Source of the DNA: Clostridia bacterium
GTDB lineage: Bacteria > Bacillota > Clostridia > Christensenellales > CAG-138
Reading direction: 5' to 3'
Assembly (NCBI GenBank): GCA_017407205.1
Contig: JAFQXA010000034.1
Location: 35,584 to 99,583, forward strand
Length of the DNA stretch: 64,000 nucleotides
Shown here: positions 1 to 64,000 of the stretch, piece by piece
How positions within the stretch are numbered: the first letter of the stretch is position 1
Layout: every line of letters begins with the position of its first letter
Translations under genes and position numbers: made by a program
Notes under the pieces: generated by a model
Seen by the model: the letters and a program-made list of their open reading frames with translations, nothing else
What the model was told of the DNA's origin: nothing
The model's database searches: none

Positions 1-1094
1 AAAAGATTATGGAATGGTGAAAAGCGGTTTGAGAGCATTTCACCGGCGGTGATTCCTGCGGATATAATCTTAAAGTTTGAAAGTGAAGACATCAGTGGCA
101 TTGTTTTATTTTTCAATATGATCCTTCCGTCACGAAGCGAGAATGCTTCAAGATCGGGCTTTGTCTCAAATGCATCATCCATAAACTTTAAAAAATCTTT
201 TTCCTTGCACCTTAGAAGCTCCATATTCTGTTGTTTTTTTATTCTACCGCCCGACACGCGAATAAGCCTTGCAACAAAATGCCCCTCGCCTTTTGAATTA
301 TGCGGATAGAGTCTATGCATGAACTCAAGTTCAAACTCTGTAAAGCTATCCAAAAACCACGCAATTACCTGCTCATTCTCTTCTTCTGAAAACGTACAGG
401 TCGAGTATATGAGAGCACCGCCCAAGCTTACTGCTTCCTGTGCACTTGTCAGAATTTCACGCTGTCTGTTTGCACATGATATTACATGCTCCTTGGACCA
501 CTCCTGTACCGCTTTTTCATCGCGACGGAACATTCCCTCACCGGAGCAAGGTGCATCAATAAGCACCACATCAAAATATCCAGATAGTGCCCTGCACAGC
601 TTATCGGGGTGCGCTGATAAAACAACTGAGTTTGTAATACCAAGTCTTTCAAGATTCCCTGCAAGAATTTTTGCCCTGCTCGGAACAATTTCATTTGATA
701 CCAAAAGCCCCTCACCGCAAAGTCGTACTGCTACTCCTCCGCTTTTTCCGCCGGGTGCTGCACAAAGATCAAGAACTTTCATTCCGGGTACTATTCTTGC
801 AGCCTCAATCGGGCTCATGGCAGATGGCTCCTGCATATAATAAAGCCCCGCCAAGTGATACGGATCGTCTTTTACCTTTACATCACTTTTTAAAATAAAG
901 CCTTCTTCTAAAATTCCCGACTCTTCAAGAGAAAAATCCGACAGTTTTAAAAAATCCTCAACCGATATTTTTAAAGTATTAACACGCAAACCTCTTTTTG
1001 AAGGCTCATCATAGGAACGCAAAAAAGCGGTGAATTCATCACCTAACTGTTTCTTCATTCTTTCTATGAAGTTTTGAGGAAGTTTGCAAGTCAT
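1..1094 (-). CDS. rRNA m5C methyltransferase, NOL1/NOP2/Sun family (RsmF/RsmB-like); C-terminus runs off the window start
   Basis: Absent from the ORF track because it is open at the window edge. My reverse-strand translation from ATG (comp. 1092-1094) reads MTCKLPQNFIERMKKQLGDEFTAFL... It contains DLCAAPGGKS (SAM pocket), IDAPCSGEG and YSTCT (catalytic Cys motifs). The + strand ORFs 319-840 and 671-898 are its shadows. Confidence 0.85.
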   Translation of the reverse strand, partial: MTCKLPQNFIERMKKQLGDEFTAFLRSYDEPSKRGLRVNTLKISVEDFLKLSDFSLEESGILEEGFILKSDVKVKDDPYHLAGLYYMQEPSAMSPIEAARIVPGMKVLDLCAAPGGKSGGVAVRLCGEGLLVSNEIVPSRAKILAGNLERLGITNSVVLSAHPDKLCRALSGYFDVVLIDAPCSGEGMFRRDEKAVQEWSKEHVISCANRQREILTSAQEAVSLGGALIYSTCTFSEEENEQVIAWFLDSFTEFELEFMHRLYPHNSKGEGHFVARLIRVSGGRIKKQQNMELLRCKEKDFLKFMDDAFETKPDLEAFSLRDGRIILKNKTMPLMSSLSNFKIISAGITAGEMLSNRFSPFHNL

Positions 1095-1143
1095 GTGAAT
1101 ATATTATAGCAATACGGATTTCTTATCAAGCTTTTAATTGAAT

Positions 1144-1170
1144 ATCGGGGTGCAAAATATGCACCCCGAT
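1144..1170 (-). terminator. GC-rich hairpin downstream of the 99-aa ORF
   Basis: ATCGGGGTGCA-aaata-TGCACCCCGAT, a perfect 11-bp stem 25 nt after the stop at 1195. The following tract is T-poor, so it is not a textbook intrinsic terminator. Confidence 0.45.
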
Positions 1171-1194
1171 GCAGTTACTGCTTGCAAATCAATC

Positions 1195-1494
1195 TCAAGC
1201 ACTTCTGCTTTCATCCAATGTGCAGAAAAAAAGCTGGTTTGAATTAGATTCACGTTTTACAGTCTTAGGTCTGATACTTCTTGTATACTCATCAGTCAAG
1301 CAAGGTGAAACAGCTTTGCTGTATCTGTTTATGCTCGCCGCTTTTCGAGGCATGACCGCTACTTTTTCGCCGTAATAGCGTGTTTCCCTATGCTCGGACT
1401 CTTTCTTGTAGCTTTCCTCTACTGCTGCTGAGATTAACATTCCGATCAAAATGCCGGGAAGCAAAAAACTAAAAATAATACCTATAATGTTCAT
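1195..1494 (-). CDS. small membrane protein (99 aa): N-terminal TM helix, charged/basic tail; function unknown
   Basis: N-terminus is MNIIGIIFSFLLPGILIGMLISAAV, followed by a polar tail. AAGGAGGA RBS at comp. 1497-1505. Driven by a consensus promoter with an operator in its spacer (see 1593-1622). Confidence 0.6.
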   Translation of the reverse strand: MNIIGIIFSFLLPGILIGMLISAAVEESYKKESEHRETRYYGEKVAVMPRKAASINRYSKAVSPCLTDEYTRSIRPKTVKRESNSNQLFFCTLDESRSA

Positions 1495-1515
1495 TTGTTT
1501 TCCTCCTTAATTCTT

Positions 1516-1532
1516 GTATCTTGCTAAGATAC
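1516..1532. promoter_or_regulatory. operator-like perfect palindrome, copy 1
   Basis: GTATCTTgctAAGATAC (core GTATCT-N5-AGATAC). Lies between the predicted TSS and the RBS of the 99-aa ORF. Confidence 0.55.
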
Positions 1533-1551
1533 TTTGTTTTTTTAAAATTAT

Positions 1552-1569
1552 CCCGAGGTTCCCCTCGGG
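1552..1569 (-). other. GC hairpin in the predicted 5' UTR of the 99-aa ORF
   Basis: CCCGAGG-ttcc-CCTCGGG, a 7-bp perfect stem. Sits between the divergent promoters. Role unknown. Confidence 0.35.
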
Positions 1570-1592
1570 GTTTCCTGTCCTGCTATGTTTGT

Positions 1593-1622
1593 ATTATAGT
1601 ATCTCATCAAGATACTTGTCAA
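1593..1622 (-). promoter_or_regulatory. consensus sigma-A promoter for the 99-aa ORF
   Basis: The reverse strand reads TTGACA (comp. 1617-1622), an 18-nt spacer, then TATAAT (comp. 1593-1598). Confidence 0.7.
1598..1616. promoter_or_regulatory. operator-like perfect palindrome, copy 2, filling the promoter spacer
   Basis: AGTATCT-catca-AGATACT. Occupies essentially the whole -35/-10 spacer of the promoter at 1593-1622. Confidence 0.6.
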
Positions 1623-1664
1623 CAGTTTTTTTACAAAAAATTGAGATTTTCGAGAAACATCCTC

Positions 1665-1693
1665 TTGAATTATGTTTCCTCATAAGATACAAT
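1665..1693 (+). promoter_or_regulatory. promoter of the LexA-like gene with an imperfect third operator copy
   Basis: TTGAAT (1665-1670), a 17-nt spacer, then TACAAT (1688-1693). GTTTCC-tcata-AGATAC (1674-1690) overlaps the spacer and -10. Confidence 0.5.
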
Positions 1694-1749
1694 ATAAACA
1701 TCGAAAACAGAAACCAACTCATTTCAAGATAAAAACAGAGGTGAATTAT

Positions 1750-2379
1750 ATGAACAGAGTTAAAGAGCTTCGTATGCTTCACGGATTTACCCAAGACGAG
1801 CTTGGCGAAAGGCTTGGAATACAAAAAGCTGCTGTCAGCAAGTACGAAACGGGCCGTGTTCCGCTTCCGCCCGATACTTTAATGAAGCTTTGCGATATTT
1901 TTTCAGTATCGGCGGACTATCTTCTCGGTCGTGATAAGGTAACTCCGTTGTTTAAAAAGAGCCATTCCCTATCAAGCTCCTTCTCCCCGATTACGGAAAC
2001 TGTCGGTGTTCCTCTTGTCGGCAAAGTACACGCAGGACTACCCATGCTCGCAGAAGAAAACATAACCGAATACATTCCTACCCCGGCAGACGATGTTGCA
2101 GTTGACGAGTATTTTTACATGGAGGTTGAAGGTGACTGCATGACGGGTGACTTCATCCCTGAAGGTGCACTTGTATTGGTCAGAATGCAGCCCATGGTTG
2201 AAAACTCGCAAATCGCAGTTGTGCGTCTTGATAACGAAGTTCTGCTTCGTCGTGTTAAACGCCTTGACAAGCACCTTGTTTTGATACCGTCCAATCCAAA
2301 ATATGAGCCTATGATTGTGTCTGGCAATGATGCAAAAATAGTTGGTCGTGTCGTAGAGGTAAGAATACGCGGTCTGTAA
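1750..2379 (+). CDS. LexA-like autocleavable repressor: XRE-type HTH plus S24 peptidase domain
   Basis: The ORF track starts at 1672. I prefer ATG 1750 (MNRVKELRMLHGFTQDELGERLGIQKAAVSKYETG is an XRE HTH). C-terminal half has VGKVHAGLP (Ala-Gly cleavage site), EGDCMTG (LexA GDSM position) and LRRVKR (catalytic Lys region). Confidence 0.85.
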   Translation: MNRVKELRMLHGFTQDELGERLGIQKAAVSKYETGRVPLPPDTLMKLCDIFSVSADYLLGRDKVTPLFKKSHSLSSSFSPITETVGVPLVGKVHAGLPMLAEENITEYIPTPADDVAVDEYFYMEVEGDCMTGDFIPEGALVLVRMQPMVENSQIAVVRLDNEVLLRRVKRLDKHLVLIPSNPKYEPMIVSGNDAKIVGRVVEVRIRGL

Positions 2380-2396
2380 ATCAATGCTGAAACAAT

Positions 2397-2440
2397 AAAG
2401 AACGAAGGCACTGTTTGAAGCGTCTTCGTTCTTTTTATTT
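2397..2440. terminator. bidirectional intrinsic terminator between convergent genes
   Basis: AAAGAACGAAG ...16 nt... CTTCGTTCTTT, followed by TTATTT. Confidence 0.7.
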
Positions 2441-2452
2441 GCAAAAGAGTTC

Positions 2453-2650
2453 TTATTTTGACTTGTAGTACAAAAGGCAATGGCAAAAGCCTTCAAAGTC
2501 GGGATCTTTAATCTGGTCACGGAATTCCTTGCACATACACTTATTATCCTCGGTTCTCTCAAGCCTGCACGGGCAATATCCGCCCGTTTTTTCAAGACCT
2601 TCTTTTATTGCATTTACGATTTCAGCATCCGCATTAAATGTTACTTTCAT
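2453..2650 (-). CDS. ferredoxin-thioredoxin reductase catalytic-subunit-like small Cys protein
   Basis: 65 aa with the CPC...CMC...CHC spacing (GGYCPCRL, KCMCKEF, GFCHCLLY) typical of the FTR beta family. Confidence 0.6.
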   Translation of the reverse strand: MKVTFNADAEIVNAIKEGLEKTGGYCPCRLERTEDNKCMCKEFRDQIKDPDFEGFCHCLLYYKSK

Positions 2651-2706
2651 ATTTTACTCCTTGTTCTTTTAAAATCAAAAGTCTGCTGTAAAAGCAGGCT
2701 TTTATA

Positions 2707-3558
2707 CTATTTTTCAATGAACAGTACACCCAATGTGTTAGGACCGCAATGGCTGGAAATTACACAACCTGCACGAGTAACAAGAATTTCATTAAATACA
2801 TTCAAGCTTTCAAGGTATGTTTTTACCTCGCTTATAGTGTTTTCATCACAGCCCGAGTGCGTTATGAACACACGGTCGCCTTTTGCATTTTTAATTGCAT
2901 CTTCCATATCTGCTGCATACTGCATTATAACCTTTGATATGTTGCCGCGATACTTCTTTCCCGGCAACATTTTTCCGTCAACAACCGCGATTTTGGGATG
3001 AAGCTTCAATGCACTGCCTGCAAGTGCCGCAATGCCGCTGCATCTGCCACCGCGATAAAGATATGTCAAAGTATCGACAACAAAGCTTGAACGTACCTTG
3101 GTTTTGAGAGTATTCATCGCTTCTGCTATATCACGAGCACTCTTTCCTTCTCTTGCCATTATAGCTGCTTCGATCACCTGCAAACCAATACCAGTTGACA
3201 GGTTTTCGGAATCGACTACAAAAATTCTGTCCTTTGCATTGAGTTCTTCAACGACAAGACGCATTACATTTGCAGTAGTTGACATATGCCCCGATATCGA
3301 AAAACACACAACATCATCGCCTGCATCCAAATACTCTTTAAACGCATCCGCTGCAGCATCAAAAGAAAGTGCCGAAGTTTTGGGAGTAGCCTTATTCTTA
3401 TCCGACCAGACATATATATCATCGGGAGTTATCGTCAAGCCGTCTTCATACTCATCCTCACCCAAAACTATATGCAAGGGCAAAATGCATATGCCATACT
3501 TTTCGACAAGTTCAGGCGATAAATCGCAAGTACTGTCAGAAATGATTTTTACACTCAT
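2707..3558 (-). CDS. DegV family fatty-acid-binding protein
   Basis: 283 aa. N-terminus KIISDSTCDLSPELVEKYGICILPLHI is characteristic of DegV. Confidence 0.85.
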   Translation of the reverse strand: MSVKIISDSTCDLSPELVEKYGICILPLHIVLGEDEYEDGLTITPDDIYVWSDKNKATPKTSALSFDAAADAFKEYLDAGDDVVCFSISGHMSTTANVMRLVVEELNAKDRIFVVDSENLSTGIGLQVIEAAIMAREGKSARDIAEAMNTLKTKVRSSFVVDTLTYLYRGGRCSGIAALAGSALKLHPKIAVVDGKMLPGKKYRGNISKVIMQYAADMEDAIKNAKGDRVFITHSGCDENTISEVKTYLESLNVFNEILVTRAGCVISSHCGPNTLGVLFIEK

Positions 3559-3665
3559 TAAATTGTCCCTTTCTGTGCAATCTCATGCATTGAATAAATA
3601 AACAATAATAAAATGTTGCACGAGTACACTTCAACGTATAAATTCATACACATTATAGCATATAA

Positions 3666-3686
3666 AATATGTTTTTTAAACATATT
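3666..3686. other. AT-only inverted repeat between ligA and degV
   Basis: AATATGTTT-ttt-AAACATATT. Lies just upstream of a TATAAT (comp. 3652-3657) for degV. Could be a weak ligA terminator or an operator. Confidence 0.25.
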
Positions 3687-3729
3687 CGCACTTTAAAAAC
3701 AAAAACTTTACTTTTTATCCCAACTAAAA

Positions 3730-5691
3730 TTAAAGACCAATCATTTCGAAAAATTCACTTTCGTTTAAAACGCTGATTCCAAGCTCATTTGCTTTTGTAA
3801 GCTTGCTGCCTGCATTTTCGCCCGCTATAACCATATCAGTTTTCTTACTTACACTTCCTGCTGCTTTGCCTCCCAAAGAAATAATAAGCTCTTCTATTTC
3901 TTTTCTGCCCATTCTGGTCATTGTTCCTGTTACAACGAGAGTTTTGCCGCTTATAACGCTTTGTGTTATTTCTTCATCCTCCTGTGGACTTACGCCAAGA
4001 CTTAAAAGCTTATCTATCTGCTCACTCTTTTTCTCGTCCTGAAAGAAATCAATTATACTTTTAGCAACAATCTCTCCTACATCATCTATCTTTAAAAGCT
4101 CTTCCATGCTTGCATTTCTTATATTCTCAAGCGTTTTAAAATGCCTTGCAATATCACTTGCCGTCTTTGAACCGACATTGGGTATGCCTATTGCAAACAC
4201 AAAAGCAGAAAGCGGCCTTGTCTTTGATTTTTCAAGTGCCATTAGCAAATTCTGAGCCTTCTGCTCACCAAAGCCTTCAAGCGGTACAAGAGAAGCCTTA
4301 TCAAGCATATAAAGCTGTGCTACTTTAGTTATACCAAGCTTTTCCACAAGCAAAGCTGCTGTTTTTTCAGAAAGTGATTCTATATCCATCGCAGAGCGTG
4401 AAGCAAAGTGTGCAATGGATGCCGATATTTGCGGAGGACACGAAAGTGTGTTTGTGCAGAATATATGTGCCCCTCGTTCCTCGATGCGTGCACCGCACGC
4501 AGGGCATACATCGGGTTTTTCTACAGGGTTTTCAGGAAGTTTATCCTCTACCGCACCGAGTATTTCCGGAATTACATCATTGCTTCGCCTTATAAACACC
4601 TTAGTTCCCAAACCGACCTTTTTCCTGCATATATCGCCCCAATTATTAAGGGTAGCGTGACGAACCGTTGCACCGCAAAGTTCTACAGGTTCAAGGTGTG
4701 CTCTTGGTGTGAGCTTACCGGTTCTGCCAACCTCCCACGTTACGTCGAGCAATGTAGTGGTAGCTTCTTCTGCCGCAAACTTATATGCCATTGCCCATCT
4801 TGGGAATCTGTCCGTCGCACCAAGCTTTTCACGCGTTTTAAAATCACGCACCTTTATTACCATGCCGTCTATCAAAAAGTCAAGTTTTTCTCTTTCTTCT
4901 TCGGCATTATCAATTTCATTTGCTAAATCATCTATCGAATCAAATACTTTTACATAGTCACTGACAGGAAAGTCGTTTTCTTTCAAAAACTCAATCATTT
5001 CCGCATGATTATTAAGTTCCTTGCCTTCTATGTAGCCGATATTATAACAAGCACAGTCAAGCTGTCTTTTAGCCGTTATTTTCGGATCCAAGTTTCGAAG
5101 TGCACCTGCCGCCGCATTTCTTGCATTTTTGAGCGTATCCTCGCCCTTTTCGTTGAGCCTGTCAAGCACGGACAAACGCATATAGCATTCGCCCTGAACT
5201 TCCATTTTGCCCTTGAATTTTATAGTGAGCGGCAGTGAACGTATCGTCATTATCTGGGGCAATATTGCCTCTCCCGTTATTCCGTTTCCGCGTGTAGCAC
5301 CGCCAACAAGCTTTCCGTCCTCATATGTCAAGTTTACGGTAAGACCATCAAACTTATACTCAAGTGCGTATGTAACGGGCGGTACATTTTCATCCTTCAA
5401 AAGAGATTTTACACGGTTTGCCCAAGCATTTAAATCTTCTTTAGTTTTAACCTTATCAAGACTCCAGAGCCTTGCAATATGGGTATGGGGCTCAAAGTAC
5501 GGCAAAACCTCGCCGCCTACACGTCTTGTAGGTGAATCGTCAAGCACAATGCCGCTTTCTTTTTCGAGCATCAAAAGCTCATCAAAAAGCTTATCGTATT
5601 CACCGTCTGAAACAAGCGGAGTATCAAGCACATAGTAAGCCCTTGAATATTTGTTTAAAAGCTCAACAAGCTCCCTCATGCGTTTTTCCAT
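3730..5691 (-). CDS. ligA: NAD-dependent DNA ligase
   Basis: 653 aa. Has the KxDG adenylation motif (EYKFDGLTVNL), a 4-Cys zinc finger (CPACGARIE...CTNTLSCP), HhH and a C-terminal BRCT. Confidence 0.97.
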   Translation of the reverse strand: MEKRMRELVELLNKYSRAYYVLDTPLVSDGEYDKLFDELLMLEKESGIVLDDSPTRRVGGEVLPYFEPHTHIARLWSLDKVKTKEDLNAWANRVKSLLKDENVPPVTYALEYKFDGLTVNLTYEDGKLVGGATRGNGITGEAILPQIMTIRSLPLTIKFKGKMEVQGECYMRLSVLDRLNEKGEDTLKNARNAAAGALRNLDPKITAKRQLDCACYNIGYIEGKELNNHAEMIEFLKENDFPVSDYVKVFDSIDDLANEIDNAEEEREKLDFLIDGMVIKVRDFKTREKLGATDRFPRWAMAYKFAAEEATTTLLDVTWEVGRTGKLTPRAHLEPVELCGATVRHATLNNWGDICRKKVGLGTKVFIRRSNDVIPEILGAVEDKLPENPVEKPDVCPACGARIEERGAHIFCTNTLSCPPQISASIAHFASRSAMDIESLSEKTAALLVEKLGITKVAQLYMLDKASLVPLEGFGEQKAQNLLMALEKSKTRPLSAFVFAIGIPNVGSKTASDIARHFKTLENIRNASMEELLKIDDVGEIVAKSIIDFFQDEKKSEQIDKLLSLGVSPQEDEEITQSVISGKTLVVTGTMTRMGRKEIEELIISLGGKAAGSVSKKTDMVIAGENAGSKLTKANELGISVLNESEFFEMIGL

Positions 5692-5705
5692 ACTTCTTAC
5701 CTCTC

Positions 5706-7931
5706 CTATATCTTCTCTATCGGAGCATATGCCGCCGCAAAGTTTTTAATTTTTCCGTCTGCAAAATGTATGTTGACAACCATTGTGCTTCCTGTTCCGG
5801 ATACATTCACAACAGTACCCTCGCCAAACTGCGCGTGGCGTACCTTATCGTTTACACTAAACTGCTTTGCGACAGGTGATTGCGCAGTTTTCGGTTTTGA
5901 AGCAACAGTTTCCGTCTTTTTTGTAAGCATATGAGCTGACGCGTGCTGCGGATAAAGCGCGCTTGAGCTGCCACCAAAGCTGCTCAGAGTAGCCTGCTGT
6001 TTTTTGGGTTGCGGCATTTCGATGAGCTCAGGTGGGATCTCATCAACAAACCTTGAACGCCTATTGCTTGAATAGGAGCCGAAAAGCATACGCGTTTCGC
6101 ACGAGATAAGATACAGTTTTTGTTTTGCTCTTGTTATACCGACATAGCAAAGTCTACGCTCTTCTTCCATATCATCAAGTGAAAGCCTTGCATTTGCCCT
6201 TGATGAAGGGAATATATTTTCTTCCATAGCCGCAATGAAAACGCGTTCAAACTCAAGACCCTTTGCACTGTGAAGTGTCATAAGTGATACGGTATCATTT
6301 TCATCATTCATGCCGTCAATATCAGAGACCAGTGCAACATTTTCAAGAAACGCCTGCAAAGCGGTAATTTCCGAGTCCTCATCCACATCCTTCTCGATTT
6401 CTGCAATGTTACCGACAAGTTCTCTCAAGTTGTCCATTCTGCCTTCGGTTTCGCCTTTTTTGTCCTCACTTCTTAAGTATGCCTCATAACCTATATGATT
6501 TATGAGCTCCTCAGTAAACAAAGACAGCGGCATCGTTGCACACATTGCCATAAGCTCTGCCATCGTATCCGTAAACGAACGCAATTTTGAAGCCGTTTTG
6601 GAGTCAAGCCCCGTGTCATCCATTGCGGCAACAAATAATGACTCGCCCATTTCTTCGGCTTTGTCTGCAAGCTTTTTCAAAGTTGAATCGCCTATACTGC
6701 GTTTTGGTACGTTAACTATACGCAGGAACGAAACATCGTCATTCGGGTTGTATATGAGCCTTAAATAAGCAAGAATATCCTTGATTTCTTTTCTTTCAAA
6801 GAATCGCATTCCGCCATAAACCTTATGCGGTATGCCGTAATTTATAAGCGTACTTTCAAGCACACGGCTCTGTGCGTTCATGCGGTAAAGAATTGCATGG
6901 TCGCTGTATTTTGCACCGTTTTTTACATTTTGAAGTATGGTTTTACAGATGTACGAAGCTTCCTCCCTCTCTGTCGGCACAAGCTCATACGTGATTTTTT
7001 CGCCACCCTTTTTATCCGTCCACAAGGTCTTTGATTTTCTGCCCGTATTGTTTTTAATAACGGCATTGGCAGCATCAAGTATCTGCGAGGTTGAACGGTA
7101 ATTCTGCTCAAGGCGAATTACCTTTGCACCTTTAAAATCCTTTTCAAAGTCAAGTATATTGCGTATATCCGCACCACGCCAGCCGTATATACTCTGGTCA
7201 TCATCACCGACAACACATATATTTGAGTGCTCACGGCATAAAAGCTCAATAAGCTCATACTGCACAGCGTTTGTATCCTGATACTCATCCACTAAAACAT
7301 ACTTGAATTTTTTTCTGTACTTTTCAAGCACATCAGGATTTTTCTTTAAAAGCTCAACAACCTTCAAAAGCAAATCATCAAAGTCAAAAGCGTTAGCCTC
7401 TTTCAAACGCTTCTGATACCTTTTGAAAACCTCGATTGTAAGGTCATCTGCAAAGCTTTCTTCAAGATAAGCAACGGGGTCATTTGCCATATTCTTGGCA
7501 TCACTTATCATCTCTTTAATCTGACGCTTGGGCACATTCTTGTCATTTTTGCCCATCTGCTTCAAGATATCTGTAATGAGATTCATCTGGTCGCCATCGT
7601 CGTATATAAGGAAATTACGCTCATAGCCTATTTTATCAGCGTCAAATCGAAGCATCTTTGTACAGCAGGAGTGAAACGTCATAACCCACATATCGGCAGC
7701 AGAAGCTGAAACAAGCGCTTCGGTTCTTTCACGCATTTCCCTTGCTGCCTTGTTTGTAAACGTAAGTGCCAGAATATTCCACGGTGCAACACCGTGCTGT
7801 ATAAGGTTTGCTATTCTGTATGTTAAAACGCGCGTCTTTCCGCTTCCTGCACCTGCAAGCACAAGCAAAGGGCCTTCAAGGCACTCAACCGCTTCACGCT
7901 GGGGCTTATTCAAAACAGATAAATCATGCAT
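5706..7931 (-). CDS. pcrA: ATP-dependent DNA helicase PcrA (UvrD/Rep SF1)
   Basis: 741 aa. Has Walker A GAGSGKT, VDEYQDTN, QNYRS, and a TLHSAKGLEF...VGITRAK motif set. Confidence 0.95.
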   Translation of the reverse strand: MHDLSVLNKPQREAVECLEGPLLVLAGAGSGKTRVLTYRIANLIQHGVAPWNILALTFTNKAAREMRERTEALVSASAADMWVMTFHSCCTKMLRFDADKIGYERNFLIYDDGDQMNLITDILKQMGKNDKNVPKRQIKEMISDAKNMANDPVAYLEESFADDLTIEVFKRYQKRLKEANAFDFDDLLLKVVELLKKNPDVLEKYRKKFKYVLVDEYQDTNAVQYELIELLCREHSNICVVGDDDQSIYGWRGADIRNILDFEKDFKGAKVIRLEQNYRSTSQILDAANAVIKNNTGRKSKTLWTDKKGGEKITYELVPTEREEASYICKTILQNVKNGAKYSDHAILYRMNAQSRVLESTLINYGIPHKVYGGMRFFERKEIKDILAYLRLIYNPNDDVSFLRIVNVPKRSIGDSTLKKLADKAEEMGESLFVAAMDDTGLDSKTASKLRSFTDTMAELMAMCATMPLSLFTEELINHIGYEAYLRSEDKKGETEGRMDNLRELVGNIAEIEKDVDEDSEITALQAFLENVALVSDIDGMNDENDTVSLMTLHSAKGLEFERVFIAAMEENIFPSSRANARLSLDDMEEERRLCYVGITRAKQKLYLISCETRMLFGSYSSNRRSRFVDEIPPELIEMPQPKKQQATLSSFGGSSSALYPQHASAHMLTKKTETVASKPKTAQSPVAKQFSVNDKVRHAQFGEGTVVNVSGTGSTMVVNIHFADGKIKNFAAAYAPIEKI

Positions 7932-7974
7932 ATAAATACCTCTTGTTTCTCATTCGTAATTCTTATTGTATACT

Positions 7975-8379
7975 TTAAAAGAAAGCGTTTTCAATATGAT
8001 TTACCGTATTATCATCAAGGTAAACCTCAACAACATCAAATCTTCCGTAAAAGTCTTTAAAACGCTTATCAAGCATAAAGACGGACGCCGCCTTTTTTAT
8101 ATTGTTCTGCTTTTGTTTTGTTACTGCTTCCTTGGGTAAGCCATACTTTTCGCCTTTTTTTCTTGCCTTTACTTCAATAAACACTACAATGTCTTTATAG
8201 AGCATTATTATATCTATTTCGCAACGCAAAACCCTATAGTTCTTTGCAAGAAGCTTGTAACCTTTCTTTTTAAGGTATTTCAAAGCAAGCTCCTCACCGT
8301 AATTCCCCTTTTGCCTGTTGCCGAAAATTTCTGTTTGAGTATTGCTTTTCTTCAGTTTCTGAAAAAACGCCTTAAGCAT
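7975..8379 (-). CDS. YraN family (UPF0102) endonuclease-like protein
   Basis: 134 aa. GEELALKYL...CEIDIIM...FIEVKAR pattern. Overlaps the rnhB end by 8 nt. Confidence 0.8.
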   Translation of the reverse strand: MLKAFFQKLKKSNTQTEIFGNRQKGNYGEELALKYLKKKGYKLLAKNYRVLRCEIDIIMLYKDIVVFIEVKARKKGEKYGLPKEAVTKQKQNNIKKAASVFMLDKRFKDFYGRFDVVEVYLDDNTVNHIENAFF

Positions 8380-9010
8380 TGCCCAATATTCCTTGTATAA
8401 ATGATTGTCTGTGTTCCTTACAGGGACCTAATTCCAAAAGACCTGCAATATGTTCTTTCGTTCCGTAGCCTTTATTCTTTGCAAACGCATAGCCGGGATA
8501 CTTACTGTCAAGCTCTACCATGTATCTGTCACGCTCAACCTTTGCAAATATGGATGCTGCTGCGATTGAGTAGGACAATGCATCACCGTGATACATACTC
8601 TCCTGTTTTGCAGATATCTCAAGCCCTTTAACGGCATCAACAAGCACGTGAGTGCAGGGCATTGTCTTTGTCATTTCTTCAAAAGCAAGCTTGAATGCAA
8701 GCTTTGTAGCACCCATAATCCCCATACGGTCTATATCCTCCGCGCTTACCCAACCGACACCCAACCCGAGTGCTGTTTCTTTTATAAGGCCATGAAGCTT
8801 TTCACGCCTTAAAGCCGTAACCTTTTTTGAGTCATTCACATATTCAAGAAGCGGCGTTTGAGGCATTATAACGCAGGCGGCTACAACGGGGCCTGCCAAA
8901 GGTCCTCTTCCCACCTCGTCCATACCTGCAACAAAAATGCCTTGGCTCCAATATTTCTGTTCAAGCTCCGTCATTTTCAAAAGACGTGCCTGTTCGTCTG
9001 CTTTTGCCAT
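8372..9010 (-). CDS. rnhB: ribonuclease HII
   Basis: 212 aa. AGMDEVGRGPLAGPVV and DSKK motifs. Confidence 0.93.
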   Translation of the reverse strand: MAKADEQARLLKMTELEQKYWSQGIFVAGMDEVGRGPLAGPVVAACVIMPQTPLLEYVNDSKKVTALRREKLHGLIKETALGLGVGWVSAEDIDRMGIMGATKLAFKLAFEEMTKTMPCTHVLVDAVKGLEISAKQESMYHGDALSYSIAAASIFAKVERDRYMVELDSKYPGYAFAKNKGYGTKEHIAGLLELGPCKEHRQSFIQGILGNA

Positions 9011-9877
9011 TTATTCCTCGCTGTTTTTATTCATGTCACTTACTTTATCAAGCGTTATCTTTGCAATCTTACCGCCCCTGAATTCATCAAGCACGATTCT
9101 TGCAGCGCGCTCCGTATCGTAAATTCCGCCCTGCAAAATAAAGCCCCTGCTCTTTGCAACAGCACAAAGAAGCTCACTTTCCGTCATTCCGTCTTCAATC
9201 TTTTTATACCTTACACAAAGCTCATCCTTACAATGTGTCATAAGGCATGAAAGCAAAAGTCCCGCAAGCTCCTCGACGTCCAAAATGTCATCCCTTACCG
9301 AGCCGATAAAGGCAACGTGTCTTGCAAGCTTCTCATCCTCAAGCTTTGGCCATAAAAGACCTGGAGTATCCATAAGCTCCAGGTAAGGCGATATTTTCAC
9401 CCATTGCTTGCCCTTGGTAACACCGGGCTTATCGCCGACCTGTGCGCGATTCAAGCCTGCAATGCTGTTTATAAATGTTGATTTACCGACATTAGGAATA
9501 CCGACAATCATTGCACGAACCGTCTTTGCAATGCCCTTCGCTTTAAATCTTTCAACCTTTTCTTTTGCGGCTTCCTCTATCAAAGCAATTTCATTTTTAC
9601 GCTTTGATGTATGCGTTGCAATACACTCTATTGCCTTTATACCATTAGCTTTATAATACTCTATCCAGCGTTTGTTTTCGTTCTTGTCGGCCAAGTCTGC
9701 CTTGTTTAATATAATAACTCTGTCCTTATTTTGGAAAAGCGTATCAAAATCCGGGTTGCGTGTAGCTATAGGCGCTCTTGCATCAACAATTTCAATCACC
9801 ACATCAATAAGTTTTAAACTCTCCTGCAAGAGGCGCTTCGCCTTTGCCATGTGTCCGGGATACCACTGTATTATCAT
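9011..9877 (-). CDS. rbgA: ribosome biogenesis GTPase A (YlqF/RbgA)
   Basis: The ORF track extends to 9964 and would overlap rplS. I prefer ATG at comp. 9875-9877 (MIIQWYPGHMAKAKR) with an AAGAGGA RBS. Circularly permuted GTPase motifs NKADL...GIPNVGKST. Confidence 0.9.
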   Translation of the reverse strand: MIIQWYPGHMAKAKRLLQESLKLIDVVIEIVDARAPIATRNPDFDTLFQNKDRVIILNKADLADKNENKRWIEYYKANGIKAIECIATHTSKRKNEIALIEEAAKEKVERFKAKGIAKTVRAMIVGIPNVGKSTFINSIAGLNRAQVGDKPGVTKGKQWVKISPYLELMDTPGLLWPKLEDEKLARHVAFIGSVRDDILDVEELAGLLLSCLMTHCKDELCVRYKKIEDGMTESELLCAVAKSRGFILQGGIYDTERAARIVLDEFRGGKIAKITLDKVSDMNKNSEE

Positions 9878-9953
9878 TTTTAATCCTCTTATCTTCGACT
9901 TTGTTAAAGAAAAAGCCTCCAAAGCCAAGCCTTGGAGGCATTTTGCGACATTC

Positions 9954-10307
9954 TTATTTCTCAACTATGCGCTCAACAACCTTAGCCGCTTTACCGACTC
10001 TGTTGCGGAGATAGTAGAGCTTAGCTCTGCGTACTTTACCGTGACGCACAACTTCGATTCTGCCAAGTCTGGGGCTGTTGTAGGGGAATGTTCTCTCAAC
10101 GCCTACGCCGTAGGAAATTCTGCGAACTGTGAACGACTTGCGGATACCGCCGCCCTGCATTTTGATAACTGTACCTTCAAAGTTCTGCAATCTTTCGCGT
10201 GTACCTTCGATAACCTTTACGAATACGCGGACTGTGTCACCGATTTCCAACTTGGGAAGATCTGTTCTGATTTGTTCTTTTTCAAGTTCTCTGATAATAT
10301 TGGACAT
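9954..10307 (-). CDS. rplS: 50S ribosomal protein L19
   Basis: 117 aa. [16 protein letters not shown]...[20 protein letters not shown]. Confidence 0.97.
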
Positions 10308-10383
10308 TTCGTGCCTCTCCTTTCATAGACGTTCATACCTGCATCGAAAGCACAGACAGCGGACCGTCCGTCATACGCACTAC

Positions 10384-10412
10384 ATTGTACTATATAATTC
10401 CAAACAATGCAA
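10384..10412 (-). promoter_or_regulatory. putative rplS promoter followed by a ~70-nt leader
   Basis: The reverse strand reads TTGCAT, a 17-nt spacer, then TACAAT. The leader (10308-10380) is GC-richer (GACGGACGGTCCGCTGTC) and might be an L19-type leader. Not verified. Confidence 0.45.
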
Positions 10413-10427
10413 TGCTTTTTTTGATAT

Positions 10428-11129
10428 TTATTTCAATTTCTCTAATAAATCGGGACGACGCTTTCTTGTTTCTTCAAGTGCCATGTTCCTTCTCCACTTT
10501 TCAATGTTTGCATGGTTACCCGAAAGCAGAACATCGGGAACCTTCATCCCCCTAAATTCTGCAGGCCGCGTGTACTGCGGATACTCAAGGAGCCCATATG
10601 AAAACGATTCATCTTTATTGGAATCTTCACTGCCCAAAACTCCGTATATAAAACGGCTCAGGCAATCAATAAGCACCATTGCAGGCAATTCTCCGCCTGT
10701 CAACACATAGTCTCCTATCGAAACTTCCCTGTCCATTACAGACAAGGCACGCTCGTCTATTCCCTCATAGTGGCCGCAAAGCAGTAAGAGCGAGTCCTTT
10801 TGTGAAAGCTCCTTTGCCAAATCGGGCGTTAAGACGTCCCCTCTGGGCGTAAGAGCGATCCTGTATGCCGTGTGGTCTTTATCTACGGCATCAAGGCAGG
10901 AAAATATGGGTTGCGGCATCATTACCATGCCGGCACCCCCACCGAATGGATAATCGTCAGTATTTTTGTGCTTGCTCTCTGAATAATCGCGGATATTGTG
11001 CAATACAAACTCAAGTATTCCTTTTTCGTTTGCACGCTTCATTATGCTTGAGTACAGCACGCCCTCAAACATTTCGGGAAAAAGTGTTAAGATATCAATC
11101 TTCAAAAAGCCCCACCTCCGCAAGAACAT
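10428..11129 (-). CDS. trmD: tRNA (guanine37-N1)-methyltransferase
   Basis: KIDILTLFPEMF..., GHYEGIDER. An alternative TTG start at 11105 behind GGAGGTGGGG is more likely than the track ATG at 11129. Overlaps the rimM end. Confidence 0.95.
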   Translation of the reverse strand: MFLRRWGFLKIDILTLFPEMFEGVLYSSIMKRANEKGILEFVLHNIRDYSESKHKNTDDYPFGGGAGMVMMPQPIFSCLDAVDKDHTAYRIALTPRGDVLTPDLAKELSQKDSLLLLCGHYEGIDERALSVMDREVSIGDYVLTGGELPAMVLIDCLSRFIYGVLGSEDSNKDESFSYGLLEYPQYTRPAEFRGMKVPDVLLSGNHANIEKWRRNMALEETRKRRPDLLEKLK

Positions 11130-11628
11130 CCTTGTAAAGCGTTATCTTTTTGTTCTCAATATCCACTTCTTTTAATACTTTCCTGAGTGCAGGAAGCAAA
11201 AGCTTTTTCTCGCCTTTTATCTCATAGACATCGTTTGCACCTGTAAAATAAACTTCCGTAAGCTTGCCGTATGAGATGCCGTCAGTATCAAAAACCTCAC
11301 AACCGATAAGGTCAACAACAAAGTATTCGCCCTTTGGCAATTTGCGTGCATTCTTTCTGTCAACACACAGATATCTGTTTCTCAGGGTTTCGGCAGCATT
11401 GCGGTCTTCATAGCCTTCAAGCTGCAAATACACATCTTCACCGCTTACGGTTGCGTTTTTCACCTTTACGCTTTGGTACTTGCCTGCTATTTCAAGATAA
11501 GCGTCGGAAAGTGCGTTAAAGCGGCCCGGATCATCTGATAGGGGCAACACCTTCAACGCACCTTTTACACCATGTGGGCGTAATATAACGCCCACTCTTA
11601 AATAATCTTTATTTTTCGTTGTATCCAT
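11095..11628 (-). CDS. rimM: 16S rRNA processing protein RimM
   Basis: 177 aa. VGVILRPHGVKGALKV, PRC-barrel C-terminus. Conserved rpsP-KH-rimM-trmD-rplS order. Confidence 0.9.
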   Translation of the reverse strand: MDTTKNKDYLRVGVILRPHGVKGALKVLPLSDDPGRFNALSDAYLEIAGKYQSVKVKNATVSGEDVYLQLEGYEDRNAAETLRNRYLCVDRKNARKLPKGEYFVVDLIGCEVFDTDGISYGKLTEVYFTGANDVYEIKGEKKLLLPALRKVLKEVDIENKKITLYKDVLAEVGLFED

Positions 11629-11630
11629 AC

Positions 11631-11876
11631 TCAGTCAACTTCGAGTATATTTACCGAATATCTTCTGTCTTCCTGTGCTGAAGCTGCCTTGACAACGGTG
11701 CGTATAGCCTTTGCAATACGGCCCTGCTTGCCTATAACCTTGCCCATGTCTTCAGGAGCAACAGTAAGCTCGATAACAGTAGTATTTTCCTCAACCTTTT
11801 CTTCAACCTTAACTTCGTCGGGCTTATCAACAAGGTTCATAGAAATATACTTAACAAGTTCTGCGATATTTCCCAT
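11631..11876 (-). CDS. KH-domain RNA-binding protein (YlqC/UPF0109)
   Basis: 81 aa with GKVIGKQGRIAKAIRTV (GxxG KH motif). Confidence 0.8.
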   Translation of the reverse strand: MGNIAELVKYISMNLVDKPDEVKVEEKVEENTTVIELTVAPEDMGKVIGKQGRIAKAIRTVVKAASAQEDRRYSVNILEVD

Positions 11877-11888
11877 TACTGTCCCTCG

Positions 11889-12131
11889 TTATTGAATAGC
11901 ACCGGACTTCTTAAGAAGATCACGAACTGTATCTGTGGGCTGTGCACCGTTCTTCATCCATTCGATTGCACGGTCATTCTTGATGTTGATTGTTGCAGGT
12001 TCTGTCAAGGGGTTGTAATAACCGATTTCCTCAACGAAAGCACCATCACGGGGTGCGCGTGAATCTGCAACAACTACACGGTAGAAAGGAGCCTTCTTAG
12101 CACCCATTCTTCTCAATCTGATCTTAAGCAT
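11889..12131 (-). CDS. rpsP: 30S ribosomal protein S16
   Basis: The track starts at 12146. I prefer ATG at comp. 12129-12131 ([21 protein letters not shown]) behind GGAGGAAAG. Confidence 0.95.
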
Positions 12132-12194
12132 AAAACTTTCCTCCAAAAAAATATTTCTTTTATTATGTTAAAAGGTATTTCCTTAAAACTCTAC

Positions 12195-13553
12195 TTAAAA
12201 CTTAAACGGAAATCCGCCGCGTTTTCCGCCCTTTGAACGCTTCATAAACTTACCGAGTCCGCCATTCGTAAGCTTTTTCATAAGCTTGCGTGAGCTTTCA
12301 AACTGGCTGAGTAATCGATTCACGTCCTGCACCTGTACGCCGCTTCCTGCCGCTATTCTGCGTCTTCTTGAAGCATTGATTATGTCGGGATTTCTGCGTT
12401 CTTTTGCAGTCATGGACTTGATTATAGCTTCCGTTCTTGCAACTTGCTTTTCATCAATTTCCACATCGCCCATCTTGCTTGCATCCATGCCCGGCATCAT
12501 ACCAAGTATTTCTTGAAGCGAGCCCATCTTTTTCATCTGCGCAAACTGTTCCAAGAAATCATCGAGTGTAAACTCGGCTTTACGCATCTTTTCTTCAAGC
12601 TCTACAGCCTTCTTTTCATCAAAGACCGACTGTGCTTTTTCAATGAGCGTAAGCACATCGCCCATGCCCAATATTCTTGATGCCATTCTGTCGGGATAAA
12701 AAGGCTCAATCTCCGTAAGCTTTTCGCCTACACCACAGAACTTTATGGGCTTGCCCGTAACCTCGCGGACTGACAAGGCCGCACCGCCTCTTGTATCACC
12801 GTCGAGCTTGGTGATTATAACACCCGTCAGCTCAAGCTTATCATTAAACGCCTTTGCTGCATTAACAGCATCCTGACCTGTCATTGCATCGATAACAAGG
12901 AGTATTTCGGCAGGGTTTAATTCGTCCCTTATTGCAGCAATCTCATCCATCATGCTTTCGTCAATATGGAGTCTGCCTGCCGTATCAACGATTACAAGGT
13001 CATTGAAATTGCGTTTTGCGTGCTCAATAGCAAGCTTTGCAGTTTCAATGGGATTTTCCTGTCCACGTTCAAATACGGGGATACCTGCTTTTTCGCCAAC
13101 TACCTGAAGCTGTTTTACAGCAGCAGGTCTGTATACGTCACAAGCTACAAGAAGCGGAGATTTTCCAAACTGCTTTTTTAAGTGCAATGCAAGCTTTGCC
13201 GCCATCGTGGTTTTACCTGCGCCCTGCAAGCCTGCAAGGAGAATTACCGACGGCACGGAAGCACCAAACTCAAGTTTGCTGTTTGTAGTGCCCATCAAAC
13301 GAGTCATTTCCTCGTTTACTATCTTTATAACCTGCTGACCGGGAGTGAGTGCCTCAAGCACTTCACTTCCAACGCAACGCTCGGTAACTGTATTTACAAA
13401 CTTCTTAACTACACCAAAACCTACATCGGCTTCAAGGAGTGCAAGCTTTACTTCGCGCATTGCTTCGCGGACATCTTTTTCCGTAAGCTTACCCCTGCCC
13501 GACAATTTTTTGAACACATTCTGAAGTTTTGTGGTTAAGCCTTCAAATGCCAT
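12195..13553 (-). CDS. ffh: signal recognition particle protein Ffh
   Basis: 452 aa. GLQGAGKTT, DTAGR, Met-rich M domain (ILGMGDV...GMMPGM). Confidence 0.97.
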   Translation of the reverse strand: MAFEGLTTKLQNVFKKLSGRGKLTEKDVREAMREVKLALLEADVGFGVVKKFVNTVTERCVGSEVLEALTPGQQVIKIVNEEMTRLMGTTNSKLEFGASVPSVILLAGLQGAGKTTMAAKLALHLKKQFGKSPLLVACDVYRPAAVKQLQVVGEKAGIPVFERGQENPIETAKLAIEHAKRNFNDLVIVDTAGRLHIDESMMDEIAAIRDELNPAEILLVIDAMTGQDAVNAAKAFNDKLELTGVIITKLDGDTRGGAALSVREVTGKPIKFCGVGEKLTEIEPFYPDRMASRILGMGDVLTLIEKAQSVFDEKKAVELEEKMRKAEFTLDDFLEQFAQMKKMGSLQEILGMMPGMDASKMGDVEIDEKQVARTEAIIKSMTAKERRNPDIINASRRRRIAAGSGVQVQDVNRLLSQFESSRKLMKKLTNGGLGKFMKRSKGGKRGGFPFKF

Positions 13554-13893
13554 AATATTCCTCGCAAATATTCTTTAACTCATCAATGAGTAAAGCATAC
13601 TCATTATATAAACCGCTTGCTTTCAAGCTTTCTTCAAGCTTCAAAAGCTTTGCTAAAATCCTGTCCGTCCTGTCAACGACCAAAAGCTTTTCTTCCATAT
13701 CCGTCAAGGTGTTTTTTGCACGCTGTATTCCGTCCCTCACACCTTGCCTTGAGATGTTTTCCCGCTCTGCAATCTCAGAAAGAGAATAATCATCATTTAT
13801 ATACTGCTCAAGCACATTCCTTGAACTTGGTGTCAAAAAAGCACCGTAACAGTCCAATAAACGGGACATTTTTATATTATCCAAACATATCAC
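13543..13893 (-). CDS. ylxM: YlxM/p13-like putative DNA-binding protein (UPF0122)
   Basis: LLDCYGAFLT...YSLSEIAERENISRQGVRDGIQRA. Overlaps the ffh start. The start codon is uncertain (GTG 13893 vs ATG 13869). Confidence 0.8.
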   Translation of the reverse strand: MICLDNIKMSRLLDCYGAFLTPSSRNVLEQYINDDYSLSEIAERENISRQGVRDGIQRAKNTLTDMEEKLLVVDRTDRILAKLLKLEESLKASGLYNEYALLIDELKNICEEYYGI

Positions 13894-13903
13894 CGCTTTC
13901 GCT

Positions 13904-13927
13904 CTGTAAAGTATTTTTACTTTACAG
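13904..13927. other. AT-rich perfect hairpin upstream of ylxM-ffh
   Basis: CTGTAAAGTA-tttt-TACTTTACAG (10-bp stem). Function unknown. Confidence 0.3.
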
Positions 13928-13984
13928 CTATACCATTATACATCATTTATAGGATTTGTCAATAGTCTTTCAGTAATAACGGAA

Positions 13985-14020
13985 CAAAAAACAGCACCCT
14001 GCCTATTTATGCAAGGTGCT
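13985..14020 (-). terminator. intrinsic terminator of the zinc-ribbon gene
   Basis: Reverse strand: AGCACCTTGC-ataaatag-GCAGGGTGCT, followed by GTTTTTTGTT. Confidence 0.7.
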
Positions 14021-14072
14021 ATGTTTGTAATGTTTATCGAACGCTAAAAATGTAGGACAAGCAAAAGCTGTA

Positions 14073-14348
14073 TTATCTGCTTCTCTGTGCCTTGAAGCAC
14101 TCGCTGCAATAAACAGGCTTATCGTTCTTGGGTACGAACGGAAGCTTTGTGGGTGCGCCACACTGTGAGCAAATTGCATCGTACATTTCTCTTTCACCAT
14201 TACGCTGGCTCTTGCGAGCATTTCTGCAGCTCTTGCAACGAGTGGGCTCATTCTGGAAACCCTTCTCAGCGTAAAATTCCTGCTCACCTGCTGTGAAAAC
14301 GAATTCTGCACCGCAATCCTTGCATACCAAAGTTTTGTCCTCGAACAT
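14073..14348 (-). CDS. zinc-ribbon domain protein (two CxxC...CxxC knuckle pairs)
   Basis: 91 aa. CKDCGAEF...CKSCRN and CSQCGAP...CSECF. AAGGGGA RBS. Confidence 0.7.
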   Translation of the reverse strand: MFEDKTLVCKDCGAEFVFTAGEQEFYAEKGFQNEPTRCKSCRNARKSQRNGEREMYDAICSQCGAPTKLPFVPKNDKPVYCSECFKAQRSR

Positions 14349-14389
14349 TGTAAAATCCCCTTAAAAAATTATTTTAGCTATTCAAATAC

Positions 14390-14601
14390 GCAGCTGACCT
14401 GGTCTTTGACCCCACACTCGCCAACAGGACGGTTTGCTACTAGGCATTTTCGCTTCCCACTCCCCGTCTCTCGACACAAGGCCGGTTGGACTTACTTCTA
14501 AGCCGCACCATGATCACCGAAATTTTTTCAGCTTACGTGGATCGTTTAGCCTGCGACTGGCATCGACTTTCAACCACAGACCTGCACATTAGAATAACCT
14601 G
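14390..14601 (-). ncRNA. candidate structured RNA (stand-alone ncRNA or long 5' leader of the zinc-ribbon gene); class unknown
   Basis: The 347-nt intergenic gap has no credible ORF and is visibly GC-richer than its flanks. It has its own promoter (14608-14636). Long-range pairing: 14579-14583 with 14402-14406, 14571-14574 with 14407-14410, 14558-14562 with 14421-14425 (includes a G-U valid only on the minus strand), and 14551-14554 with 14426-14429. The 3' end is undefined. Confidence 0.4.
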
Positions 14602-14607
14602 TTATAA

Positions 14608-14636
14608 TTATATAACAAAACCGGCCAGAACGCAAG
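14608..14636 (-). promoter_or_regulatory. sigma-A-type promoter for the candidate RNA
   Basis: The reverse strand reads TTGCGT (comp. 14631-14636), a 17-nt spacer, then TATAAT (comp. 14608-14613). Confidence 0.55.
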
Positions 14637-14695
14637 AATTATTTTTCCAAATTTTACCTTTTTAACTTATTTTTTGATATTCTTCGAGATTTTTA

Positions 14696-15262
14696 TCAAC
14701 GCATATATGAAGCATCATATATGGCTCTCGGTCCGCCCACATACTTGGGGCGTGTACGAGCCATAGTAATATTTGCTTCCCCTATTTTTCTTGTCTTTGC
14801 GTGAATCGGAACTACAACGGCATGCATATGCATACCGATGAATGTACCGCCGATGTCAATGCCAAGCGATGCTTTCATCTTAATATCTTCTACCATCACG
14901 GGTTCTTTAAAGCACTTTTTAGCCTGCATAGCCATCGCGCCGCCTGCATGAAGTTGAGGCACAACCCAAACCTCGCTTAAGTCATACTTTTCCATGCACG
15001 CACGTTCTACAACAAGTGAACGGTTTAAATGCTCACAGCACTGCACCGCAAGATATAATCCGTACTTTTTTACAAAGGGCAGCAATACCGACATTACAGC
15101 ACTTGCCGCTTCCTCGGACGAGCCTGTACCGATGCACTTCCCCATTATCTCGCTGCTTGAACAGCCGATGACCAAAATATCACCCGGCTTTATATTGTGC
15201 TTTGAAGCCTCTTCAAGCTCCAAAAGCGCCTCTGTCATTTGTTGTTTTATTTTGTTTGTCAT
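14696..15262 (-). CDS. TIGR01440/UPF0340 (YwlG-like) family protein
   Basis: The track starts at 15370. I prefer ATG at comp. 15260-15262 (MTNKIKQQMTEA...) behind GGAGGA. GDILVIGCSSSEI...QCCEHLNR pattern. Confidence 0.75.
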   Translation of the reverse strand: MTNKIKQQMTEALLELEEASKHNIKPGDILVIGCSSSEIMGKCIGTGSSEEAASAVMSVLLPFVKKYGLYLAVQCCEHLNRSLVVERACMEKYDLSEVWVVPQLHAGGAMAMQAKKCFKEPVMVEDIKMKASLGIDIGGTFIGMHMHAVVVPIHAKTRKIGEANITMARTRPKYVGGPRAIYDASYMR

Positions 15263-15330
15263 AAAACATCCTCCAAAGCAATCTTCATGTATTTTATCAA
15301 TATAATTTACGTAATACAACCTTTTTACGC

Positions 15331-15366
15331 ATAAAAAGACTCTCGGCCAAAAAGCCGAGAGTCTTT
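15331..15366 (-). terminator. intrinsic terminator of the 1166-aa surface protein gene
   Basis: Reverse strand: AAAGACTCTCGGC-tttttg-GCCGAGAGTCTTT, followed by TTAT. Confidence 0.75.
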
Positions 15367-15374
15367 GCACCTAT

Positions 15375-18300
15375 TCATATTCCGATTACTTTTTTCTGCA
15401 ATGCCGCAATATCTCTCGAATTAAGTTCCTTGTCGGTTCTCATATCACCGGCAATGGTTGTAATTTCATCTGCTTGTGCTGTTCCCAGAATTATCTTCTG
15501 TATAGCGGCTATATCTCTTGAATTTATTTTGCCATCACCCGTCAAGTCGCCAACAATCGCAACATCGAGCGTATCAACAACTTCTCCGTCTATAACAAGC
15601 CTTATTTGTGCACCTGTGCCTACAAGCGCATCACCCTCTGTAATCTTGTTGCCCAGATTATCATAGATTTCTATATTTTCGGGCTTATCAAATGCAGTTA
15701 TTATCTGTATCAGAGAAGTTTTTTCTTCAACACCCTTTAACTTTCCGTTTTCTGCCACATAAGTGCTTTCCGCTTTAAGTGTAAGTCCACTCGGAACAGG
15801 CAGCGTAGGTTCAGGTGTGGATGTAGCCTCCGCTGTGGGTGTAGGCGTTGGGGGTACGATGTCCGACTTATAGTCAGTTATTACCTCTGCACCCAATGTT
15901 CTGCGAATTGCGTAGTTACTTATTGCACGGAGCATTATTACTGTTATGCGGTCAAAGCATAAGCTTCCGTCCAAGCCGTTGACTTTCATCGCAGTCGGTG
16001 CTTGATTTGCGTGTGCCTTGACATATTTGGCATACGCTTTTCCGAGATAAAGATAATCGTCTTTGTCTATCACTTCATCTTCAAATGTGTCTTCACGCAC
16101 AGGGTTGATGGGATTGGTTACTTCGTACACCGTTATGGTTTCAGGCAAATCCTTGTAATCCGAATCCCAGGAAAGTTCTTTGAGCACTTCCGCCGCCATC
16201 TCTGCATAAGTTGCCTGCCTGAAGATATATTTTACTTCTTCACCGTTTTTGTTTGTAAACTCAACAGTCTTGCTTGATGGAATCTGTGCATACATATCCT
16301 TTTGATATGCTTCATAAAGTGATGCGCAGGCAGTTATTGCAAGCTTCATCGGAATTTCATACGATGTTCTTGCTGTTTCATAGTCTGCGGAAATGCTTTC
16401 GGGCAATATGCCTGTTTTTCTGAAGCTTCGCATGATTCTTGCAAGCACCAGAAGTTGGTGTGTGAAATTCATGCTTCCGCTGTACGGGAAACCTTCTGTT
16501 TCTTCAAACTCTACTGTCATAAGCGGTTGACGTCTTGAATACTTGTCAAGCTGTTCAAGCTGTTGTTCAACAAAATGAACATATCCTTCCTTGCCTATCA
16601 GGTTTTCAGCTTCGTTTACAACAAAGCTGTCAGAAGCCGTCCAAGTAAGCTCTGTGCAATCCTGTAATATTACCCTGTGAACAGCACCTGTATTTGAAAG
16701 CTCCGAAACTGCCTTTGCACAAACATCAAAAAACTGTGACATATTGAGCAATTCGTCTTTCAGGATTACGCTTTGGGGCAGAATGAAGTTTTCATCATAG
16801 TAGTCAATAAGACTCTTTGATGCAGAAATTATATCCTCGACCTCAGCATAAGTCTTTCTCTCCATTGCTATATCAATATTTTCGGGAAGCTCGCCATATT
16901 TTGCAAGGTATGAGAATATTCTCATAACAGTTATCAGTGTACGGTTGTAGTCCATCCTTCCGTTTATTCCGTAGCTGTGGTTTACCGCAATAAAGGGCGC
17001 GGGAACACACAGATACTCGTTTTCTTGTGTGAGTGTATTCATCTGTGCAAGCTGCCTTTTTACGACGTTTGAGTATGCCAACTTACTCATTGTGTCAGAA
17101 GACATTCTTGCTTCCTCCACGCCTTGAGGCTCTGTGCAAGTATAGTATGGAACATCATTTTCGTTTGCATCAAGAAGATTTGTGAGTGCTTCACAGGCAA
17201 CTCTGAAATATGATGCTTTATTTGCTGTAATTTCACCAAATGTAAGACTTTCGGGAACTGTACCTGTTTCTTCGTATTCTTTTCCTGCCTCCATCAAAAC
17301 AGCCGTTGCTTCGTCAAGCGTGAATACAGCTTCCGGCTCAGGTGTAACAATAGGTTCGACTATTTCTTCGTCCAAATAGCGCTTTGCCATTCTGAACTCA
17401 AACTTATTGCCATATGAGTCATAAAGGGAACTTTTATTACTTACAAAGTATATAGGCATTTCAGTTGAGGGCCAGATTTCCGAAATATCCTGTTTTGCCT
17501 TGAAAGTGATTTCCATGAGCCTGTCTATTTTATTGATGGGAACAGCAGCATCCGACCAAATGAATCGGAATTCCTTTGTGTCCTCATTATATACACTTTC
17601 CTTTACAGTGTCTGCACTTCTGTCATCAGGTAACTTAAAAGAAACAAGCTCTATAAATTCCGTGTTGATTCTTATCGAGAAATCCATCGCGCCTATTCTT
17701 CTCGCCTTAAAGCCGACGGGGGCACTTATAGTTACTTTAAATTCTTCGCCTGCTGATATGGAATGCTTATCCGCTGTAAGATTAAACGCATTTTCTGCAG
17801 CTGTGTAGTTATATGTAACGGTTTTGTTCTTCATGCCCTTTACCGCACGCTGGAATGCCAAAAGATCCAAAGCATTGATTTTTTTGTTTCGGTCAACATC
17901 AATTACATCCTTTGTTATTCCAATATGCTTTGTGCCGTTTAAAATCGCATCCGTTATAATGTCGGAGTCCGTTTCATTTCCGTAGCCATCCGCATTAACA
18001 TCACCGTTGACAAGCATTACGATTGAATCCAAAATCGTTTCTTCATTTTCTCGGCAAACACACCAACCTGTACGAACTATGCTTTGATTGTCAGTTATTC
18101 TGTTGCCTTTTTCGTCTGCAACATACAAATCACGGTTCACAAAGTTTTTCAAAAACGCTTCAATCGTTGTGCCGCCGGGTACATTTTTCAGATAGTCAGT
18201 TGAATAATCAAGAACATAGAAGCTTTCTTCACGAAGCTCTATCGCCACTCTTTCATTTCTCTTGTATGCAGTTGTTATGTATTCCGGCAGAACACCGTTA

Positions 18301-18875
18301 TTATAGTAGTAAGCGAGTGCCCACGAAAGTATACCGGCAACACGCGGTGCTGAAATATTACCTGAATATTCCGTTATTTTATCATTCGGATACGCAAGAT
18401 AATCAAACGCGCCACTTCCTGTTTCTGCATAATATGCCAAAACTTCATCTGCCATATCAAGGTACATTTCCTTTGATACCATGGGCGCTTTAAACGTATC
18501 ATCAGAATACTCACGGAAAGGCACAAACTCGTATGTAATCCTCATGTCAGTATTACCCTCGGACAGAGCTTTTAGTATTCTCGCTGCCAGCAAAGTATAT
18601 GACGGTGTATTGAAAACATACAGAGTTGAGCTGTCGCCTCTCATTGTAGCCCTGTCTGCAACTTCAGTATGGGTATAAAACCTGTTTCGAACAGCATTGA
18701 AACGCTGCAATGCAACCCCCATTGAAATATCGTCTTCAATAATAACGATATCGGGATTCCATTCATCATCAGGATCAGGATTTTGAGCAAAGCTCGGCAT
18801 AACCGCCATCAAAACGAAAGCTATCGCCAGAACGAAGGCTGTCAACTTTTTTATTGTTCTATTTAATGAATACAT
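15375..18875 (-). CDS. secreted scaffoldin-like protein: PMBR-like repeat modules, internal dockerin, cohesin-like domain, C-terminal dockerin
   Basis: Preferred start is ATG at comp. 18873-18875 (MYSLNRTIKKLTAFVLAIAFVLMAVMPSFAQ is a signal peptide) behind AGGAGAG. Dockerin Ca-loops: DVNADG...DVDRNKKINALDLLAFQRAV (~17835-18010) and GDLTGDGKINSRDIAAIQ...GDMRTDKELNSRDIAALQ (15375-15560). Cohesin-like beta-sandwich pattern at ~17400-17815. Repeated modules end in LPE[YNS]I. Confidence 0.75.
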   Translation of the reverse strand: MYSLNRTIKKLTAFVLAIAFVLMAVMPSFAQNPDPDDEWNPDIVIIEDDISMGVALQRFNAVRNRFYTHTEVADRATMRGDSSTLYVFNTPSYTLLAARILKALSEGNTDMRITYEFVPFREYSDDTFKAPMVSKEMYLDMADEVLAYYAETGSGAFDYLAYPNDKITEYSGNISAPRVAGILSWALAYYYNNGVLPEYITTAYKRNERVAIELREESFYVLDYSTDYLKNVPGGTTIEAFLKNFVNRDLYVADEKGNRITDNQSIVRTGWCVCRENEETILDSIVMLVNGDVNADGYGNETDSDIITDAILNGTKHIGITKDVIDVDRNKKINALDLLAFQRAVKGMKNKTVTYNYTAAENAFNLTADKHSISAGEEFKVTISAPVGFKARRIGAMDFSIRINTEFIELVSFKLPDDRSADTVKESVYNEDTKEFRFIWSDAAVPINKIDRLMEITFKAKQDISEIWPSTEMPIYFVSNKSSLYDSYGNKFEFRMAKRYLDEEIVEPIVTPEPEAVFTLDEATAVLMEAGKEYEETGTVPESLTFGEITANKASYFRVACEALTNLLDANENDVPYYTCTEPQGVEEARMSSDTMSKLAYSNVVKRQLAQMNTLTQENEYLCVPAPFIAVNHSYGINGRMDYNRTLITVMRIFSYLAKYGELPENIDIAMERKTYAEVEDIISASKSLIDYYDENFILPQSVILKDELLNMSQFFDVCAKAVSELSNTGAVHRVILQDCTELTWTASDSFVVNEAENLIGKEGYVHFVEQQLEQLDKYSRRQPLMTVEFEETEGFPYSGSMNFTHQLLVLARIMRSFRKTGILPESISADYETARTSYEIPMKLAITACASLYEAYQKDMYAQIPSSKTVEFTNKNGEEVKYIFRQATYAEMAAEVLKELSWDSDYKDLPETITVYEVTNPINPVREDTFEDEVIDKDDYLYLGKAYAKYVKAHANQAPTAMKVNGLDGSLCFDRITVIMLRAISNYAIRRTLGAEVITDYKSDIVPPTPTPTAEATSTPEPTLPVPSGLTLKAESTYVAENGKLKGVEEKTSLIQIITAFDKPENIEIYDNLGNKITEGDALVGTGAQIRLVIDGEVVDTLDVAIVGDLTGDGKINSRDIAAIQKIILGTAQADEITTIAGDMRTDKELNSRDIAALQKKVIGI

Positions 18876-18914
18876 TTTTAACTCTCCTGTTTGCAATTCT
18901 TAAACTCCAAGTTT

Positions 18915-18943
18915 ATTATACCAATTTTCATACAGCCACACAA
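18915..18943 (-). promoter_or_regulatory. putative promoter of the scaffoldin-like gene
   Basis: The reverse strand reads TTGTGT, a 17-nt spacer, then TGgTATAAT (extended -10). Confidence 0.4.
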
Positions 18944-18949
18944 TAAACT

Positions 18950-18991
18950 AATAAAAAATAAATGCCCATTGTTTTTACCACAATGAGCATT
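18950..18991 (-). terminator. intrinsic terminator after asd
   Basis: Reverse strand: AATGCTCATTGT-ggtaaaa-ACAATGGGCATT, followed by TATTTTTTATT. Confidence 0.7.
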
Positions 18992-19007
18992 TTTAAATTT
19001 CATTTGA

Positions 19008-20012
19008 TTATTTTGCAAGCAATTCTGCAATCTGAACAGCATTTGTAGCCGCACCCTTGCGTACCTGGTCGCCACAGCACCAAAGTGTCAATCCAAACTC
19101 TTCGTTTGTTATATCGCGGCGAATTCTGCCAACATATACAAGGTCCTGGTCACTGGTATCAAGGGGCATGGGATATGCCTTCGTTTCGGGATCGTCAACG
19201 AGCTTACAGCCCTTTGCCTTTGCGATTGCTTCTTTTGCTTCTTCAACCGTTATATGTTTCTCTGTTGTAAGAGCTATTGAAATCGAGTGTGAACGCATTA
19301 CGGGAACACGTACGCAAGTGCAGTTTACCTTAAGTGCAGGCAAATGCATAATCTTTCTTCCCTCGTTCTGCATCTTCATTTCTTCGGATGTATAGCCGTT
19401 CTCGCCAAAACCGCCAATCTGGGGAATGAGGTTAAAAGCTATCTGATACGGGAATACCTTTGATGTGATTTCACCGCCTTCTACATAAGCCTTTGCCTGT
19501 GTTTCAAGCTCTGTCAAGCCCTCTGCACCTGCACCTGAAACTGCCTGATATGTTGAAGCTACCATTGTCTTTATGGGGGAAAGCTCCTTTATTGCATTAA
19601 CTGCAACCAATGCGATTATTGTGGAGCAGTTCGGATTTGCGATTATGCCGTTATGCTTTTCTACATCTTCGGGGTTGATTTCGGGAACTACCAAGGGGAC
19701 GTCATCACAAAGTCTGAATGCGCTTGAGTTGTCAACAAATACAGCGCCTGCTGCTTTTATTGCGGGTGCAAATTCCTTTGCATACTTATTATCAACAGCA
19801 CCCAAAACTATATCCATACCCTCGAATGCTTCGTTGCAAGCAAGCTCCACCGTCAACTCTTTTCCTGCAAACATAATCTTTGAACCAACGCTTCTGGGAC
19901 TTGCAAGACATTTAAGCGTATTTACGGGGAAATTACGCTCTGCCAAAACCTTCAACATTTCACGGCCTACGGCACCCGTCGCACCAAGAACTGCTACATT
20001 ATACTTTTTCAT
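19008..20012 (-). CDS. asd: aspartate-semialdehyde dehydrogenase
   Basis: 334 aa. VLGATGAVG NAD motif and NPNCSTI active-site Cys region. Confidence 0.95.
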   Translation of the reverse strand: MKKYNVAVLGATGAVGREMLKVLAERNFPVNTLKCLASPRSVGSKIMFAGKELTVELACNEAFEGMDIVLGAVDNKYAKEFAPAIKAAGAVFVDNSSAFRLCDDVPLVVPEINPEDVEKHNGIIANPNCSTIIALVAVNAIKELSPIKTMVASTYQAVSGAGAEGLTELETQAKAYVEGGEITSKVFPYQIAFNLIPQIGGFGENGYTSEEMKMQNEGRKIMHLPALKVNCTCVRVPVMRSHSISIALTTEKHITVEEAKEAIAKAKGCKLVDDPETKAYPMPLDTSDQDLVYVGRIRRDITNEEFGLTLWCCGDQVRKGAATNAVQIAELLAK

Positions 20013-20023
20013 CTTATTTCTCC

Positions 20024-21358
20024 TTAGTTATTCGTTACAAAGCTGTTGTAAAGCAGCTTAATTGTCTTTTCGAAATCTCTGTTATCAACGCCAACTGTTA
20101 TACTGATTTCGTCAGCACCCTGGGAAATCATTCGGATATTGATGTTTTGATCACCGAGTGCATTGAACACTCTGCCGGAAACACCTGGACGGTACATCAT
20201 CTTGCGACCTACCGTTGCCACAAGTGATATGTTCTCCATAACCTTTACTTCCTCAGGTGAGCAAGCCGCTTTGATTTCTTCAACAATGTCATAAATATAT
20301 TCTTTTACCTTTTCGGTTGAAACAACAACCGAGAAGCAGTCAATACCAGAAAGTGTTGTTTCAATATTTATATCGTAATTCTGGAATACGAGCAATACAT
20401 CACGCATGAGCTTTGCTTCTGATGAAACACGGTTTTTATATACGCTTATAATGCTGAAATTGCGTCTTCCCGAAATACCTGTTATAAATCTGTTGCGTTC
20501 TTCCTCGCTCTGCTCCTTTTCGTCAAAGGATTCCATTATGAGCGTACCCTTATTATCAGGCATATTCGTATTGCGGATATTAAGCGGTATCTGCTTATCT
20601 CTTACGGGGTATATAGCATCCTCGTGAAGAACATCTGCGCCCATGTATGCAAGCTCACGAAGCTCGCCGTATGTTATACGTTCAATGGGCTTGGGCGAAT
20701 CAACTATTCTCGGATCCGCCATCAAAATGCCCGAAACATCAGTCCAGTTTTCGTATATCGTCGCATCTATTGCAGCTGCTGCAATAGAACCGCTTATATC
20801 ACTGCCACCGCGCGACATTGTCTTAACCTTGCCATTGGGAAGTGAACCGTAAAAGCCCGGAATTACAAGACGTTCATACTGTGCCAGCTTCTTTGAAATT
20901 GCCTCGTATGACTTTTCAAGATTTATCTTGCCGTCATAATTAAAGAATACTACATCCTTTGCATCAACAAAGTGATAGCCGAGATAATCCGCCATAAGTA
21001 TAGCGGAAAGATACTCACCGCGCGATACAAGATAGTCTATCGACATATCCTTATTCATACGTGAACGGATTTTCGCAAATTCAGGTTCAAGGTCGCAAGT
21101 CAAGCCACAACCTTCATAAATATCATTGAAACGTTCTTCAATCATATCGAACGTAGGTTTATATGATACACCGTATTTAAGGTGTGCATGGCAAAGATAC
21201 AAAAGATCAGTAACCTTGCTGTCCGTCTTATCCCTCTTGCCGGGAGCAGAAACAACAACTATGCGACGGGAATCGTCAGCCGTTACTATATCCTTTACCT
21301 TTTTGAACTGTTTGCTGTCGGCAAGTGATGAACCGCCGAATTTGACTACTTTAAGCAT
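20024..21358 (-). CDS. aspartate kinase
   Basis: 444 aa. VVKFGGSSL, GGSD, C-terminal ACT domains. Confidence 0.93.
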   Translation of the reverse strand: MLKVVKFGGSSLADSKQFKKVKDIVTADDSRRIVVVSAPGKRDKTDSKVTDLLYLCHAHLKYGVSYKPTFDMIEERFNDIYEGCGLTCDLEPEFAKIRSRMNKDMSIDYLVSRGEYLSAILMADYLGYHFVDAKDVVFFNYDGKINLEKSYEAISKKLAQYERLVIPGFYGSLPNGKVKTMSRGGSDISGSIAAAAIDATIYENWTDVSGILMADPRIVDSPKPIERITYGELRELAYMGADVLHEDAIYPVRDKQIPLNIRNTNMPDNKGTLIMESFDEKEQSEEERNRFITGISGRRNFSIISVYKNRVSSEAKLMRDVLLVFQNYDINIETTLSGIDCFSVVVSTEKVKEYIYDIVEEIKAACSPEEVKVMENISLVATVGRKMMYRPGVSGRVFNALGDQNINIRMISQGADEISITVGVDNRDFEKTIKLLYNSFVTNN

Positions 21359-21372
21359 TTTTAACCTCTCGT

Positions 21373-22530
21373 TTATTTAATCTGTGCAAAGAAACTCTGC
21401 GGACAGTCTTTATACAATTCTTCGGACAAAGCCTTTATGCAGGCTATGCTTACGGGCTTTGTTATATATCTCGAATTACCCTCTTCTTTTTCAACTATAT
21501 CAAGGAATGCCTCAAGCTTACCCATTGTCCTTACATAATATTTATGCAAATTGAGCGAATTATTAACCTCGACACTGTTGTATTCTCTTTTAAGCGTTGC
21601 ATCGTCAAACATGGTATCAAGTATATCCTGTACTACTGAGTTGCCTGTCGGAAACTTACCTGCACCCTGTCCCATGTATGTGCTTCTGCCGACAAACTTG
21701 CCAACATATGTTATGCTGTTATAATTTGAATCAACGCCTGCTTCAAGCGAGGACTTGTCCAAAAGCACAGGAGCAACATAGGCATAAATCGAGCCATCCT
21801 CATTCCTGCCTGCGTTTGCAAAAAGCTTACAAACCATACCGTTGTTTGTAAAGTATTCAACATCGTCATGTGTTATGTTTCTTATACCAAACACGGGAAC
21901 GCTCTCTTCTTTGACTATCGCATCAAATGCAAGGTTTGCGGAAATTATGCACTTGCGCTGTGTATCAAGCCCGTCAATATCCGCACTCGGATCTGCTTCT
22001 GCATATCCTAAGCGCTGTGCCTCTCTCAACGCTACATCAAAGTCGGTATTTTCCTTGAGCATTGAATCGAGTATAAAGTTTGTTGTACCGTTTACAATGC
22101 CCCATAACTCCTCTATTTCATCACTGCGCCTTGCTCTTTTTAAGGATGAAAGCCAAGGAATTCCGCCGCCTGTTGAAGGTGTAAATCTAAGCTGAACACC
22201 GTTTTTCACTGCGGCTTCATGAAGCTCTACAAAATAATTCGACACAAGATGTTTATTTGAGGAAACAACGTGCTTGCCCTTTTCAATACACGCCATTACA
22301 AATTCATAAGCAGGATGCAAACCGCCCATTGCCTCAACAACAAGCTCTATTTCATCATCATTCACGATGTCATTTATATCTTTGGTAACAAGGTGCTCAA
22401 AGCCCTCAGGCACAACAAGAGATATTATGCGTTTGACTTCTATATCTGAAAGTTCAGGCGTAGTACCACTTACGATAATATCATAAACTCCGGTACCGAC
22501 AACACCAAAACCCAAAAGGCCGATTTTCAT
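21373..22530 (-). CDS. hom: homoserine dehydrogenase
   Basis: 385 aa. MKIGLLGFGVVGTG Rossmann motif and central catalytic domain (LRFTPSTGGGIP). Confidence 0.9.
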   Translation of the reverse strand: MKIGLLGFGVVGTGVYDIIVSGTTPELSDIEVKRIISLVVPEGFEHLVTKDINDIVNDDEIELVVEAMGGLHPAYEFVMACIEKGKHVVSSNKHLVSNYFVELHEAAVKNGVQLRFTPSTGGGIPWLSSLKRARRSDEIEELWGIVNGTTNFILDSMLKENTDFDVALREAQRLGYAEADPSADIDGLDTQRKCIISANLAFDAIVKEESVPVFGIRNITHDDVEYFTNNGMVCKLFANAGRNEDGSIYAYVAPVLLDKSSLEAGVDSNYNSITYVGKFVGRSTYMGQGAGKFPTGNSVVQDILDTMFDDATLKREYNSVEVNNSLNLHKYYVRTMGKLEAFLDIVEKEEGNSRYITKPVSIACIKALSEELYKDCPQSFFAQIK

Positions 22531-22645
22531 AATGGCTGCACCTCAATTCTCTTAAAATAAATAGCTTTTACAGCTTGAAATATAACAAAATCTAATATAT
22601 CATAATAAAGGTTCTAATGCAATAAAAATTAGGAGATTTTGACTT

Positions 22646-24136
22646 ATGTTTTATAACAGCACGCGCAATGTTTCTCTCGTTTCAACGCCGTCAATGGCGG
22701 TTTTAAAAGGCATAGCAGATGACGGTGGATTGTATATTTTCAACGCTTATCCCACCATCGCTTCACTTGAAAGCTTAATGTCACTCGATACGCTTGAGCT
22801 TTATACAGAAATACTCTCTGCCCTCATTTGCGATATTCCAAAGGAAAAGATGGGAGAGCTTGTACGCAAAGCATATGTAGGCAAGTTTGAAACAGCTGAT
22901 TTGACTCCCCTTGTAAAAGTCGGTGAGGATTATGTTCTTGAGCTTTTCCGCGGTCCAACCTCCGCTTTTAAAGATGTTGCACTTTCAATGCTTCCGCATC
23001 TTGTCACAGCCTCCGCACAACTCAATGAAGTTAAGGATAACATCCATATTCTTACAGCAACAAGCGGTGACACAGGCAAAGCTGCAATGGCAGGTTTTGC
23101 AGATGTTGACGGCACGCGTATAACCGTATTCTTTCCCAAGGACGGTGTAAGCACGGTTCAGCAGGCACAAATGCTCACACAGGAAGGCTTTAATGTATGC
23201 GTTTGCTCCGTAAAGGGCAACTTTGACGACGCACAGACAGGCGTTAAGGAAATATTTAAAAGCGTAAAGGAAAATGCACTTTTGGAGGGTAAAAACATTC
23301 GTCTTTCAAGTGCAAACTCAATCAATATAGGTCGTCTTGCCCCACAGGTGGTTTACTACTTCAAGAGCTATTTTGACCTCGTAAAAAGCGGTGATATCAA
23401 GCTTTATGACAAGGTTGACTTTGTGGTTCCCACAGGCAATTTCGGCAACATACTTGCAGGCTACATTGCAAAGGGTTTGGGACTTCCTGTCGGCACTTTG
23501 GTTTGTGCAAGCAACGAAAACGATGTCTTGACCGAGTTCATCAACACAGGCAGATACGATAAAAAGCGTACATTCTTCAAAACAGCTTCACCGTCAATGG
23601 ACATCCTTGTTTCAAGCAATCTTGAACGCTTGCTCTATCTCATTTCGGGAAATGATGCTGAGAAGGTCGCTTCATATATGGCAGAGCTTGGCGAAAAAGG
23701 CGAATACACGGTTGATGCTTCAACGCTTCAAAAAATCAAGAAAGAGTTTTATGCCTGTGCTTGCTCCGATGAAGATGCATTTAAGACAATCAAGTCAACC
23801 TACGAAGAAAAAGGTTATCTTTTGGATACTCATACAGCAGTTGCAATGCATGTATGTGAAGACTATAAAAAGAACAATAAAGACCACAATACTTGCGTTG
23901 TTCTTTCAACCGCTTCACCTTACAAATTCGCGGCTGATGTACTCTTTGCGATAACAGGTGAAAAGGAAGAAAACGGTTTTGAAGCATTGAATAAGCTTGA
24001 AACACTCACGGGCGTTCCCATTCCCAAGAATCTTAAGGGACTTGATAAGAAGCCCATACTTCATAATTCATCAATCGAAAAAGAAGAAATGCTAAAATTC
24101 GTACTTGATTACAGCACAAAGGAATTGAGTAAATAA
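22646..24136 (+). CDS. thrC: threonine synthase (long form)
   Basis: 496 aa. ELFRGPTSAFKDVAL (PLP-Lys motif). Divergent from hom. Confidence 0.93.
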   Translation: MFYNSTRNVSLVSTPSMAVLKGIADDGGLYIFNAYPTIASLESLMSLDTLELYTEILSALICDIPKEKMGELVRKAYVGKFETADLTPLVKVGEDYVLELFRGPTSAFKDVALSMLPHLVTASAQLNEVKDNIHILTATSGDTGKAAMAGFADVDGTRITVFFPKDGVSTVQQAQMLTQEGFNVCVCSVKGNFDDAQTGVKEIFKSVKENALLEGKNIRLSSANSINIGRLAPQVVYYFKSYFDLVKSGDIKLYDKVDFVVPTGNFGNILAGYIAKGLGLPVGTLVCASNENDVLTEFINTGRYDKKRTFFKTASPSMDILVSSNLERLLYLISGNDAEKVASYMAELGEKGEYTVDASTLQKIKKEFYACACSDEDAFKTIKSTYEEKGYLLDTHTAVAMHVCEDYKKNNKDHNTCVVLSTASPYKFAADVLFAITGEKEENGFEALNKLETLTGVPIPKNLKGLDKKPILHNSSIEKEEMLKFVLDYSTKELSK

Positions 24137-24142
24137 GCAACA

Positions 24143-24170
24143 AAAAGCCCCTTGATCGGGGCTTTTACTT
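24143..24170. terminator. bidirectional terminator (thrC / small Cys-rich gene)
   Basis: AAAAGCCCC-ttgatc-GGGGCTTTT, with T/A runs on both sides. Confidence 0.75.
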
Positions 24171-24206
24171 TACCTGAAAGAGCTTTATCCTGAAGTATAA
24201 TTGCTC

Positions 24207-24425
24207 TTAGTTACAGCCACAGCCGCAACCGCAACCTGAGTTGTTTGAATTGCTCATACCACAGCCGCAGCCATTGTCACAGCCGAAGCAGCCGCTGCCG
24301 AAGAGCAAGATTATGATGATCCACCAAATGTTTCCGCAATCATCTTCACAACCGCAGCCTGAGTTACCGAGGAGCAAAAGGATGATGATCCACCACCATG
24401 AATTACCGTTACCAAAGTTGAACAT
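24207..24425 (-). CDS. 72-aa tandem hydrophobic/Cys-Gly-rich micro-protein (YjcZ-like tiny TM protein?)
   Basis: Perfect AAGGAGG RBS 8 nt upstream. Sequence is NSWWWIIILLLLGNSGCGCEDDCG, then NIWWIIIILLFGSGCFGCDNGCGCG, then ...SGCGCGCGCN. Confidence 0.6.
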   Translation of the reverse strand: MFNFGNGNSWWWIIILLLLGNSGCGCEDDCGNIWWIIIILLFGSGCFGCDNGCGCGMSNSNNSGCGCGCGCN

Positions 24426-24530
24426 GTTTATTTCCTCCTTGTTTTTTGCGCTTTCTGCGCTGTTCTACGATATATTACTCAGCTTCTTATGATTGTGTGC
24501 ATCGTTTTCTTGTGTTATAATTAAAAAGTT

Positions 24531-26674
<2,144 letters not shown>

Positions 26675-26677
26675 TAC

Positions 26678-27145
26678 ATGGAACACATATATGACAGCAT
26701 GACACTTGAAGATTTTGATATGCTTGGCAAAAAGCTTGCCGCTCTTTTAGACGGCGGTGGCTTCATTGCTTTCTTCGGTGACCTCGGTGCAGGCAAAACA
26801 ACGCTTGTAAAGCTCATTGCAAAGAACCTTGGAATCACGGAAATTGCGAGCCCGACTTTTACGGTCGTACGTGAACACGAAACTTCAGACAAAAAAGCCT
26901 TTTTCCACTTTGATGCATACCGTCTTGAAGATGAGGACGAATTGTCTGCAATAGGCTTTGATGATTATATCGAGCGTGCAAAGGACGGAATAATTGTCAT
27001 GGAATGGTCCGAAAACGTGTTGGGGCTTTTGCCCGATGACCGTTTGGACATTGCAATAACAGGAAGCGGTGACATGAAAAGAACCGTTAAGCTTTCAGCA
27101 TACGGAAAACATCACGAAAGCATATTGAGGGGGCTTTTAGCATGA
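26678..27145 (+). CDS. tsaE: tRNA t6A biosynthesis ATPase TsaE
   Basis: 155 aa. GDLGAGKTTLVK, HFDAYRL. Confidence 0.9.
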   Translation: MEHIYDSMTLEDFDMLGKKLAALLDGGGFIAFFGDLGAGKTTLVKLIAKNLGITEIASPTFTVVREHETSDKKAFFHFDAYRLEDEDELSAIGFDDYIERAKDGIIVMEWSENVLGLLPDDRLDIAITGSGDMKRTVKLSAYGKHHESILRGLLA

Positions 27146-27810
27146 TAGTTTTAGCCGTTTCGACCTCGCTTTCCGCTGCCTCCTGTGCAATTTTCGACAG
27201 CGAGCTTAACACTTTGAAAGAAAAGCAGTGTGCAGATAAGAAGACCTACTCCGAAACCCTTATGCCGACAGTATCTGCGCTTTTGGACGAGTGCAATATA
27301 ACCCCTGATAAAATAGACCTTGTTGCAGTCGATATAGGTCCCGGCTCATTCACAGGTGTGAGAATAGGCGTTGCATCATCAAACGCCCTTGCCTGCGCAC
27401 TCAGCAAAGAAATGATCGCTGTTTCGTCCCTTGAAGCTTTGGCATACCCCTTTATTTTTGACAATGCTCAGGTAGTTTCACTTCTTGATGCACGAAACGG
27501 AAACGGCTATGGTGCTGTTTACCAAAACAGCAAAGAAGCCGTGTCGCCTTCCGCCATAGTTATAAATTATTTTTTAGAAAGCATCGACTCTTCACTCGAT
27601 ACGCTTTTTGTAGGCGATGGCGCGAGAATTCACAAAAATCTCATCCTTGAAAAAATGCCGTCTGCACGTTTTTGTGAAGATGAGCAAATAAGCACGTCAC
27701 TTCTTGCAAGATATGCCTTTGAAAAGTATAAAAACGGCGAAGCGACAAACGAGGTTTTACCTCTGTATTTAAGACCGTCGCAGGCGGAGCGTTTGTATGG
27801 AAAAAGCTAA
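27142..27810 (+). CDS. tsaB: tRNA t6A biosynthesis protein TsaB
   Basis: 222 aa. DIGPGSFTGVRIGV. Overlaps tsaE. Confidence 0.88.
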   Translation: MIVLAVSTSLSAASCAIFDSELNTLKEKQCADKKTYSETLMPTVSALLDECNITPDKIDLVAVDIGPGSFTGVRIGVASSNALACALSKEMIAVSSLEALAYPFIFDNAQVVSLLDARNGNGYGAVYQNSKEAVSPSAIVINYFLESIDSSLDTLFVGDGARIHKNLILEKMPSARFCEDEQISTSLLARYAFEKYKNGEATNEVLPLYLRPSQAERLYGKS

Positions 27811-28282
27811 TTCTCCGATAATAATTCGTCCGATGCAGTCCTGCGATATAGACGGTGTGTTTGCACTTGAAAACGCCTGTTTCCGTTCCCCGTGGTCAAA
27901 GGAGTCACTTGCAGGCGAGCTAAAAAACAAGGTTGCACACTATCTCGTCATGCAATATGAAGATGAGCTTATAGGCTATGCCGGTATGTGGGTAATGTAT
28001 AACGAAGCACACATAACAAACATAGGCATATCCCCTGCTCACCGCTCAAAGGGGCTTGGTAAACGGCTCATGCTTGCCATAATGGAATATGCGTTGACTT
28101 TTTCTGCAAATGAAATGACACTTGAAGTACGGGAGTCAAACACAGTAGCACAGAACTTATACTTCTCTCTTGCGTTTGAATGTGCAGGAATAAGAAAGCA
28201 CTATTATTCCGACACTGATGAAGCAGCTATGATTCTTTGGAATCACGATATAGAAAAAACAGTAAAGGAGCATAAAAAATGA
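27797..28282 (+). CDS. rimI: ribosomal-protein-alanine N-acetyltransferase (GNAT)
   Basis: 161 aa. GISPAHRSKGLGKRLM acetyl-CoA motif. Conserved tsaE-tsaB-rimI order. Confidence 0.85.
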   Translation: MEKANSPIIIRPMQSCDIDGVFALENACFRSPWSKESLAGELKNKVAHYLVMQYEDELIGYAGMWVMYNEAHITNIGISPAHRSKGLGKRLMLAIMEYALTFSANEMTLEVRESNTVAQNLYFSLAFECAGIRKHYYSDTDEAAMILWNHDIEKTVKEHKK

Positions 28283-28656
28283 AACAAACAATAATCGCTG
28301 AAAACGCACCCAAAGCACTCGGACCCTACAGCCACGCAATAAAGGTTAACGGTATGGTATTCACTTCCGGTCAGATTGGTCTCGATCCCGAAACAGGTGC
28401 TTTAAAAGAAGGCATCGAAGAACAGACAAAACAGGTCCTTAAGAATCTTGAAGCTGTACTTACAGCAGCAGGTGTTAAGGTAACAGATGTTGTAAAAACA
28501 TGCGTATTTGTTCAGGACCTTAAAGACTTTGCAACAGTCAACAAGATATACGGCGAAGTATTCACACACGCTCCTGCACGTTCCTGTGTTCAGGTTGCTG
28601 CATTGCCCGCCGGTGCACTCGTTGAGATAGAAGCCATTGCAGCAAGTGATAACTGA
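28279..28656 (+). CDS. ridA: RidA/YjgF family reactive-intermediate deaminase
   Basis: 125 aa. APKALGPYSHAI...PARSCVQVAALP...VEIEAIA. Confidence 0.9.
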   Translation: MKQTIIAENAPKALGPYSHAIKVNGMVFTSGQIGLDPETGALKEGIEEQTKQVLKNLEAVLTAAGVKVTDVVKTCVFVQDLKDFATVNKIYGEVFTHAPARSCVQVAALPAGALVEIEAIAASDN

Positions 28657-29899
28657 TAAAATAACGCTAAAAGAGTATTCAAACGAGAAGCGGCCTGTCA
28701 ATTTCAGGCCGGTGGTCTTTTTTACTCTCTTTTTCATTCTCGGCATTTCTATTTCCCGGAACTCTGTTTATTTTGCAGATATAACACTCCCTTTTCTGCT
28801 TTTCGCTTTAAGCTCTTTTGCTTTTGCCTTTGCCGTAATCTCCAAGCACAAGAAGCTTGCATGGTGTTTGTTCGGACTTGCCTTTGGCTTTGCACGTTTT
28901 ATCATAAACTTTTCTTTGGGTGATGTGCTCGATTTCTATCTTACATCAATATCAAATTTCTTTTTACCGCTTAAGGAAGCACTTGTTTCCCAAACATTTT
29001 CCCTCTTCCCCGAAAAAGCCGCAGGTACAATTTCTGCAATACTTTGGGGACATAAAGACTCTCTTTCACCGCTTGATATATCAGCTTTCAGAGGTGCAGG
29101 ACTTTCGCACATTCTTGCACTCTCCGGCTTGCATGTTTCACTTTTCGTCACGCTCTTTGACAAGTTGTTCCCACGCTATATGCGTAAAGAAAAGCTCGTT
29201 TTCTGTGTGATTTTTCTCATAATTTATTGTTCAATCGCAGCTTTTCCGCCATCTCTCATACGCGCCTCAATAATGATAACGATTTACCTTGTATCTTCTG
29301 CATACTTTGTGCATTATGACGGTTTGACCTCAATTGCACTTGCTGCTTTTATCATACTTTTCATATCCCCATCCGAAATAGAAAATCTAAGCTTTCAAAT
29401 GTCATTTTCAGCAATACTCGGAATTTCACTCGTATATAAGCCGATTCACATAAGGCTTAAAAAACTTATCCCGCGATATTTCGCTTCATCCATAGCTGTA
29501 ACAATATCCGCAACTCTCGGTGTATTGCCTGTCTCCCTCAACAACTTCGGTACATTTGCCACTTATTCCCTCATTGGTAACCTGATAGTTTTACCGTTTG
29601 TAACAATACTCGTATTTTCATCGTTTCCTTGTGTATTATTATCTTTTTTACTTCCTAAAGTCGCTTCCGCGCTCAGCATGGTTATCAGCTTTATATACGA
29701 TATAATCTTTAAGATTTCAGATTTCATTGCATCGCTTCCGTTTGCCAGCTTAGAAATGTCAATACCGCTGCCTGTTTCAGTCTGTCTCTTTGCAGCAATG
29801 TTCGTTGTCTCGCAATACTATCTGCGCCCACAAATTTTTAAGCTTATAGTTCTTACATTTATTTCAATACTTGCACTACTCTCTGTCTTGGTTATATAA
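28637..29899 (+). CDS. ComEC/Rec2-related membrane protein (competence-channel core only)
   Basis: 420 aa, polytopic. GAGLSHILALSGLHVS motif. TTG start overlaps the ridA end and is uncertain. I did not see a C-terminal metallo-beta-lactamase domain. Confidence 0.75.
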   Translation: MQQVITDKITLKEYSNEKRPVNFRPVVFFTLFFILGISISRNSVYFADITLPFLLFALSSFAFAFAVISKHKKLAWCLFGLAFGFARFIINFSLGDVLDFYLTSISNFFLPLKEALVSQTFSLFPEKAAGTISAILWGHKDSLSPLDISAFRGAGLSHILALSGLHVSLFVTLFDKLFPRYMRKEKLVFCVIFLIIYCSIAAFPPSLIRASIMITIYLVSSAYFVHYDGLTSIALAAFIILFISPSEIENLSFQMSFSAILGISLVYKPIHIRLKKLIPRYFASSIAVTISATLGVLPVSLNNFGTFATYSLIGNLIVLPFVTILVFSSFPCVLLSFLLPKVASALSMVISFIYDIIFKISDFIASLPFASLEMSIPLPVSVCLFAAMFVVSQYYLRPQIFKLIVLTFISILALLSVLVI

Positions 29900-29906
29900 T
29901 CAAGCT

Positions 29907-30896
29907 ATGCATTATAATGATTTTTTTATCGGGATCAAAAACAATACTTTAAGCGGTGCATATCTTTTGCACGGTGAAGAAGAGTTCATAAAAGACAGTG
30001 CATTAAAAAAGCTTCTGCTGACAGTTGACGAAACGGCATACGACCTTAATGTCAGCTTTTTTGACGAGCTTAATGCTTCAGCACTTATTTCATCTGCAGA
30101 GTCGCTTCCGTTCTTTGCGGAAAAGCGCATAATTGTTTGCAGACAGCTTCCCTCAGGCGGAGATGCTGAAACGCTTTTAAGCTACATTCCAAAGCTTCCC
30201 GAAACAACGCTGCTTATTTTCTTCATACGCAAAAAAGCGGACGAGAAGCTTTCATTTGTCAAGTATTTCAAGCAGCAAAACCGCATGGTCACATTTGATG
30301 CATTGTCAGAAACCGATGCTGTAAGATTTGTTGTTTCAACATCGAAAAAGCTTGAAGCTTTGATTACCCCCGTTGCCGCCAACAGAATGGTTGCACTCTG
30401 CGGAACAGATGCTTCCTACCTCAACAATGAGCTTACAAAAGCAGCTGACTATGTCGGCAAAGGCAACGAAATAACACTCGAATCTATTTCAAAATCCGTC
30501 ACCCCAAATATTGAATACCGTATTTTTGATATGCTCGATTACTTTTTCAACAACAAAATGGCGGATGGCCTTCGTGCGCTCAATATGCTTTTGTCAAACG
30601 GTGATACACCCATCGGCATTGCAGCGTTTATAGCAAGCCAGTTAAAGCGTATGCTGTCTGCCCGTGCGCTCATAGACAAGGGGCTTAACAAGGATAAAGT
30701 TGTTTCGTTGCTTGGTGGCTCACCCTATGCTGCCAAAAAATCACACGATGCCGCAAAGCACTATTCTTACGAAAGAATATCAGAAGCACTCATTGATTTT
30801 TCAGATATCTCGCACCTCAAAATAACCGGCGCAATGAACGATAAAGATGCTCTCATATTCTTCATCGTAAAAAACTTCACTTCAAAGAAAGCATAA
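29907..30896 (+). CDS. holA: DNA polymerase III delta subunit
   Basis: The track starts at 29871, inside comEC. I prefer ATG 29907 (MHYNDFF...YLLHGEEEFIKD). comEC-holA synteny is typical of Firmicutes. Confidence 0.85.
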   Translation: MHYNDFFIGIKNNTLSGAYLLHGEEEFIKDSALKKLLLTVDETAYDLNVSFFDELNASALISSAESLPFFAEKRIIVCRQLPSGGDAETLLSYIPKLPETTLLIFFIRKKADEKLSFVKYFKQQNRMVTFDALSETDAVRFVVSTSKKLEALITPVAANRMVALCGTDASYLNNELTKAADYVGKGNEITLESISKSVTPNIEYRIFDMLDYFFNNKMADGLRALNMLLSNGDTPIGIAAFIASQLKRMLSARALIDKGLNKDKVVSLLGGSPYAAKKSHDAAKHYSYERISEALIDFSDISHLKITGAMNDKDALIFFIVKNFTSKKA

Positions 30897-30930
30897 AAAA
30901 AGCTGTCCTCGCGGACAGCTTTTTATTTTC
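30895..30930. terminator. bidirectional terminator (holA / end of the 7-gene operon)
   Basis: AAAAGCTGTCC-tcgc-GGACAGCTTTT, flanked by an A-run and a T-run. Confidence 0.8.
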
Positions 30931-30933
30931 CAA

Positions 30934-32001
30934 TTATCTTTTAACAACATTATGATATTGATAAAATCGACGTGCTCTCGGATTTGCCAAAATCGGTTCG
31001 AACGGCTGAACACCTGCCATGTCTGTATTTGCATTACCTTCAAGCAATATAAACTCTCCGTTTTCTTGAACGACAACATCCCAGGCAATATATTTTATGT
31101 ATTTCACTTTATTGTGCACGGATAAAATTTTTGCCTTGATTTCATCAAAATGAGAAACCCTCTCTCCCTCAATCGGCATATTGGTATCGGGATGATGAGT
31201 AATCCATGTGAGTTTTCTGTCACGTACAAGATATACAGGGGACATTACACCTGTATCCACATCTATTCGTGCAAGGCATGAGCCTTTGCCAACGTTATCC
31301 ACAGGAACGGATCTTTCAGAACCAAAGCGATGGAAACAAGCGGCAAGAAACGCGTCCTGCGTGTCCGGATCTATCATAGTAATAAATTTTACAGTGTTTG
31401 CAGTCCGCGGGAAAATTTTCTTTGAATATTCGGCCTGTTCCACCGTTTCGCTGATCATGTAATTATTCAGCTTGCTCAGCTTTTTATTTAAATCGGCTTC
31501 GGAAATTTCCTTTTCATTGAGATAGTAGCTGCCATTATATTTGCCTACTTTGAAAATACCTTCACCGCTGCCTGCATCAAACTTTTTAATCATGTATGAA
31601 GAATTATCTTTCAAATGCCTATCTAAAAAATCAATAGGATTTTGAGGTGTACGCTCTCCCCCTGCCTCCAGCGGAACTACCTTGCCACGCATGAAATATC
31701 CCGGAGTCTCTGCCATTTTCACAAATGCTCGCATATAATCCGTGAATACTAATTTATTGTTAAGCAGCTCGGTATATCCGGCATTGATTTTTATGGCTTT
31801 TGTATACATTTCCCAATCCGTAAGGAAATCCTTGCGGTCATACTTTTTGAAATCGTAAAAAACAGCCTGATCCGGCATAAAGCCATGGAAAAGCACAGAC
31901 ATTTTTTGCCTGAATGTTACATCAAACTTGCCGCTTCCGGGCTGAAGCCATTTCTTAAGATATCGAACAAGTCCAGCAAAAAACAACAGTTTTTTCTTCA
32001 T
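30934..32001 (-). CDS. ATP-grasp ligase, sugar-transfer-associated type (ATPgrasp_ST-like)
   Basis: 355 aa. N-terminal LFHGFMPDQAVFYDFKKY...LNNKLVFTDYM and C-terminal FILLEGNANTD (E-x-N Mg site). Family assignment is from memory of the family pattern. Confidence 0.6.
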   Translation of the reverse strand: MKKKLLFFAGLVRYLKKWLQPGSGKFDVTFRQKMSVLFHGFMPDQAVFYDFKKYDRKDFLTDWEMYTKAIKINAGYTELLNNKLVFTDYMRAFVKMAETPGYFMRGKVVPLEAGGERTPQNPIDFLDRHLKDNSSYMIKKFDAGSGEGIFKVGKYNGSYYLNEKEISEADLNKKLSKLNNYMISETVEQAEYSKKIFPRTANTVKFITMIDPDTQDAFLAACFHRFGSERSVPVDNVGKGSCLARIDVDTGVMSPVYLVRDRKLTWITHHPDTNMPIEGERVSHFDEIKAKILSVHNKVKYIKYIAWDVVVQENGEFILLEGNANTDMAGVQPFEPILANPRARRFYQYHNVVKR

Positions 32002-32038
32002 AAGCTACACTCCTTATCTTTTTATACATTCTCCCAAA

Positions 32039-33133
32039 TCATTTATATGTTTTCTTGCGGTTAACACCCACGGAACGGAAAATCAATCGTTTAAACTTTC
32101 TTACGCCATATACAGTCAACATACACAATTTGCTCGCCACCGCGTATATCGGTTTCGGCAGGGCATACAATTTTGACAACAGTTCAAAGCGTATTTTTGC
32201 ACCATGTAATTCCTTTCCCGTAAGCTCATATGTCACGGGAGTATATTTTTTCTGTTGTGCAAATGCAACTTCAACGACACTTCGTGTATCTGTGTCAAAG
32301 ACAACAATCATGGTACGTCTGTTGATTTTCTGCCATGTTTTGTGAGTCAAGCACGATACTTTCATCAGCATATCTGTTTCGGCATACTTATCTCCAACAT
32401 GTGGATAACAAAGTTCTTGATGTTCATTCAAAAAGAAATTAGGGAACATAAGATTTCCCAGCGAAATATATGCTTCTTTACCGTTGTGACAAACTTTTCC
32501 CAGCGGAATATGAGGATGATGGCCGATTATCAAAACACATTTTGGATGCTCGAGTATTTTTTTTGCCCAACTTATAATTTCTTCGGGGGGAAGCGCAACA
32601 TATTCTGCCGCCCAATGAATAGAGACAATCGCATCATTATCACCCAAATTATCCAAATCTGAAATTACTTTTTCCAGCGAAAACCCATTTACACCCGGCT
32701 TATTATCTTCTGCACAAGAGACATTCCTTAAATAATGTGTGCCGTACTGACAATATGCTAACATTACTAAATTATCAGTAATTTCAATACAGCGCCCGGC
32801 TTCTTGCTGATTACTGCCTGCACCAACAAAAGGTATTCCCCACTCATTTAAGCAACTGAGCGTATCCAAGATGCCGTCATCACCGCAATCATGAATATGA
32901 TTGTTAGCCAATGTTACATAATCTGCATTCAATGACTGTATACGTTCTCTGCAATCGGGTGTTGCATATATGGTAGTTTTACCGCTTATCGGCAACTTTT
33001 TGCTTATGCATTGTTCGAGATTAATAATTCGCTTATCAGCATTGGAATATTGCGAAATCCTTATATGCTCTAATGATTCGCTCGACAGTGCATCTCCGAC
33101 AATAGCACAATCACCACCAAAAGCTATCTTCAT
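32039..33133 (-). CDS. CapA/PGA_cap family metallophosphatase-like protein
   Basis: 364 aa. VTLANNHIHDCG, SIHWAAEY, IIGHHPH motifs. No signal peptide or TM seen. ATGA overlap with the upstream gene. Confidence 0.75.
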   Translation of the reverse strand: MKIAFGGDCAIVGDALSSESLEHIRISQYSNADKRIINLEQCISKKLPISGKTTIYATPDCRERIQSLNADYVTLANNHIHDCGDDGILDTLSCLNEWGIPFVGAGSNQQEAGRCIEITDNLVMLAYCQYGTHYLRNVSCAEDNKPGVNGFSLEKVISDLDNLGDNDAIVSIHWAAEYVALPPEEIISWAKKILEHPKCVLIIGHHPHIPLGKVCHNGKEAYISLGNLMFPNFFLNEHQELCYPHVGDKYAETDMLMKVSCLTHKTWQKINRRTMIVVFDTDTRSVVEVAFAQQKKYTPVTYELTGKELHGAKIRFELLSKLYALPKPIYAVASKLCMLTVYGVRKFKRLIFRSVGVNRKKTYK

Positions 33134-34368
33134 TCTGCCTCTTCCTCCATAGCTACTATCTTTGCTTTTTTCTTATAAAACAGAACACCGCAGACAACAG
33201 CACAGACAACGCAAAATACATTTGAAATTATGTTAGCATACGAATATCCTAAAAGACCCTGAGTTTTTGTCAGATACAATGTACTTGAAATATAGACAAC
33301 AAAACACAAGCCACGAATAATTATCTGATGAGTAATTGTTGTTTCTGCCAACAAAAACATAAGCAAAAGACCGCTTGCAAAACCGATAACCGAACCTATA
33401 TTTATCGGAAGATTTAAAAGATGAACGCTTTCAGCTAAATTAGGATACAGAATATTTACCACGATAGGTGTTGCAACACAGCAAAGTGCAACCAAAACCG
33501 CACCAACGGGAATGCTCCATAAAAGCATCTTTTTAAACGCTGATAAATTTATGGTAGATGTCTTTCTGTCAGCCAGGTAGCTGAGAAGCAATGTGGACAA
33601 CGGGTGCAATACCATGTTCATAATCTTACCTACCATGGACACCGCATAATATTCCGATACTGCAACAGAGCCCAAAATCGGCTGGATCAATACACGGTCA
33701 AGATAGGCAGTTGAAGAAAGCAAGTAAGAAACAATCAAAATCGTTGTAGGTAACCATAATTTTTTGAGCTCCGTAGTTGGTCTTTGCAAGTGCAAAACAG
33801 AGCCTTTCATCACAACAAACAAAACAGCAGCTATTTCACCGGTTGCAAAAATAACTAACCAATTTTTCACGAGCAGGAACAATCCAAGTCCGGCAATGTA
33901 TCCTGCACTTAAAATTAAGAAGTATATCAAATATCCTTTAAACCAAAGGCTTAAACGGAATTCTACCTGAGCGTAATATCTCAATAAGCATATCACCATG
34001 AATATGCCGATTTCCAACGCAAACAGAAGGTCATTTGTCTTTAAATAAGCGTCACCTGCTCCTATCGCAAAAACGACCAACGAATAAGCGCCAAGCAAAG
34101 TCAGGAAATCACCATTGTTTATGGTTTCATTATGCTTATATAAAATTCTCTGATGTCCGAGCACCGTTCCGAACATTTGCGGAAATACATAAGAAATACC
34201 CAAATAATACAGCACATCACCCAAGTATGCTGCACCATGCGTAGCATTAATATAAGGTTGAATGAAAATCTGCTGTACGATATTAAGTATGATTACAGCC
34301 GAAATCGTATACAAAAAATCTTTTGAGAATTTACCTAAAAGGGATTTCTTGATATTAATGACAAACAC
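33130..34368 (-). CDS. polytopic membrane protein, Wzx/MOP-flippase-like
   Basis: 412 aa and hydrophobic throughout (about 12 predicted helices by eye). The start is a GTG abutting its own AAGAAGG, so the true start is uncertain. Confidence 0.55.
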   Translation of the reverse strand: MFVINIKKSLLGKFSKDFLYTISAVIILNIVQQIFIQPYINATHGAAYLGDVLYYLGISYVFPQMFGTVLGHQRILYKHNETINNGDFLTLLGAYSLVVFAIGAGDAYLKTNDLLFALEIGIFMVICLLRYYAQVEFRLSLWFKGYLIYFLILSAGYIAGLGLFLLVKNWLVIFATGEIAAVLFVVMKGSVLHLQRPTTELKKLWLPTTILIVSYLLSSTAYLDRVLIQPILGSVAVSEYYAVSMVGKIMNMVLHPLSTLLLSYLADRKTSTINLSAFKKMLLWSIPVGAVLVALCCVATPIVVNILYPNLAESVHLLNLPINIGSVIGFASGLLLMFLLAETTITHQIIIRGLCFVVYISSTLYLTKTQGLLGYSYANIISNVFCVVCAVVCGVLFYKKKAKIVAMEEEAE

Positions 34369-34393
34369 CTTCTTTTATCTTTTGTAAATATGC

Positions 34394-35662
34394 TTAAAAC
34401 ATCATTTTTTCAATTTCATCAAAAGCCGCCTCATTGCCGGGATACTTTTCACGCAAAATTTCAAGTTCGTAATAACCCGGCTTTGTGTCTTGCGGTACAG
34501 CATACGAGAATACTGTATTCCCCTGATGCTCCCTTATAAAGCCCAAGGCTTTTTCCATGGCTTTTTCACTACTTTCCGACTCGTTCATGCACTTGTTTAT
34601 CAACGCAGTCAAATTTACTCTGTAAAGTGCATCACCCTTGGGGCTTATTGTTCCACTATATGGCTCTAATTCGCCCATAGCATCACGATAAAGCATCGTC
34701 AAATAGTTAAATCCTGCAGCTGCCTGAAAATAGTTTGAAAGCCAAGGTCTCAAATTAGCTTCAATTACAACCCATTTGTTATGCTTCTTGCTATACATTG
34801 TTTCAACACCTAAAAAGCCATGCCAATTTAAAGCTTTTATTGTGCATATTGCAAGAGAAGCAATGTCTTCTTCAAAATATGTCTTGCTGACAACACCCGT
34901 ACCGTACTTGGGTGGATATTCCATTATTTTATGCTGCGCACTAATCATGCGAATATTGCCTTGACCGTCCGCATATAAATAGCACGATACTTCCTGTTCA
35001 AGACGATCAAATTCTATCTTTTCTTGAACTACCACTTCAAAACCTGACTCAATCTCCTCGTTTAGAAGCTTTCTCATCTGTGTTCCATCTTGACATTCAA
35101 CTGCTTTTCTTCCATCATGCATCCTTGCGAATGCATTATCGATAGTCTTTAATGACGGTTTGTAAACGCAAGGATAAACCATATTTTCCACAGCAAAATC
35201 AATATCTTCTTTACTATTAACTGCATATGTCAACGGGATTGAAACATCATGCTCCTGCATCGTTTTATAAAATGTATCTTTCCTAAGCTCTTTCCAGCAA
35301 GTCTTATTAAAATCACTGGCACCGGGTTGCAAAAAATATTCTTCCAATACATCATAATGGTTATTTACGAAAACCAACGCTGTATCGCTCGTGGAAATAA
35401 GCAACAACTTTCTTCCGTATTGTTTAAAGAGCTTCTTTCCGAGTTCCTCCATCTGCTTTGCTGCCATTTCTTCATCGGCAGCAGGATTTGCAATACAAAC
35501 AGGCTCGTTGAAAAACCTTGATTTTTCGCTAATCCAAGCGGAAGCCCCTTCCCATGTGAAAACAACAGGAATAACAGGAATATCCTCTTTCGCAAAGCAA
35601 CGCATAACATCTAAAAAGCAGTTATCACTTGCACGCAATACAACCACAGGTATTTTGCTCAT
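34394..35662 (-). CDS. ATP-grasp carboxylate-amine ligase
   Basis: 422 aa. Pre-ATP-grasp N domain, YPCVYKPS, VVQEKIEF, WVVIEANLRPW (E-x-N). Confidence 0.7.
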   Translation of the reverse strand: MSKIPVVVLRASDNCFLDVMRCFAKEDIPVIPVVFTWEGASAWISEKSRFFNEPVCIANPAADEEMAAKQMEELGKKLFKQYGRKLLLISTSDTALVFVNNHYDVLEEYFLQPGASDFNKTCWKELRKDTFYKTMQEHDVSIPLTYAVNSKEDIDFAVENMVYPCVYKPSLKTIDNAFARMHDGRKAVECQDGTQMRKLLNEEIESGFEVVVQEKIEFDRLEQEVSCYLYADGQGNIRMISAQHKIMEYPPKYGTGVVSKTYFEEDIASLAICTIKALNWHGFLGVETMYSKKHNKWVVIEANLRPWLSNYFQAAAGFNYLTMLYRDAMGELEPYSGTISPKGDALYRVNLTALINKCMNESESSEKAMEKALGFIREHQGNTVFSYAVPQDTKPGYYELEILREKYPGNEAAFDEIEKMMF

Positions 35663-35704
35663 ACTACACCCCCGAAACAGCTAAGATACAATCTTGCATA
35701 TTAT

Positions 35705-37564
35705 TTATCTTAAATTAAATTGCCCATTATGGCTTAACAATCTTTCTTCCTCACTCTGCGCAAATGCTGTTTCCCAGTTATTATAACTGTCAATTGCACC
35801 AAACTTGCCTGCATGAGTAATAATATCACCGTTACGATACTTCTCACTCATAATTCCCGGTGCTGTCATAATGCGTTTATTCATAGCTGACTTAAGAGCA
35901 CAAGGATCTGACAAGCAAGGTATTATATCGCTCGAAATTTGTATTTTTTGTTCTGTAAAGTATTTTGATTCTCTTGCTATATGCTCCAAAATACAAGAAG
36001 CTTCTTTTATCAAATGATTTTTCCGTTCCTCCACGAAAGGATGCTGTGCAGCTCTGCGTATATCTTCATGGTTTTCACGGAACAATCTGACTGCGCGTCT
36101 CAAGAGTTTTGAGCTTTCAATAACATCATCAGCAGTAGCAGCATGATCTGCTTCACAATAGCTAACCAAATGTATAATGCTCGGCGATAACAACATTTGA
36201 AGCAAAGTAGTTCTTGCCAACTGATATTTTGCATAATCCTGGTCTACCGAAAAATGCTCAATTCCTGCACGGGTTTCCAAATAAATATTGTGCTGTGTTG
36301 CTGTAGGCTTAAGTTTTCGGATAATCTCCCGTGCTGCATAAAATTTAGCCAAATCTGCATAATCACCCATTTCAACAGGCTTATTAAACTGGCATTGGAA
36401 GATCATATGTTGTGATAAAGCTGCATACATTACGCTTGCAATCAATCCATAATCTGCTACAAAAACAGCATCATGTGCCAAACGGGATGACCATTGATTC
36501 GGATCATTCATCTCTGTGGGAATACCCTGCTTTACAAGATATTTTACAGCCCCAATATGCTCATCAATGGCTTTATCAACACTCATCGGACCACGGCCGT
36601 CAAGCTCGCTGAACCAAAACAAAGGAACAGCTTGATGTGCACCACGCAACATACCAACCTCAAGGCATGTATCAATAAAAGGAATAATATCCTTTACATG
36701 ACAATACGGCTTCACTGACGGGAAATTACCTATCCGCGAAGCTGAAAACAGCTCTTCTAAATCGGATTTTGTCTTGTACGGAACTCCACCATCGTTTTTC
36801 ACACCATAAAACGCATTAGCATCACCGAAAAATCGCTGTGATAAATCCGACGAGCCCAACGAAATTTCATCCACAGCACCTGCTGACGCAATGCGTATAA
36901 TCCCTTCAACCGTAGGTGCTATTGAATCATCCGGGATGCCAAAATGTGTGCGAATCATCGGAATATCGGATTCTGCCATGCGAGTCGGAAAATGTAAAAG
37001 CGCTTTATCCGATGGTCTTTTTAAAGGCTGCTCATCTAAATACAAATCGCCTCTTACTACTTCTTTTGCTATTTCATCAAGCAGTTCAATTCTTTCAGGG
37101 CTCGCTTCCTCACGGAACACATCCAATATTTTCTGTGCTTCTGAATGATTTTCACCGCCAAAAAACTTGATTGTTCCAATCGTTGTTTCATAAATATCTT
37201 TTGACTGCATCTGTAAATTCAGATTGTATTTAGCATCAAATCCTAACTGATGAACTGCAGCAAGCGTTTCAGGTAATGCCGCAAAGCAAATAGAGCTCTT
37301 TTCAAAAATGAAAGATGCTCCTTGTTCCAAGGCTTGCAAAAACTTCGTTAATTCGCCAATCGCCTGCTCTGCGCTTAAACGATAGCTTAAGCCCAAGAAG
37401 GTCGGACATACCTGCTTTATTATTTCTATTTTCTTTTCCAAAGCGGTATCCGGAGGAACTACTTGTGTCTGAACTCCAAGCATTTTTGCAATTCGTGCAG
37501 CTCTATAAATACCGACAGTATGTGGGTCACCACCCAATGTCATCCCCAAAAAAATACGTTCCAT
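35705..37564 (-). CDS. B12-binding-domain protein fused to a large glutamate-mutase-E-like(?) domain
   Basis: The track starts at 37591. I prefer ATG at 37564 (MERIFLGMTLGGDPHTVG) behind GGAGGA. GDPHTVG fits the DxHxxG cobalamin motif and LGLSYRLS fits SxL. The C-terminal ~480 aa shows only faint similarity by eye to GlmE/MutE (NFPSVK vs GFPGVN). Confidence 0.5.
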   Translation of the reverse strand: MERIFLGMTLGGDPHTVGIYRAARIAKMLGVQTQVVPPDTALEKKIEIIKQVCPTFLGLSYRLSAEQAIGELTKFLQALEQGASFIFEKSSICFAALPETLAAVHQLGFDAKYNLNLQMQSKDIYETTIGTIKFFGGENHSEAQKILDVFREEASPERIELLDEIAKEVVRGDLYLDEQPLKRPSDKALLHFPTRMAESDIPMIRTHFGIPDDSIAPTVEGIIRIASAGAVDEISLGSSDLSQRFFGDANAFYGVKNDGGVPYKTKSDLEELFSASRIGNFPSVKPYCHVKDIIPFIDTCLEVGMLRGAHQAVPLFWFSELDGRGPMSVDKAIDEHIGAVKYLVKQGIPTEMNDPNQWSSRLAHDAVFVADYGLIASVMYAALSQHMIFQCQFNKPVEMGDYADLAKFYAAREIIRKLKPTATQHNIYLETRAGIEHFSVDQDYAKYQLARTTLLQMLLSPSIIHLVSYCEADHAATADDVIESSKLLRRAVRLFRENHEDIRRAAQHPFVEERKNHLIKEASCILEHIARESKYFTEQKIQISSDIIPCLSDPCALKSAMNKRIMTAPGIMSEKYRNGDIITHAGKFGAIDSYNNWETAFAQSEEERLLSHNGQFNLR

Positions 37565-37598
37565 TCTCAATCCTCCGTTAAATATCGCCATATAAGCG

Positions 37599-38876
37599 TC
37601 AGTCCTTTGATGTGAAGTATGTTCCTTTTAGATATTCAACGATAAACTCGTCAGAAAACTCCTCCAAATCTCTCCAAAAATATTTAGGACTATCTGGAAA
37701 TTTCCTGTGATATTGTTCCATTACATATTCCATTGGTGCTATATCAATTTCCAATCTTTTTGCAATCATCATAATAGGCAAAAAACTTGATGGAATATCC
37801 TCTTCAACATAACGCCACTGCGGAACAGACATTTTCTGGTAAGTAGGTGTGCGTTTTATAGTATCCCCCAAAGATTCCCCAATAACTCTTTCTACACCGT
37901 AAGTATAATCAAGCCAATGCTGTGCAGAGACAATCGCACCCGAAAGCAGACTCAATGTTTCACTGCGCGCTTTGCGAAGTTTATTAATATCATCGGTAGA
38001 GTTTTCAATCTTTCGCAATTCGCCCAATAGGAATGCCCATTCTTGCTCTCTCTCTTTTCCGCGCAAGCCGTATGTTTCCATACCTAATTTATCTGCAATT
38101 TTCAGTCGGATCTGATCAATTTCTTCGAGCAATGACGATACCTCTTTTGAATCTCCTATTGCTTGCATATAATACGAATACAGCACCCCTTCTTCTTGTG
38201 CTTTTTTGATATCTTCGTACTTAAGCACATAAGGCGTAGGATGAAACACCGCACCTATATTTCCGATAGAAGTAACAGCAGGAACATAACTTATAATCGC
38301 CTGCGGAAAAACTTTTGACAAAAGCTCTATTGAACTTTTCTTGAAGCAGCCTTCAAGTGATGTCACCCAGCAACGCTTTCTTCTCTTGATATAAGCAGTT
38401 CCGGCAGCAGGGGCCTTACATGAATAGGGATTTGTAGCAAAGCAAATAAAAGGATGCCTTGTACCAAGTATATTCCATAGATACGGAACAGCAAATGTTC
38501 GAGGTGGTGATAAAATTACAGGCACATCAGCTTCCGCAAGCCCCTCTTTTTTTAAGGCCAAAATTGTTTCCTGCAAGTAATGGGACGGCTCTGCTATAAT
38601 AATCAAGTCGCTTTCCCAAACGAGCTTTTTAAGGTCATGTCCCAATTGTTCTTCACAAACAGGAATTAAGCGAGAAGTTTCTTTATTCTTGTTGGCAGGC
38701 CTTTCAAGGTACAATCCGCCCTGTTCCCTTACTGCTTTCAAAAAAGACTCAGCATGAGCACTATTACGAACATAGCCGTAGACTGAATATCCTTCATTAA
38801 GAAAATCCGCAAGATAAGCACGCCCTGTTTGAGAGCTTGCACAATAAATGCCTATGCGAATTTCCTTGTTTGGCAT
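37599..38876 (-). CDS. opine (octopine/nopaline) dehydrogenase family protein
   Basis: The track starts at 38936. I prefer ATG at 38876, 1 nt after the GT2 stop (TAATATG). N-terminal Rossmann-like IGIYCASSQTG. C-terminal RYVEEDIPSSFLPIMMIAKRLEIDIAPM matches the RYxxEDxPxGLvP signature. Confidence 0.65.
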   Translation of the reverse strand: MPNKEIRIGIYCASSQTGRAYLADFLNEGYSVYGYVRNSAHAESFLKAVREQGGLYLERPANKNKETSRLIPVCEEQLGHDLKKLVWESDLIIIAEPSHYLQETILALKKEGLAEADVPVILSPPRTFAVPYLWNILGTRHPFICFATNPYSCKAPAAGTAYIKRRKRCWVTSLEGCFKKSSIELLSKVFPQAIISYVPAVTSIGNIGAVFHPTPYVLKYEDIKKAQEEGVLYSYYMQAIGDSKEVSSLLEEIDQIRLKIADKLGMETYGLRGKEREQEWAFLLGELRKIENSTDDINKLRKARSETLSLLSGAIVSAQHWLDYTYGVERVIGESLGDTIKRTPTYQKMSVPQWRYVEEDIPSSFLPIMMIAKRLEIDIAPMEYVMEQYHRKFPDSPKYFWRDLEEFSDEFIVEYLKGTYFTSKD

Positions 38877-38877
38877 A

Positions 38878-39810
38878 TTAGTCGATCTCCTTATCACGAA
38901 TAGTATACAACGGTCCTTTCTTTGCTTCTGAAACAATCTGAGCCAAGTAATGACCTATAATACCCTGTCCAAGTAATATCAATCCACTGGACGCCAACAT
39001 GATGATGACCTGTGTCGCAAAACCTGCAACGCTGTAACCCGTTACAAGATATCGGATAAGGTAATAGAGAATCAATATCGCACTAACAAATACATCAAAC
39101 ACACCAACATAGCCAAGAACCAACAACGGTAAATTTGAGTTGTATAAAATATTATTGAAAAAGTCCTTCACCAAGCGCTTAAAGCCGTAACCGCTTTTAC
39201 CAAACTGGCGTGCGTTATGCTCAACAGTAACATTTCCTATACGGTTTGTAGTACGCAAAAGCATATGCCCGATTCTAGGGCGTGACTCCGTAAATTTACA
39301 AAGCGCATCAGCTACATAACGCTTCATTGCCCTAAAGCTCGTTAAATGAAGAGTTTTTGGTTTTTTGAAAATATAACTCGTAAACGCATTCGTCATATTA
39401 GTCCCCAAATTTCGAATGGCACTGTGCTTCTTTGATTCATACTGACCACACACTACATCCATTTGAGGAGTTTGCTCCAAATACGCAATCAGCTTTTCAA
39501 CTTCATGAGGAGGATGTTGCAAATCATCATCCATTGTTATAACAATATCACCCGAAACATGTCCCATGCCGCACAACAACGCTGTATGCTGTCCGAAGTT
39601 GCGTGCCATATAAATTGCCTTTACGCGTTTGTCTTTTTCATGCAACTCATGCATAATTTGGGCAGAACGGTCTTTCGATGAGTCATCAACCAAAACAAGT
39701 TCAAAATCACCGTCATACTTTTCGTCAAACAAAGACGCAAGTCTTGCATGCAACTCCTCCAAAGTATTTTCAGAATTGTACACAGGAACGACAACAGAAT
39801 ATTTAGCCAT
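38878..39810 (-). CDS. polyprenyl-phosphate glycosyltransferase, GT2 (GtrB/ArnC/CsbB-like)
   Basis: Preferred start is ATG 39810 (MAKYSVVVPVYN) behind AGGAGA. Has VDDSSKD, MDDDLQH and two C-terminal TM helices. Confidence 0.85.
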   Translation of the reverse strand: MAKYSVVVPVYNSENTLEELHARLASLFDEKYDGDFELVLVDDSSKDRSAQIMHELHEKDKRVKAIYMARNFGQHTALLCGMGHVSGDIVITMDDDLQHPPHEVEKLIAYLEQTPQMDVVCGQYESKKHSAIRNLGTNMTNAFTSYIFKKPKTLHLTSFRAMKRYVADALCKFTESRPRIGHMLLRTTNRIGNVTVEHNARQFGKSGYGFKRLVKDFFNNILYNSNLPLLVLGYVGVFDVFVSAILILYYLIRYLVTGYSVAGFATQVIIMLASSGLILLGQGIIGHYLAQIVSEAKKGPLYTIRDKEID

Positions 39811-39889
39811 TTCCCGTCTCCTTTTCATTTGTATTTTCGCTGTTTTTATTTCTGAATCTTCCTATGTATAAATAGAAATACTCAAAGTA

Positions 39890-39918
39890 ATTATACACTC
39901 CGGCGCTTAATAAATCAA
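39890..39918 (-). promoter_or_regulatory. promoter of the 7-gene operon
   Basis: The reverse strand reads TTGATT (comp. 39913-39918), a 17-nt spacer, then TATAAT (comp. 39890-39895). Confidence 0.6.
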
Positions 39919-39944
39919 CACGAATGCCTGTTTAATATAAATCA

Positions 39945-39980
39945 AAGCACGATATGACGGTATAATCCCATATCGTGCTT
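39945..39980 (-). terminator. intrinsic terminator of the lipoprotein gene
   Basis: Reverse strand: AAGCACGATATG-ggattataccgt-CATATCGTGCTT, followed by TGATTTAT. Confidence 0.65.
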
Positions 39981-40024
39981 GTATGTTATATCAATATTTT
40001 GTAATATTGCTAATTTTATATTAC

Positions 40025-40846
40025 TCAATCTTGCGGCGTGTCTATCTCCGATACTGTGTAGTTTGCATAGAATCCATCGGATGAAGCAAACTGTTTTTCC
40101 CAATACTCCACTACCTGTTCCCTTGTAAGGCCTGTAAATGTACCGGAAATAAACTTGAATGAAACAGTATTGCCTTCAAGCTTTGCTTCCTCGTATGAGC
40201 TTACTGCATTGAAGTTTGCCTTTGCTGTTTCCTCTGTGCCATAAACTATTACCGAACGCTGACTTACATACTTGTTATTGATAAAATAGTATGTAACTGT
40301 TTCGGTCGTAGTTTCGCCTTTGCCTACAAGCTGAACAGCCTTTGCATCAAACGAGCCGTCGCCTGCTTCGTCATTTAATTGAATACCTACCGACCATGTG
40401 CTGTAAAAGTCTTTTGAAGAATCAAACTGCTTCTGCCAATATTCAACCACCTGCTGTTTTGACATTCCCTGGAATGCATTTGATACAAACTTGAACGAAA
40501 CCGTACTTCCCTCAATCTTTGCATCCTCGTATGTGCTGACTGTATTGAAGTTTGCCTGTGCTGCTTCTTCCGTCGTATATGTTATAACCGATTCCTGTCT
40601 TGAATATATATCTCCTACAAAATAATAAGTTACCTTTTCATCGGATGCACTTGTGGGTGCTGAAAGCACAACAACCTCAGGATCTTCCTCACCGGGCTTG
40701 GGTGTGAAAACAGCATTGGGATCTACATTGTTTGAAACCTGGTCATTGATTGAGCCCTGTACGCCGGGAGCGTCCTTTCCGCACGCTGTCATAAGACAAA
40801 GCATTGCGGCTACCAACAAAATTGCTATGAATTTTCTGCTCTTCAT
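40025..40846 (-). CDS. lipoprotein with two tandem ~100-aa repeats; function unknown
   Basis: MKSRKFIAILLVAAMLCLMTAC lipobox. Repeats are VTYYFVGDIYSRQESVITYTTEEAAQANFNTVSTYEDAKIEGSTVSFKF... and VTYYFINNKYVSQRSVIVYGTEETAKANFNAVSSYEEAKLEGNTVSFKF... Confidence 0.7.
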   Translation of the reverse strand: MKSRKFIAILLVAAMLCLMTACGKDAPGVQGSINDQVSNNVDPNAVFTPKPGEEDPEVVVLSAPTSASDEKVTYYFVGDIYSRQESVITYTTEEAAQANFNTVSTYEDAKIEGSTVSFKFVSNAFQGMSKQQVVEYWQKQFDSSKDFYSTWSVGIQLNDEAGDGSFDAKAVQLVGKGETTTETVTYYFINNKYVSQRSVIVYGTEETAKANFNAVSSYEEAKLEGNTVSFKFISGTFTGLTREQVVEYWEKQFASSDGFYANYTVSEIDTPQD

Positions 40847-40931
40847 TTTTATTCCTCCGTAGAATGTGTTGATAAAATTAAGTTAACTTATTTATTTTAC
40901 CACAAGCTTTCAAAAAAGGCTATACTCAAAC

Positions 40932-42386
40932 TCATTCCTCAAAATTTGAAAAGTAGTCGGACCACTCGTGGAGTGTGCTGCCCTCTTCATATTGTGTAGT
41001 GCTTGTTGCAACAGCATCATCATTTACATCACTCGCCACGCGTATCAACCCCTTTACCGAACGGTATTTATCAGTTGTTACCTCTTCTTTCCTGATAATT
41101 TGACCTTTTTCGTCACGATATTCCTTGTAAGTTTTGGCAACAACGCCTATCCGCTTTTCTCTCTCCACTTCCTTTTTACCGCTCGGCAACGATTTATCGA
41201 CGACTATTTCGTCACCCAAATCATCCAGTGTTCCTGTCTTTTTCGATGTTAAAGTTATGCTTGCAAACTCTTTGCTTTTTCTGCCGTATATTCTTACCGT
41301 AACAGCCTTTTTCTCTGTATCCGTTATTGCAGAAACAGTTATGGGGACATCTGAATTATTCTTAAACTTAAAGTTCGGTCCGCCCGTGCTTATGGTTGCA
41401 TCACGCCCAACATCAATATAGCCAAGCGGCCACGAGTGATGCGACCTGTCCGTTACTTCAAGATCTGCCATCAAGACAGCATTGTAAAGCGTTGTGCTTA
41501 CTTGGCACACACCGCCACCGTACTCCTCAACATACTTTCCATCCCTTATTCCCGTTGCCTCTTTCCAGCCATTCGCCCGATTTCTGTCGCCCAAAATCTT
41601 GTTCATATCAAATTCTTCATCGACATCAAGCCTTACTCCGTCTATGAGACTTGCCGCCTTTTGTATGTTATGAACGCGATTTGCACGCGAATATGTTTCG
41701 CCTGCAAATGATGTTGTAAACTCACTTATAAGCATATTATCATTTTGGGCATCGGAAAGAGTATATTTTGGATTTACCGCCTTCATCTTTGCCTGTATTT
41801 CATTCCTGCCCTCATTTATGCAAGCAGAAAGCTGTTTTGCGGCATCAACTAAATCAACACACTCCCCACACTGCTCCTCAGTATATGAAAACGAGCCCTC
41901 TGCACTCTTGTCATAGCTTGCCTGTGCATCAAGCGAGCCTTTGTTAAGCGGTGCTGTTAAAACGCTCAAAACTTTTTCGAGCTCTTTTTCATCAACGATT
42001 TTGTTTGTATAAAGCTGTCTGCCCTCACTGTTATTCCCCGGGCAATATTTGCTCAGTTTCAAAGCTTCCAAAACAATTTCTTCATCAGCAAATGTGACAG
42101 GAAGCTTATCACCCGTTACATTGACCTTCTTGCTGTCTGTTTTAACAGTTATGCTCATTTCCTTTAATTCCTTTGTATGCTTTCTTTTAAGTGCATCCAA
42201 AGTCTCCTGCACACTAAGCCCCGAAACTTCCACATCGTCAATGAACACATTTTCACCGATTTTTGCGTTGTCTGCAATCGCCGCATTTATATCTTGATAC
42301 TCCTTTTTTTGACAAGCTGACAAAATAACGCACAAAATCAGCATAAAGCTGACAAAATATAAATTTCTTCTTTTATTTTTCAACAC
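40932..42386 (-). CDS. VanW-domain lipoprotein with a C-terminal G5-like domain
   Basis: Lipobox CVILSAC. GGGVCQVSTTLYNAV...DRSHHSWP (VanW core). C-terminal G5-like stretch. Confidence 0.85.
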   Translation of the reverse strand: MLKNKRRNLYFVSFMLILCVILSACQKKEYQDINAAIADNAKIGENVFIDDVEVSGLSVQETLDALKRKHTKELKEMSITVKTDSKKVNVTGDKLPVTFADEEIVLEALKLSKYCPGNNSEGRQLYTNKIVDEKELEKVLSVLTAPLNKGSLDAQASYDKSAEGSFSYTEEQCGECVDLVDAAKQLSACINEGRNEIQAKMKAVNPKYTLSDAQNDNMLISEFTTSFAGETYSRANRVHNIQKAASLIDGVRLDVDEEFDMNKILGDRNRANGWKEATGIRDGKYVEEYGGGVCQVSTTLYNAVLMADLEVTDRSHHSWPLGYIDVGRDATISTGGPNFKFKNNSDVPITVSAITDTEKKAVTVRIYGRKSKEFASITLTSKKTGTLDDLGDEIVVDKSLPSGKKEVEREKRIGVVAKTYKEYRDEKGQIIRKEEVTTDKYRSVKGLIRVASDVNDDAVATSTTQYEEGSTLHEWSDYFSNFEE

Positions 42387-42457
42387 ATATCACTCCTTAA
42401 AATCTATTATGTGCCGAAAGTTTTTTTACACACATAGCATGTTTTTCAAAAATAACA

Positions 42458-42484
42458 AAAAGCCTGCAAAATATGCAAGCTTTT
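42458..42484 (-). terminator. intrinsic terminator after rex
   Basis: Reverse strand: AAAGCTTGCA-tatt-TGCAGGCTTT (one G-U pair), followed by TTGTTATTTTTG. Confidence 0.65.
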
Positions 42485-42503
42485 AACTCATAAACTTATT
42501 TGA

Positions 42504-43133
42504 TTATTCTTCGCTCTGTGCTTTCATTTTATATGTAAGCGTTATTATACTGTCCAGAAAATGAACATTTTCGACAGGTACATCTGCAGTTATTTCAACG
42601 GGTGCAAAATTCCAAATTCCTTTAACACCCGATTTTACCATTTTATCTGCAAGCTCCTGTGCCACACTCTTTCTTGCAGCTATTATTCCTATATCGATAT
42701 TATTTTCCGCAATATATGATTCAAGCTCATTGATATCATATACCGGTCTTTCTGCAATTTCCGTACCGATAATATCGGGATTTATATCAAAAAGAGCCTT
42801 TATTTTTATGTTTTCTTTTGCCATACCCTCAAAACGGGTTATTGCTTTGCCTATATTGCCTGCACCGACTATTACGGCTGTATGCTCCTCGTCAACTGCA
42901 AGTATGGAGCAAATTTCTGCCAAAAGCTTTTTCACATTATATCCGTAGCCTTGCTGACCATATCCGCCAAAACAGTTAAAGTCCTGCCTGACCTGTGACG
43001 CAGTAAGTCCGAGCCTCTCACCCAACACACTTGAAGAAACAGACTCCTCACCGTTTTCCGCCATCATTTTAAGCAACCTGTAATAACGCGGTATACGCTT
43101 TATTACTGCATCTGACGGTTTTCCTTTTTTCAC
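42504..43133 (-). CDS. rex: redox-sensing transcriptional repressor Rex
   Basis: IPRYYRLL...SSSVLGERLGLTASQVRQDFNCFGGYGQQGYGY plus a GAGNIG Rossmann motif. I prefer GTG at 43133 (9 nt after AAGGAGGA) over the track start at 43142. Confidence 0.9.
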   Translation of the reverse strand: MKKGKPSDAVIKRIPRYYRLLKMMAENGEESVSSSVLGERLGLTASQVRQDFNCFGGYGQQGYGYNVKKLLAEICSILAVDEEHTAVIVGAGNIGKAITRFEGMAKENIKIKALFDINPDIIGTEIAERPVYDINELESYIAENNIDIGIIAARKSVAQELADKMVKSGVKGIWNFAPVEITADVPVENVHFLDSIITLTYKMKAQSEE

Positions 43134-43238
43134 GATAAACAATCCTCCTTAAAAGATTATCCAATGCCATTTTTGCTAATTATACAACATTTTCCTCAAT
43201 TGTTAAACACTTGTATTTATTTTTATTATTTACAACCA

Positions 43239-46091
43239 CTACTTTTGCTGTAAAATTTTCTTAAGGCAAGCACCTGTATAACTGTTTTTATTTTGTGCAA
43301 CCTCCTCAGGAGTACCGCAAGCTACTACCGTTCCGCCCTTGTCACCGCCATCAGGGCCCATGTCTATTATATAGTCAGCCGTTTTTATAACATCAAGATT
43401 ATGCTCAATGGTTATAACCGTACTGCCTGAGTTTACAAGACGTTTGAGTATCTCAAGCAATCTTTCGACATCCGCCGAATGAAGTCCAGTTGTGGGCTCA
43501 TCAAGTATATAAACAGTTCTTCCCGTATCCCTGCGTGAAAGCTCCGTCGCAAGCTTTACGCGCTGTGCTTCACCGCCTGATAGCGTTGTTGACGGCTGTC
43601 CAAGCTTTATGTAGCCCAAGCCGACATCATAGAGCGTCTGAAGCTTTGATTTAAGGCGTGGAAGAGGTGCAAAGAACTCCAATGCTTCCTCAACTGTCAT
43701 ATCAAGAACATCCGCTATCGTCTTTCCCTTATATTTTACCTCAAGCGTTTCTCTGTTGTATCGCTTGCCTGCACAAACATCGCACGGTACATATACATCG
43801 GGCAAGAAATGCATTTCAATCTTGATTATACCGTCACCACGGCAAGCCTCGCACCGTCCGCCCTTTACATTAAAGCTGAATCTTCCGCCCGTGTAGCCTC
43901 GCATTTTTGCATCTGGAGTCATTGCAAACACTTCGCGCACCAAATCAAAAAGTCCTGTATATGTTGCGGGATTGCTCCTTGGTGTTCTGCCTATGGGTGA
44001 TTGGTCAATATCGATTACCTTGTCAAGATGCGAAATGCCCTCAATATAATCGCACTTTCCACCCGTAGTATGCGCTCTGTTTAAATCATGTAAAAGTCTT
44101 TTCTTCAAAACTTCGTTTATAAGACTTGATTTTCCGCTTCCCGATACACCTGTTACACAAGTAAATACACCAAGCGGAATTTCAACATCTATGTTTTTAA
44201 GGTTATTAGCCTTTGCACCGTGAATTATAAGCTTTTTATCGCTTATCGGTCGTCTTTCCCCGGGCACTTCAATCTTTCTTCTTCCTGACAGGAACTGACC
44301 CGTGATTGACTCTTTACATTTTGATACTTCCTCCACCGTACCCTCTGCAACGATATATCCGCCATGTTCGCCTGCACCGGGACCTATATCAACAATTCTG
44401 TCAGCAGCAAGCATTGTTTCCTCATCGTGCTCGACAACAATGAGTGTGTTTCCCAAATCACGCAATGTTTGAAGCGTTTTTATAAGTTTTTCGTTATCTT
44501 TCTGGTGCAGGCCGATACTCGGCTCATCAAGCACGTACAAAACGCCTACAAGCCCTGATCCGATCTGCGTAGCCAATCTTATTCTCTGTGCTTCACCGCC
44601 CGAGAGTGACGATGCACTTCGGGAGAGAGTCAGGTAATCAAGCCCTACATTCATAAGGAATCCAAGCCTTGAGCGTATTTCCTTGAGTATGAGCATGGAA
44701 ATTTTCTGCTCTTTTTCAGTCAGCACCAGCGAATCGATAAACTCTTGAATTTTACCGATGTTCTTATCGCTTACTTCAGCTATCGACAAGCCCCCTACCT
44801 TAACCGCAAGGCTCTCTTTTTTAAGTCTTTTCCCTTTACATTCGGGGCAAGCTACATGGGACATGTAACGCTCAAGCTCCTGCTTGATGCTTTCAGACTG
44901 CGTATCACGGTACCGTCTTTGAAGATTGTTGACAACGCCTTCAAAAGAAGCCGTAAATGTTCCGCTTCCGTACTCTTTCTCATATGTAACCTTTATCTTT
45001 GTACTGCCCGTACCGTACAAAATCGCGTTTTGTGCCTCCTTGCTTATCTCGCACCAAGGCGTATCCATTGAAAAGCCATAATGCTTTGCAAGTGCTTTGA
45101 AATACATCACGGCAACACCGCCCTCGTTTATGCTCTGCCAGCCGCTCGCCTTGATTGCCCCCTGATTTAACGACAAAGATTTATCGGGAACAATTATATC
45201 GGAGTCAATTGTCAAAAGCTGTCCAAGACCTGCGCAATGCTCACACGCACCGTAAGGATTATTGAAAGAGAACGTTCTCGGTGTAAGTTCGGGCAGACTT
45301 ATATCGCAATCTATGCATGAATAATTCTGTGAATAGAGCTTCTCGCCCTCGCCCACAACATCAATTTTACAAAGCCCGTGGCCGTATGTAAATGCCGTTT
45401 CAAGTGATGACGACAAACGGCTGTCAATATCGTTTTTTATTATGATTCTGTCAACAATAATGTCTATAGTGTGTTTTTTCTGCTTGTCAAGTGCCGGTAC
45501 CTCATTTATATCGTATAAAATGCCGTCAACCTCAACACGCACAAAGCCATCCTTGCGTATTTTTTCAAACAGCTTTTCGAACTCACCCTTGCGCGCTCTT
45601 ACAGCAGGGGCTATTATACGAATTTTCTTTCCCTCGCCCAAAGCTTTCACGCTGTCTACAACCTGGTCAACACTCATCTGCTCTATCGGTTTTCCGCATT
45701 TGGGGCAATGAGGCTTTCCGATATTTGCATACAGAAGCCTGAAATAATCATTTATTTCCGTGATTGTGCCAACAGTTGACCTCGGATTATTGCTTGTGCT
45801 TTTCTGGTCTATTGCAATAGCAGGCGAAAGTCCGCTTATGCTGTCAACATCGGGCTTGTCCGCCTGTCCCAAAAACTGCCTTGCATAAGCAGAAAGCGAC
45901 TCCACATACCTTCGCTGTCCCTCTGCATAGATGGTATCAAAAGCAAGCGAGCTTTTTCCAGAACCCGATAAGCCCGTGAAAACAACAAGCTTATTTCTCG
46001 GTATTGTTATACTTATATTTTTAAGATTATTCGCTCTTGCTCCGCGAATAACTATATTTTCATTCAAATCTCTACTGTCTTTTTTACTCAT
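43239..46091 (-). CDS. uvrA: excinuclease ABC subunit A
   Basis: 950 aa. Two ABC modules ([18 protein letters not shown]) and zinc-finger Cys clusters. Confidence 0.98.
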
Positions 46092-46099
46092 TTATTCAC

Positions 46100-48118
46100 T
46101 CATTTCCTTGTTCTGCTTCTTGCACGCTTTTTGCTTCCTACCGTACCGGGTGCAACCTTGCTTACGCTCTCGTTTTTGCCTTGCAAAGCAAAAAGCTCAT
46201 CACGAAGCTTTGCAGCAGTTTCAAAGTCAAGTTCTGCAGCAGCTTTTTTCATCTGCTCCTTAAGTATTTCTTCCTTCTTTGCCCTGTCACTGTCTGAGAG
46301 CTTATTATCATTCTTAGGCTTACCGGAAATAACTTCGAGCGTGCTTACAGATTTTACTATACTTTGCGGTGTTATTCCATGCTCTTCGTTATACCTTTTC
46401 TGTATTGTGCGGCGTCTTTGAGTTTCATCAATTGCTCGCTGCATGGAATCGGTTATTGTGTCAGCATACATTAAAACCCTGCCGTCTGCATTTCTTGCCG
46501 CTCTGCCTATCGTCTGCACAAGCGAAGTTGTGCTTCGCAAAAAGCCTTCTTTATCAGCATCAAGTATCGCAACAAGCCCGACTTCAGGAATATCCAAGCC
46601 TTCTCTTAAAAGGTTTATGCCGATAAGCACATCAAATTCTCCCATTCGAAGTGCACGTATTATTTCCATTCTCTCGATGGTCTCTATCTCAGAATGCATA
46701 TAACGCACTCTCACTCCCATCGAATCAAAATGCTCGCAAAGCATTTCCGCCATACGTTTCGTAAGCGTTGTAACAAGCGTTCTGTATCCCTTCTGTGCCA
46801 TCAAGCGCACTTCGCCGAGCAAATCATCAACCTGACCTGAAACAGGACGCACCTCAATACTCGGATCGACAAGTCCCGTAGGTCTTATAATCTGCTCTGC
46901 AACAACGCCTGCAAGCTCAAGCTCATACTGAGCAGGAGTTGCGCTTGTGCATATCACCTGATTCAAACGCTCATTAAATTCATCGAATTTCAAAGGTCTG
47001 TTATCGTATGCCGACGGCAAACGGAAACCGAACTCTACAAGATTTTTCTTTCGTGACAAATCACCGTGATACATAGCCCTTACCTGCGGAAGAGTAACAT
47101 GGGACTCGTCTATCAAAAGCAGGAAGTCATCCGGGAAATAATCAAGCAGAGTAAACGGAGGCTCGCCCTCTTTTCTTCCGTCAAAATAACGGGAATAGTT
47201 TTCGATACCTTGGCAGTACCCTATCTCTCGCATCATTTCAATATCATACTGCGTACGCTGCAAAAGACGTTCTGCTTCCAAAGGTTTTTCCTCTGCCTTG
47301 AATTCATCAACGCGCTCAACCAAATCACGTTCAATCATCCCTATTGCTTTTTCAAGCTTTTCCTTGCTCGTAGCATAATGTGATGCAGGGAATATCGCAA
47401 TGTGCGATAAATCAAGCACAACAGCACCGTTAGCTACATTTATCTCGGATATTCTGTCTATTTCGTCACCGAAAAATTCTACCCTTATTGCCCGCTCTTT
47501 CATATTAGACGGGAAAATCTCAAGCACGTCGCCTCGCACACGGAAAGTACCTCTTGCAAAATCGTAATCATTGCGTTGGTACTGTATATCAACAAGCTTA
47601 CGCATAAGCTCGTCCCTATCAAGCGTCATGCCTTTACGCAAAGAAATTGAAAGCTTTAAATACTCCTCAGGATCACCAAGCGCATAAATGCACGAAACCG
47701 ATGCGACAATTATAACATCCCTTCGCTCATTCAAAGCACAGGTTGCACTGTGTCTCATTCTGTCGATTTCATCGTTTACGGTTGCTTCTTTCTCGATATA
47801 TGTATCCGATGAAGCAATATAGGCTTCGGGCTGGTAATAATCATAATAACTGACAAAGAATTCCACCGCATTGTTTGGGAAAAATTCGCGAAATTCCGAG
47901 CATAACTGGGCAGCCAGGGTTTTATTATGTGCCAAAACAAGCGTAGGCTTACCTAAACGCTCAATAATATTTGCCATGGTGAAAGTCTTGCCGCTGCCCG
48001 TAACACCGAGCAATACGTCAAGCTTATCCCCTCTCTTTATTCCATTGACAAGCGTATCTATGGCCTGCGGTTGATCCCCTGTTGCCGAAAACGGAGATAC
48101 CAATTCAAACTTTCCCAA
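46100..48118 (-). CDS. uvrB: excinuclease ABC subunit B
   Basis: 672 aa. [13 protein letters not shown]-terminal UVR domain ([14 protein letters not shown]). TTG start behind AAAGGAG. Confidence 0.98.
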
Positions 48119-48141
48119 GCAATTCTCCTTTTGGTTTACAA

Positions 48142-48163
48142 AAGGGTGCCTTTTGACACCCTT
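48142..48163 (-). terminator. hairpin between the Dabb gene and uvrB (weak terminator or attenuator)
   Basis: Reverse strand: AAGGGTG-tcaaaagg-CACCCTT, followed by TTGTAAACC. Only ~10 nt before the uvrB RBS. Confidence 0.4.
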
Positions 48164-48168
48164 AAAAC

Positions 48169-48450
48169 TTATATCTCGTAATCTACTGAAATACCGCTTT
48201 CAAGTACTGTATGAATATAATCTTTAACCTTTACGTGTTCGGGGTGGTCAGCATATACATCAAGTCCTGCACGGTCATCAAATGTTGCGATAAGCACAAG
48301 ATGATAAGCTCGTGCCGTATCCATAAAGTCAATACCGACTTCCATATTCTTAAGTCCCGGTACTTTTCCGACAAGGTCCATAAGCATGGGCTTGATCTTT
48401 AAAGCTTCATTTTTATCATTATACTTGTGACATACTACGTGTTTAATCAT
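48169..48450 (-). CDS. Dabb (stress-responsive A/B barrel) family protein
   Basis: 93 aa. MIKHVV..., [23 protein letters not shown]. Confidence 0.8.
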
Positions 48451-48456
48451 TTTTCC

Positions 48457-49224
48457 TCACCTGTTCATTTCATATATTTTTTCAAGCCCCTTTAATGTAA
48501 GTGTGGGGTCCACTATATCTATGCAATCAGTTTCCGATGTTATCATGGACGAAAAACCGCCCGTTGCGACAACCTTATATTCTTCCTGCATTTCCTGCTC
48601 AATCTTGCGGATTATGTAATCCACTTGGCCGACATAGCCGTTTATAACACCTGCCTGAACAGCATCCTTCGTGTTTGAGCATACTATCTTATCAGGCTTT
48701 ACATACTCGACTTTATGAAGCATAGCCGCCTTATCCGTCAAAGCATCGGCAGAAACCATGATTCCAGGACAGATAACACCGCCCAAGAACTCGCCTTCGC
48801 GACTTATAACCGAAAAGTTTGTGGCTGTGCCAAAGTCAACTACTATACACGGACCGCCGTATATAGTATAAGCTGCTACAGCGTTGCATATTCTGTCAGT
48901 ACCGAGTGCGGACGGATAATCATACTTTATTTTTAGTCCTAAATTCATATCGCAATTTAAAAGCTTAACTTCTGCATTTTTAAAATACAGCCTGCACATA
49001 TGCTCCATAGTATAATTTATAGAGGGAATAACCGATGAAATCATAACGCCTTCTATATCAAGGGTTGATAAACCCAAATGCGTTAAAAAAGCTTCCATCT
49101 TGATTCCGTATTCATCCGCGGTCTGCTTTAAGTTTGTGGCAAATCGCCAAGAATTTCTAAGTTTTCCGTTTTCAAAAAGTCCCGTCTTTATATTGGTATT
49201 ACCAACATCAAGTACCAAATGCAT
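48457..49224 (-). CDS. coaX: type III pantothenate kinase
   Basis: 255 aa. LVLDVGNTNIKTG, VVDFGTATN, TGG. Confidence 0.93.
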   Translation of the reverse strand: MHLVLDVGNTNIKTGLFENGKLRNSWRFATNLKQTADEYGIKMEAFLTHLGLSTLDIEGVMISSVIPSINYTMEHMCRLYFKNAEVKLLNCDMNLGLKIKYDYPSALGTDRICNAVAAYTIYGGPCIVVDFGTATNFSVISREGEFLGGVICPGIMVSADALTDKAAMLHKVEYVKPDKIVCSNTKDAVQAGVINGYVGQVDYIIRKIEQEMQEEYKVVATGGFSSMITSETDCIDIVDPTLTLKGLEKIYEMNR

Positions 49225-49240
49225 CTTTTAAAATCCTTAC

Positions 49241-49975
49241 TTATTCGTATTTTTCGGTTTCGTTTTCAGCTTCTATTATCTGCGATCTTACAGCACTTTT
49301 GTGTGTACGGTCATACTCTTTGTTAGCACGTGAAATTCTCAACGCTTCGCTTACGGGAACCGCAACCGAAACAGCGCAGACTATTTCTATTATACCGTTG
49401 AATACACCTGTAACAGTGAACAGAATTGTTGCAACCTCGGCAACATCAACACCAAGTTCTTTTGCAAACATTTCTTTTGCAAACAAGTATATAAAACCAA
49501 GTACCAAAGTCGTGTTTGTAAGCGAACCTGTCAAAGCTGCAAGTGCCGCACCGCCGGCGCGCTTTGCTTTTTTAAGGAACGGCTTATATACAAGTGCGGT
49601 AAATACGCCAACAAGCACGCGGGGCAAGAAAATTATAACAACAATCAAGAAAAGGTTGTAAGCACCAAAGCCCGTATTCATTCCTAAAAGTGCCATTGAC
49701 AAAGGCGTAGGTGACATAATACCCGAAACAACGCTTGATATGCCAAAGCACAAGCCAAAGAAAGCACCGCCCTTTACACCGAACATGATCGCTGCAACAA
49801 TTACCGGGATGTGCATAAGCGTCGCTTCAATAATACCAATTCTTATATAACCTATCGGAAAAACAGTCATAAGCACCATTATCGAAAGCAACAAACCGTA
49901 CTGTGTCAATTTTCTTGTTGAGTCACTACCGATAAAAGCTTTTACCTTTTGTTTGTTTTCTTTTTTCTTATCCAT
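49241..49975 (-). CDS. ECF-transporter S component (possibly pantothenate-specific, PanT-like)
   Basis: Preferred start is ATG 49975 (MDKKKENKQ...). About 6 TM helices. Adjacent to coaX, so the substrate is inferred from context only. Confidence 0.6.
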   Translation of the reverse strand: MDKKKENKQKVKAFIGSDSTRKLTQYGLLLSIMVLMTVFPIGYIRIGIIEATLMHIPVIVAAIMFGVKGGAFFGLCFGISSVVSGIMSPTPLSMALLGMNTGFGAYNLFLIVVIIFLPRVLVGVFTALVYKPFLKKAKRAGGAALAALTGSLTNTTLVLGFIYLFAKEMFAKELGVDVAEVATILFTVTGVFNGIIEIVCAVSVAVPVSEALRISRANKEYDRTHKSAVRSQIIEAENETEKYE

Positions 49976-50114
49976 TATGTCATCTCCAACTTCTAAACGT
50001 ACCACTAATTATACATTCTTTTGTTCTATTCATCAACTGTTCATATTGAAAAAGATGACAAGTGCATACTATTTGTGGTAAAATACATAGGTAATTAAAC
50101 TTTTGGAGGATACG

Positions 50115-50882
50115 ATGAGTAAAAGTCGCAGCGAGCGTGTAGCACAAGAAAAAGAATGGCACAATAAAACTTACGGCACGGATGTTCGTGCATCAACACA
50201 GAAGTTTTATTCCGTATTGAAAAAAGACGGTGGCGTTACAGGTTACAGGAATGAGCTTGTCGAGAAAGTTCTTTCTCCCGACTCATCCGTTCTTTTGGAC
50301 TACGGTTGCGGTGACGGTTCATTCCTGCTTTCAATGGCTGATAAGTGCAAAGAAGGATACGGTATAGATATTTCGGACTCAAGAATTGAAGGTGCAACAA
50401 AAGAAGCTAAAGAACGCAATATCACAAATGTTGAATTTTCAGTAATGGATGCTATGAACACCACTTTTGAGGACGGTAAGTTTGATGTTGTTGTCGGTAA
50501 TGCGATACTTCACCACCTTGATCTTGAGGCAAGCATAACAGAGATTGCACGAATCATAAAAAAGGGCGGTGCGGCTTACTTTATAGAACCTTTGGCTACA
50601 AATCCTATTATCAATCTTTACCGTGCTTTAACACCGAAAAAGAGAACCGCTGATGAACAGCCTTTCCGTCGCAAGGAAATCAAGCTCATAAAGAGCATAT
50701 TACCGGGTACAGAGATTGAATACTTTGCAGGTCTTTCACTCCTTGCGTTCCCGTTTAAAAAGTGCAAGAGCTTTCCTAAGATTGCAGCATTCCTTGAAAG
50801 AGCTGACAGGAAATGGTTCCTTGCCAAAAAGAGTCCGTTCAGATGCTTCGCTTGGGTTTGCTTCCTGACACTCAAATATTGA
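50115..50882 (+). CDS. class I SAM-dependent methyltransferase
   Basis: ATG 50115 behind GGAGGA (the track TTG at 50103 is the RBS itself). LLDYGCGDG motif I. Confidence 0.8.
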   Translation: MSKSRSERVAQEKEWHNKTYGTDVRASTQKFYSVLKKDGGVTGYRNELVEKVLSPDSSVLLDYGCGDGSFLLSMADKCKEGYGIDISDSRIEGATKEAKERNITNVEFSVMDAMNTTFEDGKFDVVVGNAILHHLDLEASITEIARIIKKGGAAYFIEPLATNPIINLYRALTPKKRTADEQPFRRKEIKLIKSILPGTEIEYFAGLSLLAFPFKKCKSFPKIAAFLERADRKWFLAKKSPFRCFAWVCFLTLKY

Positions 50883-50983
50883 TAACAAAATACCGACTTT
50901 GATTTTATGCTCATGATGAAAATCGTGGGCACAAAATTTTATTAAGCTTTTTTCGATAATTTATAGTATTTTTCGGGTGAACA

Positions 50984-52042
50984 ATGGATACTAAAAAAAC
51001 TAAACGAACAGCCTTATTCAGATATTTATATATAGGCTTAACAATCATTGTAATATTGCTTATTGGCTTATTGGATCCCAATTTCGAGGGTATGATCGTT
51101 GCGCTTGAAACCTTAAATCCTACTTGGTTTTGCATATCATTTTTCGTACTTTTCATGTATTGGCTGACAGACGCTTTTTTAATTCAGCATATAAGCTCAT
51201 ACATGTACGGAAAATACTCTGTTGCAAAATCGCTTAAAATTGGGCTCATAGGTCTTTACTACGGTGCTCTTACTCCATCTGCAACAGGCGGTCAGCCCAT
51301 GCAGGTAGTATATATGCGCCGTGACGGAATCGGTACCGGAACCGCAACAGGCATAATAGGCGTAAAGCTTGTAGTTTACCAGGCCTCACTTTGTGCTATA
51401 TCCATTGTTTTCCTGATTTTATCGGGAGCTTGGTATTATGCTTCATATAATCAGGTATTTTGGCTTACGCTCATTGGTCTTGTAGTTAACATTGCATTGG
51501 TAGCAATAATCAGTCTGTCGCTTTTTAACCGCAAATTCATCAACAAATGCGGGTTTGGCATCATAAGACTCCTTGAAAAAATAAGAATCTTGAAGTCCGA
51601 AGAAAAAGCAGAAAAAATGCGCGCATCCTTCACGCAAACCATGAACGAATTCCACGAATCGATGAGCTACATAGTAAAACATAAATTCAAGGTTTTTGTT
51701 TCGTTTCTGATCTCGGTCATAAACCTGCTTTTCCTTTTTGCAATCCCATACTGTATCTACCGTGCAATGGGTTTCAGTGAACATTCACTATGCTTTCTTT
51801 TGCCACTCCAAACATTCCTCTACCTGGCTGTTTCATTCATACCTACACCGGGCAGTTCAGGGGCATCTGAAGGCGGATTTTATCTCTTCTACGGCAACAT
51901 ATTCCCGGGTGAAAACCTCTTTGTTTCAATGCTTCTTTGGAGATTCCTTACATACTACGCAATTCTCTTTGTCGGGAGCGGAATAGTGCTCGTTGAAGAA
52001 ATACGTGACGGTAAAAGAAAAAAACGATTAAAAGAAAAATAA
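50984..52042 (+). CDS. flippase-like / LPG-synthase-TM (UPF0104) family membrane protein
   Basis: 352 aa, polytopic. ...GALTPSATGGQPMQVVYM... is typical of the family. Confidence 0.7.
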   Translation: MDTKKTKRTALFRYLYIGLTIIVILLIGLLDPNFEGMIVALETLNPTWFCISFFVLFMYWLTDAFLIQHISSYMYGKYSVAKSLKIGLIGLYYGALTPSATGGQPMQVVYMRRDGIGTGTATGIIGVKLVVYQASLCAISIVFLILSGAWYYASYNQVFWLTLIGLVVNIALVAIISLSLFNRKFINKCGFGIIRLLEKIRILKSEEKAEKMRASFTQTMNEFHESMSYIVKHKFKVFVSFLISVINLLFLFAIPYCIYRAMGFSEHSLCFLLPLQTFLYLAVSFIPTPGSSGASEGGFYLFYGNIFPGENLFVSMLLWRFLTYYAILFVGSGIVLVEEIRDGKRKKRLKEK

Positions 52043-52046
52043 GTGC

Positions 52047-52081
52047 AAAGAGCAATCACATGCTGATTGCTCTTTCTTTTT
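52047..52081 (+). terminator. intrinsic terminator of the UPF0104 gene, overlapping the 3' end of the convergent MreB-like gene
   Basis: AAAGAGCAATCA-catgc-TGATTGCTCTTT, followed by CTTTTTG. Confidence 0.7.
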
Positions 52082-52934
52082 GTACATTCGATTTTATTTC
52101 GTTTCCGTTCATCTTCAATGCTCCGAACACAACCGCATCGCTTCCTGCTTCATCGGTATATACCCCCACATTCAGCGTTTTTGAGAGCACATTTTTCAAA
52201 AGCATAATTTTTCCACCGCCACCCGTTATGTAAATCCCGTTTCTTATAATATCTCCAACGAGTTCGGGTGAAGTAGCAATAAAAAGCTCTTCAAGCATAT
52301 TTATTATCGGTTTTAAAGCAATTTCAAGTGCTCGTTCTCTTGTGAACTTATTCTCGTTACGCAAAAGAAAAGCATTTATATCGCCTGCTCCCCAAGTGAC
52401 CTCTGCTTCTGTGCATACTTTGCCAAAACAGATTATAGCGACACTTGTGCGCTTTACACCCATATCCATTATAAGTGTACCGCCCGTTTGACTTTTTTCA
52501 TAGGCAAGACTTCCGTAGGCCGAGCAAAATATCGATGATATGCAGGTAACACTTCCCGACATTGCAAACTGCATGGCATTCATTATTTGCTTTTTGCACA
52601 AGTTGTCTACTCCGTATCTTACAGGCAACAAAACTCGCCTGCTTGCACCGCGTTTAAAACGCTCATTGCTGCCCTCAAACAGCTTTTTTACGGTCTCACA
52701 AAGGAGACTTCCATCTGTAATTTTATCACCCTTAAATGGCGATTTCATTATAACGCCATCGGGGAAGCGATTGTATAAAAGCACAGCATTTTTCCCTGCT
52801 GCCAAAACTTTGTTATCACCGTTTTTGGAAACTGCCGCAACCGTTGGTTCTCGCATCAAAAGTCCGCATCCAACTTTTGCAATCCGTGTGTGCGATGTAC
52901 CTATATCAACTATAAATGTATCCGAAAAACCCAT
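52056..52934 (-). CDS. divergent MreB/actin-like ATPase-fold protein
   Basis: Preferred start is ATG 52934 (MGFSDTFIVDIGTSHTRIA) behind GGGAGG. ...EPTVAAV..., IYITGGGGKI. The phosphate-2 motif is degenerate (MDMGVKRTS instead of DIGGGTT). Confidence 0.6.
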   Translation of the reverse strand: MGFSDTFIVDIGTSHTRIAKVGCGLLMREPTVAAVSKNGDNKVLAAGKNAVLLYNRFPDGVIMKSPFKGDKITDGSLLCETVKKLFEGSNERFKRGASRRVLLPVRYGVDNLCKKQIMNAMQFAMSGSVTCISSIFCSAYGSLAYEKSQTGGTLIMDMGVKRTSVAIICFGKVCTEAEVTWGAGDINAFLLRNENKFTRERALEIALKPIINMLEELFIATSPELVGDIIRNGIYITGGGGKIMLLKNVLSKTLNVGVYTDEAGSDAVVFGALKMNGNEIKSNVQKERAISM

Positions 52935-53027
52935 GCTCTTGCCTCCCATATATTTATCTTGTCCGTACATTTTATGGTTATGCAAGAACTACTTGGAATT
53001 TGACCGCAAAAATGATATATTTTTAGC

Positions 53028-53606
53028 ATGAGTATTTTTTGTGATAAAGATTTGAATTTAATATTGGCATCAGCTTCCCCAAGAAGAAGCGAAATCATGA
53101 AGCTTGCAGGCTACGATTTTAAAGTAGTTCCATCTTTTGCAGACGAAACAGTTATCCCCGTTCCCAAAACTCCTCATGAATTTGTAGAAAAGCTTTCACG
53201 AATTAAAGCGGAAGAAGTTTTTTCAAGAAACCCTGATGCCTGCGTTATAGGTGCTGATACAGTTGTTGTTTTAAATGACAACATTCTGGGGAAACCCAAG
53301 GATGATGAAGATGCTTTTTTGATGCTTAAAAGTCTTTCAGGCAACACGCATACTGTTTATACAGGTGTAAGTATACTTTCAAAGAATAAGCAAGTCACAT
53401 TTCATGAAGCAACTTTCGTCACTTTCAACTCTTTAAGTGATGACGAAATAAGATGCTATCTTAAAACTTCAGAGCATCGTGACAAGGCAGGCGCATACGG
53501 TATTCAAGGTTACGGTTCCGTATTCGTTTCACATATTGAAGGTTGCTACTTCAATGTTATGGGGCTTCCCATTTCAAAGTTATATAACGCTTTAAAAGAA
53601 TTTTAA
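53028..53606 (+). CDS. maf: Maf-like nucleoside triphosphate pyrophosphatase
   Basis: 192 aa. LILASASPRRSEIM, GADTVV, KAGAYGIQG. Confidence 0.9.
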   Translation: MSIFCDKDLNLILASASPRRSEIMKLAGYDFKVVPSFADETVIPVPKTPHEFVEKLSRIKAEEVFSRNPDACVIGADTVVVLNDNILGKPKDDEDAFLMLKSLSGNTHTVYTGVSILSKNKQVTFHEATFVTFNSLSDDEIRCYLKTSEHRDKAGAYGIQGYGSVFVSHIEGCYFNVMGLPISKLYNALKEF

Positions 53607-53616
53607 GCACATATTT

Positions 53617-54057
53617 TTATTTATCTTCTTTTTGCTGTTTCTGCTTTAGTATTTCATTAAGTCTTGCTGTTCTCTTTTTGGTTATGAAATAAATGATGGT
53701 CCAGATCGCCAAATAGCCAACAACAAAAATGGCAGAAAAAACCAAAACAGGAGTTACACCCCATTCCAGCCAATCATTAAGCATATATGTACCCAAATAG
53801 GTGGTATATAGGACAGCACCATGAATTAAAATCGCCATCGACAGGGGCAGTCTTTCAATCTGATAGACAACATTCATTCCGCCTGCAATAAACGCAAGTG
53901 CCGATACTGAAAATATGCCAACACAAACTCGGTTTACACTCAGGGTCTCAACAACAGCTTGATGCTGCAAAATCAAATACAATATTGCTAAAACAATAGG
54001 TCCAAAGCCACACGCAATCAATCCGCGACGAAAAAACTCAGAAACAAATTTCCTCAT
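53617..54057 (-). CDS. DUF3021-like small membrane protein
   Basis: 146 aa, 4 TM. Overlaps the end of the LytTR gene. The LytTR plus 4-TM partner pairing is typical. Confidence 0.65.
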   Translation of the reverse strand: MRKFVSEFFRRGLIACGFGPIVLAILYLILQHQAVVETLSVNRVCVGIFSVSALAFIAGGMNVVYQIERLPLSMAILIHGAVLYTTYLGTYMLNDWLEWGVTPVLVFSAIFVVGYLAIWTIIYFITKKRTARLNEILKQKQQKEDK

Positions 54058-54497
54058 ATTCCTTCATACCTCCTTCTGATTTCCGCAAAACAACGTCTTG
54101 ACACATACTCACGATAGCCACATTGAAAAATGGCATCCACCCCACCGCTGAACGCTGTATCGAATCGCAGAATGCGGTGTTCATTGGCAAGAGTAGATTT
54201 GTTAATACGAATAAAATAGCTCGGTAAAACCTCCGCTAAATCACGAAGCCTGTCCTGAATACGATACTGATTGCCATATGTATCAATGGCAACCACTTTT
54301 CTGTCCAAAATTGTAATACATTCTATTTCTTGAAACGCTAATCTTCGCTTCTCATCATCCCGGAGTCCTATAATGAAGTCAACACCCGAAAAGCTGCAAA
54401 CAAGGTTTTCTATTTGTTGTGTCAATGAGGAAGGCTCATGAACTATTGCTATTATTTCTTCTTCTGCATTTTTATCGATTATGAGTTTATATTTCAT
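54054..54497 (-). CDS. LytTR-family DNA-binding protein (no receiver domain)
   Basis: 147 aa. ...FIRINKSTLANEHRILRF... matches the LytTR pattern. Confidence 0.8.
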   Translation of the reverse strand: MKYKLIIDKNAEEEIIAIVHEPSSLTQQIENLVCSFSGVDFIIGLRDDEKRRLAFQEIECITILDRKVVAIDTYGNQYRIQDRLRDLAEVLPSYFIRINKSTLANEHRILRFDTAFSGGVDAIFQCGYREYVSRRCFAEIRRRYEGI

Positions 54498-54508
54498 AGT
54501 TTCAGTCC

Positions 54509-55240
54509 TTACTGTCTTTTCATTTGTCCGAGGAAAACTGTCACAGCAACTGCCGTTGTAAGTATACTATACAGGATAATTGGCATCATGTGCGAAGTTG
54601 CTATCTCAAAATTCCCGTTAAACAGTGCTCTTTCCATCTCTACTGCATGAACGAACGGCAACGCATTTGCTGCTTTTTCAAAAATGCCTCCAACAAGCTT
54701 CAAATCGAACCATACACCGGAAAACCATGCAGAGAGATTGGTAAGTAATGCACCGCAAATTCCGCCTGCCTGTTTAGATGAAAAAATACTGCCGCACATA
54801 AGCCCCAACGCTACATTGAAAACCGCCATGGGAATTATACCAATTACAGCATAAGCAAAATTTATGCTGACAGTCAAGCCCAGAGGAATTGCAAACAGAT
54901 AGCAAATAACCGTCTGCACTATTGAAACAGGCAAAAGCGGAAGCATATATCCAATAATAAAATCAACACTGGTAAGCGGTGTGGTGTACAATCTCTGCAG
55001 CAGAGCACTTTCTCGGTCTTTTGCAATCAAGGTTGCGGAAAAAAGCGTAATAAAGGACAAGCCAAACACGGTAATCCCCGGAGTCAGTGTATTAATTTCA
55101 AACAAGCTTACCGGAATATTTGCCTGCATCGCACTCAAAAGCAAGAGCAAAATAAGAGGAAACCCCAAACCGAAAGCAAGATTAATAGGGTCACGCACAA
55201 TTTCTTTTGTACATCTTTTTGCAAAGGCCAACATCCTCAT
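54509..55240 (-). CDS. ABC-2 type transporter permease
   Basis: 243 aa, 6 TM. Overlaps the ATPase gene by 4 nt. Confidence 0.8.
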   Translation of the reverse strand: MRMLAFAKRCTKEIVRDPINLAFGLGFPLILLLLLSAMQANIPVSLFEINTLTPGITVFGLSFITLFSATLIAKDRESALLQRLYTTPLTSVDFIIGYMLPLLPVSIVQTVICYLFAIPLGLTVSINFAYAVIGIIPMAVFNVALGLMCGSIFSSKQAGGICGALLTNLSAWFSGVWFDLKLVGGIFEKAANALPFVHAVEMERALFNGNFEIATSHMMPIILYSILTTAVAVTVFLGQMKRQ

Positions 55241-55965
55241 ACCGCACTCTCCTTGATAAGGGAAATAAAAGCCGTTTCAAAATCATCACTCTTGCCCTTT
55301 TCTTTTAATTCCGCTGCCGTACCCACCGCAAGCAGATGTCCGCTTTTCATAATGCCGATACGATCGGAAAGTGACTCTGCTTCTTCCATATAATGTGTTG
55401 TCAGGATAATAGTCACTTTACCTTTTAATGAGCGAATCACACTCCAAAGCTCTTGCCTCGCAATCACATCCAATCCAAGAGTGGGTTCGTCCAGGAACAA
55501 AATCTGAGGTTCGCCAATCAGTGCCATTGCAATGCTAAGGCGACGCTGAAAACCACCTGATAACTTTCCTGCTTTTCTATTTAAAACTGCATCCAAGCCA
55601 AATCGCAGAGAAAGTTCGTTTGTTTTTAATTGCGTCTTTTCCTTGGAAAGCTCATGAATACCGCATATAAGTTCAAGATTTTCTTTCACGGAGAGATTCG
55701 GAGCAACAGCCGTTTCTTGTGGGGATACGCCTATTATCCGCTTTACCTTATCATGTTCTTCCGCAATACTGTAACCGCCCACAACAGCATCTCCGCTTGT
55801 AGGCTTTGTCAAACAAGAAAGCATTTTTATTATTGTGGTCTTCCCTGCACCGTTCACACCAAGCAAAGCGAATAATTCACCTTGCCGTATTTCAAAATTA
55901 AGTTCATAAACAGCCGTCAGGTTTTTATATTGCTTAACAAGCTTATGTGTTTTAACAGCTTGCAT
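55237..55965 (-). CDS. ABC transporter ATP-binding protein
   Basis: 242 aa. GVNGAGKTT, LSGGFQRRL, LFLDEPT. Confidence 0.92.
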   Translation of the reverse strand: MQAVKTHKLVKQYKNLTAVYELNFEIRQGELFALLGVNGAGKTTIIKMLSCLTKPTSGDAVVGGYSIAEEHDKVKRIIGVSPQETAVAPNLSVKENLELICGIHELSKEKTQLKTNELSLRFGLDAVLNRKAGKLSGGFQRRLSIAMALIGEPQILFLDEPTLGLDVIARQELWSVIRSLKGKVTIILTTHYMEEAESLSDRIGIMKSGHLLAVGTAAELKEKGKSDDFETAFISLIKESAV

Positions 55966-56038
55966 TTATACATTCTCCTTTAAACATTCAACTTTGTGAT
56001 ACTATCATACCAAAATAAAAATGTAAGATGTTGTCTTT

Positions 56039-56071
56039 TGTCTGTTCGGTCGCTTTTTGTGTCTGTTCGGT
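56039..56071 (-). promoter_or_regulatory. two 12-nt direct repeats at 21-bp phasing upstream of the ABC/LytTR operon
   Basis: TGTCTGTTCGGT at 56039-56050 and 56060-71. The proximal copy is ~29 bp upstream of a TGgTATGAT extended -10 (comp. 56004-56009). No good -35. Confidence 0.55.
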
Positions 56072-56075
56072 TCAA

Positions 56076-56113
56076 ACATAAAAGCGATACTCGGTTATAA
56101 ACCAAGTATCGCT
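56076..56113 (-). terminator. intrinsic terminator of the 512-aa PMBR-like gene
   Basis: Reverse strand: AGCGATACT-tggtttataaccg-AGTATCGCT, followed by TTTATGTTT. Confidence 0.65.
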
Positions 56114-56133
56114 AAATTTGTTAAAACGCATCT

Positions 56134-57672
56134 TCACCACGCTGTAACTGAAATCTCATCCGGCAAGAAGCCGTTTGCAAAGTAGTAGTCTAAAGCCCTT
56201 GCAAAGAGATAAATCATATTATAGTGATTCATCGTGCCAAACTCAGTCGTGACATATGCAGGTACTGCATTATTTGTATAAACCGCTGTTGCAATTCTCT
56301 GCGCAAGCTTTATATAAGATGTCTTTGTAAATGTTACTTCTGTTATAGTTTCGCTTACTGCACTCTTTGGCGTTGCAATCTCCTTGAGTGGCATATTATT
56401 AGCCTTACCACGATTTATATTGCTTACGGTCGCCGCAAAAAGTCTGAGCATTGTGCCGATATACACTCTCGTGTTTTCAGCAAGAGTTACATACTTCGGC
56501 ATCTCATCAGTGCTTTCAATTGCAACAACAAGGCGACGTGCACCTTTCAAAATATCAACAAAGTTAAGATAAGTGTAATCAGGAGCTACACTGTCCTCGG
56601 GCGGTGTCGGCAAGCTTTCATGCCAAGGCTCCACAATAATGCTGTCAATCAAAATTCCGCTTGATGCATATCTTATGCAGATTTTAACAAAGGTTCTGAT
56701 AAGCGTTTCAGCGGACAACGCACCGACCGTTTGTGTATTTATAAAGCCTTTTACTGCACACTCAGGTGAGTTGTCAACATAGTTCAAAACTGACTGTGCA
56801 GTTTCTACATAATCCCAGCTTTCAAATATAACGCCCGTTATATTTTCGTATGATTTTTCTATGTAAGCCGCTTCGCTTCTCTCGATAATATCGTCAACAT
56901 AGCCGTTTGAGGCATCAACTATTATTTTTGAAACCAAAACCAAGAATTCAGGCATAAACACCTGCTCATTTTCAATCGTTACATACGGGGGACAAGCCTT
57001 ATTTTCTGCTATATATGTATTAACACTTTGGCAAGCCGCGAAAACGCTTGAAGTTTTGAATTCTACCGTTCCTACCTGTGGCGGTGCGGGCATGGGACTT
57101 TCCCAAGATGTCACTTCCACAGATTCGGGAAGTATGCTTGTCTGCCTGTAAAGTGAACCAACACGTGCAAAAGCTCCGATTATGCTGCTGAACGACATCG
57201 CACCAAGAGGTGTCTGTATATAGCCGGGTGCTTCTCCCTTTTTATTGATATAATCTACTGTATCATAAGCCAAGGCGAGATATTCTTGCTTTGTAAGCGT
57301 GCCTGACATCATCTTTTCATACTCAATTGACTTTTCACTTATGCTGTTTCTGAAAACATAAGTTGTGTTGCCTTTTTCTTCGTTTATGATGAATTCAGCC
57401 ATTATGCCGATAAACTCATTCATATAGATGTGATTACCGGCAATTGTCGCATACTTCGGCAACTCACCCGGATTATTGGTAATGTAAAGGTCAACGCCAT
57501 TTGCTGAATAGAGTACATCTTTATCCGGCAAACATTCTAAGTCGGCAGAAGCATGCCCACCATCGTAATATATATCGTTTTCTCCGTTATCGACTAATCG
57601 TGCAAAACTAAAACCCGAAAACACGCTGAACACAAAAGCCAAAGCCAAAACAAACGCGATAGTCTTTTTCAT
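56134..57672 (-). CDS. secreted protein made only of pseudomurein-binding-repeat-like modules
   Basis: Signal peptide MKKTIAFVLALAFVFSVFSGFSFA. Four modules end in ...LPESVEVTSW, ...LIDSIIVEPW and ...FLPDEISVTAW. Paralogous to 15375-18875 and 58784-60910. Confidence 0.65.
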   Translation of the reverse strand: MKKTIAFVLALAFVFSVFSGFSFARLVDNGENDIYYDGGHASADLECLPDKDVLYSANGVDLYITNNPGELPKYATIAGNHIYMNEFIGIMAEFIINEEKGNTTYVFRNSISEKSIEYEKMMSGTLTKQEYLALAYDTVDYINKKGEAPGYIQTPLGAMSFSSIIGAFARVGSLYRQTSILPESVEVTSWESPMPAPPQVGTVEFKTSSVFAACQSVNTYIAENKACPPYVTIENEQVFMPEFLVLVSKIIVDASNGYVDDIIERSEAAYIEKSYENITGVIFESWDYVETAQSVLNYVDNSPECAVKGFINTQTVGALSAETLIRTFVKICIRYASSGILIDSIIVEPWHESLPTPPEDSVAPDYTYLNFVDILKGARRLVVAIESTDEMPKYVTLAENTRVYIGTMLRLFAATVSNINRGKANNMPLKEIATPKSAVSETITEVTFTKTSYIKLAQRIATAVYTNNAVPAYVTTEFGTMNHYNMIYLFARALDYYFANGFLPDEISVTAW

Positions 57673-57900
57673 GTTATTTACCCCATTTCTTCACGATAAA
57701 CACTTAGGTATAGCATATCACAATTTATCATATCTGTCTATTTCAAAGCATTGATTTAACAATCTCATAAAAGTAAAAAATAATATATTATATAGAGTTT
57801 TCATATCTATATACAGTAAAACAATTATTTGATATACTGCATGTTGTGGTTTGTTTGTAATTTGTCATTGTATTTCATCAAAGCAAAGGAGTGAGCCGTA

Positions 57901-58698
57901 TTGAAAGCAATAATTGTTGAAAGCGATCCTATCCGCAGCGATATGCTTTGCCGTATTCTTGCAGATTACAACGATACAATTACGGTCATCAAAACATTTA
58001 CCGGCACAGATACTCTTTTTGACTTTTTAAACAAAAACCACGTTGACATAATATTTCTTGACATAAGTGCACGCATTGACGGTTTGAAGATTGGTGCTCA
58101 AATTCGCAAGCAATCTTACAATATCGCAATAATATATATATCTTCAACACCTGCGCATGCAGTTGAAGCGTTCAAGGTTTATGCTCAAGGCTATATTTTA
58201 AAACCATTCAATCCAAAGGATATATATGATGCAATAGATAACGCAAAGCATATGCTGATGTTTTCAAAGCGTATTACAGCAGTAACCTTTGGAAATTTTG
58301 ATGTTTTCGCAAACGGCAAAGTTCTGCACTTTTCCCGGACAAAGAGTAAGGAGCTTTTGGCATTGCTCATTGACCGTTGCGGCGGTGAAATCACGCTGAA
58401 CGATGTCATTGAAATTATCCTTAATCTTTCTCCGAATTCAATGGAGGCAAGACAGCTTGCTCGCAAAGTAGTAAGCACTTTGAAGAAAGACCTTGAGTAT
58501 TACGGAATTTCCGATATTTGTTCATTCAAATACGGAGTGTATGCAATAAATCCCTCAGTACTTGACTGTGATTTATACAAGCTTCTTGAGGGCAACAAAG
58601 ATGCCGCTGAGTCATTCACTGGTGACTATATGCTTCAATATCCATGGGCAAAGCAAAGCCTCCCCAAAATTATTGCTTCAAAGGAACTTATGAGCTAA
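57901..58698 (+). CDS. orphan response regulator: receiver plus SARP/OmpR-like winged-helix domain
   Basis: TTG start behind AAGGAG. The receiver has DIIFLDI (phospho-Asp) and ILKPF. C-terminus is FGNFDVFANGKVLHFSRTKSKELLALLI. No histidine kinase in the window. Confidence 0.75.
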   Translation: MKAIIVESDPIRSDMLCRILADYNDTITVIKTFTGTDTLFDFLNKNHVDIIFLDISARIDGLKIGAQIRKQSYNIAIIYISSTPAHAVEAFKVYAQGYILKPFNPKDIYDAIDNAKHMLMFSKRITAVTFGNFDVFANGKVLHFSRTKSKELLALLIDRCGGEITLNDVIEIILNLSPNSMEARQLARKVVSTLKKDLEYYGISDICSFKYGVYAINPSVLDCDLYKLLEGNKDAAESFTGDYMLQYPWAKQSLPKIIASKELMS

Positions 58699-58727
58699 TC
58701 CCCCATCTCCCATATATAAAAAACAGC

Positions 58728-58758
58728 TAAGGCACGCACCATTATGGTGCGTGCCTTA
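58728..58758. terminator. strong bidirectional terminator
   Basis: TAAGGCACGCACC-attat-GGTGCGTGCCTTA. Confidence 0.8.
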
Positions 58759-58783
58759 ACATATTATACATTTTTAATTTGCA

Positions 58784-60910
58784 TTAGAACGGTAATGTGA
58801 TGTAGACGCCGCTGAGAACTCTTACCCTTGCAACTGACTGCGGAAGTGAAGTTCTCAAAGTATTACCGTTGTTTGAAAGGTCACCATGATACCACTTACC
58901 ATTGATGTAGCACTGTGCCCAAACGTGACCGTAACGACCGCCGGAGCTTGAAGTTACCTGACCATGATAGTATCTTGCAGGAACACCGGATGCTCTCCAA
59001 ACAGCTACCAACATATGTGCCAAGTCACAGCAGTTACCTTTACGCTTGTTCCATGTACCCAAAGCACCGAGCTTTGTGTTGTAGTAAACATACCAGTAAG
59101 ATGTCTTAGCCTGGAGGTAATTGAAGATGTTGAATGCCATCTTGTACTGCGTTGTAGCTGAGCCTCTTGCCGTCTTTGATACGGACTTGATTGTTGAGTT
59201 GTTCACCTGGCAGTTTGTTGTTGCCTTTGTATACTTCTCATAGCCTGACGGGCAAGCCTGAAGCTTTGAGCTGGAGCTTGAACTTGAACTTGAGCTGGAG
59301 CTTGATGCTGTTGCACCGAACTTGGAAACTGATACATAGTTGGGAAGATCGCCGTTGGTCTTGTGATAAGCAAGGATTCTTGCAAATGCGTAAATCAATG
59401 ACTTATAACCGACCTTTGATGTCTTATATGTGCAGTATGTAGGAGCTGTTTTTGAATTGGAATCCATGTAAGAAACAACTCTCTTTGCCATATCCTTGTA
59501 ATTTGACTTATAGATGGTCAATGTACCGGAGATACTGTCCGTGCTTGTTGACGGAGCCTTTGCGCCGACTGCCTTGTAAGTATTCGTTGTCTTGCCGTTT
59601 GTCAAATCATAAGTTGCTTTTGCAAAGATGTAAAGGGCGTTGGGCATTGAAACCTTTGTGCCATTGATTGTAACACTGCTGGGCAAAGCTTTCTTTGAAG
59701 CGATATGCGACTTAACAGTAGCTGCAGCGGACTTAACCTGTGCCATTGTGAATGTTGTTGCAGCCGGTGCTGTTGTCGGCTTTGTTGTGGGAGCCACAGT
59801 TGCTGTGGGAGCCTTAGTTGCAGTAGTGGTTGTTGAAGTTGTGAACTTCTTCCATGCCTGTACTGCTACATAGTTGGGAAGCGTATTGCTGTTTGCCTTG
59901 TAGTAAGCAAGGATTCTTGCAAATGCATAAACTACAACTGCATAGCAGAGCTCGCCGTTAGCTGTTGTTGATGCATAGTTGGGAGCCTGTGAATTTGTCG
60001 TAAAGAAGTTATAAACGTTGTCTGCAATCTTTACGTATGCAGCCTTCTGAATGTTACCCGCTTTTGTTGTGTCGAGAGCTACAGGTGATTCAGGAGCTTT
60101 CATTGCCTTTGAATAGATTGACAAAGAAGTTGAACCGTCATTAATGTTGCAGATAGCTGCTGCCATCATTCTCAAGAATGTGGGAGTTGCGGTTACGTAG
60201 CTGCCAATCTTCAAAGTTGCAGGAATAGCTTTCTTTGACTCGATTGTTTTCTTAAGAGTTGTTGCAGCTGTTGTGATCTGTGCCAATGTGAATGACATGC
60301 TGTTTGTTGTTGTAACAGCTGTTGTCGGAGTCGGAGTCTTTGTGGGAGCTACAGTTGCAGGAGCTGCAGTAGTGGTTGTTGCTGTGCCTGTAAATGTCTT
60401 CCACGGTGTCAAAGCAACCGTTGCAGGAAGTCTTGAATTTGTCTTGTAAAATACCAAAGCCTTTGCATACATATACATGAGGTTGCAGTAGTTAACCGTA
60501 ACTGAACCGATTGTTGCAAAGTTGGGCATTGTCTTGTTTGTTGCAACATAATCCAAAAGAACCTTTGTTTTTGCAGCATAATCTGCCAAAGCAATTGTAC
60601 CATTTACAGTATCAACTGCTGTCGGGTTTTCAGCTGCTGCAACTTCCGTTACGTCAAGAGCGTTCTTTGAGCCGTTTGCAAGATTGTCAACCTGCTTGAA
60701 CATCAAGAGTGTGAACTCAGAATGCTTCAATGTGTTTCCTGCTACCGTTACCGTAGCCGGTGTGTACTTGTTTTTCTCAATAAATGTCTGCACATTTGTT
60801 GCTGCAGTATAAAGATCGGCCGCTGTAACAGTTGTTGCAGCCAATGACACCATAGGTATTACGGAGAATACCATAATGAGTGCCAATACAAGGGATAAAG
60901 CTTTTTTCAT
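58784..60910 (-). CDS. secreted PMBR-like repeat protein with a C-terminal transglutaminase-like cysteine-protease core
   Basis: Signal peptide MKKALSLVLALIMVFSVIPMVSLA. Repeated modules (FTLAQITTAATTLKKTIESKKAIPATLKI; FARILAYYKANSNTLPNYVAV; FARILAYHKTNGDLPNYVSV) are separated by T/P/A linkers, followed by a poly-Ser run. Core is GNCCDLAHMLVAVWRASGVPARYYHG...GHVWAQCYINGKWYHGD (Cys-His-Asp), ~58784-59175. Confidence 0.75.
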   Translation of the reverse strand: MKKALSLVLALIMVFSVIPMVSLAATTVTAADLYTAATNVQTFIEKNKYTPATVTVAGNTLKHSEFTLLMFKQVDNLANGSKNALDVTEVAAAENPTAVDTVNGTIALADYAAKTKVLLDYVATNKTMPNFATIGSVTVNYCNLMYMYAKALVFYKTNSRLPATVALTPWKTFTGTATTTTAAPATVAPTKTPTPTTAVTTTNSMSFTLAQITTAATTLKKTIESKKAIPATLKIGSYVTATPTFLRMMAAAICNINDGSTSLSIYSKAMKAPESPVALDTTKAGNIQKAAYVKIADNVYNFFTTNSQAPNYASTTANGELCYAVVVYAFARILAYYKANSNTLPNYVAVQAWKKFTTSTTTTATKAPTATVAPTTKPTTAPAATTFTMAQVKSAAATVKSHIASKKALPSSVTINGTKVSMPNALYIFAKATYDLTNGKTTNTYKAVGAKAPSTSTDSISGTLTIYKSNYKDMAKRVVSYMDSNSKTAPTYCTYKTSKVGYKSLIYAFARILAYHKTNGDLPNYVSVSKFGATASSSSSSSSSSSSSKLQACPSGYEKYTKATTNCQVNNSTIKSVSKTARGSATTQYKMAFNIFNYLQAKTSYWYVYYNTKLGALGTWNKRKGNCCDLAHMLVAVWRASGVPARYYHGQVTSSSGGRYGHVWAQCYINGKWYHGDLSNNGNTLRTSLPQSVARVRVLSGVYITLPF
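59267..59305 (-). repeat. 13-codon poly-Ser tract built from a near-palindromic DNA repeat
   Basis: tgagctggagcttga-acttgaact-tgagctggagcttga. Encodes S13 between the last repeat module and the catalytic domain. Confidence 0.8.
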
Positions 60911-61146
60911 TTTTTATTACCTCCTTTGGGGGGATTTTATTTGGAAAGCAGTAAAGCAAGCCTTTTTTTGCTGAAGCATTGCTATTCTCTTCCTCTTGGA
61001 GTTATTATACCATTTTTTACTTATTTAATGATATATATTTTTTCGTTTTCTTAATATCAATTGCTTATCATTTAAGTTTTTTTGAAAGATTTACCATAAG
61101 TAAAAATTATATTAACCTCTTGTTTGATAAAAAAAATAATATCCAT

Positions 61147-63561
61147 TTATTGTTTTTTAAGTATGTCTTCTACCCTTTTTCTGTATATTTCGGAGAGTTC
61201 TTCAGAATACTCCTCTTTAAAGCTTCCTGCCACCACTCTGCACGCATTAAAGCTTGAATTTGGCTTAACAAGTACCCAGCCATTATCGCACCGTACCCTT
61301 ACACCGTCTATAAGCTCCACTTTATCATCCTGCTCCATTTCAACCAGACTTCTCAGAACTCTGCCTATTTCATAAAACGAGCATTCCTTTTCCTTCTCGC
61401 TTGTATACACCTTGGGCAGAGAATTCAAATAAAGCTCCAGTTTTTTTTGCAAAACTAGCGAAACCGTTTTCAAAATCCTTGCTTCTGCTTCAAACATTTC
61501 AGGATAATAGCTTTGCTTTTTTAAATTTTTTCTCATAAGCACGCTCTTTTCGTTTGGCACTTTTTCAATTATTGCACCGTTCTCACAAAGCAAGCTCACA
61601 TATTCGTCGCTCATTTCTGCCGAAACGACAATTTCTTTTTTGTTCTCTTCCCTCATCCTATCGAGCAAGAACACGGCATCAAGGTCTTTTGCGCTTACAA
61701 GCCTTTCGCCAAAATACACCTCTTTGATGTCATTATCATGATTCACATAAAAGCCCAGTTTTGCACCGCTCGTTATAATGCTTTTTAAAAGCTGTTCTTT
61801 ATTCTCTAAAGGCAACATCCTTGCTCTTATACCGCTGTTTAAAAGCATCCTTGCGACCGCATCATAAACTTCTGTTTTACCACAAATAACGATATCAAAT
61901 TTATATTCGTCCTTTAACTTGGAAATAGGAATTTGCCTTAAAAGTTCCGCCTCATAGGCTCGGTTTGACACAAATTCCCTTTCTGCAATCCCCAGCCTTT
62001 TCGAAGTAACAGGTTTCTTCACTCCTTTTTTTATTTCCCGTTCCAGCTTTCGCAAATCGTTCGCACCAAGCAAAGCTCCGAACTCATCGTGCACCATTAT
62101 TTTCACAAGCTGTGCTTCGTCACCCGTTTTTATATATACACCGCCCGACAATGAAAGGTCTCTGATTGTAAATTCAAACTGTGAAAGCGTTGTGTATCCC
62201 GCATCAAGCACATCTCTGCCCTGCGAAACAATGCCTGATATCAAAGCGTGTTTCAGCATTGCTCCCGCTTGTGTTCCGTCGGTTGCGACCAACATAGCAT
62301 TTTCGCCTTTTAAAACGCTTGCTACCGATTGACCTATCACCACACACTTTTCCGGTGATAACTCTTCATCAGCATATCCTTTTCGGAAATTCTCACCACG
62401 AGCATTTATTTCCTTCTGCCATACGATGTTTTCAAAATACTTCGCACTTTCAAGGAGCTTTCTTGGCCACACAAGAACTGATGAGTCAATCATAACATCC
62501 TTTGCTGTTTGAGTTTTTGCACCAATAACAGCATATTCAAAAACTGAATTCCTGTTGCCGATTTTAACGCCCTCACAAAGAATTGCACCACGGATTTCGC
62601 AGTTTTCTCTGAGATGAACATCCTTCATGAGCACAGAATGCTTAACGCTGCTGTTTCTGCCGATTTTAACATTCCGTCCGATAACAGTTTCAGGACCTAT
62701 TATTACATTTTCCGCAATCTCTGTTCCGCTTCCTATATAGCAAGGTGGTACAAGCACTGCTTCATGAGAAATCCGTGTGCCGTCCTCAATATACACGCCA
62801 TCTCTTACAGGAGATATCAAGTCTGCTCTGCACTTTTTATTCATCAAATCAACTTGTGCGTTCATATACTCACGAATATCACCTATGTCGCACCAATATT
62901 TTGATGTTTCATAACCGTATATCGGCATTTTCCTTTCAAGCATTAAAGGAAATAAATCCTTGCTGAAGTCAACCACCGTATTTTCTTTTATGAGCTCTGT
63001 CGCCTCTTTTTCAAGAATATATATTCCTGTATTCACAAGATCTGAAAAAACCTCGTTCGGCATCGGCTTTTCCAAAAATCTTGTTATAAATCCGTTCTTG
63101 TCGCAAAGCACTACCCCGTACTCGGTCGGATCTTCTACCTTTTTCAGGACAATCGTAGCCGCCGCACCGTTCTTTTTATGCTCTGATATCGCCTCACTTA
63201 AATCAACATCACAGATCGCGTCACCGCTTATTACTAAAACCGACTCATCAATATTATTTCCCAAAGCATAACGAACACTTCCCGCTGTTCCCATTGGCTT
63301 ATCCTCAACAGAGTATTGCATAGATACGCCAAAATACCCACCGTCTCCAAAGTACTCCTTTATGTTGTTTGGAATGTAGTGCAATGTAGCCGTTATATCG
63401 GTAATGCCGTGTTTTTTCAAGAGTTCCACGCAATACTGCATTGTGGGTTTGTTTAAAAGTTCCGCCATAGGCTTTGGTTGTGTGCAGGTAATAGGACGCA
63501 ATCTCTGTCCCTCTCCACCTGCCATTATTACTGCTCGCAAAAAAATAATACCGCCTTTCAT
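61147..63561 (-). CDS. fusion protein: sugar-1-phosphate nucleotidyltransferase + LbH + phosphohexomutase-like domains
   Basis: 804 aa. AVIMAGGEGQRLRPIT (NTP-transferase G-loop), hexapeptide-repeat middle, C-terminal PGM/PMM-like fold (LVATDGTQAGAML...DAGYTTLSQFEF). The start codon is uncertain. Confidence 0.8.
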   Translation of the reverse strand: MKGGIIFLRAVIMAGGEGQRLRPITCTQPKPMAELLNKPTMQYCVELLKKHGITDITATLHYIPNNIKEYFGDGGYFGVSMQYSVEDKPMGTAGSVRYALGNNIDESVLVISGDAICDVDLSEAISEHKKNGAAATIVLKKVEDPTEYGVVLCDKNGFITRFLEKPMPNEVFSDLVNTGIYILEKEATELIKENTVVDFSKDLFPLMLERKMPIYGYETSKYWCDIGDIREYMNAQVDLMNKKCRADLISPVRDGVYIEDGTRISHEAVLVPPCYIGSGTEIAENVIIGPETVIGRNVKIGRNSSVKHSVLMKDVHLRENCEIRGAILCEGVKIGNRNSVFEYAVIGAKTQTAKDVMIDSSVLVWPRKLLESAKYFENIVWQKEINARGENFRKGYADEELSPEKCVVIGQSVASVLKGENAMLVATDGTQAGAMLKHALISGIVSQGRDVLDAGYTTLSQFEFTIRDLSLSGGVYIKTGDEAQLVKIMVHDEFGALLGANDLRKLEREIKKGVKKPVTSKRLGIAEREFVSNRAYEAELLRQIPISKLKDEYKFDIVICGKTEVYDAVARMLLNSGIRARMLPLENKEQLLKSIITSGAKLGFYVNHDNDIKEVYFGERLVSAKDLDAVFLLDRMREENKKEIVVSAEMSDEYVSLLCENGAIIEKVPNEKSVLMRKNLKKQSYYPEMFEAEARILKTVSLVLQKKLELYLNSLPKVYTSEKEKECSFYEIGRVLRSLVEMEQDDKVELIDGVRVRCDNGWVLVKPNSSFNACRVVAGSFKEEYSEELSEIYRKRVEDILKKQ

Positions 63562-63642
63562 AATTGAATTTGCGGTATTATTTTGGTTCTTTTTACTACT
63601 TAATATACTTTTTAAGCCTTAATACACTTTCAAAGTCAGCAA

Positions 63643-64000
63643 TCAATAATTGTCTGCCTTAAGTTCAAAATATGCCTTGGGATGTGCACATACAGGGCAA
63701 AGCTCGGGAGCCTTGGGTGCAATGTGGAGATATCCGCAGTTTAAGCACTTCCATACGCATACGCCGTTGCGCTCGAAAACTTCACCGTTTTCAAGGTTAG
63801 CGATAAGCTTGCGATAACGCTCTTCATGCTCTTTTTCAATCTTACCGACTGCATCAAAGAGATAAGCGATACGATCAAAGCCCTCTTCCTTTGCTTCTTT
63901 TGCAAAAGTTGCATACATATCAGTCCACTCATAGTTTTCGCCTGCTGCTGCATCGTTGAGGTTTTCAAGAGTTGAGGGAACTTCGCCACCGTGGAGGAAT
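63643..64000 (-). CDS. rubrerythrin (N-terminus beyond the window end)
   Basis: Diiron helix motif EKEHEERY and C-terminal rubredoxin-like CLNCGY...CPVCAHP. The frame stays open to the window edge. Confidence 0.9.

Follow-up and report, generated by a model that had tools for sequence, protein, structure and literature searches.

A putative single-chain AdoCbl mutase of glutamate-mutase type, paired with an opine-dehydrogenase-like protein, in a glycan-modification operon of a Clostridia bacterium

Glutamate mutase, as described from Clostridium cochlearium and C. tetanomorphum (1cb7, 1ccw, 1i9c), is an E2S2 enzyme of two subunits. GlmS (MutS; PF02310) carries a DxHxxG cobalamin-binding domain and GlmE (MutE; PF06368) consists of a TIM barrel followed by a C-terminal domain; the enzyme stands in a fermentative context, with methylaspartase and glmL as operon neighbours. 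In GlmE, residues R66, R100 and R149 form the arginine claw that binds the substrate, E171 contacts the amino group, and K326 and E330 contact the adenosyl ribose. GlmE rearranges 2-hydroxyglutarate slowly, and some secondary metabolites, macrolactam starter units among them, draw their 3-methylaspartate from glutamate mutase. An engineered GlmES fusion, methylmalonyl-CoA mutase, IcmF and 2-methyleneglutarate mutase all join barrel and B12 domain in one chain, in which the B12 domain lies C-terminal to the barrel; the CoA mutases bind acyl-CoA via a long channel. To our knowledge, only about a dozen types of AdoCbl-dependent isomerase have been described, and new ones are rarely found.

We analysed a 64,000-nucleotide stretch of a Clostridia bacterium genome (the window; assembly GCA_017407205.1, contig JAFQXA010000034.1), in which an initial annotation had singled out an open reading frame encoding a cobalamin-binding domain fused to a region faintly resembling GlmE. 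We refer to this gene and its product as MUT. Its features are as follows.

35705..37564, minus strand: MUT gene, a 619-residue single chain of B12 domain and GlmE-like region (open reading frame; stop codon at 35705-35707)
37572..37576, minus strand: Shine-Dalgarno sequence GGAGG of MUT, 7 nt before the ATG at 37564 (read directly from the sequence)
37160..37564, minus strand: N-terminal cobalamin-binding domain, residues 1 to about 135, flavodoxin/Rossmann-like with five strands (model, Pfam, Foldseek)
37511..37528, minus strand: DPHTVG, base-off/His-on motif, D13-G18, with H15 as would-be lower cobalt ligand (codons read)
37373..37393, minus strand: GLSYRLS, G58-S64, second B12-domain motif, with the Ser of 'SxL' (family alignment)
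36965..37159, minus strand: helical linker between B12 domain and barrel, residues about 136-200 (model helices 143-154, 160-177 and 192-198)
35708..36964, minus strand: GlmE-like TIM barrel plus C-terminal helical/beta domain, residues about 201-619 (Foldseek, hhalign)

An alternative start exists at an upstream ATG (37591). The originally proposed start (MERIF, ATG 37564) was nevertheless kept, since it is preceded by a perfect GGAGG, homologs start at the same position in the family alignment, and the identical MAG protein was called at 619 residues by NCBI. The family is large and spread over about ten phyla: the homolog search returned at least 543 full-length homologs, and the exhaustive search, clustered at 50% identity, yielded 419 representatives. 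Homologs that have a name are nearly all annotated as hypothetical; the sole exception is a UniRef 'Methionine synthase' from Amphibacillus marinus. A literature search found no paper on the family or on its pairing with the opine-dehydrogenase-type gene described below.

The N-terminal domain carries the base-off/His-on B12 signature that the initial annotation had read in it. D13, P14, H15, T16 and G18 are invariant in all 43 diverse homologs aligned, both DxHxxG and the stricter DPHTxG occur in 120 of 120 close family members, and the wider superfamily retains H15 and G18 in 90% or more of its members. Variation of this histidine among homologs would have refuted the assignment, and none was seen. 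In the second motif G58, S60, Y61, R62 and L63 are likewise invariant in the diverse set, and G[LIVM]S[YF]R[LIVM] is matched by 114 of the 120 close members. S60 lies 45 residues past H15 (about 41-45 would be expected), with the Leu at +3 rather than +2, and the canonical 'GG' motif is degenerate (AGL in the family consensus, AAL in the window protein). The Pfam B12-binding model (PF02310) gave only 11.8 bits (E 0.22) on the window protein, under its gathering cutoff of 32.1 bits, and sub-threshold matches in 30 of the 43 (best E 2.2e-5). AlphaFold models five strands (residues 4-9, 32-36, 56-61, 91-96 and 115-118) with helices between them, and Foldseek matched about 132 residues to the corrinoid protein 1y80 (TM 0.72, rmsd 3.5). 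The family profile searched against the PDB gave a weak match to another corrinoid protein, 4jgi, in which the His motifs are aligned and GLSYRLS falls on GLSGVLT. Corrinoid binding itself is inferred from these features, as is AdoCbl, rather than another corrinoid form, as the cofactor.

The remainder of the chain was modelled as a mutase barrel. In the AlphaFold model of the whole protein (pLDDT 89, pTM 0.87), the best PDB match was GlmE (1cb7_B; E 7.5e-12, TM 0.64 on the target, 513 columns), and ranks 2-41 were all AdoCbl isomerases, including lysine and ornithine aminomutases, MCM, HCM and IcmF. A C-terminal domain other than a TIM-barrel mutase would have counted against the original reading, and this structural check upheld it. 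As in glutamate mutase, a DxHxxG domain is combined with a TIM barrel and then a C-terminal domain; unlike in GlmS/GlmE, they lie on one polypeptide, with the S-like domain N-terminal. This S-E order, which had been remarked on as unusual, is conserved across the family. MUT resembles the single-chain mutases in joining barrel and B12 domain in one chain, and these show significant fold similarity to it at Foldseek ranks 6-41, but it differs from them in placing the B12 domain N-terminally, and GlmE matches it better than any CoA mutase does. 2-Methyleneglutarate mutase, for which there is no PDB structure, was left out of this comparison.

Sequence comparison was far less direct. No match to GlmE or to a Pfam or NCBIfam mutase model was obtained with MUT or its close family: Met_asp_mut_E (PF06368) failed to match any of the 43 members even at E 10, NCBIfam gave no match to the window protein, and PDB searches with the single sequence or the family profile returned only noise and the weak B12-domain match. 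Using hhalign, the close-family profile scored about 2% probability whether it was compared with GlmE alone or with an alignment of GlmE homologs, which stayed shallow because those listed were all at least 78% identical. A signal appeared only when distant relatives from the exhaustive search were added to the profile; this deepened superfamily profile aligned with GlmE over 367 columns (E 4.6e-4) with nine beta elements co-linear. Since the hhalign probability was only 33%, the residue equivalences drawn from it are tentative. Indirect support came from a bridging relative, P0250, which is 33% identical to MUT over 521 residues (E 5e-73) and passes Met_asp_mut_E (27.5 bits against a gathering cutoff of 26.6). 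P0250 also carries, in the same chain, an ATP-grasp domain of GSH-S/RimK type, and a Peptidase_C26 gene follows it. In three further relatives (P0264, P0265 and P0272) the mutase is joined to a MutL domain (PF13941), whose Pfam entry takes its name from the MutL protein encoded third in glutamate mutase operons. MutL occurs only in such fusions of distant paralogs; the window operon itself lacks genes for an adenosyltransferase, MeaB and MutL. The likeness to GlmE that had been suspected by eye is thus observed at the level of the modelled fold and, through these links, as transitive homology. One of the two by-eye pairings offered for it, QGIPTEMNDP with QGVHINREPF, fits the hhalign register. 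The other, IGNFPSVK with LNGFPGVN, does not: LNGFP of GlmE lies opposite NDGGVPY and IGNFPSVK opposite GlmE NLPLQAR, so this pairing is probably one beta-element out of register.

These comparisons bear on whether MUT is a radical isomerase at all. It could instead transfer methyl groups through methylcobalamin or merely carry a corrinoid, or it could be an aminomutase using PLP and B12 or a B12-radical-SAM enzyme, although we regard all of this as very improbable. The DxHxxG His-on motif is common to MetH and corrinoid proteins, and the weak 4jgi match and the methionine synthase name on one homolog lean the same way. However, a MetH-like or corrinoid methyltransferase was rejected because no MetH chain and no homocysteine- or pterin-binding partner barrel occurred among the 50 fold matches listed, in which the only methionine synthase was the cobalamin-independent MetE (rank 47, E 1.1e-3), and Pfam gave no matches to such partner domains. 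An aminomutase variant is recommended by lysine 5,6-aminomutase at Foldseek ranks 3-5, but it ranks below GlmE, and MUT residues 1-135 hold no invariant or nearly invariant lysine that could serve as a KamE-type PLP lysine. The CxxxCxxC motif of a B12 radical-SAM enzyme was found in none of 120 members. Moreover, the MutL fusions of the relatives point to an AdoCbl mutase.

Within the tentative alignment, the cofactor and substrate positions fared differently. E471, at least 90% conserved, falls on GlmE E330 in the same register in both hhalign and the BLASTP alignment of P0250, and the two methods place V467 on K326. By hhalign, R205 and H207 lie opposite GlmE Q64 and R66; Q243-R244 lie opposite T99-R100-Q101, with R100 beside R244, a residue invariant in the close family only; GlmE R149 faces the invariant Y287; and E320-L-D322 face N170-E171-G172. 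The superfamily-invariant barrel residues are R205, Y287, D322, E351 and D365, and the family conserves other basic residues in place of the claw (R324, R361, R432, K395 and K407). As far as this alignment can be trusted, at least one claw position appears not to be Arg and the claw would not be intact, and the substrate may therefore not be glutamate. We accordingly weighed whether MUT is nonetheless, as the initial annotation had considered, a true fused glutamate mutase, converting L-glutamate to free (2S,3S)-3-methylaspartate that ATP-grasp ligases attach directly, with the neighbouring dehydrogenase acting elsewhere, for example on a sugar or a different acid. GlmE as best structural match, the passing score of P0250, the acidic E320/D322 near E171, the placement of E471 and the precedent of 3-methylaspartate supply for secondary metabolites all speak for it. 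The apparent replacement of R149 by an invariant Tyr, the different set of conserved basic residues and the absence of any Pfam or NCBIfam GlmE match among the 43 members speak against it, and we consider it unlikely.

The gene order around MUT brings in a second line of evidence. The operon, all on the minus strand, is laid out as follows.

39890..39918, minus strand: sigma-70-like promoter candidate upstream of GT2 (TTGATT-17-TATAAT; consensus match only)
38878..39828, minus strand: GT2 glycosyltransferase, first gene of the operon (Pfam Glycos_transf_2, E 2.9e-34)
37599..38876, minus strand: opine-dehydrogenase-type gene, ODH, 425 residues from the ATG at 38876 (Pfam Octopine_DH, E 1.6e-16)
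34394..35662, minus strand: ATP-grasp ligase, 422 residues, directly downstream of MUT (Pfam ATP-grasp, E 1.6e-5; NCBIfam ATP-grasp)
33130..34368, minus strand: polytopic membrane protein, flippase-like, 412 residues (at least 9 TM segments; no Pfam match)
32039..33133, minus strand: PGA_cap (CapA-like) protein (Pfam, E 1.7e-33)
30934..32001, minus strand: ATPgrasp_ST (sugar-transfer-associated ATP-grasp), last gene of the operon (Pfam, E 7.5e-32)
30897..30924, minus strand: intrinsic-terminator-like hairpin ending the operon (12-bp stem and T-run)

The description of this locus as a glycan-modification operon holds, given its GT2, ATP-grasp, PGA_cap and ATPgrasp_ST genes and the flippase-like protein. 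The GT2 has two C-terminal TM helices by hydropathy, an architecture like that of the polyprenyl-phosphate sugar transferases GtrB and ArnC, and orthologs of it adjoin MUT and ODH in two Hydrogenedentes loci (L023 and L027). A GT2 with TM helices, a polytopic membrane protein and ATP-grasp enzymes in one operon recall the Und-P-sugar modification systems in which a GT2 of ArnC/GtrB type works with a flippase, and also glycans that ATP-grasp ligases decorate with amino acids; our literature search found no characterised system of these kinds with a B12 mutase or an opine dehydrogenase. Unlike the glutamate mutase operon, it places MUT beside ODH, ATP-grasp and GT2 genes, without a methylaspartase or glmL neighbour. 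The 412-residue gene was considered as a MutL-like reactivase and rejected, since its product is a polytopic membrane protein. The 422-residue ATP-grasp was rejected as a conserved partner: tblastn found it at only two other loci and at full length only in L023, where the ortholog (42% identical) immediately follows MUT and separates it from ODH. The conserved ATP-grasp neighbour of MUT elsewhere belongs to a different cluster of about 413 residues. Sigma-70-like consensus matches were not enriched over shuffled sequence. No cobalamin riboswitch was found near the operon, and the only Rfam match in the window was raiA, far away.

The strongest clue, absent from the initial annotation, is ODH. 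It scored 61 bits against the Octopine_DH cutoff of 30, and its Rossmann fold was modelled confidently (pLDDT 94.5). The top 14 fold matches were all opine dehydrogenases (TM 0.81 to 1bg6), and a phmmer search of the PDB aligned its AVFHP and RYVEED motifs with CENDH 1bg6 (E 1e-5); H212, R355, Y356, E359 and D360 are invariant among homologs. It thus resembles CENDH and octopine dehydrogenase (3c7a) in fold, Pfam family, the catalytic His of AVFHP and the Arg and Asp of RYxxED, although identity to opine dehydrogenases, including the staphylopine/pseudopaline/yersinopine enzymes CntM (6c4t, 6c4n, 6c4l), is only 10-16%. Unlike in CntM systems, a CntL-type nicotianamine-synthase gene never accompanies it, and its partner is a B12 mutase. 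The dinucleotide motif departs from GxGxxG (GIYxxSSQxGRA, with G9, Q16 and G18 invariant), and an invariant basic IKRRKR patch is present. We observed ODH in 42 of 43 well-flanked MUT loci, spanning about ten phyla, in direct contact with MUT in 31. The partnership extends to MUT paralogs of 25-30% identity, and ODH lies beside both P0250 and P0264, the two distant paralogs whose upstream flanks could be read. Any pathway must include this near-obligate partner, which a true glutamate mutase would leave unexplained if the two were unrelated.

ODH also opens a further alternative, namely that MUT is an AdoCbl mutase whose dicarboxylate substrate has no amino group, so that it would turn 2-hydroxyglutarate into 3-methylmalate or carry out a rearrangement of 2-methyleneglutarate type or one derived from 2-oxoglutarate, and that ODH is a 2-oxo-acid reductase that provides or consumes the hydroxy acid. 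In the fold ranking of ODH, ketopantoate reductases and D-mandelate dehydrogenases come next (ranks 15-39), the slow action of GlmE on 2-hydroxyglutarate offers a precedent, the claw of MUT appears to differ from that of GlmE, and aldo-keto reductase genes occur in 10 glycan-type MUT loci. However, opine dehydrogenases stand clearly above the reductases (E 7e-17 against 5e-8), ODH retains the opine-dehydrogenase-specific His and RYxxED motifs, and MUT keeps a conserved acidic residue near the amino-group contact E171 of GlmE. We judge this alternative to be quite unlikely.

Of the MUT loci, about half are of glycan type and contain ATP-grasp ligases and DegT aminotransferases; the remainder are bare pairs. 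The ATP-grasp gene of about 413 residues adjoins MUT in 25 of 60 loci; the ATPgrasp_ST family, often in several copies, and DegT aminotransferase each occur in 18 loci, Bac_transf in 14 and PGA_cap in 8. The link to ATP-grasp ligases, previously proposed from the window alone, is thus supported independently by this adjacency and by the P0250 fusion. In about 25 loci, the MUT/ODH pair is found without glycan or ligase genes, among them loci of Amphibacillus, Brevefilum, Thermotogota, Planctomycetota and an archaeon, and glycan decoration is therefore not the sole role of the module. Among Bacteroidota of the gut (Alistipes, Rikenellaceae and Muribaculaceae), MUT lies in capsule loci. In C. tetani, the MUT copy is part of the nonulosonic-acid/Maf island for flagellin glycosylation; an amino-acid permease is encoded there too, a neighbour that would suit a true glutamate mutase. 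C. tetani also encodes a canonical GlmE, and the MUT family is therefore not simply a housekeeping glutamate mutase. This island has been described without mention of the MUT and ODH genes (2026 Clostridium flagellin paper, PMC13317340).

Since MUT is built like glutamate mutase, lies almost always beside ODH and is often found in surface-sugar loci, its probable role is to produce, by radical chemistry, a branched and acidic building block of an unusual kind. The reading that we favour, with some reservation, is that MUT is a single-chain AdoCbl carbon-skeleton mutase of glutamate-mutase type which, with ODH, makes a branched acid (3-methylaspartate-type, possibly opine-type), which is then joined to a lipid-linked sugar by ATP-grasp ligases. 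Substrate, acceptor and the order in which MUT and ODH act are all inferred, and the mechanism is established GlmE chemistry transferred by analogy, not demonstrated for MUT. Specifically, the GlmS-like domain would bind the cofactor base-off/His-on via H15 and present it to the top of the GlmE-like barrel. Homolysis of the Co-C bond would give a 5'-deoxyadenosyl radical, held via the predicted ribose contact of E471. The substrate, a glutamate-like dicarboxylate with a 2-amino (or 2-N-substituted) group, would lose a hydrogen to this radical, and a 1,2-shift in the resulting substrate radical would produce a branched skeleton of 3-methylaspartate type. MUT and ODH would form a two-gene module, in which ODH would use NAD(P)H to condense an amine reductively with a 2-oxo acid. 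ODH may consume the thermodynamically disfavoured branched product to give an N-carboxyalkyl 'methyl-opine'; alternatively, ODH may act first to make an N-substituted glutamate, which MUT would then rearrange. In the window, the neighbouring ATP-grasp enzymes would ligate the acidic product onto a sugar carried on polyprenyl phosphate, as suggested by the GT2 with its TM helices and the flippase-like protein, for decoration of a cell-surface polymer.

The reversed architecture, apparently distinct active site and ODH partner of MUT, in a family this large and almost wholly annotated as hypothetical, point to a rearrangement by radical chemistry, and a small-molecule building block, that are both new, and the context in glycan loci is biosynthetic, unlike the fermentative one of GlmS/GlmE. 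A broader proposal, which we hold to be possible but short of probable, is that ODH and the fused B12 mutase form an unrecognised ancient two-enzyme pathway spread over about ten phyla. Radical rearrangement would then yield new branched 'methyl-opine' acids (N-carboxyalkyl-3-methylaspartate-type), used free by the bare pairs or placed via ATP-grasp ligases on capsules, flagellin nonulosonic acids and lipid-linked sugars. If this proposal is true, MUT would be the first AdoCbl isomerase dedicated to surface-glycan decoration and would add a new substrate class to the AdoCbl mutases. Its recurrence in Bacteroidota capsule loci, in the hypervariable flagellin glycosylation island of C. tetani and in lipid-carrier sugar loci such as the window operon would make surface antigens depend in their structure on the supply of vitamin B12, and the decorations in all three settings could then have their structures predicted and tested. 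Since the module consists of only two genes and is carried by cultured organisms (Amphibacillus marinus, Halolactibacillus alkaliphilus and C. tetani), the question is directly testable.

The open reading frame of MUT, a cobalamin-binding domain fused to a region resembling glutamate mutase subunit E (GlmE), extends mechanically over 35705..37591 on the minus strand. We preferred the start at ATG 37564 (MERIF...), as had the initial annotation, because a perfect GGAGG, read from the sequence, is located 7 nt 5' of it, homologs begin at the equivalent Met in our alignment of 43 close relatives, and the identical protein of an uncultured Clostridia bacterium MAG (MBQ2662299.1) is 619 aa in the NCBI annotation. 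Across this alignment, whose members share 46-82% identity with the window protein, neither D13-P-H15-T-x-G18 nor G58-L-S60-Y-R-L63 varies, and DxHxxG occurs in every one of 120 close family members. The His of GDPHTVG, whose conservation had been proposed as a check, therefore passed it as H15. The Pfam B12-binding model gave a sub-threshold match to the window protein (E 0.22) and matched 30 of 43 family members (best E 2.2e-5); in addition, the family profile weakly matched the corrinoid protein 4jgi in an alignment that paired the His motifs. Given this invariance and these matches, the B12 signature is, as judged from sequence, real and far above chance. It departs from the strict consensus in a degenerate 'GG' motif and a Leu at +3 after the Ser. 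Distant paralogs (P0248-P0263) carry C-V-H-V-x-G instead of D-P-H-T-x-G, retaining the His and Gly.

Pfam and NCBIfam detected nothing in the C-terminal 480 residues of MUT, nor did searches of the PDB by sequence or family profile, and hhalign of the close MUT profile against GlmE alone or a shallow GlmE alignment likewise detected nothing. An AlphaFold model built on the 43-homolog alignment (pLDDT 89, pTM 0.87) predicted, from the N-terminus on, a five-stranded alpha/beta domain (residues 1 to ~135), a linker of helices, then a beta/alpha barrel (~203-470) followed by a helical/beta domain at the C-terminus. When this model was compared with the PDB by Foldseek, a check the initial annotation had suggested, glutamate mutase subunit E ranked first (1cb7_B, E 7.5e-12, target-normalised TM 0.64), bearing out the proposed likeness. 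Ranks 2-41 were without exception adenosylcobalamin-dependent isomerases, among them lysine 5,6- and ornithine 4,5-aminomutase, methylmalonyl-CoA mutase, 2-hydroxyisobutyryl-CoA mutase and IcmF, and the corrinoid protein 1y80 was matched over ~132 residues (TM 0.72). That MUT is a B12 protein other than an isomerase thus seems very improbable: the ranking points elsewhere, MUT has neither a PLP Lys nor a radical-SAM motif, and its relatives bear MutL fusions.

An exhaustive profile search over 1.84 billion representatives revealed a small MUT superfamily, with 419 representatives at E <= 1e-3. One distant relative, P0250, shares 33% identity with the window protein across 521 residues (E 5e-73), exceeds the gathering cutoff of the Pfam Met_asp_mut_E model (27.5 vs 26.6 bits) and ends in a GSH-S/RimK-type ATP-grasp domain. 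Three others (P0264, P0265 and P0272) carry a fused MutL (PF13941), a family that takes its name from the third gene in operons for glutamate mutase. Fusions to MutL, an ATP-grasp domain or a Peptidase_M15 domain were seen in some distant paralogs. For direct comparison, the GlmE sequence used was verified against the PDB (482/483 positions matching). Using the profile deepened with distant relatives, hhalign placed MUT 191-606 co-linear with GlmE 47-441 (367 columns, E 4.6e-4, probability 33%), and BLASTP of P0250 against GlmE agreed with this register over the second barrel half. In this alignment, from which residue equivalences are tentative, R205 and H207 of MUT correspond to Q64 and R66 of GlmE, Q243-R244 to the region around R100, the invariant Y287 to R149, E320-L-D322 to N170-E171-G172, G347-IPTE to G208-VHIN, and E471 to E330, the Glu that binds the ribose. 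Of two pairings previously made by eye, QGIPTEMNDP with QGVHINREPF fits the hhalign register, but IGNFPSVK with LNGFPGVN is one beta element off. Our analysis thus showed a conserved His-on B12 domain N-terminal to a GlmE-type barrel in one chain, and transitive homology between MUT and GlmE, with MutL and ATP-grasp fusions in relatives and a dedicated partner, ODH. A true fused glutamate mutase is nonetheless unlikely, since by this tentative alignment the arginine claw is incomplete, and a scan of 43 family members gave no match to the GlmE Pfam model. MUT fails sequence membership, yet it shares the fold of GlmE and probably its chemistry; it differs from GlmE in its reversed single-chain order, apparently different pocket, near-obligate ODH partner and glycan context.

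This partner (Pfam Octopine_DH) lies upstream of MUT. Its mechanical reading frame, 37599-38936 (-), begins at TTG 38936 and overlaps the preceding glycosyltransferase gene; ATG 38876 (MPNKEIRIG) is the likely true start, as it gives a length in line with the homologs (about 421-425 aa). We surveyed 55 MUT loci, one genome per species, from Bacillota, Bacteroidota, Chloroflexota, Thermotogota, Planctomycetota, Myxococcota, Hydrogenedentes, Vulcanimicrobiota, Desulfobacterota (Smithella) and one archaeon. ODH was present in 42 of the 43 loci with at least 1.5 kb either side of MUT, directly adjoining it in 31. The two families are similar in size and occupy the same contigs, and ODH diverges at the same rate as MUT (42-53% identity). 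The distant paralogs P0250 and P0264 likewise have ODH as the gene just upstream. The only well-flanked locus without an ODH gene within 10 kb of MUT (L035, Bacteroidales MAG RGIG3192) still has the neighbours usual for MUT (ATP-grasp, ATPgrasp_ST and aldo-keto reductase). The ODH sequence matches CENDH (1bg6, E 1e-5) in an alignment where AVFHP and RYVEED fall on the motifs of the catalytic His and Arg/Asp. In the ODH family, H212, R355, Y356, E359 and D360 are invariant. Its model (pLDDT 94.5) retrieved opine dehydrogenases as the top 14 PDB matches (1bg6, E 7e-17, TM 0.81), followed by ketopantoate reductases. On the combined strength of sequence, conserved residues, model confidence and predicted fold, ODH is an opine-dehydrogenase-type enzyme. 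Its Rossmann region contains a non-canonical dinucleotide motif (GIYxxSSQxGRA), and a basic patch, IKRRKR (residues 163-168), is invariant. Were ODH instead a keto-acid reductase, MUT could be a mutase of hydroxy or methylene diacids, a pairing that we consider quite improbable.

In the window, the ODH-MUT module sits within a compact operon of seven genes, preceded by a promoter-like site (39918-39890) and closed by a strong terminator-like hairpin (30924-30897):

Genes of the operon, in order of transcription
Gene 1, minus strand: GT2 with two C-terminal TM helices (GtrB/ArnC-like)
Gene 2, 37599-38876, minus strand: ODH
Gene 3, 35705-37564, minus strand: MUT
Gene 4, minus strand: ATP-grasp
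Gene 5, 33130-34368, minus strand: membrane protein of 412 aa with at least nine TM segments
Gene 6, minus strand: PGA_cap
Gene 7, minus strand: ATPgrasp_ST

The fifth product has no Pfam match and its gene is not conserved across other MUT loci; this polytopic protein is possibly a divergent flippase. Clustering of all genes around MUT loci indicated that about half are glycan loci, in which the recurrent neighbours were a ~413-aa ATP-grasp adjoining MUT (25 loci), ATPgrasp_ST, often multicopy (18), DegT aminotransferase (18), Bac_transf (14), GT4 (13), Polysacc_synt_2 dehydratase (10), aldo-keto reductase (10) and PGA_cap (8). The remaining half (~25 loci, e.g. Amphibacillus marinus and Brevefilum) consist of the ODH-MUT pair alone, among unrelated genes. 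In C. tetani, which also has a canonical GlmE, the trio lies with an amino-acid permease inside a nonulosonic-acid/Maf flagellin glycosylation island that has been described as hypervariable (PMC13317340). Two Hydrogenedentes MAG loci (L023 and L027) contain GT2 (44-46% identical to that of the window), ODH and MUT; at L023 these are joined by an ATP-grasp of the window type (42% identical) and ATPgrasp_ST (39% identical), and L027 is a partial cassette with the common ~413-aa ATP-grasp in place of the window type. This resemblance suggests that a cassette of GT2, ODH, MUT, ATP-grasp and ATPgrasp_ST moved horizontally between phyla. At another locus, L061, the opposite strand carries Mur-ligase and FemAB genes close by, possibly a hint of a peptidoglycan-peptide setting for its distant MUT subfamily. 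Nearly all named MUT homologs in NCBI/JGI are 'hypothetical protein', the sole exception being one UniRef 'Methionine synthase', and our literature searches turned up no paper on the MUT family or its pairing with ODH.

GlmE chemistry consists of Co-C homolysis, H abstraction and fragmentation-recombination of a 2-amino dicarboxylate. By analogy, MUT is probably an AdoCbl-dependent carbon-skeleton mutase, its activity, cofactor form and substrate all being inferred; the substrate would be glutamate, with or without an N-substituent, and the product would have a 3-methylaspartate-type skeleton. The many conserved basic residues of MUT and ODH are consistent with a polycarboxylate. Since glutamate is the favoured side of the glutamate mutase equilibrium, reductive condensation by ODH, driven by NAD(P)H, would be a sensible pull on the MUT product. 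Alternatively, ODH might act first, converting 2-oxoglutarate to an N-(dicarboxypropyl) amine that MUT would then rearrange. The ATP-grasp ligases would finally amidate a sugar amine or carboxylate.

Core genes flank the operon: holA, comEC and queA/tgt lie to one side of it, rex, uvrAB and coaX to the other. Just upstream of it (40025-40846 and 40932-42386, minus strand) are two genes, one for a protein predicted to be secreted, which gave weak DUF4376 and phage T4 Y01A-like matches, and one for a VanW-domain protein whose N-terminus carries a TM/signal segment. An Rfam scan of the window found a full-length raiA RNA motif at 14385-14590 (-) (RF03072, 185 bits, E 3.5e-47) and nothing else. 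Finally, 15375-18896 (-) encodes a 1173-aa protein with a pseudomurein-binding-repeat match and a C-terminal type I dockerin domain, the usual mark of a cellulosome component.

Follow-up and report, generated by a model that had tools for sequence, protein, structure and literature searches.

An opine-dehydrogenase-superfamily gene paired with a predicted B12-binding, glutamate-mutase-like gene in a clostridial operon of probable surface-glycan type

Introduction

Opine dehydrogenases, among them CENDH (1bg6) and the octopine, staphylopine, pseudopaline and yersinopine dehydrogenases, combine a Rossmann domain with a helical Octopine_DH domain and share a catalytic His, an Arg-Tyr-x-x-Glu-Asp motif and the sequence 'PxGLVP'. 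In CENDH, H202 and D297 form the catalytic His-Asp pair and R292 binds the 2-oxo acid. Here we analyze a gene, named ODH below, which is located in a 64-kb stretch of DNA from a Clostridia bacterium (the window) and whose product has all these features. The ODH protein differs from the opine dehydrogenases, however, in its low identity (∼16 % to CENDH), a non-canonical glycine loop, an IKRRKRxW motif and a 48-aa helical insertion. Its genetic surroundings are different too: it lacks a nicotianamine-synthase partner and has a near-obligate B12 mutase-like partner that is found with none of the characterised opine dehydrogenases.

Known adenosylcobalamin-dependent isomerases number only about twelve. 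One of them, the glutamate mutase of Clostridium and E. coli O157 (GlmS/GlmE, accompanied by GlmL/MutL), has a cap-less B12-binding Rossmann domain with a DxHxxG motif and a GlmE TIM barrel. Such a B12-binding domain recurs in the partner protein, and the predicted TIM barrel of the latter has GlmE as its best structural match. GlmE binds glutamate through Arg66, Arg100, Arg149, Glu171 and Tyr181. In contrast to glutamate mutase, the partner joins its S and E parts into a single polypeptide, S first, through a long helical linker. Pfam detects no similarity to GlmE in it, and it is encoded alongside an opine dehydrogenase, without methylaspartase or mesaconase neighbours.

The gene preceding ODH encodes a GT2 glycosyltransferase which, in its full length and its C-terminal transmembrane helices, is like ArnC and PgfS of the three-component lipid-carrier systems (ArnB/ArnC/ArnT, CsbB/GtcA/YfhO, GtrA/B/C and S. 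mutans Pgf). Gene clusters related to the one studied here share more with these systems, i.e. an ArnB-like DegT aminotransferase, the GT-C protein YfhO and an LPG_synthase_TM flippase-like protein, whereas DegT, YfhO and any recognisable GT-C are absent from the window. The three-component systems themselves transfer plain or formylated sugars and are devoid of an opine dehydrogenase, a B12 enzyme and ATP-grasp ligases. An analogy in working principle is offered by PylB, PylC and PylD of pyrrolysine synthesis, a radical amino-acid carbon-skeleton mutase, an ATP-grasp amide ligase and a C-N Rossmann dehydrogenase that are encoded together. We claim no homology with these proteins, as PylB is a radical-SAM enzyme that does not depend on B12 and PylD lies outside the Octopine_DH family.

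Adjacency of such a gene pair was predicted in silico by Zhang, Rodionov, Gelfand and Gladyshev (2009; PMC2667541), who devoted one paragraph to a family of proteins described as new and dependent on B12, with a distant N-terminal B12-binding domain, always beside pfam02317 octopine/nopaline dehydrogenase genes and with D-Ala-D-Ala-ligase-like genes nearby. Their family comprised 11 genomes in 4 phyla and came without a barrel fold assignment, a function or a link to glycan loci. Matched by this description, it is very probably the same as the mutase-like family analyzed here. The family has remained uncharacterised since then: our literature search on gene clusters of octopine dehydrogenase, cobalamin and mutase returned the 2009 prediction only and no characterisation, and searches for opine dehydrogenases in connection with O-antigens and carboxyethyl groups, ATP-grasp proteins and B12, glutamate mutase, or YfhO and teichoic acids returned nothing relevant. 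The present analysis extends the family to archaea, Bacteroidota, Planctomycetota, Myxococcota and Hydrogenedentes, assigns to it a glutamate-mutase-like fold, and adds fusions to MutL and to ATP-grasp proteins as well as probable operons for the decoration of polyprenyl-phosphate sugars.

Results

ODH belongs to the opine-dehydrogenase superfamily and is predicted to be catalytically competent

The ODH gene extends from 38876 to 37599 on the minus strand (ATG to TGA) and encodes 425 aa. A start at TTG 38936, given in a mechanical ORF list, was set aside, the homologues beginning at the ATG. A single base, 38877, separates the stop codon of the GT2 gene (TAA, 38880-38878) from the ATG of ODH (38876-38874), which is the 1-nt distance given in the preliminary description of this DNA, and a Shine-Dalgarno sequence (AAGGAG) is located within the 3′ end of the GT2 gene, 10 nt upstream of the ODH start.

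The preliminary description had placed ODH in the opine-dehydrogenase family on account of a C-terminal octopine/nopaline-dehydrogenase signature and a Rossmann-like N-terminus, and both features were recovered. ODH matched Pfam family Octopine_DH (PF02317) over residues 305-387 with 61.3 bits (gathering score 30; E = 1.4e-16), and PF02317 was present in all 120 ODH homologues among the matches listed. The C-terminal motif (residues 355-382) lies within the PF02317 match and aligns with CENDH RYFFEDVSTGLVPL. In the AlphaFold2 model of ODH (pLDDT 93.5) the N-terminus forms a Rossmann domain. When this model was used in a Foldseek search, ranks 1 to 14 were all occupied by opine dehydrogenases, with CENDH 1bg6 at E = 3.5e-16 and a TM score of 0.81, and ketopantoate reductases appeared from rank 15. 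In addition, the profile of the ODH subfamily gave a sole significant match in the PDB, which was again CENDH 1bg6 (E = 3.8e-23). Clustering with ketopantoate reductases or glycerol-3-phosphate dehydrogenases, raised earlier as the alternative placement, was not observed in either search. By its domain match, profile and modelled fold ODH is thus a member of the opine-dehydrogenase superfamily.

Residues H212, R355 and D360 of ODH align to H202, R292 and D297 of CENDH, and they are invariant in 32 members of the ODH subfamily and across its two clades. On the basis of these conserved catalytic residues we predict that ODH is catalytically competent. R37, located after strand beta-2, and K167 are also invariant. 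ODH belongs to clade 1 of this mutase-associated subfamily, to which the IKRRKRxW (KRRKR) motif and the helical insertion are specific. Its glycine loop, IGIYCASSQTG, is not a canonical GxGxxG; the subfamily consensus for the loop, GIYxVSSQSG, contains one extra residue, with 'YxxSSQSG' conserved, and clade 2 has GAGNGGQA. The invariance of G18 together with that of R37 suggests that NADP(H) binding is kept and that NADPH is the cofactor, although the non-canonical clade-1 loop makes cofactor use by ODH less certain.

The CntM-type structures 6c4t, 6pbn and 6c4l were also recovered as structural relatives of ODH, as would be expected for a synthase of a staphylopine-type opine metallophore. 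These structures match less well than CENDH and OcDH, however, and the operon encodes no CntL: none of its seven proteins matched the nicotianamine-synthase family in Pfam or NCBIfam, in agreement with the preliminary description, which had taken this absence, together with the presence of two amide ligases, to favor a role in glycan decoration. Genes for a histidine racemase and for a metallophore importer or exporter are likewise missing from the operon, and the surroundings consist of glycan and amide-ligase genes. Synthesis of a metallophore therefore appears extremely unlikely.

The gene downstream of ODH encodes a predicted B12 enzyme of glutamate-mutase-like fold

Directly after ODH lies an ORF (37591..35705, minus strand) that was called with 628 aa. 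Translation probably begins at M10 (37564), which has a GGAGGA Shine-Dalgarno sequence and would give a protein of 619 aa as in the homologues. The protein in the window has no match in Pfam or NCBIfam. At its N-terminus we found the motif D22-P-H24-T-V-G27 (DPHTVG), which is of the DxHxxG His-on type and two residues of which, H24 and G27, do not vary in either clade. The best Foldseek match of its AlphaFold2 model (pLDDT 88.5) was glutamate mutase E (6h9e_B and 1cb7_B; E = 2e-11, TM 0.65), followed by lysine 5,6-aminomutase, IcmF and MCM. Results obtained for relatives point in the same direction. PF02310 was found as a weak match in 26 of 32 homologues and above its gathering score in clade-2 relatives, and B12-mutase small subunits in the PDB match one clade-2 member. 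Relatives also matched PF06368 (Met_asp_mut_E) with 24.3 and 27.5 bits at a gathering score of 26.6; the one that passes is a fused protein, matched over profile positions 21-383 of 441. Moreover, three representatives of the family are fused to PF13941 MutL, the L component of glutamate mutase. Together, motif, fold and the Pfam matches of relatives indicate that 35705..37591 encodes a B12-binding domain fused to a GlmE-like TIM barrel, and we predict that the protein is a glutamate-mutase-E-like radical isomerase, which would use adenosylcobalamin.

Comparison of the mutase-like protein with the PDB by sequence, either as a single sequence or as a profile, gave noise only, the fold search alone being informative. 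For a direct comparison with GlmE we took GlmE and GlmS of E. coli O157, built a GlmE alignment and aligned it with the mutase-like family using hhalign. This also remained at noise level (probabilities <1 %), and the local likenesses to GlmE, i.e. the DxHxxG motif, an 'EA' after strand beta-8 and the C-terminal 'AG-l-DaP' region, are suggestive at most. The residues invariant in the mutase-like family are R214, H216, D241, Y296, R333, E360, R370, Q399, R441, H474 and E480.

The mutase-like protein might instead be an aminomutase, or its substrate might not be glutamate. In the style of lysine/ornithine fermentation or of pyrrolysine, it might catalyze a B12-dependent amino shift or rearrange a basic amino acid, ODH oxidising or reducing, without condensation, the C-N bond of an imine or cyclic imine and an ATP-grasp enzyme ligating the cyclic or rearranged product. 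Enzymes of the ODH family do work on CH-NH bonds, the set of mutase, ATP-grasp protein and dehydrogenase resembles PylB/PylC/PylD, and an ATP-grasp protein encoded near one of the pairs matches PylC-like_N weakly. On the other hand, the B12-binding Rossmann domain of the family has no invariant lysine, whereas this domain is the site of the PLP lysine of aminomutases, and the Arg by which opine dehydrogenases bind the carboxylate of the 2-oxo acid is invariant in ODH. Since in addition the best fold match, the only Pfam match of the barrel and the fusion partner MutL all belong to glutamate mutase, we consider an aminomutase improbable.

ODH and the mutase-like gene are paired in bacteria and archaea

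The ODH and mutase-like genes are present on one strand in 41 of the 52 loci of clade 1, which are close to that of the window, and in 23 of the 28 loci of clade 2 (22-26 % identical). Pairing is thus observed in ∼80 % of 80 loci, which derive from many bacterial phyla and from archaea. Paired genes are always in the same orientation and mostly abut or overlap, and the partner was absent in only two loci having 10 kb on both sides. Genes for fusions of the mutase-like protein to MutL or to an ATP-grasp protein (RimK/GshB-type) still directly follow an Octopine_DH gene. Stop-free ORFs extending across ODH and the mutase-like gene in three Planctomycetota loci (L047, L052 and L053) were rejected as fusions, the DNA being of high GC content and the two genes in different frames. 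The family is rare but widespread, with 412 representatives among 1.84 billion proteins. We conclude that the pairing is ancient and that the mutase-like gene is a near-obligate partner of ODH.

These results do not agree with the earlier view of ODH as a stand-alone opine synthase, in which the adjacent 628-aa gene had been overlooked. In that view ODH would join an amino acid and pyruvate to give an N-(1-carboxyethyl) amino acid of the type of alanopine or carboxyethyl-lysine, ATP-grasp enzymes would attach this product through an amide bond to a wall-glycan uronic acid, and the 628-aa gene would be unrelated. N-(1-carboxyethyl) amino acids are known substituents of Proteus and Providencia O-antigens. 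The fold and catalytic residues of ODH fit this scheme, as do the two ATP-grasp ligases and the GT2 of the operon and the presence, in loci of Alistipes and Acutalibacteraceae, of genes for UDP-glucose dehydrogenase. The operon in the window, however, contains no UDP-sugar dehydrogenase gene, ODH almost never occurs without the mutase-like gene in two clades and many phyla, the fusions keep the adjacency, and the subfamily, distant from CENDH, has a motif and an insertion of its own. We therefore hold a stand-alone synthase to be quite unlikely. A plain N-(1-carboxyethyl) amino acid, the kind of product named in the preliminary description, is unlikely because a B12-binding mutase-like gene is the near-obligate partner of ODH.

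The near-obligate adjacency, the frequent overlap of start and stop codons and the clade-specific insertions present in both proteins suggest that the two form a complex. Together with the degenerate glycine loop of clade 1 this could mean that the ODH-like protein serves the B12 enzyme as a subunit that is non-catalytic or maintains its redox state, e.g. an NADPH-dependent cobalamin-reactivating reductase, and performs no opine chemistry. The invariance of the catalytic His and Asp and of the substrate-binding Arg in both clades argues against this, and the MutL fusions of some members indicate that upkeep of the cofactor is probably carried out by that type of protein. Also, we know of no cobalamin reductase with an ODH-type fold. 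A maintenance function of ODH is very unlikely in our view.

The pair is present alone, without glycan genes, in Amphibacillus, Thermotogota, Chloroflexota and Planctomycetota. The product of the pair is therefore not intrinsically a glycan substituent, and the decoration of glycans would be one use to which certain lineages put the pair, not the function that defines it. The decoration role put forward in the preliminary description is in line with the context in the window and in related loci described below, but does not extend to the many genomes in which the pair stands outside glycan loci.

The pair is part of a seven-gene operon

In the window, the pair belongs to an operon of seven tightly spaced minus-strand genes in the order GT2, ODH, mutase-like, ATP-grasp, membrane protein, CapA-like and ATPgrasp_ST, with one promoter-like site and one terminator. 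A sigma-70-like promoter candidate (TTGATT-17-TATAAT, 39890..39918; 10 of 12 matches, by consensus only) is located in the 196-nt gap upstream of GT2. The GT2 gene (38878..39828), which probably starts in fact at its second ATG (39810, with AAGGAG upstream), matches Glycos_transf_2 (PF00535) with 119 bits and is of the polyprenyl-phosphate type (GtrB/ArnC/CsbB/PgfS), as had been proposed. In NCBIfam it scores 163 bits with PgfS (positions 2-307 of 308) and 160 bits with ArnC (4-309 of 316). The respective equivalog cut-offs, 500 and 529, are far higher, so that it is assigned at family level only. The hydrophobic helices at its C-terminus are located at aa 235-285.

Two amide ligases had been noticed near ODH, and both genes are part of the operon. 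The one at 34394..35662 encodes a divergent ATP-grasp protein of 422 aa which scores just under the gathering score of PF02222 (E = 1.6e-5) and gives weak NCBIfam matches to CPS-like, archaeal Ddl-like, LysX and RimK proteins; orthologues are present in the same cluster in loci L086 (74 % identical) and L021 (42 %). The other one, at 30934..32001, encodes a sugar-transfer-associated ATP-grasp ligase (ATPgrasp_ST; PF14397, 111 bits). Neither protein has a useful relative in the PDB. Between them are two more genes. The first (33130..34368) encodes a polytopic membrane protein of 412 aa with ∼10 hydrophobic segments as judged by hydropathy. No family match was obtained for it even at E = 1, an orthologue (71 % identical) occupies the same position in L086, and we consider it a candidate flippase or transferase for a lipid-linked intermediate. 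The second (32039..33133), which overlaps the upstream gene by 4 nt, encodes a PGA_cap/CapA-like protein of metallophosphoesterase fold (PF09587, 117 bits) with weak similarity to the C-terminal epimerase MslH. An intrinsic terminator with a 12-bp stem and a T run (30897..30924), 10 nt past the last gene, closes the operon.

Related loci contain glycan and ATP-grasp genes

The locus of a 72 % identical relative, L086, has the order YfhO-DegT-GT2-ODH-mutase-ATP-grasp-membrane-PGA_cap, with GT2 overlapping ODH. In the Hydrogenedentes locus L019 the order is mutase-ATP-grasp-ODH-GT2-LPG_synthase_TM-DegT, followed by a gene for a 769-aa protein and two GFO/IDH/MocA genes. GT2 homologues adjoin ODH in these two loci and in L021. 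In Acutalibacteraceae, Eubacteriales and Alistipes the pair is surrounded by genes for Bac_transf, GT4, Wzy, UDP-glucose dehydrogenase, DegT and multiple ATPgrasp_ST proteins. The ATP-grasp, DegT, YfhO and polyprenyl-phosphate GT2 genes suggest that the context of the pair, both here and in the related loci of Clostridia, Bacteroidales and Hydrogenedentes, is surface-glycan modification.

PGA_cap genes recur beside the pair in L060, L086, L088 and L035, even in clade 2, and ATPgrasp_ST paralogues in L003, L020/L088, L021, L028/L087, L029-L031, L035, L038 and L042, with up to four such genes in tandem in L087. In some loci the pair also has neighbours encoding Peptidase_C26 (gamma-glutamyl-hydrolase-type) proteins. 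These recurrences, together with the RimK/GshB-type fusion, are what would be expected if the pair supplied a modified glutamate as monomer for a peptide-like polymer or oligomer related to poly-gamma-glutamate, which ATP-grasp enzymes would polymerise and the CapA-like and membrane proteins export, GT2 making a lipid-linked primer or acting separately. However, no PgsB or PgsC homologues were seen with Pfam, and GT2 is coupled to ODH by the 1-nt gap here, by overlap in L086 and by adjacency in Hydrogenedentes. The DegT, YfhO and sugar oxidoreductase genes of related clusters point moreover to an amino-sugar acceptor. We judge such a polymer to be rather unlikely.

Discussion

The evidence on family, fold, residues, pairing, fusions and operon layout is best explained, in our opinion, if ODH and the mutase-like protein form a two-enzyme unit making an opine-type, B12-rearranged dicarboxylic amino acid that is amide-linked to a lipid-carried sugar, a reading to which we give about even chances. 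The substrates, the order of the steps, the use of adenosylcobalamin and the acceptor are those that we infer. ODH would use NADPH to join an amine and a 2-oxo acid reductively, yielding an opine-type amino acid with an N-carboxyalkyl group and two or three carboxylates; with 2-oxoglutarate, for example, this would be an N-substituted glutamate. Before or after this step, the adenosylcobalamin enzyme would convert a glutamate-like carbon skeleton into a branched one of the 3-methylaspartate type, and the near-irreversible reduction by ODH would pull the unfavourable equilibrium of the mutase. The two ATP-grasp ligases would then amide-link the product to a sugar, the CapA-like protein possibly helping in extension or epimerisation. 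GT2 would load the sugar on undecaprenyl phosphate, and the polytopic membrane protein would flip or transfer the loaded sugar for decoration of a wall polymer.

In its widest form this reading is tentative and, to our mind, doubtful. It would make the pair a new adenosylcobalamin isomerase system, the first new class of B12 carbon-skeleton mutases in years and the first with an opine dehydrogenase, and its product a branched 3-methylaspartate-type N-carboxyalkyl residue, amide-linked to an undecaprenyl-phosphate sugar and displayed on the wall as a B12-dependent decoration.

The predicted glutamate-mutase-like fold and the opine-dehydrogenase partner make the pair a concrete target, of two genes that can be cloned, in the search for new radical chemistry. 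Should the reading of the operon be true, surface glycans of Gram-positive bacteria and Bacteroidota would carry a new non-standard amino-acid substituent whose synthesis depends on B12, and the availability of cobamides in gut and rumen communities would be tied to cell-surface structure and to recognition by phages and the immune system. As to annotation, sequence and model correct the 628-aa 'hypothetical protein' to a predicted B12 enzyme.

No MutL or adenosyltransferase gene is present within the 64-kb window, and an Rfam scan of the window found no cobalamin riboswitch. The same scan located a raiA RNA elsewhere in the window.

Position and family of ODH

The gene for the opine-dehydrogenase-family protein (ODH) is located on the minus strand and, in agreement with the preliminary description, has its ATG at 38876 and its stop at 37599, encoding 425 aa. 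The mechanically listed open reading frame extends to a TTG at 38936; position 38876 corresponds to the N-terminus of all homologues. The ODH ATG indeed lies 1 nt past the stop of the upstream glycosyltransferase gene GT2 (39828..38878, minus strand), a single base separating it from the TAA at 38880-38878. Because an AAGGAG sequence is additionally present within the GT2 coding sequence, 10 nt ahead of the ODH ATG, translational coupling of the two genes is plausible. The mechanical start codon of GT2 is probably too far upstream, and the second ATG at 39810, which has AAGGAG upstream, is the most likely start.

The C-terminal motif (residues 355-382) on which the original assignment was based lies inside a match to Pfam Octopine_DH (61.3 bits; gathering score 30). 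A profile built from 32 subfamily members gave one significant PDB match, to Arthrobacter N-(1-D-carboxyethyl)-L-norvaline dehydrogenase (CENDH, 1bg6; E = 3.8e-23). The first 14 structure matches of the AlphaFold2 model of ODH (pLDDT 93.5) were all opine dehydrogenases; 1bg6 (TM 0.81) was followed by octopine, yersinopine, pseudopaline and staphylopine dehydrogenases, and ketopantoate reductases came later still. Since opine dehydrogenases top this ranking, ODH does not cluster with ketopantoate reductase- or glycerol-3-phosphate dehydrogenase-type enzymes, the grouping that had been named as speaking against its assignment.

The catalytic residues H202, R292 and D297 of CENDH align with H212, R355 and D360 of ODH, and the ODH trio is invariant across the subfamily. 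ODH retains the opine dehydrogenase residues for 2-oxo-acid binding and imine protonation, and the invariance of its catalytic residues argues against a role as a redox helper. The subfamily shares three deviations: a glycine loop reading GIYxxSSQSG instead of GxGxxG, a basic IKRRKRxW strand that does not vary, and a helical insertion of 48 residues. NADPH is suggested as the cofactor by R37, an invariant arginine following strand beta-2. Judged by family score, predicted fold and catalytic residues, but not by its glycine loop, ODH is a member of the opine dehydrogenase superfamily; it is outside every characterised functional group of these enzymes.

The adjacent gene encodes a glutamate-mutase-like protein

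The gene next after ODH (37591..35705, minus strand) encodes a protein of 628 aa as called, for which no Pfam or NCBIfam match was obtained. Because a second ATG at 37564 has GGAGGA 7 nt upstream and agrees with the N-termini of homologues, this codon is the most likely start, giving 619 aa. Near the N-terminus is a DxHxxG cobalamin His-on motif (D22-P-H24-T-V-G27) that is invariant in 32 homologues, 26 of which show a weak PF02310 match at this position. In the AlphaFold2 model (pLDDT 88.5), a B12 Rossmann domain without a cap and a helical linker precede a TIM barrel; the C-terminal region is helical/beta. Its top Foldseek matches were glutamate mutase E (6h9e_B and 1cb7_B; E = 2e-11, TM 0.65), and subsequent ones were lysine 5,6-aminomutase, IcmF, methylmalonyl-CoA mutase, ornithine aminomutase and 2-hydroxyisobutyryl-CoA mutase; these enzymes are the adenosylcobalamin isomerases. 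PDB sequence searches with this protein yielded nothing useful, and hhalign comparison of its family with the glutamate mutase components GlmE and GlmS led nowhere. The protein is like glutamate mutase in fold and apparently in working, but its barrel, which contains the invariant arginines R214, R333, R370 and R441, fails sequence-level membership.

The ODH-mutase pair is conserved

A homologue scan using one genome per species yielded 80 loci. Clade 1 (52 loci, 41-53 % identity) includes Bacillota, Bacteroidota, Chloroflexota, Thermotogota, Hydrogenedentes, Planctomycetota and Myxococcota, as well as the archaeal Woese- and Aenigmarchaeota. Clade 2 (28 loci), with only 22-26 % identity, includes Thermoanaerobacterales, Thermotogaceae, Anaerolineales, Heimdallarchaeota and Methanosarcinales. 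ORF calling and BLAST detected a same-strand mutase-like gene in 41 of the 52 clade-1 and 23 of the 28 clade-2 loci, directly abutting ODH in 29 and 22 of them, respectively. Loci at which no partner was found are mostly at contig ends; where 10 kb was available on both sides it was missing at two only, both of clade 1: L034 (Bacteroidales, JAFSJF010000037.1) and L051 (JBDRSE010000229.1). As the MAG containing L051 also holds the pair-bearing locus L053, the L051 ODH may be a paralogue no longer tied to a mutase. The pairing is ancient and has been conserved. The preliminary description overlooked the mutase-like gene and treated ODH as a stand-alone enzyme; synthesis of a carboxyethyl amino acid by ODH on its own is disfavoured by this near-obligate pairing.

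The glycine loop of clade-2 ODHs is canonical (GAGNGGQA), and these proteins score strongly with Octopine_DH (162-175 bits). Their partners score above the B12-binding gathering score and approach that of Met_asp_mut_E, and at the N-terminus they match B12-mutase small subunits of known structure. Most clade-2 mutase-like proteins carry Cys in place of the Asp of DxHxxG (G-x-C-V-H-x-x-G), with the His remaining invariant; this form of the cobalamin lower-ligand motif is unusual (alignment rows L061, L069, L078, L084, L071, L081 and L074).

An exhaustive profile search among 1.84 billion proteins returned only 412 representatives at E of 1e-3 or better. These include natural fusions of the mutase to the glutamate mutase component MutL (PF13941; P0384, P0386 and P0392; L090:8001-11801) and to a GshB/RimK-type ATP-grasp domain (P0371; L091:1174-3765), the latter passing the Met_asp_mut_E gathering score, with profile positions 21-383 of 441 covered. 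An Octopine_DH gene is immediately upstream of both fusions examined, P0384 and P0371. A Peptidase_C26 (gamma-glutamyl-hydrolase-type) gene follows P0371 in L091 and also comes next in L084, an arrangement seen at a Methanosarcinales locus. An aminomutase/imine-reductase logic for the pair is argued against by the fusions to MutL and by the absence of a PLP-lysine signature from the partner.

The adjacency of the two genes was seen computationally before (Zhang et al., 2009; PMC2667541). Later characterisation of the pair did not turn up in the searchable literature, and the pairing is known solely as that 2009 prediction. There appears to be no earlier description of the partner's assigned fold, the second clade, the fusions to MutL and ATP-grasp, or the location of the pair within polyprenyl-phosphate glycan-decoration operons. 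The pair has real potential for experimental work.

Genomic context

The operon comprises seven minus-strand genes with intergenic distances of -4 to 42 nt; a promoter-like site (39918-39890) precedes them and a strong terminator (30924-30897) follows. In order, the genes are GT2, ODH, mutase, ATP-grasp (422 aa), an ~10-TM membrane protein without a family assignment, a PGA_cap/CapA-like protein weakly similar to the MslH C-terminal epimerase, and ATPgrasp_ST. Housekeeping genes flank it, holA and comEC on one side and a lipoprotein gene, VanW, rex and uvrAB on the other. PDB searches with the operon's ligases and a riboswitch search of the window gave no useful result. A metallophore role was ruled out because CntL and transporters are absent from the operon.

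Six of these genes, from GT2 to PGA_cap, recur in a 72 % identical relative (L086), where a gene for YfhO (GT-C family) and one for a DegT aminotransferase precede them; YfhO glycosylates teichoic acids with sugars taken from C55-P carriers. Mutase, ATP-grasp, ODH, GT2 and DegT are all encoded at two Hydrogenedentes loci. One (L019) additionally encodes an LPG_synthase_TM flippase-like protein, a 769-aa membrane protein and two GFO/IDH/MocA sugar oxidoreductases, and the other (L021) an ATPgrasp_ST homologue. In Acutalibacteraceae, Eubacteriales and Alistipes the pair lies amid Bac_transf, GT4, Wzy, UDP-Glc-DH, DegT and one to four ATPgrasp_ST genes; it stands alone in Amphibacillus marinus and one Thermotogota chromosome. 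The relatives with DegT/YfhO, together with the coupling of GT2 to ODH, argue against a polyamide rather than a glycan as product. A Eubacteriales MAG (JAUNGM010000006.1) has a 326-aa AlaDh_PNT-family gene between the PGA_cap genes of its glycan cluster (L088:15451-16431). As this is the family of N5-(carboxyethyl)ornithine synthase, the locus may contain a second, unrelated opine-type synthase.

Proposed role of the pair

The pair would be a self-contained unit making a small molecule that is put to use by lineage-specific neighbours. Because ODH keeps the opine dehydrogenase residues and its partner is glutamate-mutase-like, with fusions to MutL and glutamate-type ligases, the most economical proposal is a substrate with a glutamate skeleton. 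An amine and 2-oxoglutarate might be condensed to an N-substituted glutamate, which the mutase would convert into a 3-methylaspartate-type branched residue; alternatively, glutamate would be converted into 3-methylaspartate and then undergo reductive N-carboxyalkylation. The glutamate mutase equilibrium lies toward glutamate, so a coupled irreversible step would be sensible. The barrel arginines and the KRRKR strand of ODH are compatible with a polycarboxylate or nucleotide-linked substrate. Within this operon, amide bonds to or from a sugar would be the work of the ATP-grasp ligases; GT2 would place that sugar on undecaprenyl phosphate, and the CapA-like protein might act as an epimerase or assist export.

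The window contains genes for neither the acceptor polymer nor a GT-C. A stand-alone LPG_synthase_TM-family membrane protein (50984-52042, plus strand; 132 bits), 11 kb away and adjoining a methyltransferase gene, could be the missing flippase, since a protein of the same family directly follows GT2 in a Hydrogenedentes cluster (L019:12237-13253). An 804-aa fusion of sugar-1-phosphate nucleotidyltransferase, hexapeptide (LbH) and phosphoglucomutase/phosphomannomutase domains (61147-63561, minus strand) may supply a nucleotide sugar. Three large minus-strand proteins with pseudomurein-binding repeats (15375-18896, 56134-57672 and 58784-60910), one with a type I dockerin and one with a transglutaminase core, suggest a repertoire of wall-binding proteins of the cellulosome type. 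Rfam gave a single match in the window, a full-length raiA RNA motif (RF03072) at 14385-14590 on the minus strand (185 bits; gathering score 101).

Follow-up and report, generated by a model that had tools for sequence, protein, structure and literature searches.

A secreted protein of PMB modules and a transglutaminase-like core in gut Clostridia, a candidate bacterial enzyme against methanogen cell walls

The window analyzed here, a 64-kb stretch of DNA from a Clostridia-class metagenome-assembled genome (MAG), encodes a 708-residue protein that joins an array of pseudomurein-binding (PMB) modules to a transglutaminase-like peptidase domain and is predicted to be secreted. The complete gene lies at 58784..60910 (stop codon 58784-58786), as established from the ORF list, Pfam and a translation check; it and all features located below are on the minus strand. 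Directly upstream the sequence reads ...CCAAAGGAGGTAATAAAAA-ATG, with the ribosome-binding site AGGAGG (60920..60925) 9 nt 5' of the ATG, and just past the stop codon a terminator scan and direct reading place an intrinsic terminator (58726..58760; 16-bp stem with 9 G-C pairs, and a T-run). The idea that the gene shares an operon or a function with the response regulator or NTP-transferase gene next to it was rejected, since the peptidase gene has its own ribosome-binding site and terminator; these neighbours are kept only in a sister species (L007) and are absent at the Faecousia and other Oscillospiraceae loci.

UvrA, UvrB, NAD-dependent LigA, PcrA, Ffh and VanW are encoded within the window, and MreB, Maf and GlgP on the same contig; with these bacterial hallmark genes, the host must be a bacterium. 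The GC content of the gene tracks that of the host contig across the family (44-59% in bacteria, 24-44% in archaea), and host-like GC together with the hallmark genes rules out a mis-binned archaeal contig or a very recent transfer. That the gene came into the window with a prophage or mobile element is ruled out by flanks that consist of housekeeping genes, without phage genes. Nor is this the lysin gene of a methanogen virus or provirus: its context is chromosomal and bacterial, no phage genes lie nearby, and the protein has a signal peptide of its own. Its producer, as a bacterium, has no pseudomurein wall, but the homology described below stands regardless. The preliminary description's guess of a gut or rumen Clostridium was roughly right, the nearest relatives of the protein coming from Oscillospiraceae/Faecousia of animal guts. 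Eight metagenome contigs, which we take to belong to a ruminant-gut catalogue, carry exactly the same protein.

From its N-terminus the protein consists of a Sec-type signal peptide, three PMB modules of about 146 residues separated by Thr/Ser-rich linkers, and the C-terminal transglutaminase-like core. The signal peptide (residues 1-24, 60839..60910; MKK / hydrophobic core / SLA|A) is inferred from the sequence and resembles the N-termini of homologous bacterial copies; direct reading of MKKALSLVLALIMVFSVIPMVSLA|ATT gives the n/h/c layout of a Sec signal peptide without a lipobox Cys, in agreement with the proposal of secretion made earlier for exactly this ORF. Module 1 (residues 28-172, 60395..60829, pI 8.6) is followed by a Thr/Pro/Ala-rich linker (residues 173-205, 60296..60394), module 2 (residues 206-355, 59846..60295, pI 9.6), a second linker of Thr/Pro/Ala-rich composition (residues 356-386, 59753..59845), module 3 (residues 387-532, 59315..59752, pI 9.9) and a poly-Ser linker (residues 533-555, 59246..59314) that is disordered in the structural model (pLDDT <50 at model residues 139-151). 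Module 3 itself is modelled as helix/short-strand repeats at pLDDT of about 88-98. A module HMM scores the three modules at 5.5e-69, 2.4e-69 and 1.6e-66, values obtained with a model built from these same three modules. Modules 1 and 2 also match the PMB domain of ORF35 of the Methanobacterium virus Drs3 (E 5e-12 and 7e-15), and module 3 lies within an end-to-end alignment to that protein.

The earlier identification of the repeats as PMB-like is borne out by Pfam: PMBR (PF09373) matches the whole protein at E 5.9e-32 (108.7 bits against a cut-off of 24.9) in 5 stretches. Module by module the values are 3e-06 in the C-terminal half of module 1, 3.9e-09 (2 stretches) in module 2 and 3.1e-17 (2 stretches) in module 3, and the C-terminal halves tested separately score 27.5, 36.6 and 62.2 bits. 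Pfam recognition is confined to these halves. The first of the two sub-repeats that had been likened to the PMB repeat (ftlaqi..AA..lk..), taken alone, finds no PMBR match even at E<=10; it does belong to a module alignable with the entire PMB domain of Drs3 ORF35. A passage of PMC2989375 citing work on MTH719 reports at least three motifs as the minimum for PMB binding, and the protein has 5 Pfam motifs and three full modules, each aligning with that whole viral domain. The mature protein has a pI of 9.8, resembling Pei PMB domains. No Pfam or NCBIfam match to LysM, SH3b, PG_binding_1, SLH, CW_binding or CWB2 appears in the protein at E<=1, and it has no anchor of its own of the dockerin, LPXTG, SLH or transmembrane type.

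Two other PMB proteins are encoded in the window. A secreted paralogue (56134..57672; PMBR 4.9e-14) has a signal peptide and three PMB modules (module matches 4.6e-16 to 4.7e-24; BLASTP to the 708-residue protein 4.5e-25), lacks the catalytic domain, and is acidic (pI 4.6). A third protein, of 1173 residues (15375..18896; PMBR 8.6e-08, module HMM 2.5e-05 plus weaker copies), adds a cohesin-like domain (Cohesin 1.6e-4, below cut-off) and a C-terminal type I dockerin (Dockerin_1 3.5e-14). Since the same window encodes a dockerin-bearing PMB protein, the PMB module would seem to serve as cargo or for targeting, not to anchor the protein to its own cell. Binding to the producer's own wall, which the preliminary description had offered as an alternative, is weakened.

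The transglutaminase-like core described earlier is equally evident. It spans residues 556-708 (58787..59245) and ends in the LPF that closes other members of its family; Transglut_core (PF01841) matches residues 578-677 of the whole protein at E 6e-18 (65.5 bits against a cut-off of 23) and the isolated domain at 2.3e-19 (70.1 bits). The Cys, His and Asp residues that had been pointed out are present as Cys627 (GNCCD, codon 59030..59032), the predicted nucleophile, His662 (GHVW, codon 58925..58927) and Asp677 (WYHGD, codon 58880..58882), and all three are invariant across 127 aligned family members. Cys627 aligns with the Cys of PDB entry 3isr and of PeiW/PeiP, and His662 with the PeiW/PeiP His at identical Cys-His spacing (BLASTP, hhalign), while Asp677 falls about 3 residues away from the Pei Asp when the sequences are aligned. 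The triad is kept in 23/23 bacterial, 39/39 archaeal and 4/4 viral catalytic domains examined; conservation this strict in all copies indicates that catalysis matters.

The AlphaFold model (pLDDT 90.4) has full-length PeiP as its best structural match both in the PDB and among viral models (E 4.3e-9 and 4.8e-9), with both domains aligned. The PeiW catalytic domain superimposes with a TM score of 0.64 and rmsd of 3.4-3.5 at about 19% identity (Foldseek), and hhalign pairs the catalytic domains at 93.7% with Cys and His aligned. The suggestion of a Pei architecture holds for the overall layout and, probably, for the fold, but does not extend to the peptidase family. Peptidase_C71 (PF12386; gathering score 22 bits) gives no match to the whole protein at E<=1 or to the isolated catalytic domain at E<=10, in the same run in which PeiW and PeiP score 295.9 and 318.5 bits, and membership in Peptidase C71 is rejected on this basis. 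Lacking a PF12386 match, the predicted enzyme is Pei-like but of a sister subfamily, not a C71 member.

PeiP and PeiW (Peptidase C71; PDB 8z4f, 8jx4) share with the protein an N-terminal PMB domain, a basic pI and, probably, a C-terminal clan-CA Cys-His-Asp core; they are, however, phage lysins that lack a leader and have a single PMB domain of four motifs, whereas the bacterial protein is predicted to be secreted and has three such domains. They cleave the Ala-epsilon-Lys bond of pseudomurein. PeiR, from the Methanobrevibacter ruminantium provirus phi-mru, likewise joins a PMBR block to a clan-CA cysteine peptidase, but it is virus-encoded, its catalytic domain is Peptidase_C39 and it has only two divergent PMBRs. 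PeiR is active experimentally against rumen methanogens (PMC6189367) and shows that a pseudomurein lysin is made by this layout and not by one particular peptidase family.

A closer viral relative exists. Residues 388-708 align end to end with Drs3 ORF35 (AXN53416.1; 33% identity over 323 columns, E 5e-45), which contains PMBR and Transglut_core and is annotated as a 'pseudomurein-binding repeat protein'. Both proteins have a PMB module, a linker and a Transglut_core ending in LPF, with GNCCD, GH and D in common. ORF35 has one module and no signal peptide and stands at the end of a viral tail operon; the bacterial protein, by contrast, is chromosomal and has a Sec leader and three modules. ORF35 closes the tail/late operon, and the Drs3 annotation lists no other lysin; judged by its position and domains only, it is the probable lysin of this lytic Methanobacterium virus. 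A second viral homologue, L057 (44% identity), lies between tail genes and an integrase, matches endolysin PHROGs, and pairs the catalytic core of the subfamily with PG_binding_1. With a catalytic domain that clusters among Methanobacterium sequences and Drs3 as its best match among phages, L057 probably has a methanogen host, and for the same reasons it was discarded as evidence for a murein target.

A word-indexed homology search proved too insensitive (8 matches for the full protein, 1 for the catalytic domain), and relatives were collected instead by a profile search of a representative library and an alignment-seeded search. The catalytic profile finds 340 representative clusters at E<=1e-30, with the domain C-terminal in every one. 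The signature of the subfamily, TxNCQ ... GNC[CV]D ... GHV ... D ... LPF directly after a PMB module, is found in the protein, and these motifs do not vary across the family members aligned. About 90% of the nearest representative clusters (135/148) group with archaea, Methanobacteriales, and nearly all matches with a named source in the alignment-seeded search are from Methanobacterium or Methanobrevibacter. A genome scan yields 50 loci, about half in Methanobrevibacter/Methanobacterium and about half in Oscillospiraceae gut MAGs, a taxonomic picture that is incomplete because the scan relied on two family-specific peptide patterns. Among the 74 nearest catalytic relatives, 22 show a weak Peptidase_C71 cross-match (best 5.5e-10). 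In a neighbor-joining tree (200 bootstraps) the bacterial sequences all fall into a single clade (68% support) within an archaeal grade, with a weakly supported backbone. Bacterial copies carry 2-3 PMB modules, and bacterial genomes have several paralogues, often in tandem.

Database entries call the protein only 'transglutaminase domain-containing' or 'hypothetical', which would suit a decaying or repurposed remnant of the transfer with no role at a wall, for instance a generic secreted protease or binding protein. We regard such a relic as highly improbable: the ORF is intact, with ribosome-binding site and terminator, the catalytic residues are invariant in 23 bacterial copies even though those outside the closest relatives of the query retain only about 40-47% identity, the layout of signal peptide, modules and catalytic domain is conserved across genera, and the structural model is confident.

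On balance we lean, by a little, toward a secreted modular enzyme that gut Clostridia/Oscillospirales gained anciently from pseudomurein methanogens or their viruses, and that would bind and cut methanogen pseudomurein. An old transfer from archaeon or virus to bacterium would have given rise to the secreted enzyme. Once exported, its triple PMB array would bind with high avidity to pseudomurein on nearby cells of the Methanobrevibacter or Methanobacterium type, the flexible Ser/Thr linkers would give the catalytic domain reach to the peptide cross-links, and Cys627 would attack an (iso)peptide bond in the manner of PeiW and PeiP, whose target is Ala-epsilon-Lys. The methanogen wall might thereby be weakened or lysed, with antagonism, nutrient release, or local remodelling for tight contact as the outcome. 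More tentatively, with confidence short of even, it can be proposed that a lineage of gut Oscillospirales captured the lysin unit of a methanogen virus, or a methanogen autolysin, gave it a bacterial leader and tripled its PMB domain, to make an 'exolysin' acting from outside to kill or open cells of the Methanobrevibacter or Methanobacterium type.

If this reading is true, it would be the first account of a bacterium using an enzyme as a weapon against an archaeal cell wall. The sequence evidence suggests that certain gut bacteria may be able to hold and cut methanogen walls. To our knowledge, verified pseudomurein-degrading enzymes come only from three methanogen proviruses. Neither lysozyme nor any other known bacterial wall hydrolase acts on pseudomurein (PMC2989375, PMC6189367), and our literature search found no published report of bacterial enzymes of the PMB plus transglutaminase-like type. 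Molecular documentation of antagonism between bacteria and archaea is scarce, and the recent work we found concerns the killing of bacteria by peptidoglycan hydrolases of archaea (PLoS Biol 2025, PMC12352652), not the reverse. Those hydrolases are a mirror image of the present case, secreted wall hydrolases whose substrate occurs only in the other domain and not in the producer; they differ in direction (archaeon to bacterium) and in enzyme family, and the bacterial counterpart is a predicted one. A gut-adapted, naturally secreted enzyme with three binding domains would give direct access to the question of how fermenting bacteria hold hydrogen-consuming methanogens in check, or couple to them, in rumen and gut. 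It would also be a ready candidate as an anti-methanogen enzyme for methane mitigation and as a reagent for protoplasting or FISH. A wall-targeting module would, moreover, clearly have passed from an archaeon or virus into a bacterium that lacks the substrate.

Specificity for pseudomurein is not guaranteed, since PMBR motifs are also listed in aerobic Proteobacteria, which do not encounter methanogens (PMC3210951), and lactococcal spheroplasts treated with lysozyme are bound by PMB domains as well, with GlcNAc as a possible ligand (PMC3466432). The modules might then bind murein or a secondary wall polymer of the producer or of another bacterium, making the protein an autolysin, a remodelling enzyme or an anti-bacterial weapon. 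The catalytic domain offers this idea some encouragement. By profile its closest solved structure is 3isr (1.5e-18), ahead of PeiP (2.5e-7) and PeiW (2.6e-7). This putative Transglut_core cysteine protease from Cytophaga hutchinsonii (rmsd 3.3-3.8 over about 155 residues) is uncharacterised, has no PMB modules and has a different N-terminal domain. That the profile lies closer to a bacterial protein than to the Pei enzymes tells against the pseudomurein reading. The gene has, moreover, been long kept, duplicated and matched in GC to its host, and one viral homologue joins the core to PG_binding_1. We nevertheless judge a bacterial target rather improbable. Intact murein and chitin are not bound by PMB domains (PMC3466432); PMBR occurs in 53/74 of the nearest catalytic relatives and a murein-binding domain (PG_binding_1) in only 1/74; the family otherwise hardly occurs outside pseudomurein organisms and their viruses; the virus with PG_binding_1 is L057, with its Methanobacterium and Drs3 affinities; and the dockerin-bearing PMB protein presumably needs no PMB self-anchor.

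Methanogens themselves supply the closest comparison for the catalytic domain. TG-type (Group III) adhesin-like and other PMBR-transglutaminase proteins of Methanobacteriales belong to the same catalytic subfamily (40-52% identity) and place the catalytic domain at the extreme C-terminus beside a PMB module (also PMC11532034). They differ in usually having 0-1 module, in their Ig-like, DUF4015 or GH-like domains and membrane anchor (also PMC11532034), and, unlike the bacterial protein, they sit in or act on the producer's own pseudomurein. A cross-linking or recycling role has been proposed for them, possibly as pseudomurein cross-linking transglutaminases (PMC2812497, PMC10117817). With such homologues described as adhesin-like proteins (PMC11532034) or possible cross-linking enzymes, the ancestral activity may not be hydrolytic.

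This adhesin-like classification also lends something to the idea of attachment, in which the PMB array would glue an H2-producing bacterium, or its cohesin-dockerin complex at the cell surface, to methanogens with pseudomurein walls for interspecies hydrogen transfer, and the transglutaminase-like domain would trim the wall or cross-link the contact covalently. The PMB-only and the PMB/cohesin-like/dockerin proteins of the same window and the tandem paralogues of other bacterial genomes point the same way. Attachment nonetheless seems unlikely to us, in view of the strictly conserved triad and of closest relatives with a defined genetic context that are viral proteins in lysis positions; and the protein has no anchor, so its secreted form could not tether the producer. 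Under the more tentative exolysin reading, the peptidase may form a methanogen-capture toolkit together with the PMB-only and PMB-dockerin proteins. The presence of several paralogues per genome and of catalytically empty PMB proteins fits an adhesive or structural role as well.

The gene at 58784..60910 on the minus strand encodes a 708-aa protein, the ORF list agreeing with the placement in the preliminary description. It looks like a self-contained transcription unit, since it has its own ribosome-binding site (AGGAGG, read from the sequence 9 nt 5' of the ATG) and a strong intrinsic terminator on the same strand directly 3' of the stop codon (58760..58726; 16-bp stem plus T-run). From its sequence, the N-terminus, which runs from MKK through a hydrophobic core to SLA/A with no lipobox, looks like a Sec signal peptide. 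Three modules of ~146 aa (aa 28-172, 206-355 and 387-532) are delimited by self-comparison and by a module HMM made from the query's own repeats and biased towards the query. The two linkers between the modules are almost entirely Thr/Pro/Ala (60296..60394 and 59753..59845, minus strand), and a poly-Ser linker with a run of 15 Ser (59246..59314, minus strand) joins module 3 to a 153-aa catalytic domain. All three recall glycosylated linkers found in secreted glycoside hydrolases of Gram-positive bacteria; they also weakened the word-indexed protein search. Pfam finds the pseudomurein-binding (PMB) repeat PMBR (PF09373) in five stretches (5.9e-32, 108.7 bits) and Transglut_core (PF01841) at aa 578-677 (6e-18), and an NCBIfam scan gave zero matches. 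The likeness of the repeats to PMBR, proposed from sequence, holds in Pfam for the second half of each module, but the first halves with the "ftlaqi" sub-repeat yield no match alone at E<=10; they are part of the unit that aligns with the PMB domain of ORF35 of the Methanobacterium virus Drs3. The mature protein has a pI of 9.8 and its modules 8.6-9.9; the PMB domains of PeiW and PeiP have 9.6-9.8.

The query had also been likened to the pseudomurein endoisopeptidases PeiW and PeiP, whose reference sequences we took from phage records. That likeness does not extend to membership in Peptidase_C71 (PF12386): PeiW and PeiP match this model at 6e-89 and 6e-96, with PMBR found four times in each, whereas the catalytic domain of the query has no C71 match at E<=10 and Transglut_core as its sole match. 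Direct BLASTP against PeiW and PeiP detects the PMB repeats at 1e-5 and, in the catalytic domain, a 37-residue Cys-to-His stretch with identical spacing and 30% identity. With hhalign the query pairs with PeiW at 93.7% probability and both Cys and His align; the invariant Asp677 falls about 3 residues from the Pei Asp in alignments, where the region is gapped. A profile of the catalytic subfamily (45 sequences) matches PeiP (8z4f) and PeiW (8jx4) at about 2.5e-7, but lies closer to 3isr (1.5e-18), an uncharacterised bacterial transglutaminase-like protein. An AlphaFold model of aa 396-708 (mean pLDDT 90.4, 127 sequences as input) finds full-length PeiP as its best PDB match (E 4.3e-9, 326 columns, both domains), with 3isr second and the catalytic domain of PeiW third (rmsd about 3.5 A, TM 0.64); PeiP is again the top match among predicted viral structures (4.8e-9). 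Taken together, these HMM, profile, alignment and structure comparisons make the query a Pei-like protein in its architecture and fold; it shares the superfamily of the Pei enzymes and lies outside family C71.

In PeiW, loss of the PMB domain abolishes binding and loss of the catalytic domain abolishes lysis, and the same paper puts the requirement for PMB binding at three motifs or more (PMC2989375). As isopeptidases that depend on Cys and are activated by metal, PeiW and PeiP cut the Ala-epsilon-Lys bond (PMC4592898), and rumen methanogens are actively lysed by PeiR, which independently couples PMBR to another clan-CA peptidase, C39 (PMC6189367). For the query, the analysis establishes domain composition, a conserved Cys-His-Asp triad, homology and phylogenetic spread. 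On balance we favour a role in which the query would be exported by its bacterial producer, its three PMB domains would bind pseudomurein on nearby methanogens at high avidity, and the cysteine peptidase tethered to these domains would cut pseudomurein peptide cross-links from outside. Pfam and NCBIfam find in the query neither an anchor of its own nor a murein-binding module, and these absences count against two other readings, attachment to methanogens and action on the bacterial wall. That the wall of bacteria is the target seems to us quite improbable; in its favour, PMBR motifs are listed for Proteobacteria (PMC3210951), PMB bound lysozyme-treated spheroplasts (PMC3466432), and the catalytic profile is closer in sequence to 3isr.

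The window is bacterial and chromosomal, encoding UvrA, UvrB, NAD-dependent DNA ligase, PcrA, Ffh and VanW. On metagenome contigs with an identical protein, taken from their record names to belong to a ruminant-gut catalogue, the gene is surrounded by MreB, Maf, glycogen phosphorylase and rubrerythrin. No phage genes were seen near the query gene, and the response regulator between it and its neighbour is conserved in the sister species only, so no operon partner is implied. The window also encodes, at 56134..57672 (minus strand), a secreted 512-aa paralogue with three PMB modules, no catalytic domain and a strong terminator of its own (56113..56083, minus strand). Its NCBI entry, MBQ2662318.1, calls it hypothetical and assigns it to a Clostridia bacterium MAG; unlike the basic enzyme, this paralogue is acidic (pI 4.6). 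A 1173-aa protein at 15375..18896 (minus strand) begins with a signal/anchor sequence and has one or more significant PMB modules (four at most when weak matches are counted). It also contains an internal repeat resembling a dockerin, a cohesin-like domain that narrowly misses the cut-off (22.3 bits) and, at the C-terminus, a type I dockerin (3.5e-14); it could be a cellulosome-style adaptor that carries PMB modules and tethers methanogens to the bacterial surface complex. Both proteins speak for the view that the query attaches to methanogen partners and does not kill them, a view we hold unlikely.

Cutting of pseudomurein, the role we favour, is also what viral relatives suggest. Drs3 is an isolated virus of M. 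formicicum. When the query catalytic domain was compared by tblastn with 50,697 phage records, only the two Drs3 records matched at full length (E 2e-27; 43.8% identical across 99% of the domain); the other matches, to an Acinetobacter phage, are weak and partial. The homologue, ORF35 (300 aa, annotated "pseudomurein-binding repeat protein"), matches PMBR at 2.7e-17 and Transglut_core at 5.6e-14; its C71 score of 20.7 bits falls slightly short of the cut-off. Its whole length aligns with module 3, linker and catalytic domain of the query (residues 388-708; 33% identity, 323 columns, E 5e-45), and modules 1 and 2 each also align with its PMB domain. Its gene closes the terminase-portal-capsid-tail operon, the position of peiP in psiM2, and Drs3 has no other annotated lysin; we infer that ORF35 is the Drs3 lysin. 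Drs3 ORF31 "prominin" (record 23909..28120; 1403 aa, tape-measure-like) matches the query model structurally over 109 residues (26% identity, rmsd 3.1), so that a PMB-like or peptidase-like domain may also be present in the virion tail. A second viral homologue, at 7683..8444 of IMGVR_UViG_3300029775_000401, is 44% identical to the query catalytic domain, matches endolysin PHROGs and occupies a lysis-cassette position, preceded by Dit/tail genes as well as a small ORF and followed by the integrase. Its catalytic domain groups with Methanobacterium sequences and has Drs3 as best phage match, so its host is probably a methanogen. The catalytic core is paired here with PG_binding_1, regarded as murein-binding, which may be used on pseudomurein; otherwise the host is no methanogen.

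Among 1.84 billion representative proteins, 340 clusters match the catalytic-domain profile at E<=1e-30, with the domain at the extreme C-terminus in every hit listed. Pfam on 74 of the best hits finds Transglut_core in all 74, PMBR in 53, Peptidase_C71 cross-matches in 22 (best 5.5e-10), PG_binding_1 in only one, and also DUF4015, GHL10, GH18 and Ig-like domains. Assigned by their nearest labelled neighbour, 135 of 148 representative clusters fall on the archaeal side and 13 on the bacterial. When one genome for each GTDB species was scanned with two peptide patterns specific to the family, 50 loci emerged: about half belong to Methanobrevibacter, Methanobacterium or other Methanobacteriota, and about half to animal-gut MAGs labelled Oscillospiraceae, Faecousia or "Clostridia bacterium", with a single Rifleibacterium locus besides. 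Where hits of an alignment-seeded protein search carry source names, these are almost always Methanobacterium or Methanobrevibacter; one is an Omnitrophica bacterium. The archaeal members correspond to the "Group III, TG-type" adhesin-like proteins of M. smithii and M. stadtmanae (PMC11532034), and to transglutaminases for which a role in cross-linking or recycling of pseudomurein has been proposed (PMC2812497, PMC10117817). The Candidatus Rifleibacterium (L054, 6853..7759) and Candidatus Omnitrophica (P0027) copies put the same catalytic subfamily in two other bacterial phyla; both are short (about 270-300 aa) with no detectable PMB module, the former has a signal peptide, and they may be independent transfers.

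Neighbour-joining trees of the catalytic domain, with PeiW and PeiP as root and run with and without viral sequences, place the 22 Oscillospirales sequences in a single clade (support of 68% from 200 bootstraps either way) nested within a paraphyletic archaeal grade, the backbone being poorly supported. The archaeal sequences nearest to this clade belong to an uncultured Methanobacteriaceae genome and share 50-52% identity with the query. Gene GC tracks the host contig (bacteria 44-59%, archaea 24-44%; query gene 43.9% against 41.3% for the window), which argues against both mis-binning and recent transfer. Bacterial copies share a uniform layout in which a signal peptide precedes 2-3 modules and the catalytic domain. 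In most archaeal copies the query-biased HMM detects 0-1 module, alongside other N-terminal domains. Tandem paralogues are common in Bacteria and Archaea alike (tandem or near-tandem at L008, L010, L011, L015, L016, L027, L032, L036, L037, L045 and L052, with up to three at L027 of Methanobacterium). C627, D629, H632, H649, H662 and D677 are conserved in 23/23 bacterial, 39/39 archaeal and 4/4 viral sequences, as is C567 except in one viral sequence; C627, H662 and D677 make up the conserved triad. The second Cys of GNCCD (Cys628, codon 59027..59029) is present in 23/23 bacterial and 4/4 viral but 10/39 cellular archaeal sequences, the rest having Val; this pattern hints that a virus-like branch of the family may have given rise to the bacterial clade. 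Most simply, the data are read as a single old transfer, out of Methanobacteriales or their viruses and into an Oscillospirales ancestor, after which the binding module and the gene were duplicated.

Enzymes that join a PMB domain to a clan-CA peptidase and act on pseudomurein are already known; the apparent novelty lies in a form that is bacterial, secreted and equipped with three PMB domains, and in the transfer implied by it. We found no bacterial pseudomurein-binding peptidase in the literature on Pei, PMB, pseudomurein biosynthesis and adhesin-like proteins, nor in that on archaeal viruses and archaea-bacteria antagonism. PMB domains in bacteria were stated in 2012 to lack experimental reports at that time (PMC3466432), and in 2025 work on cross-domain wall hydrolases it is archaea that attack bacteria (PMC12352652). 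Databases label the bacterial proteins only "transglutaminase domain-containing" or "hypothetical." Query-like PMB modules are also found fused to DJ-1/PfpI plus a BPL_N-type domain (P0007), and with DUF4015 and a C-terminal region resembling C39 peptidase by eye (P0008), which suggests a wider set of pseudomurein-directed enzymes.
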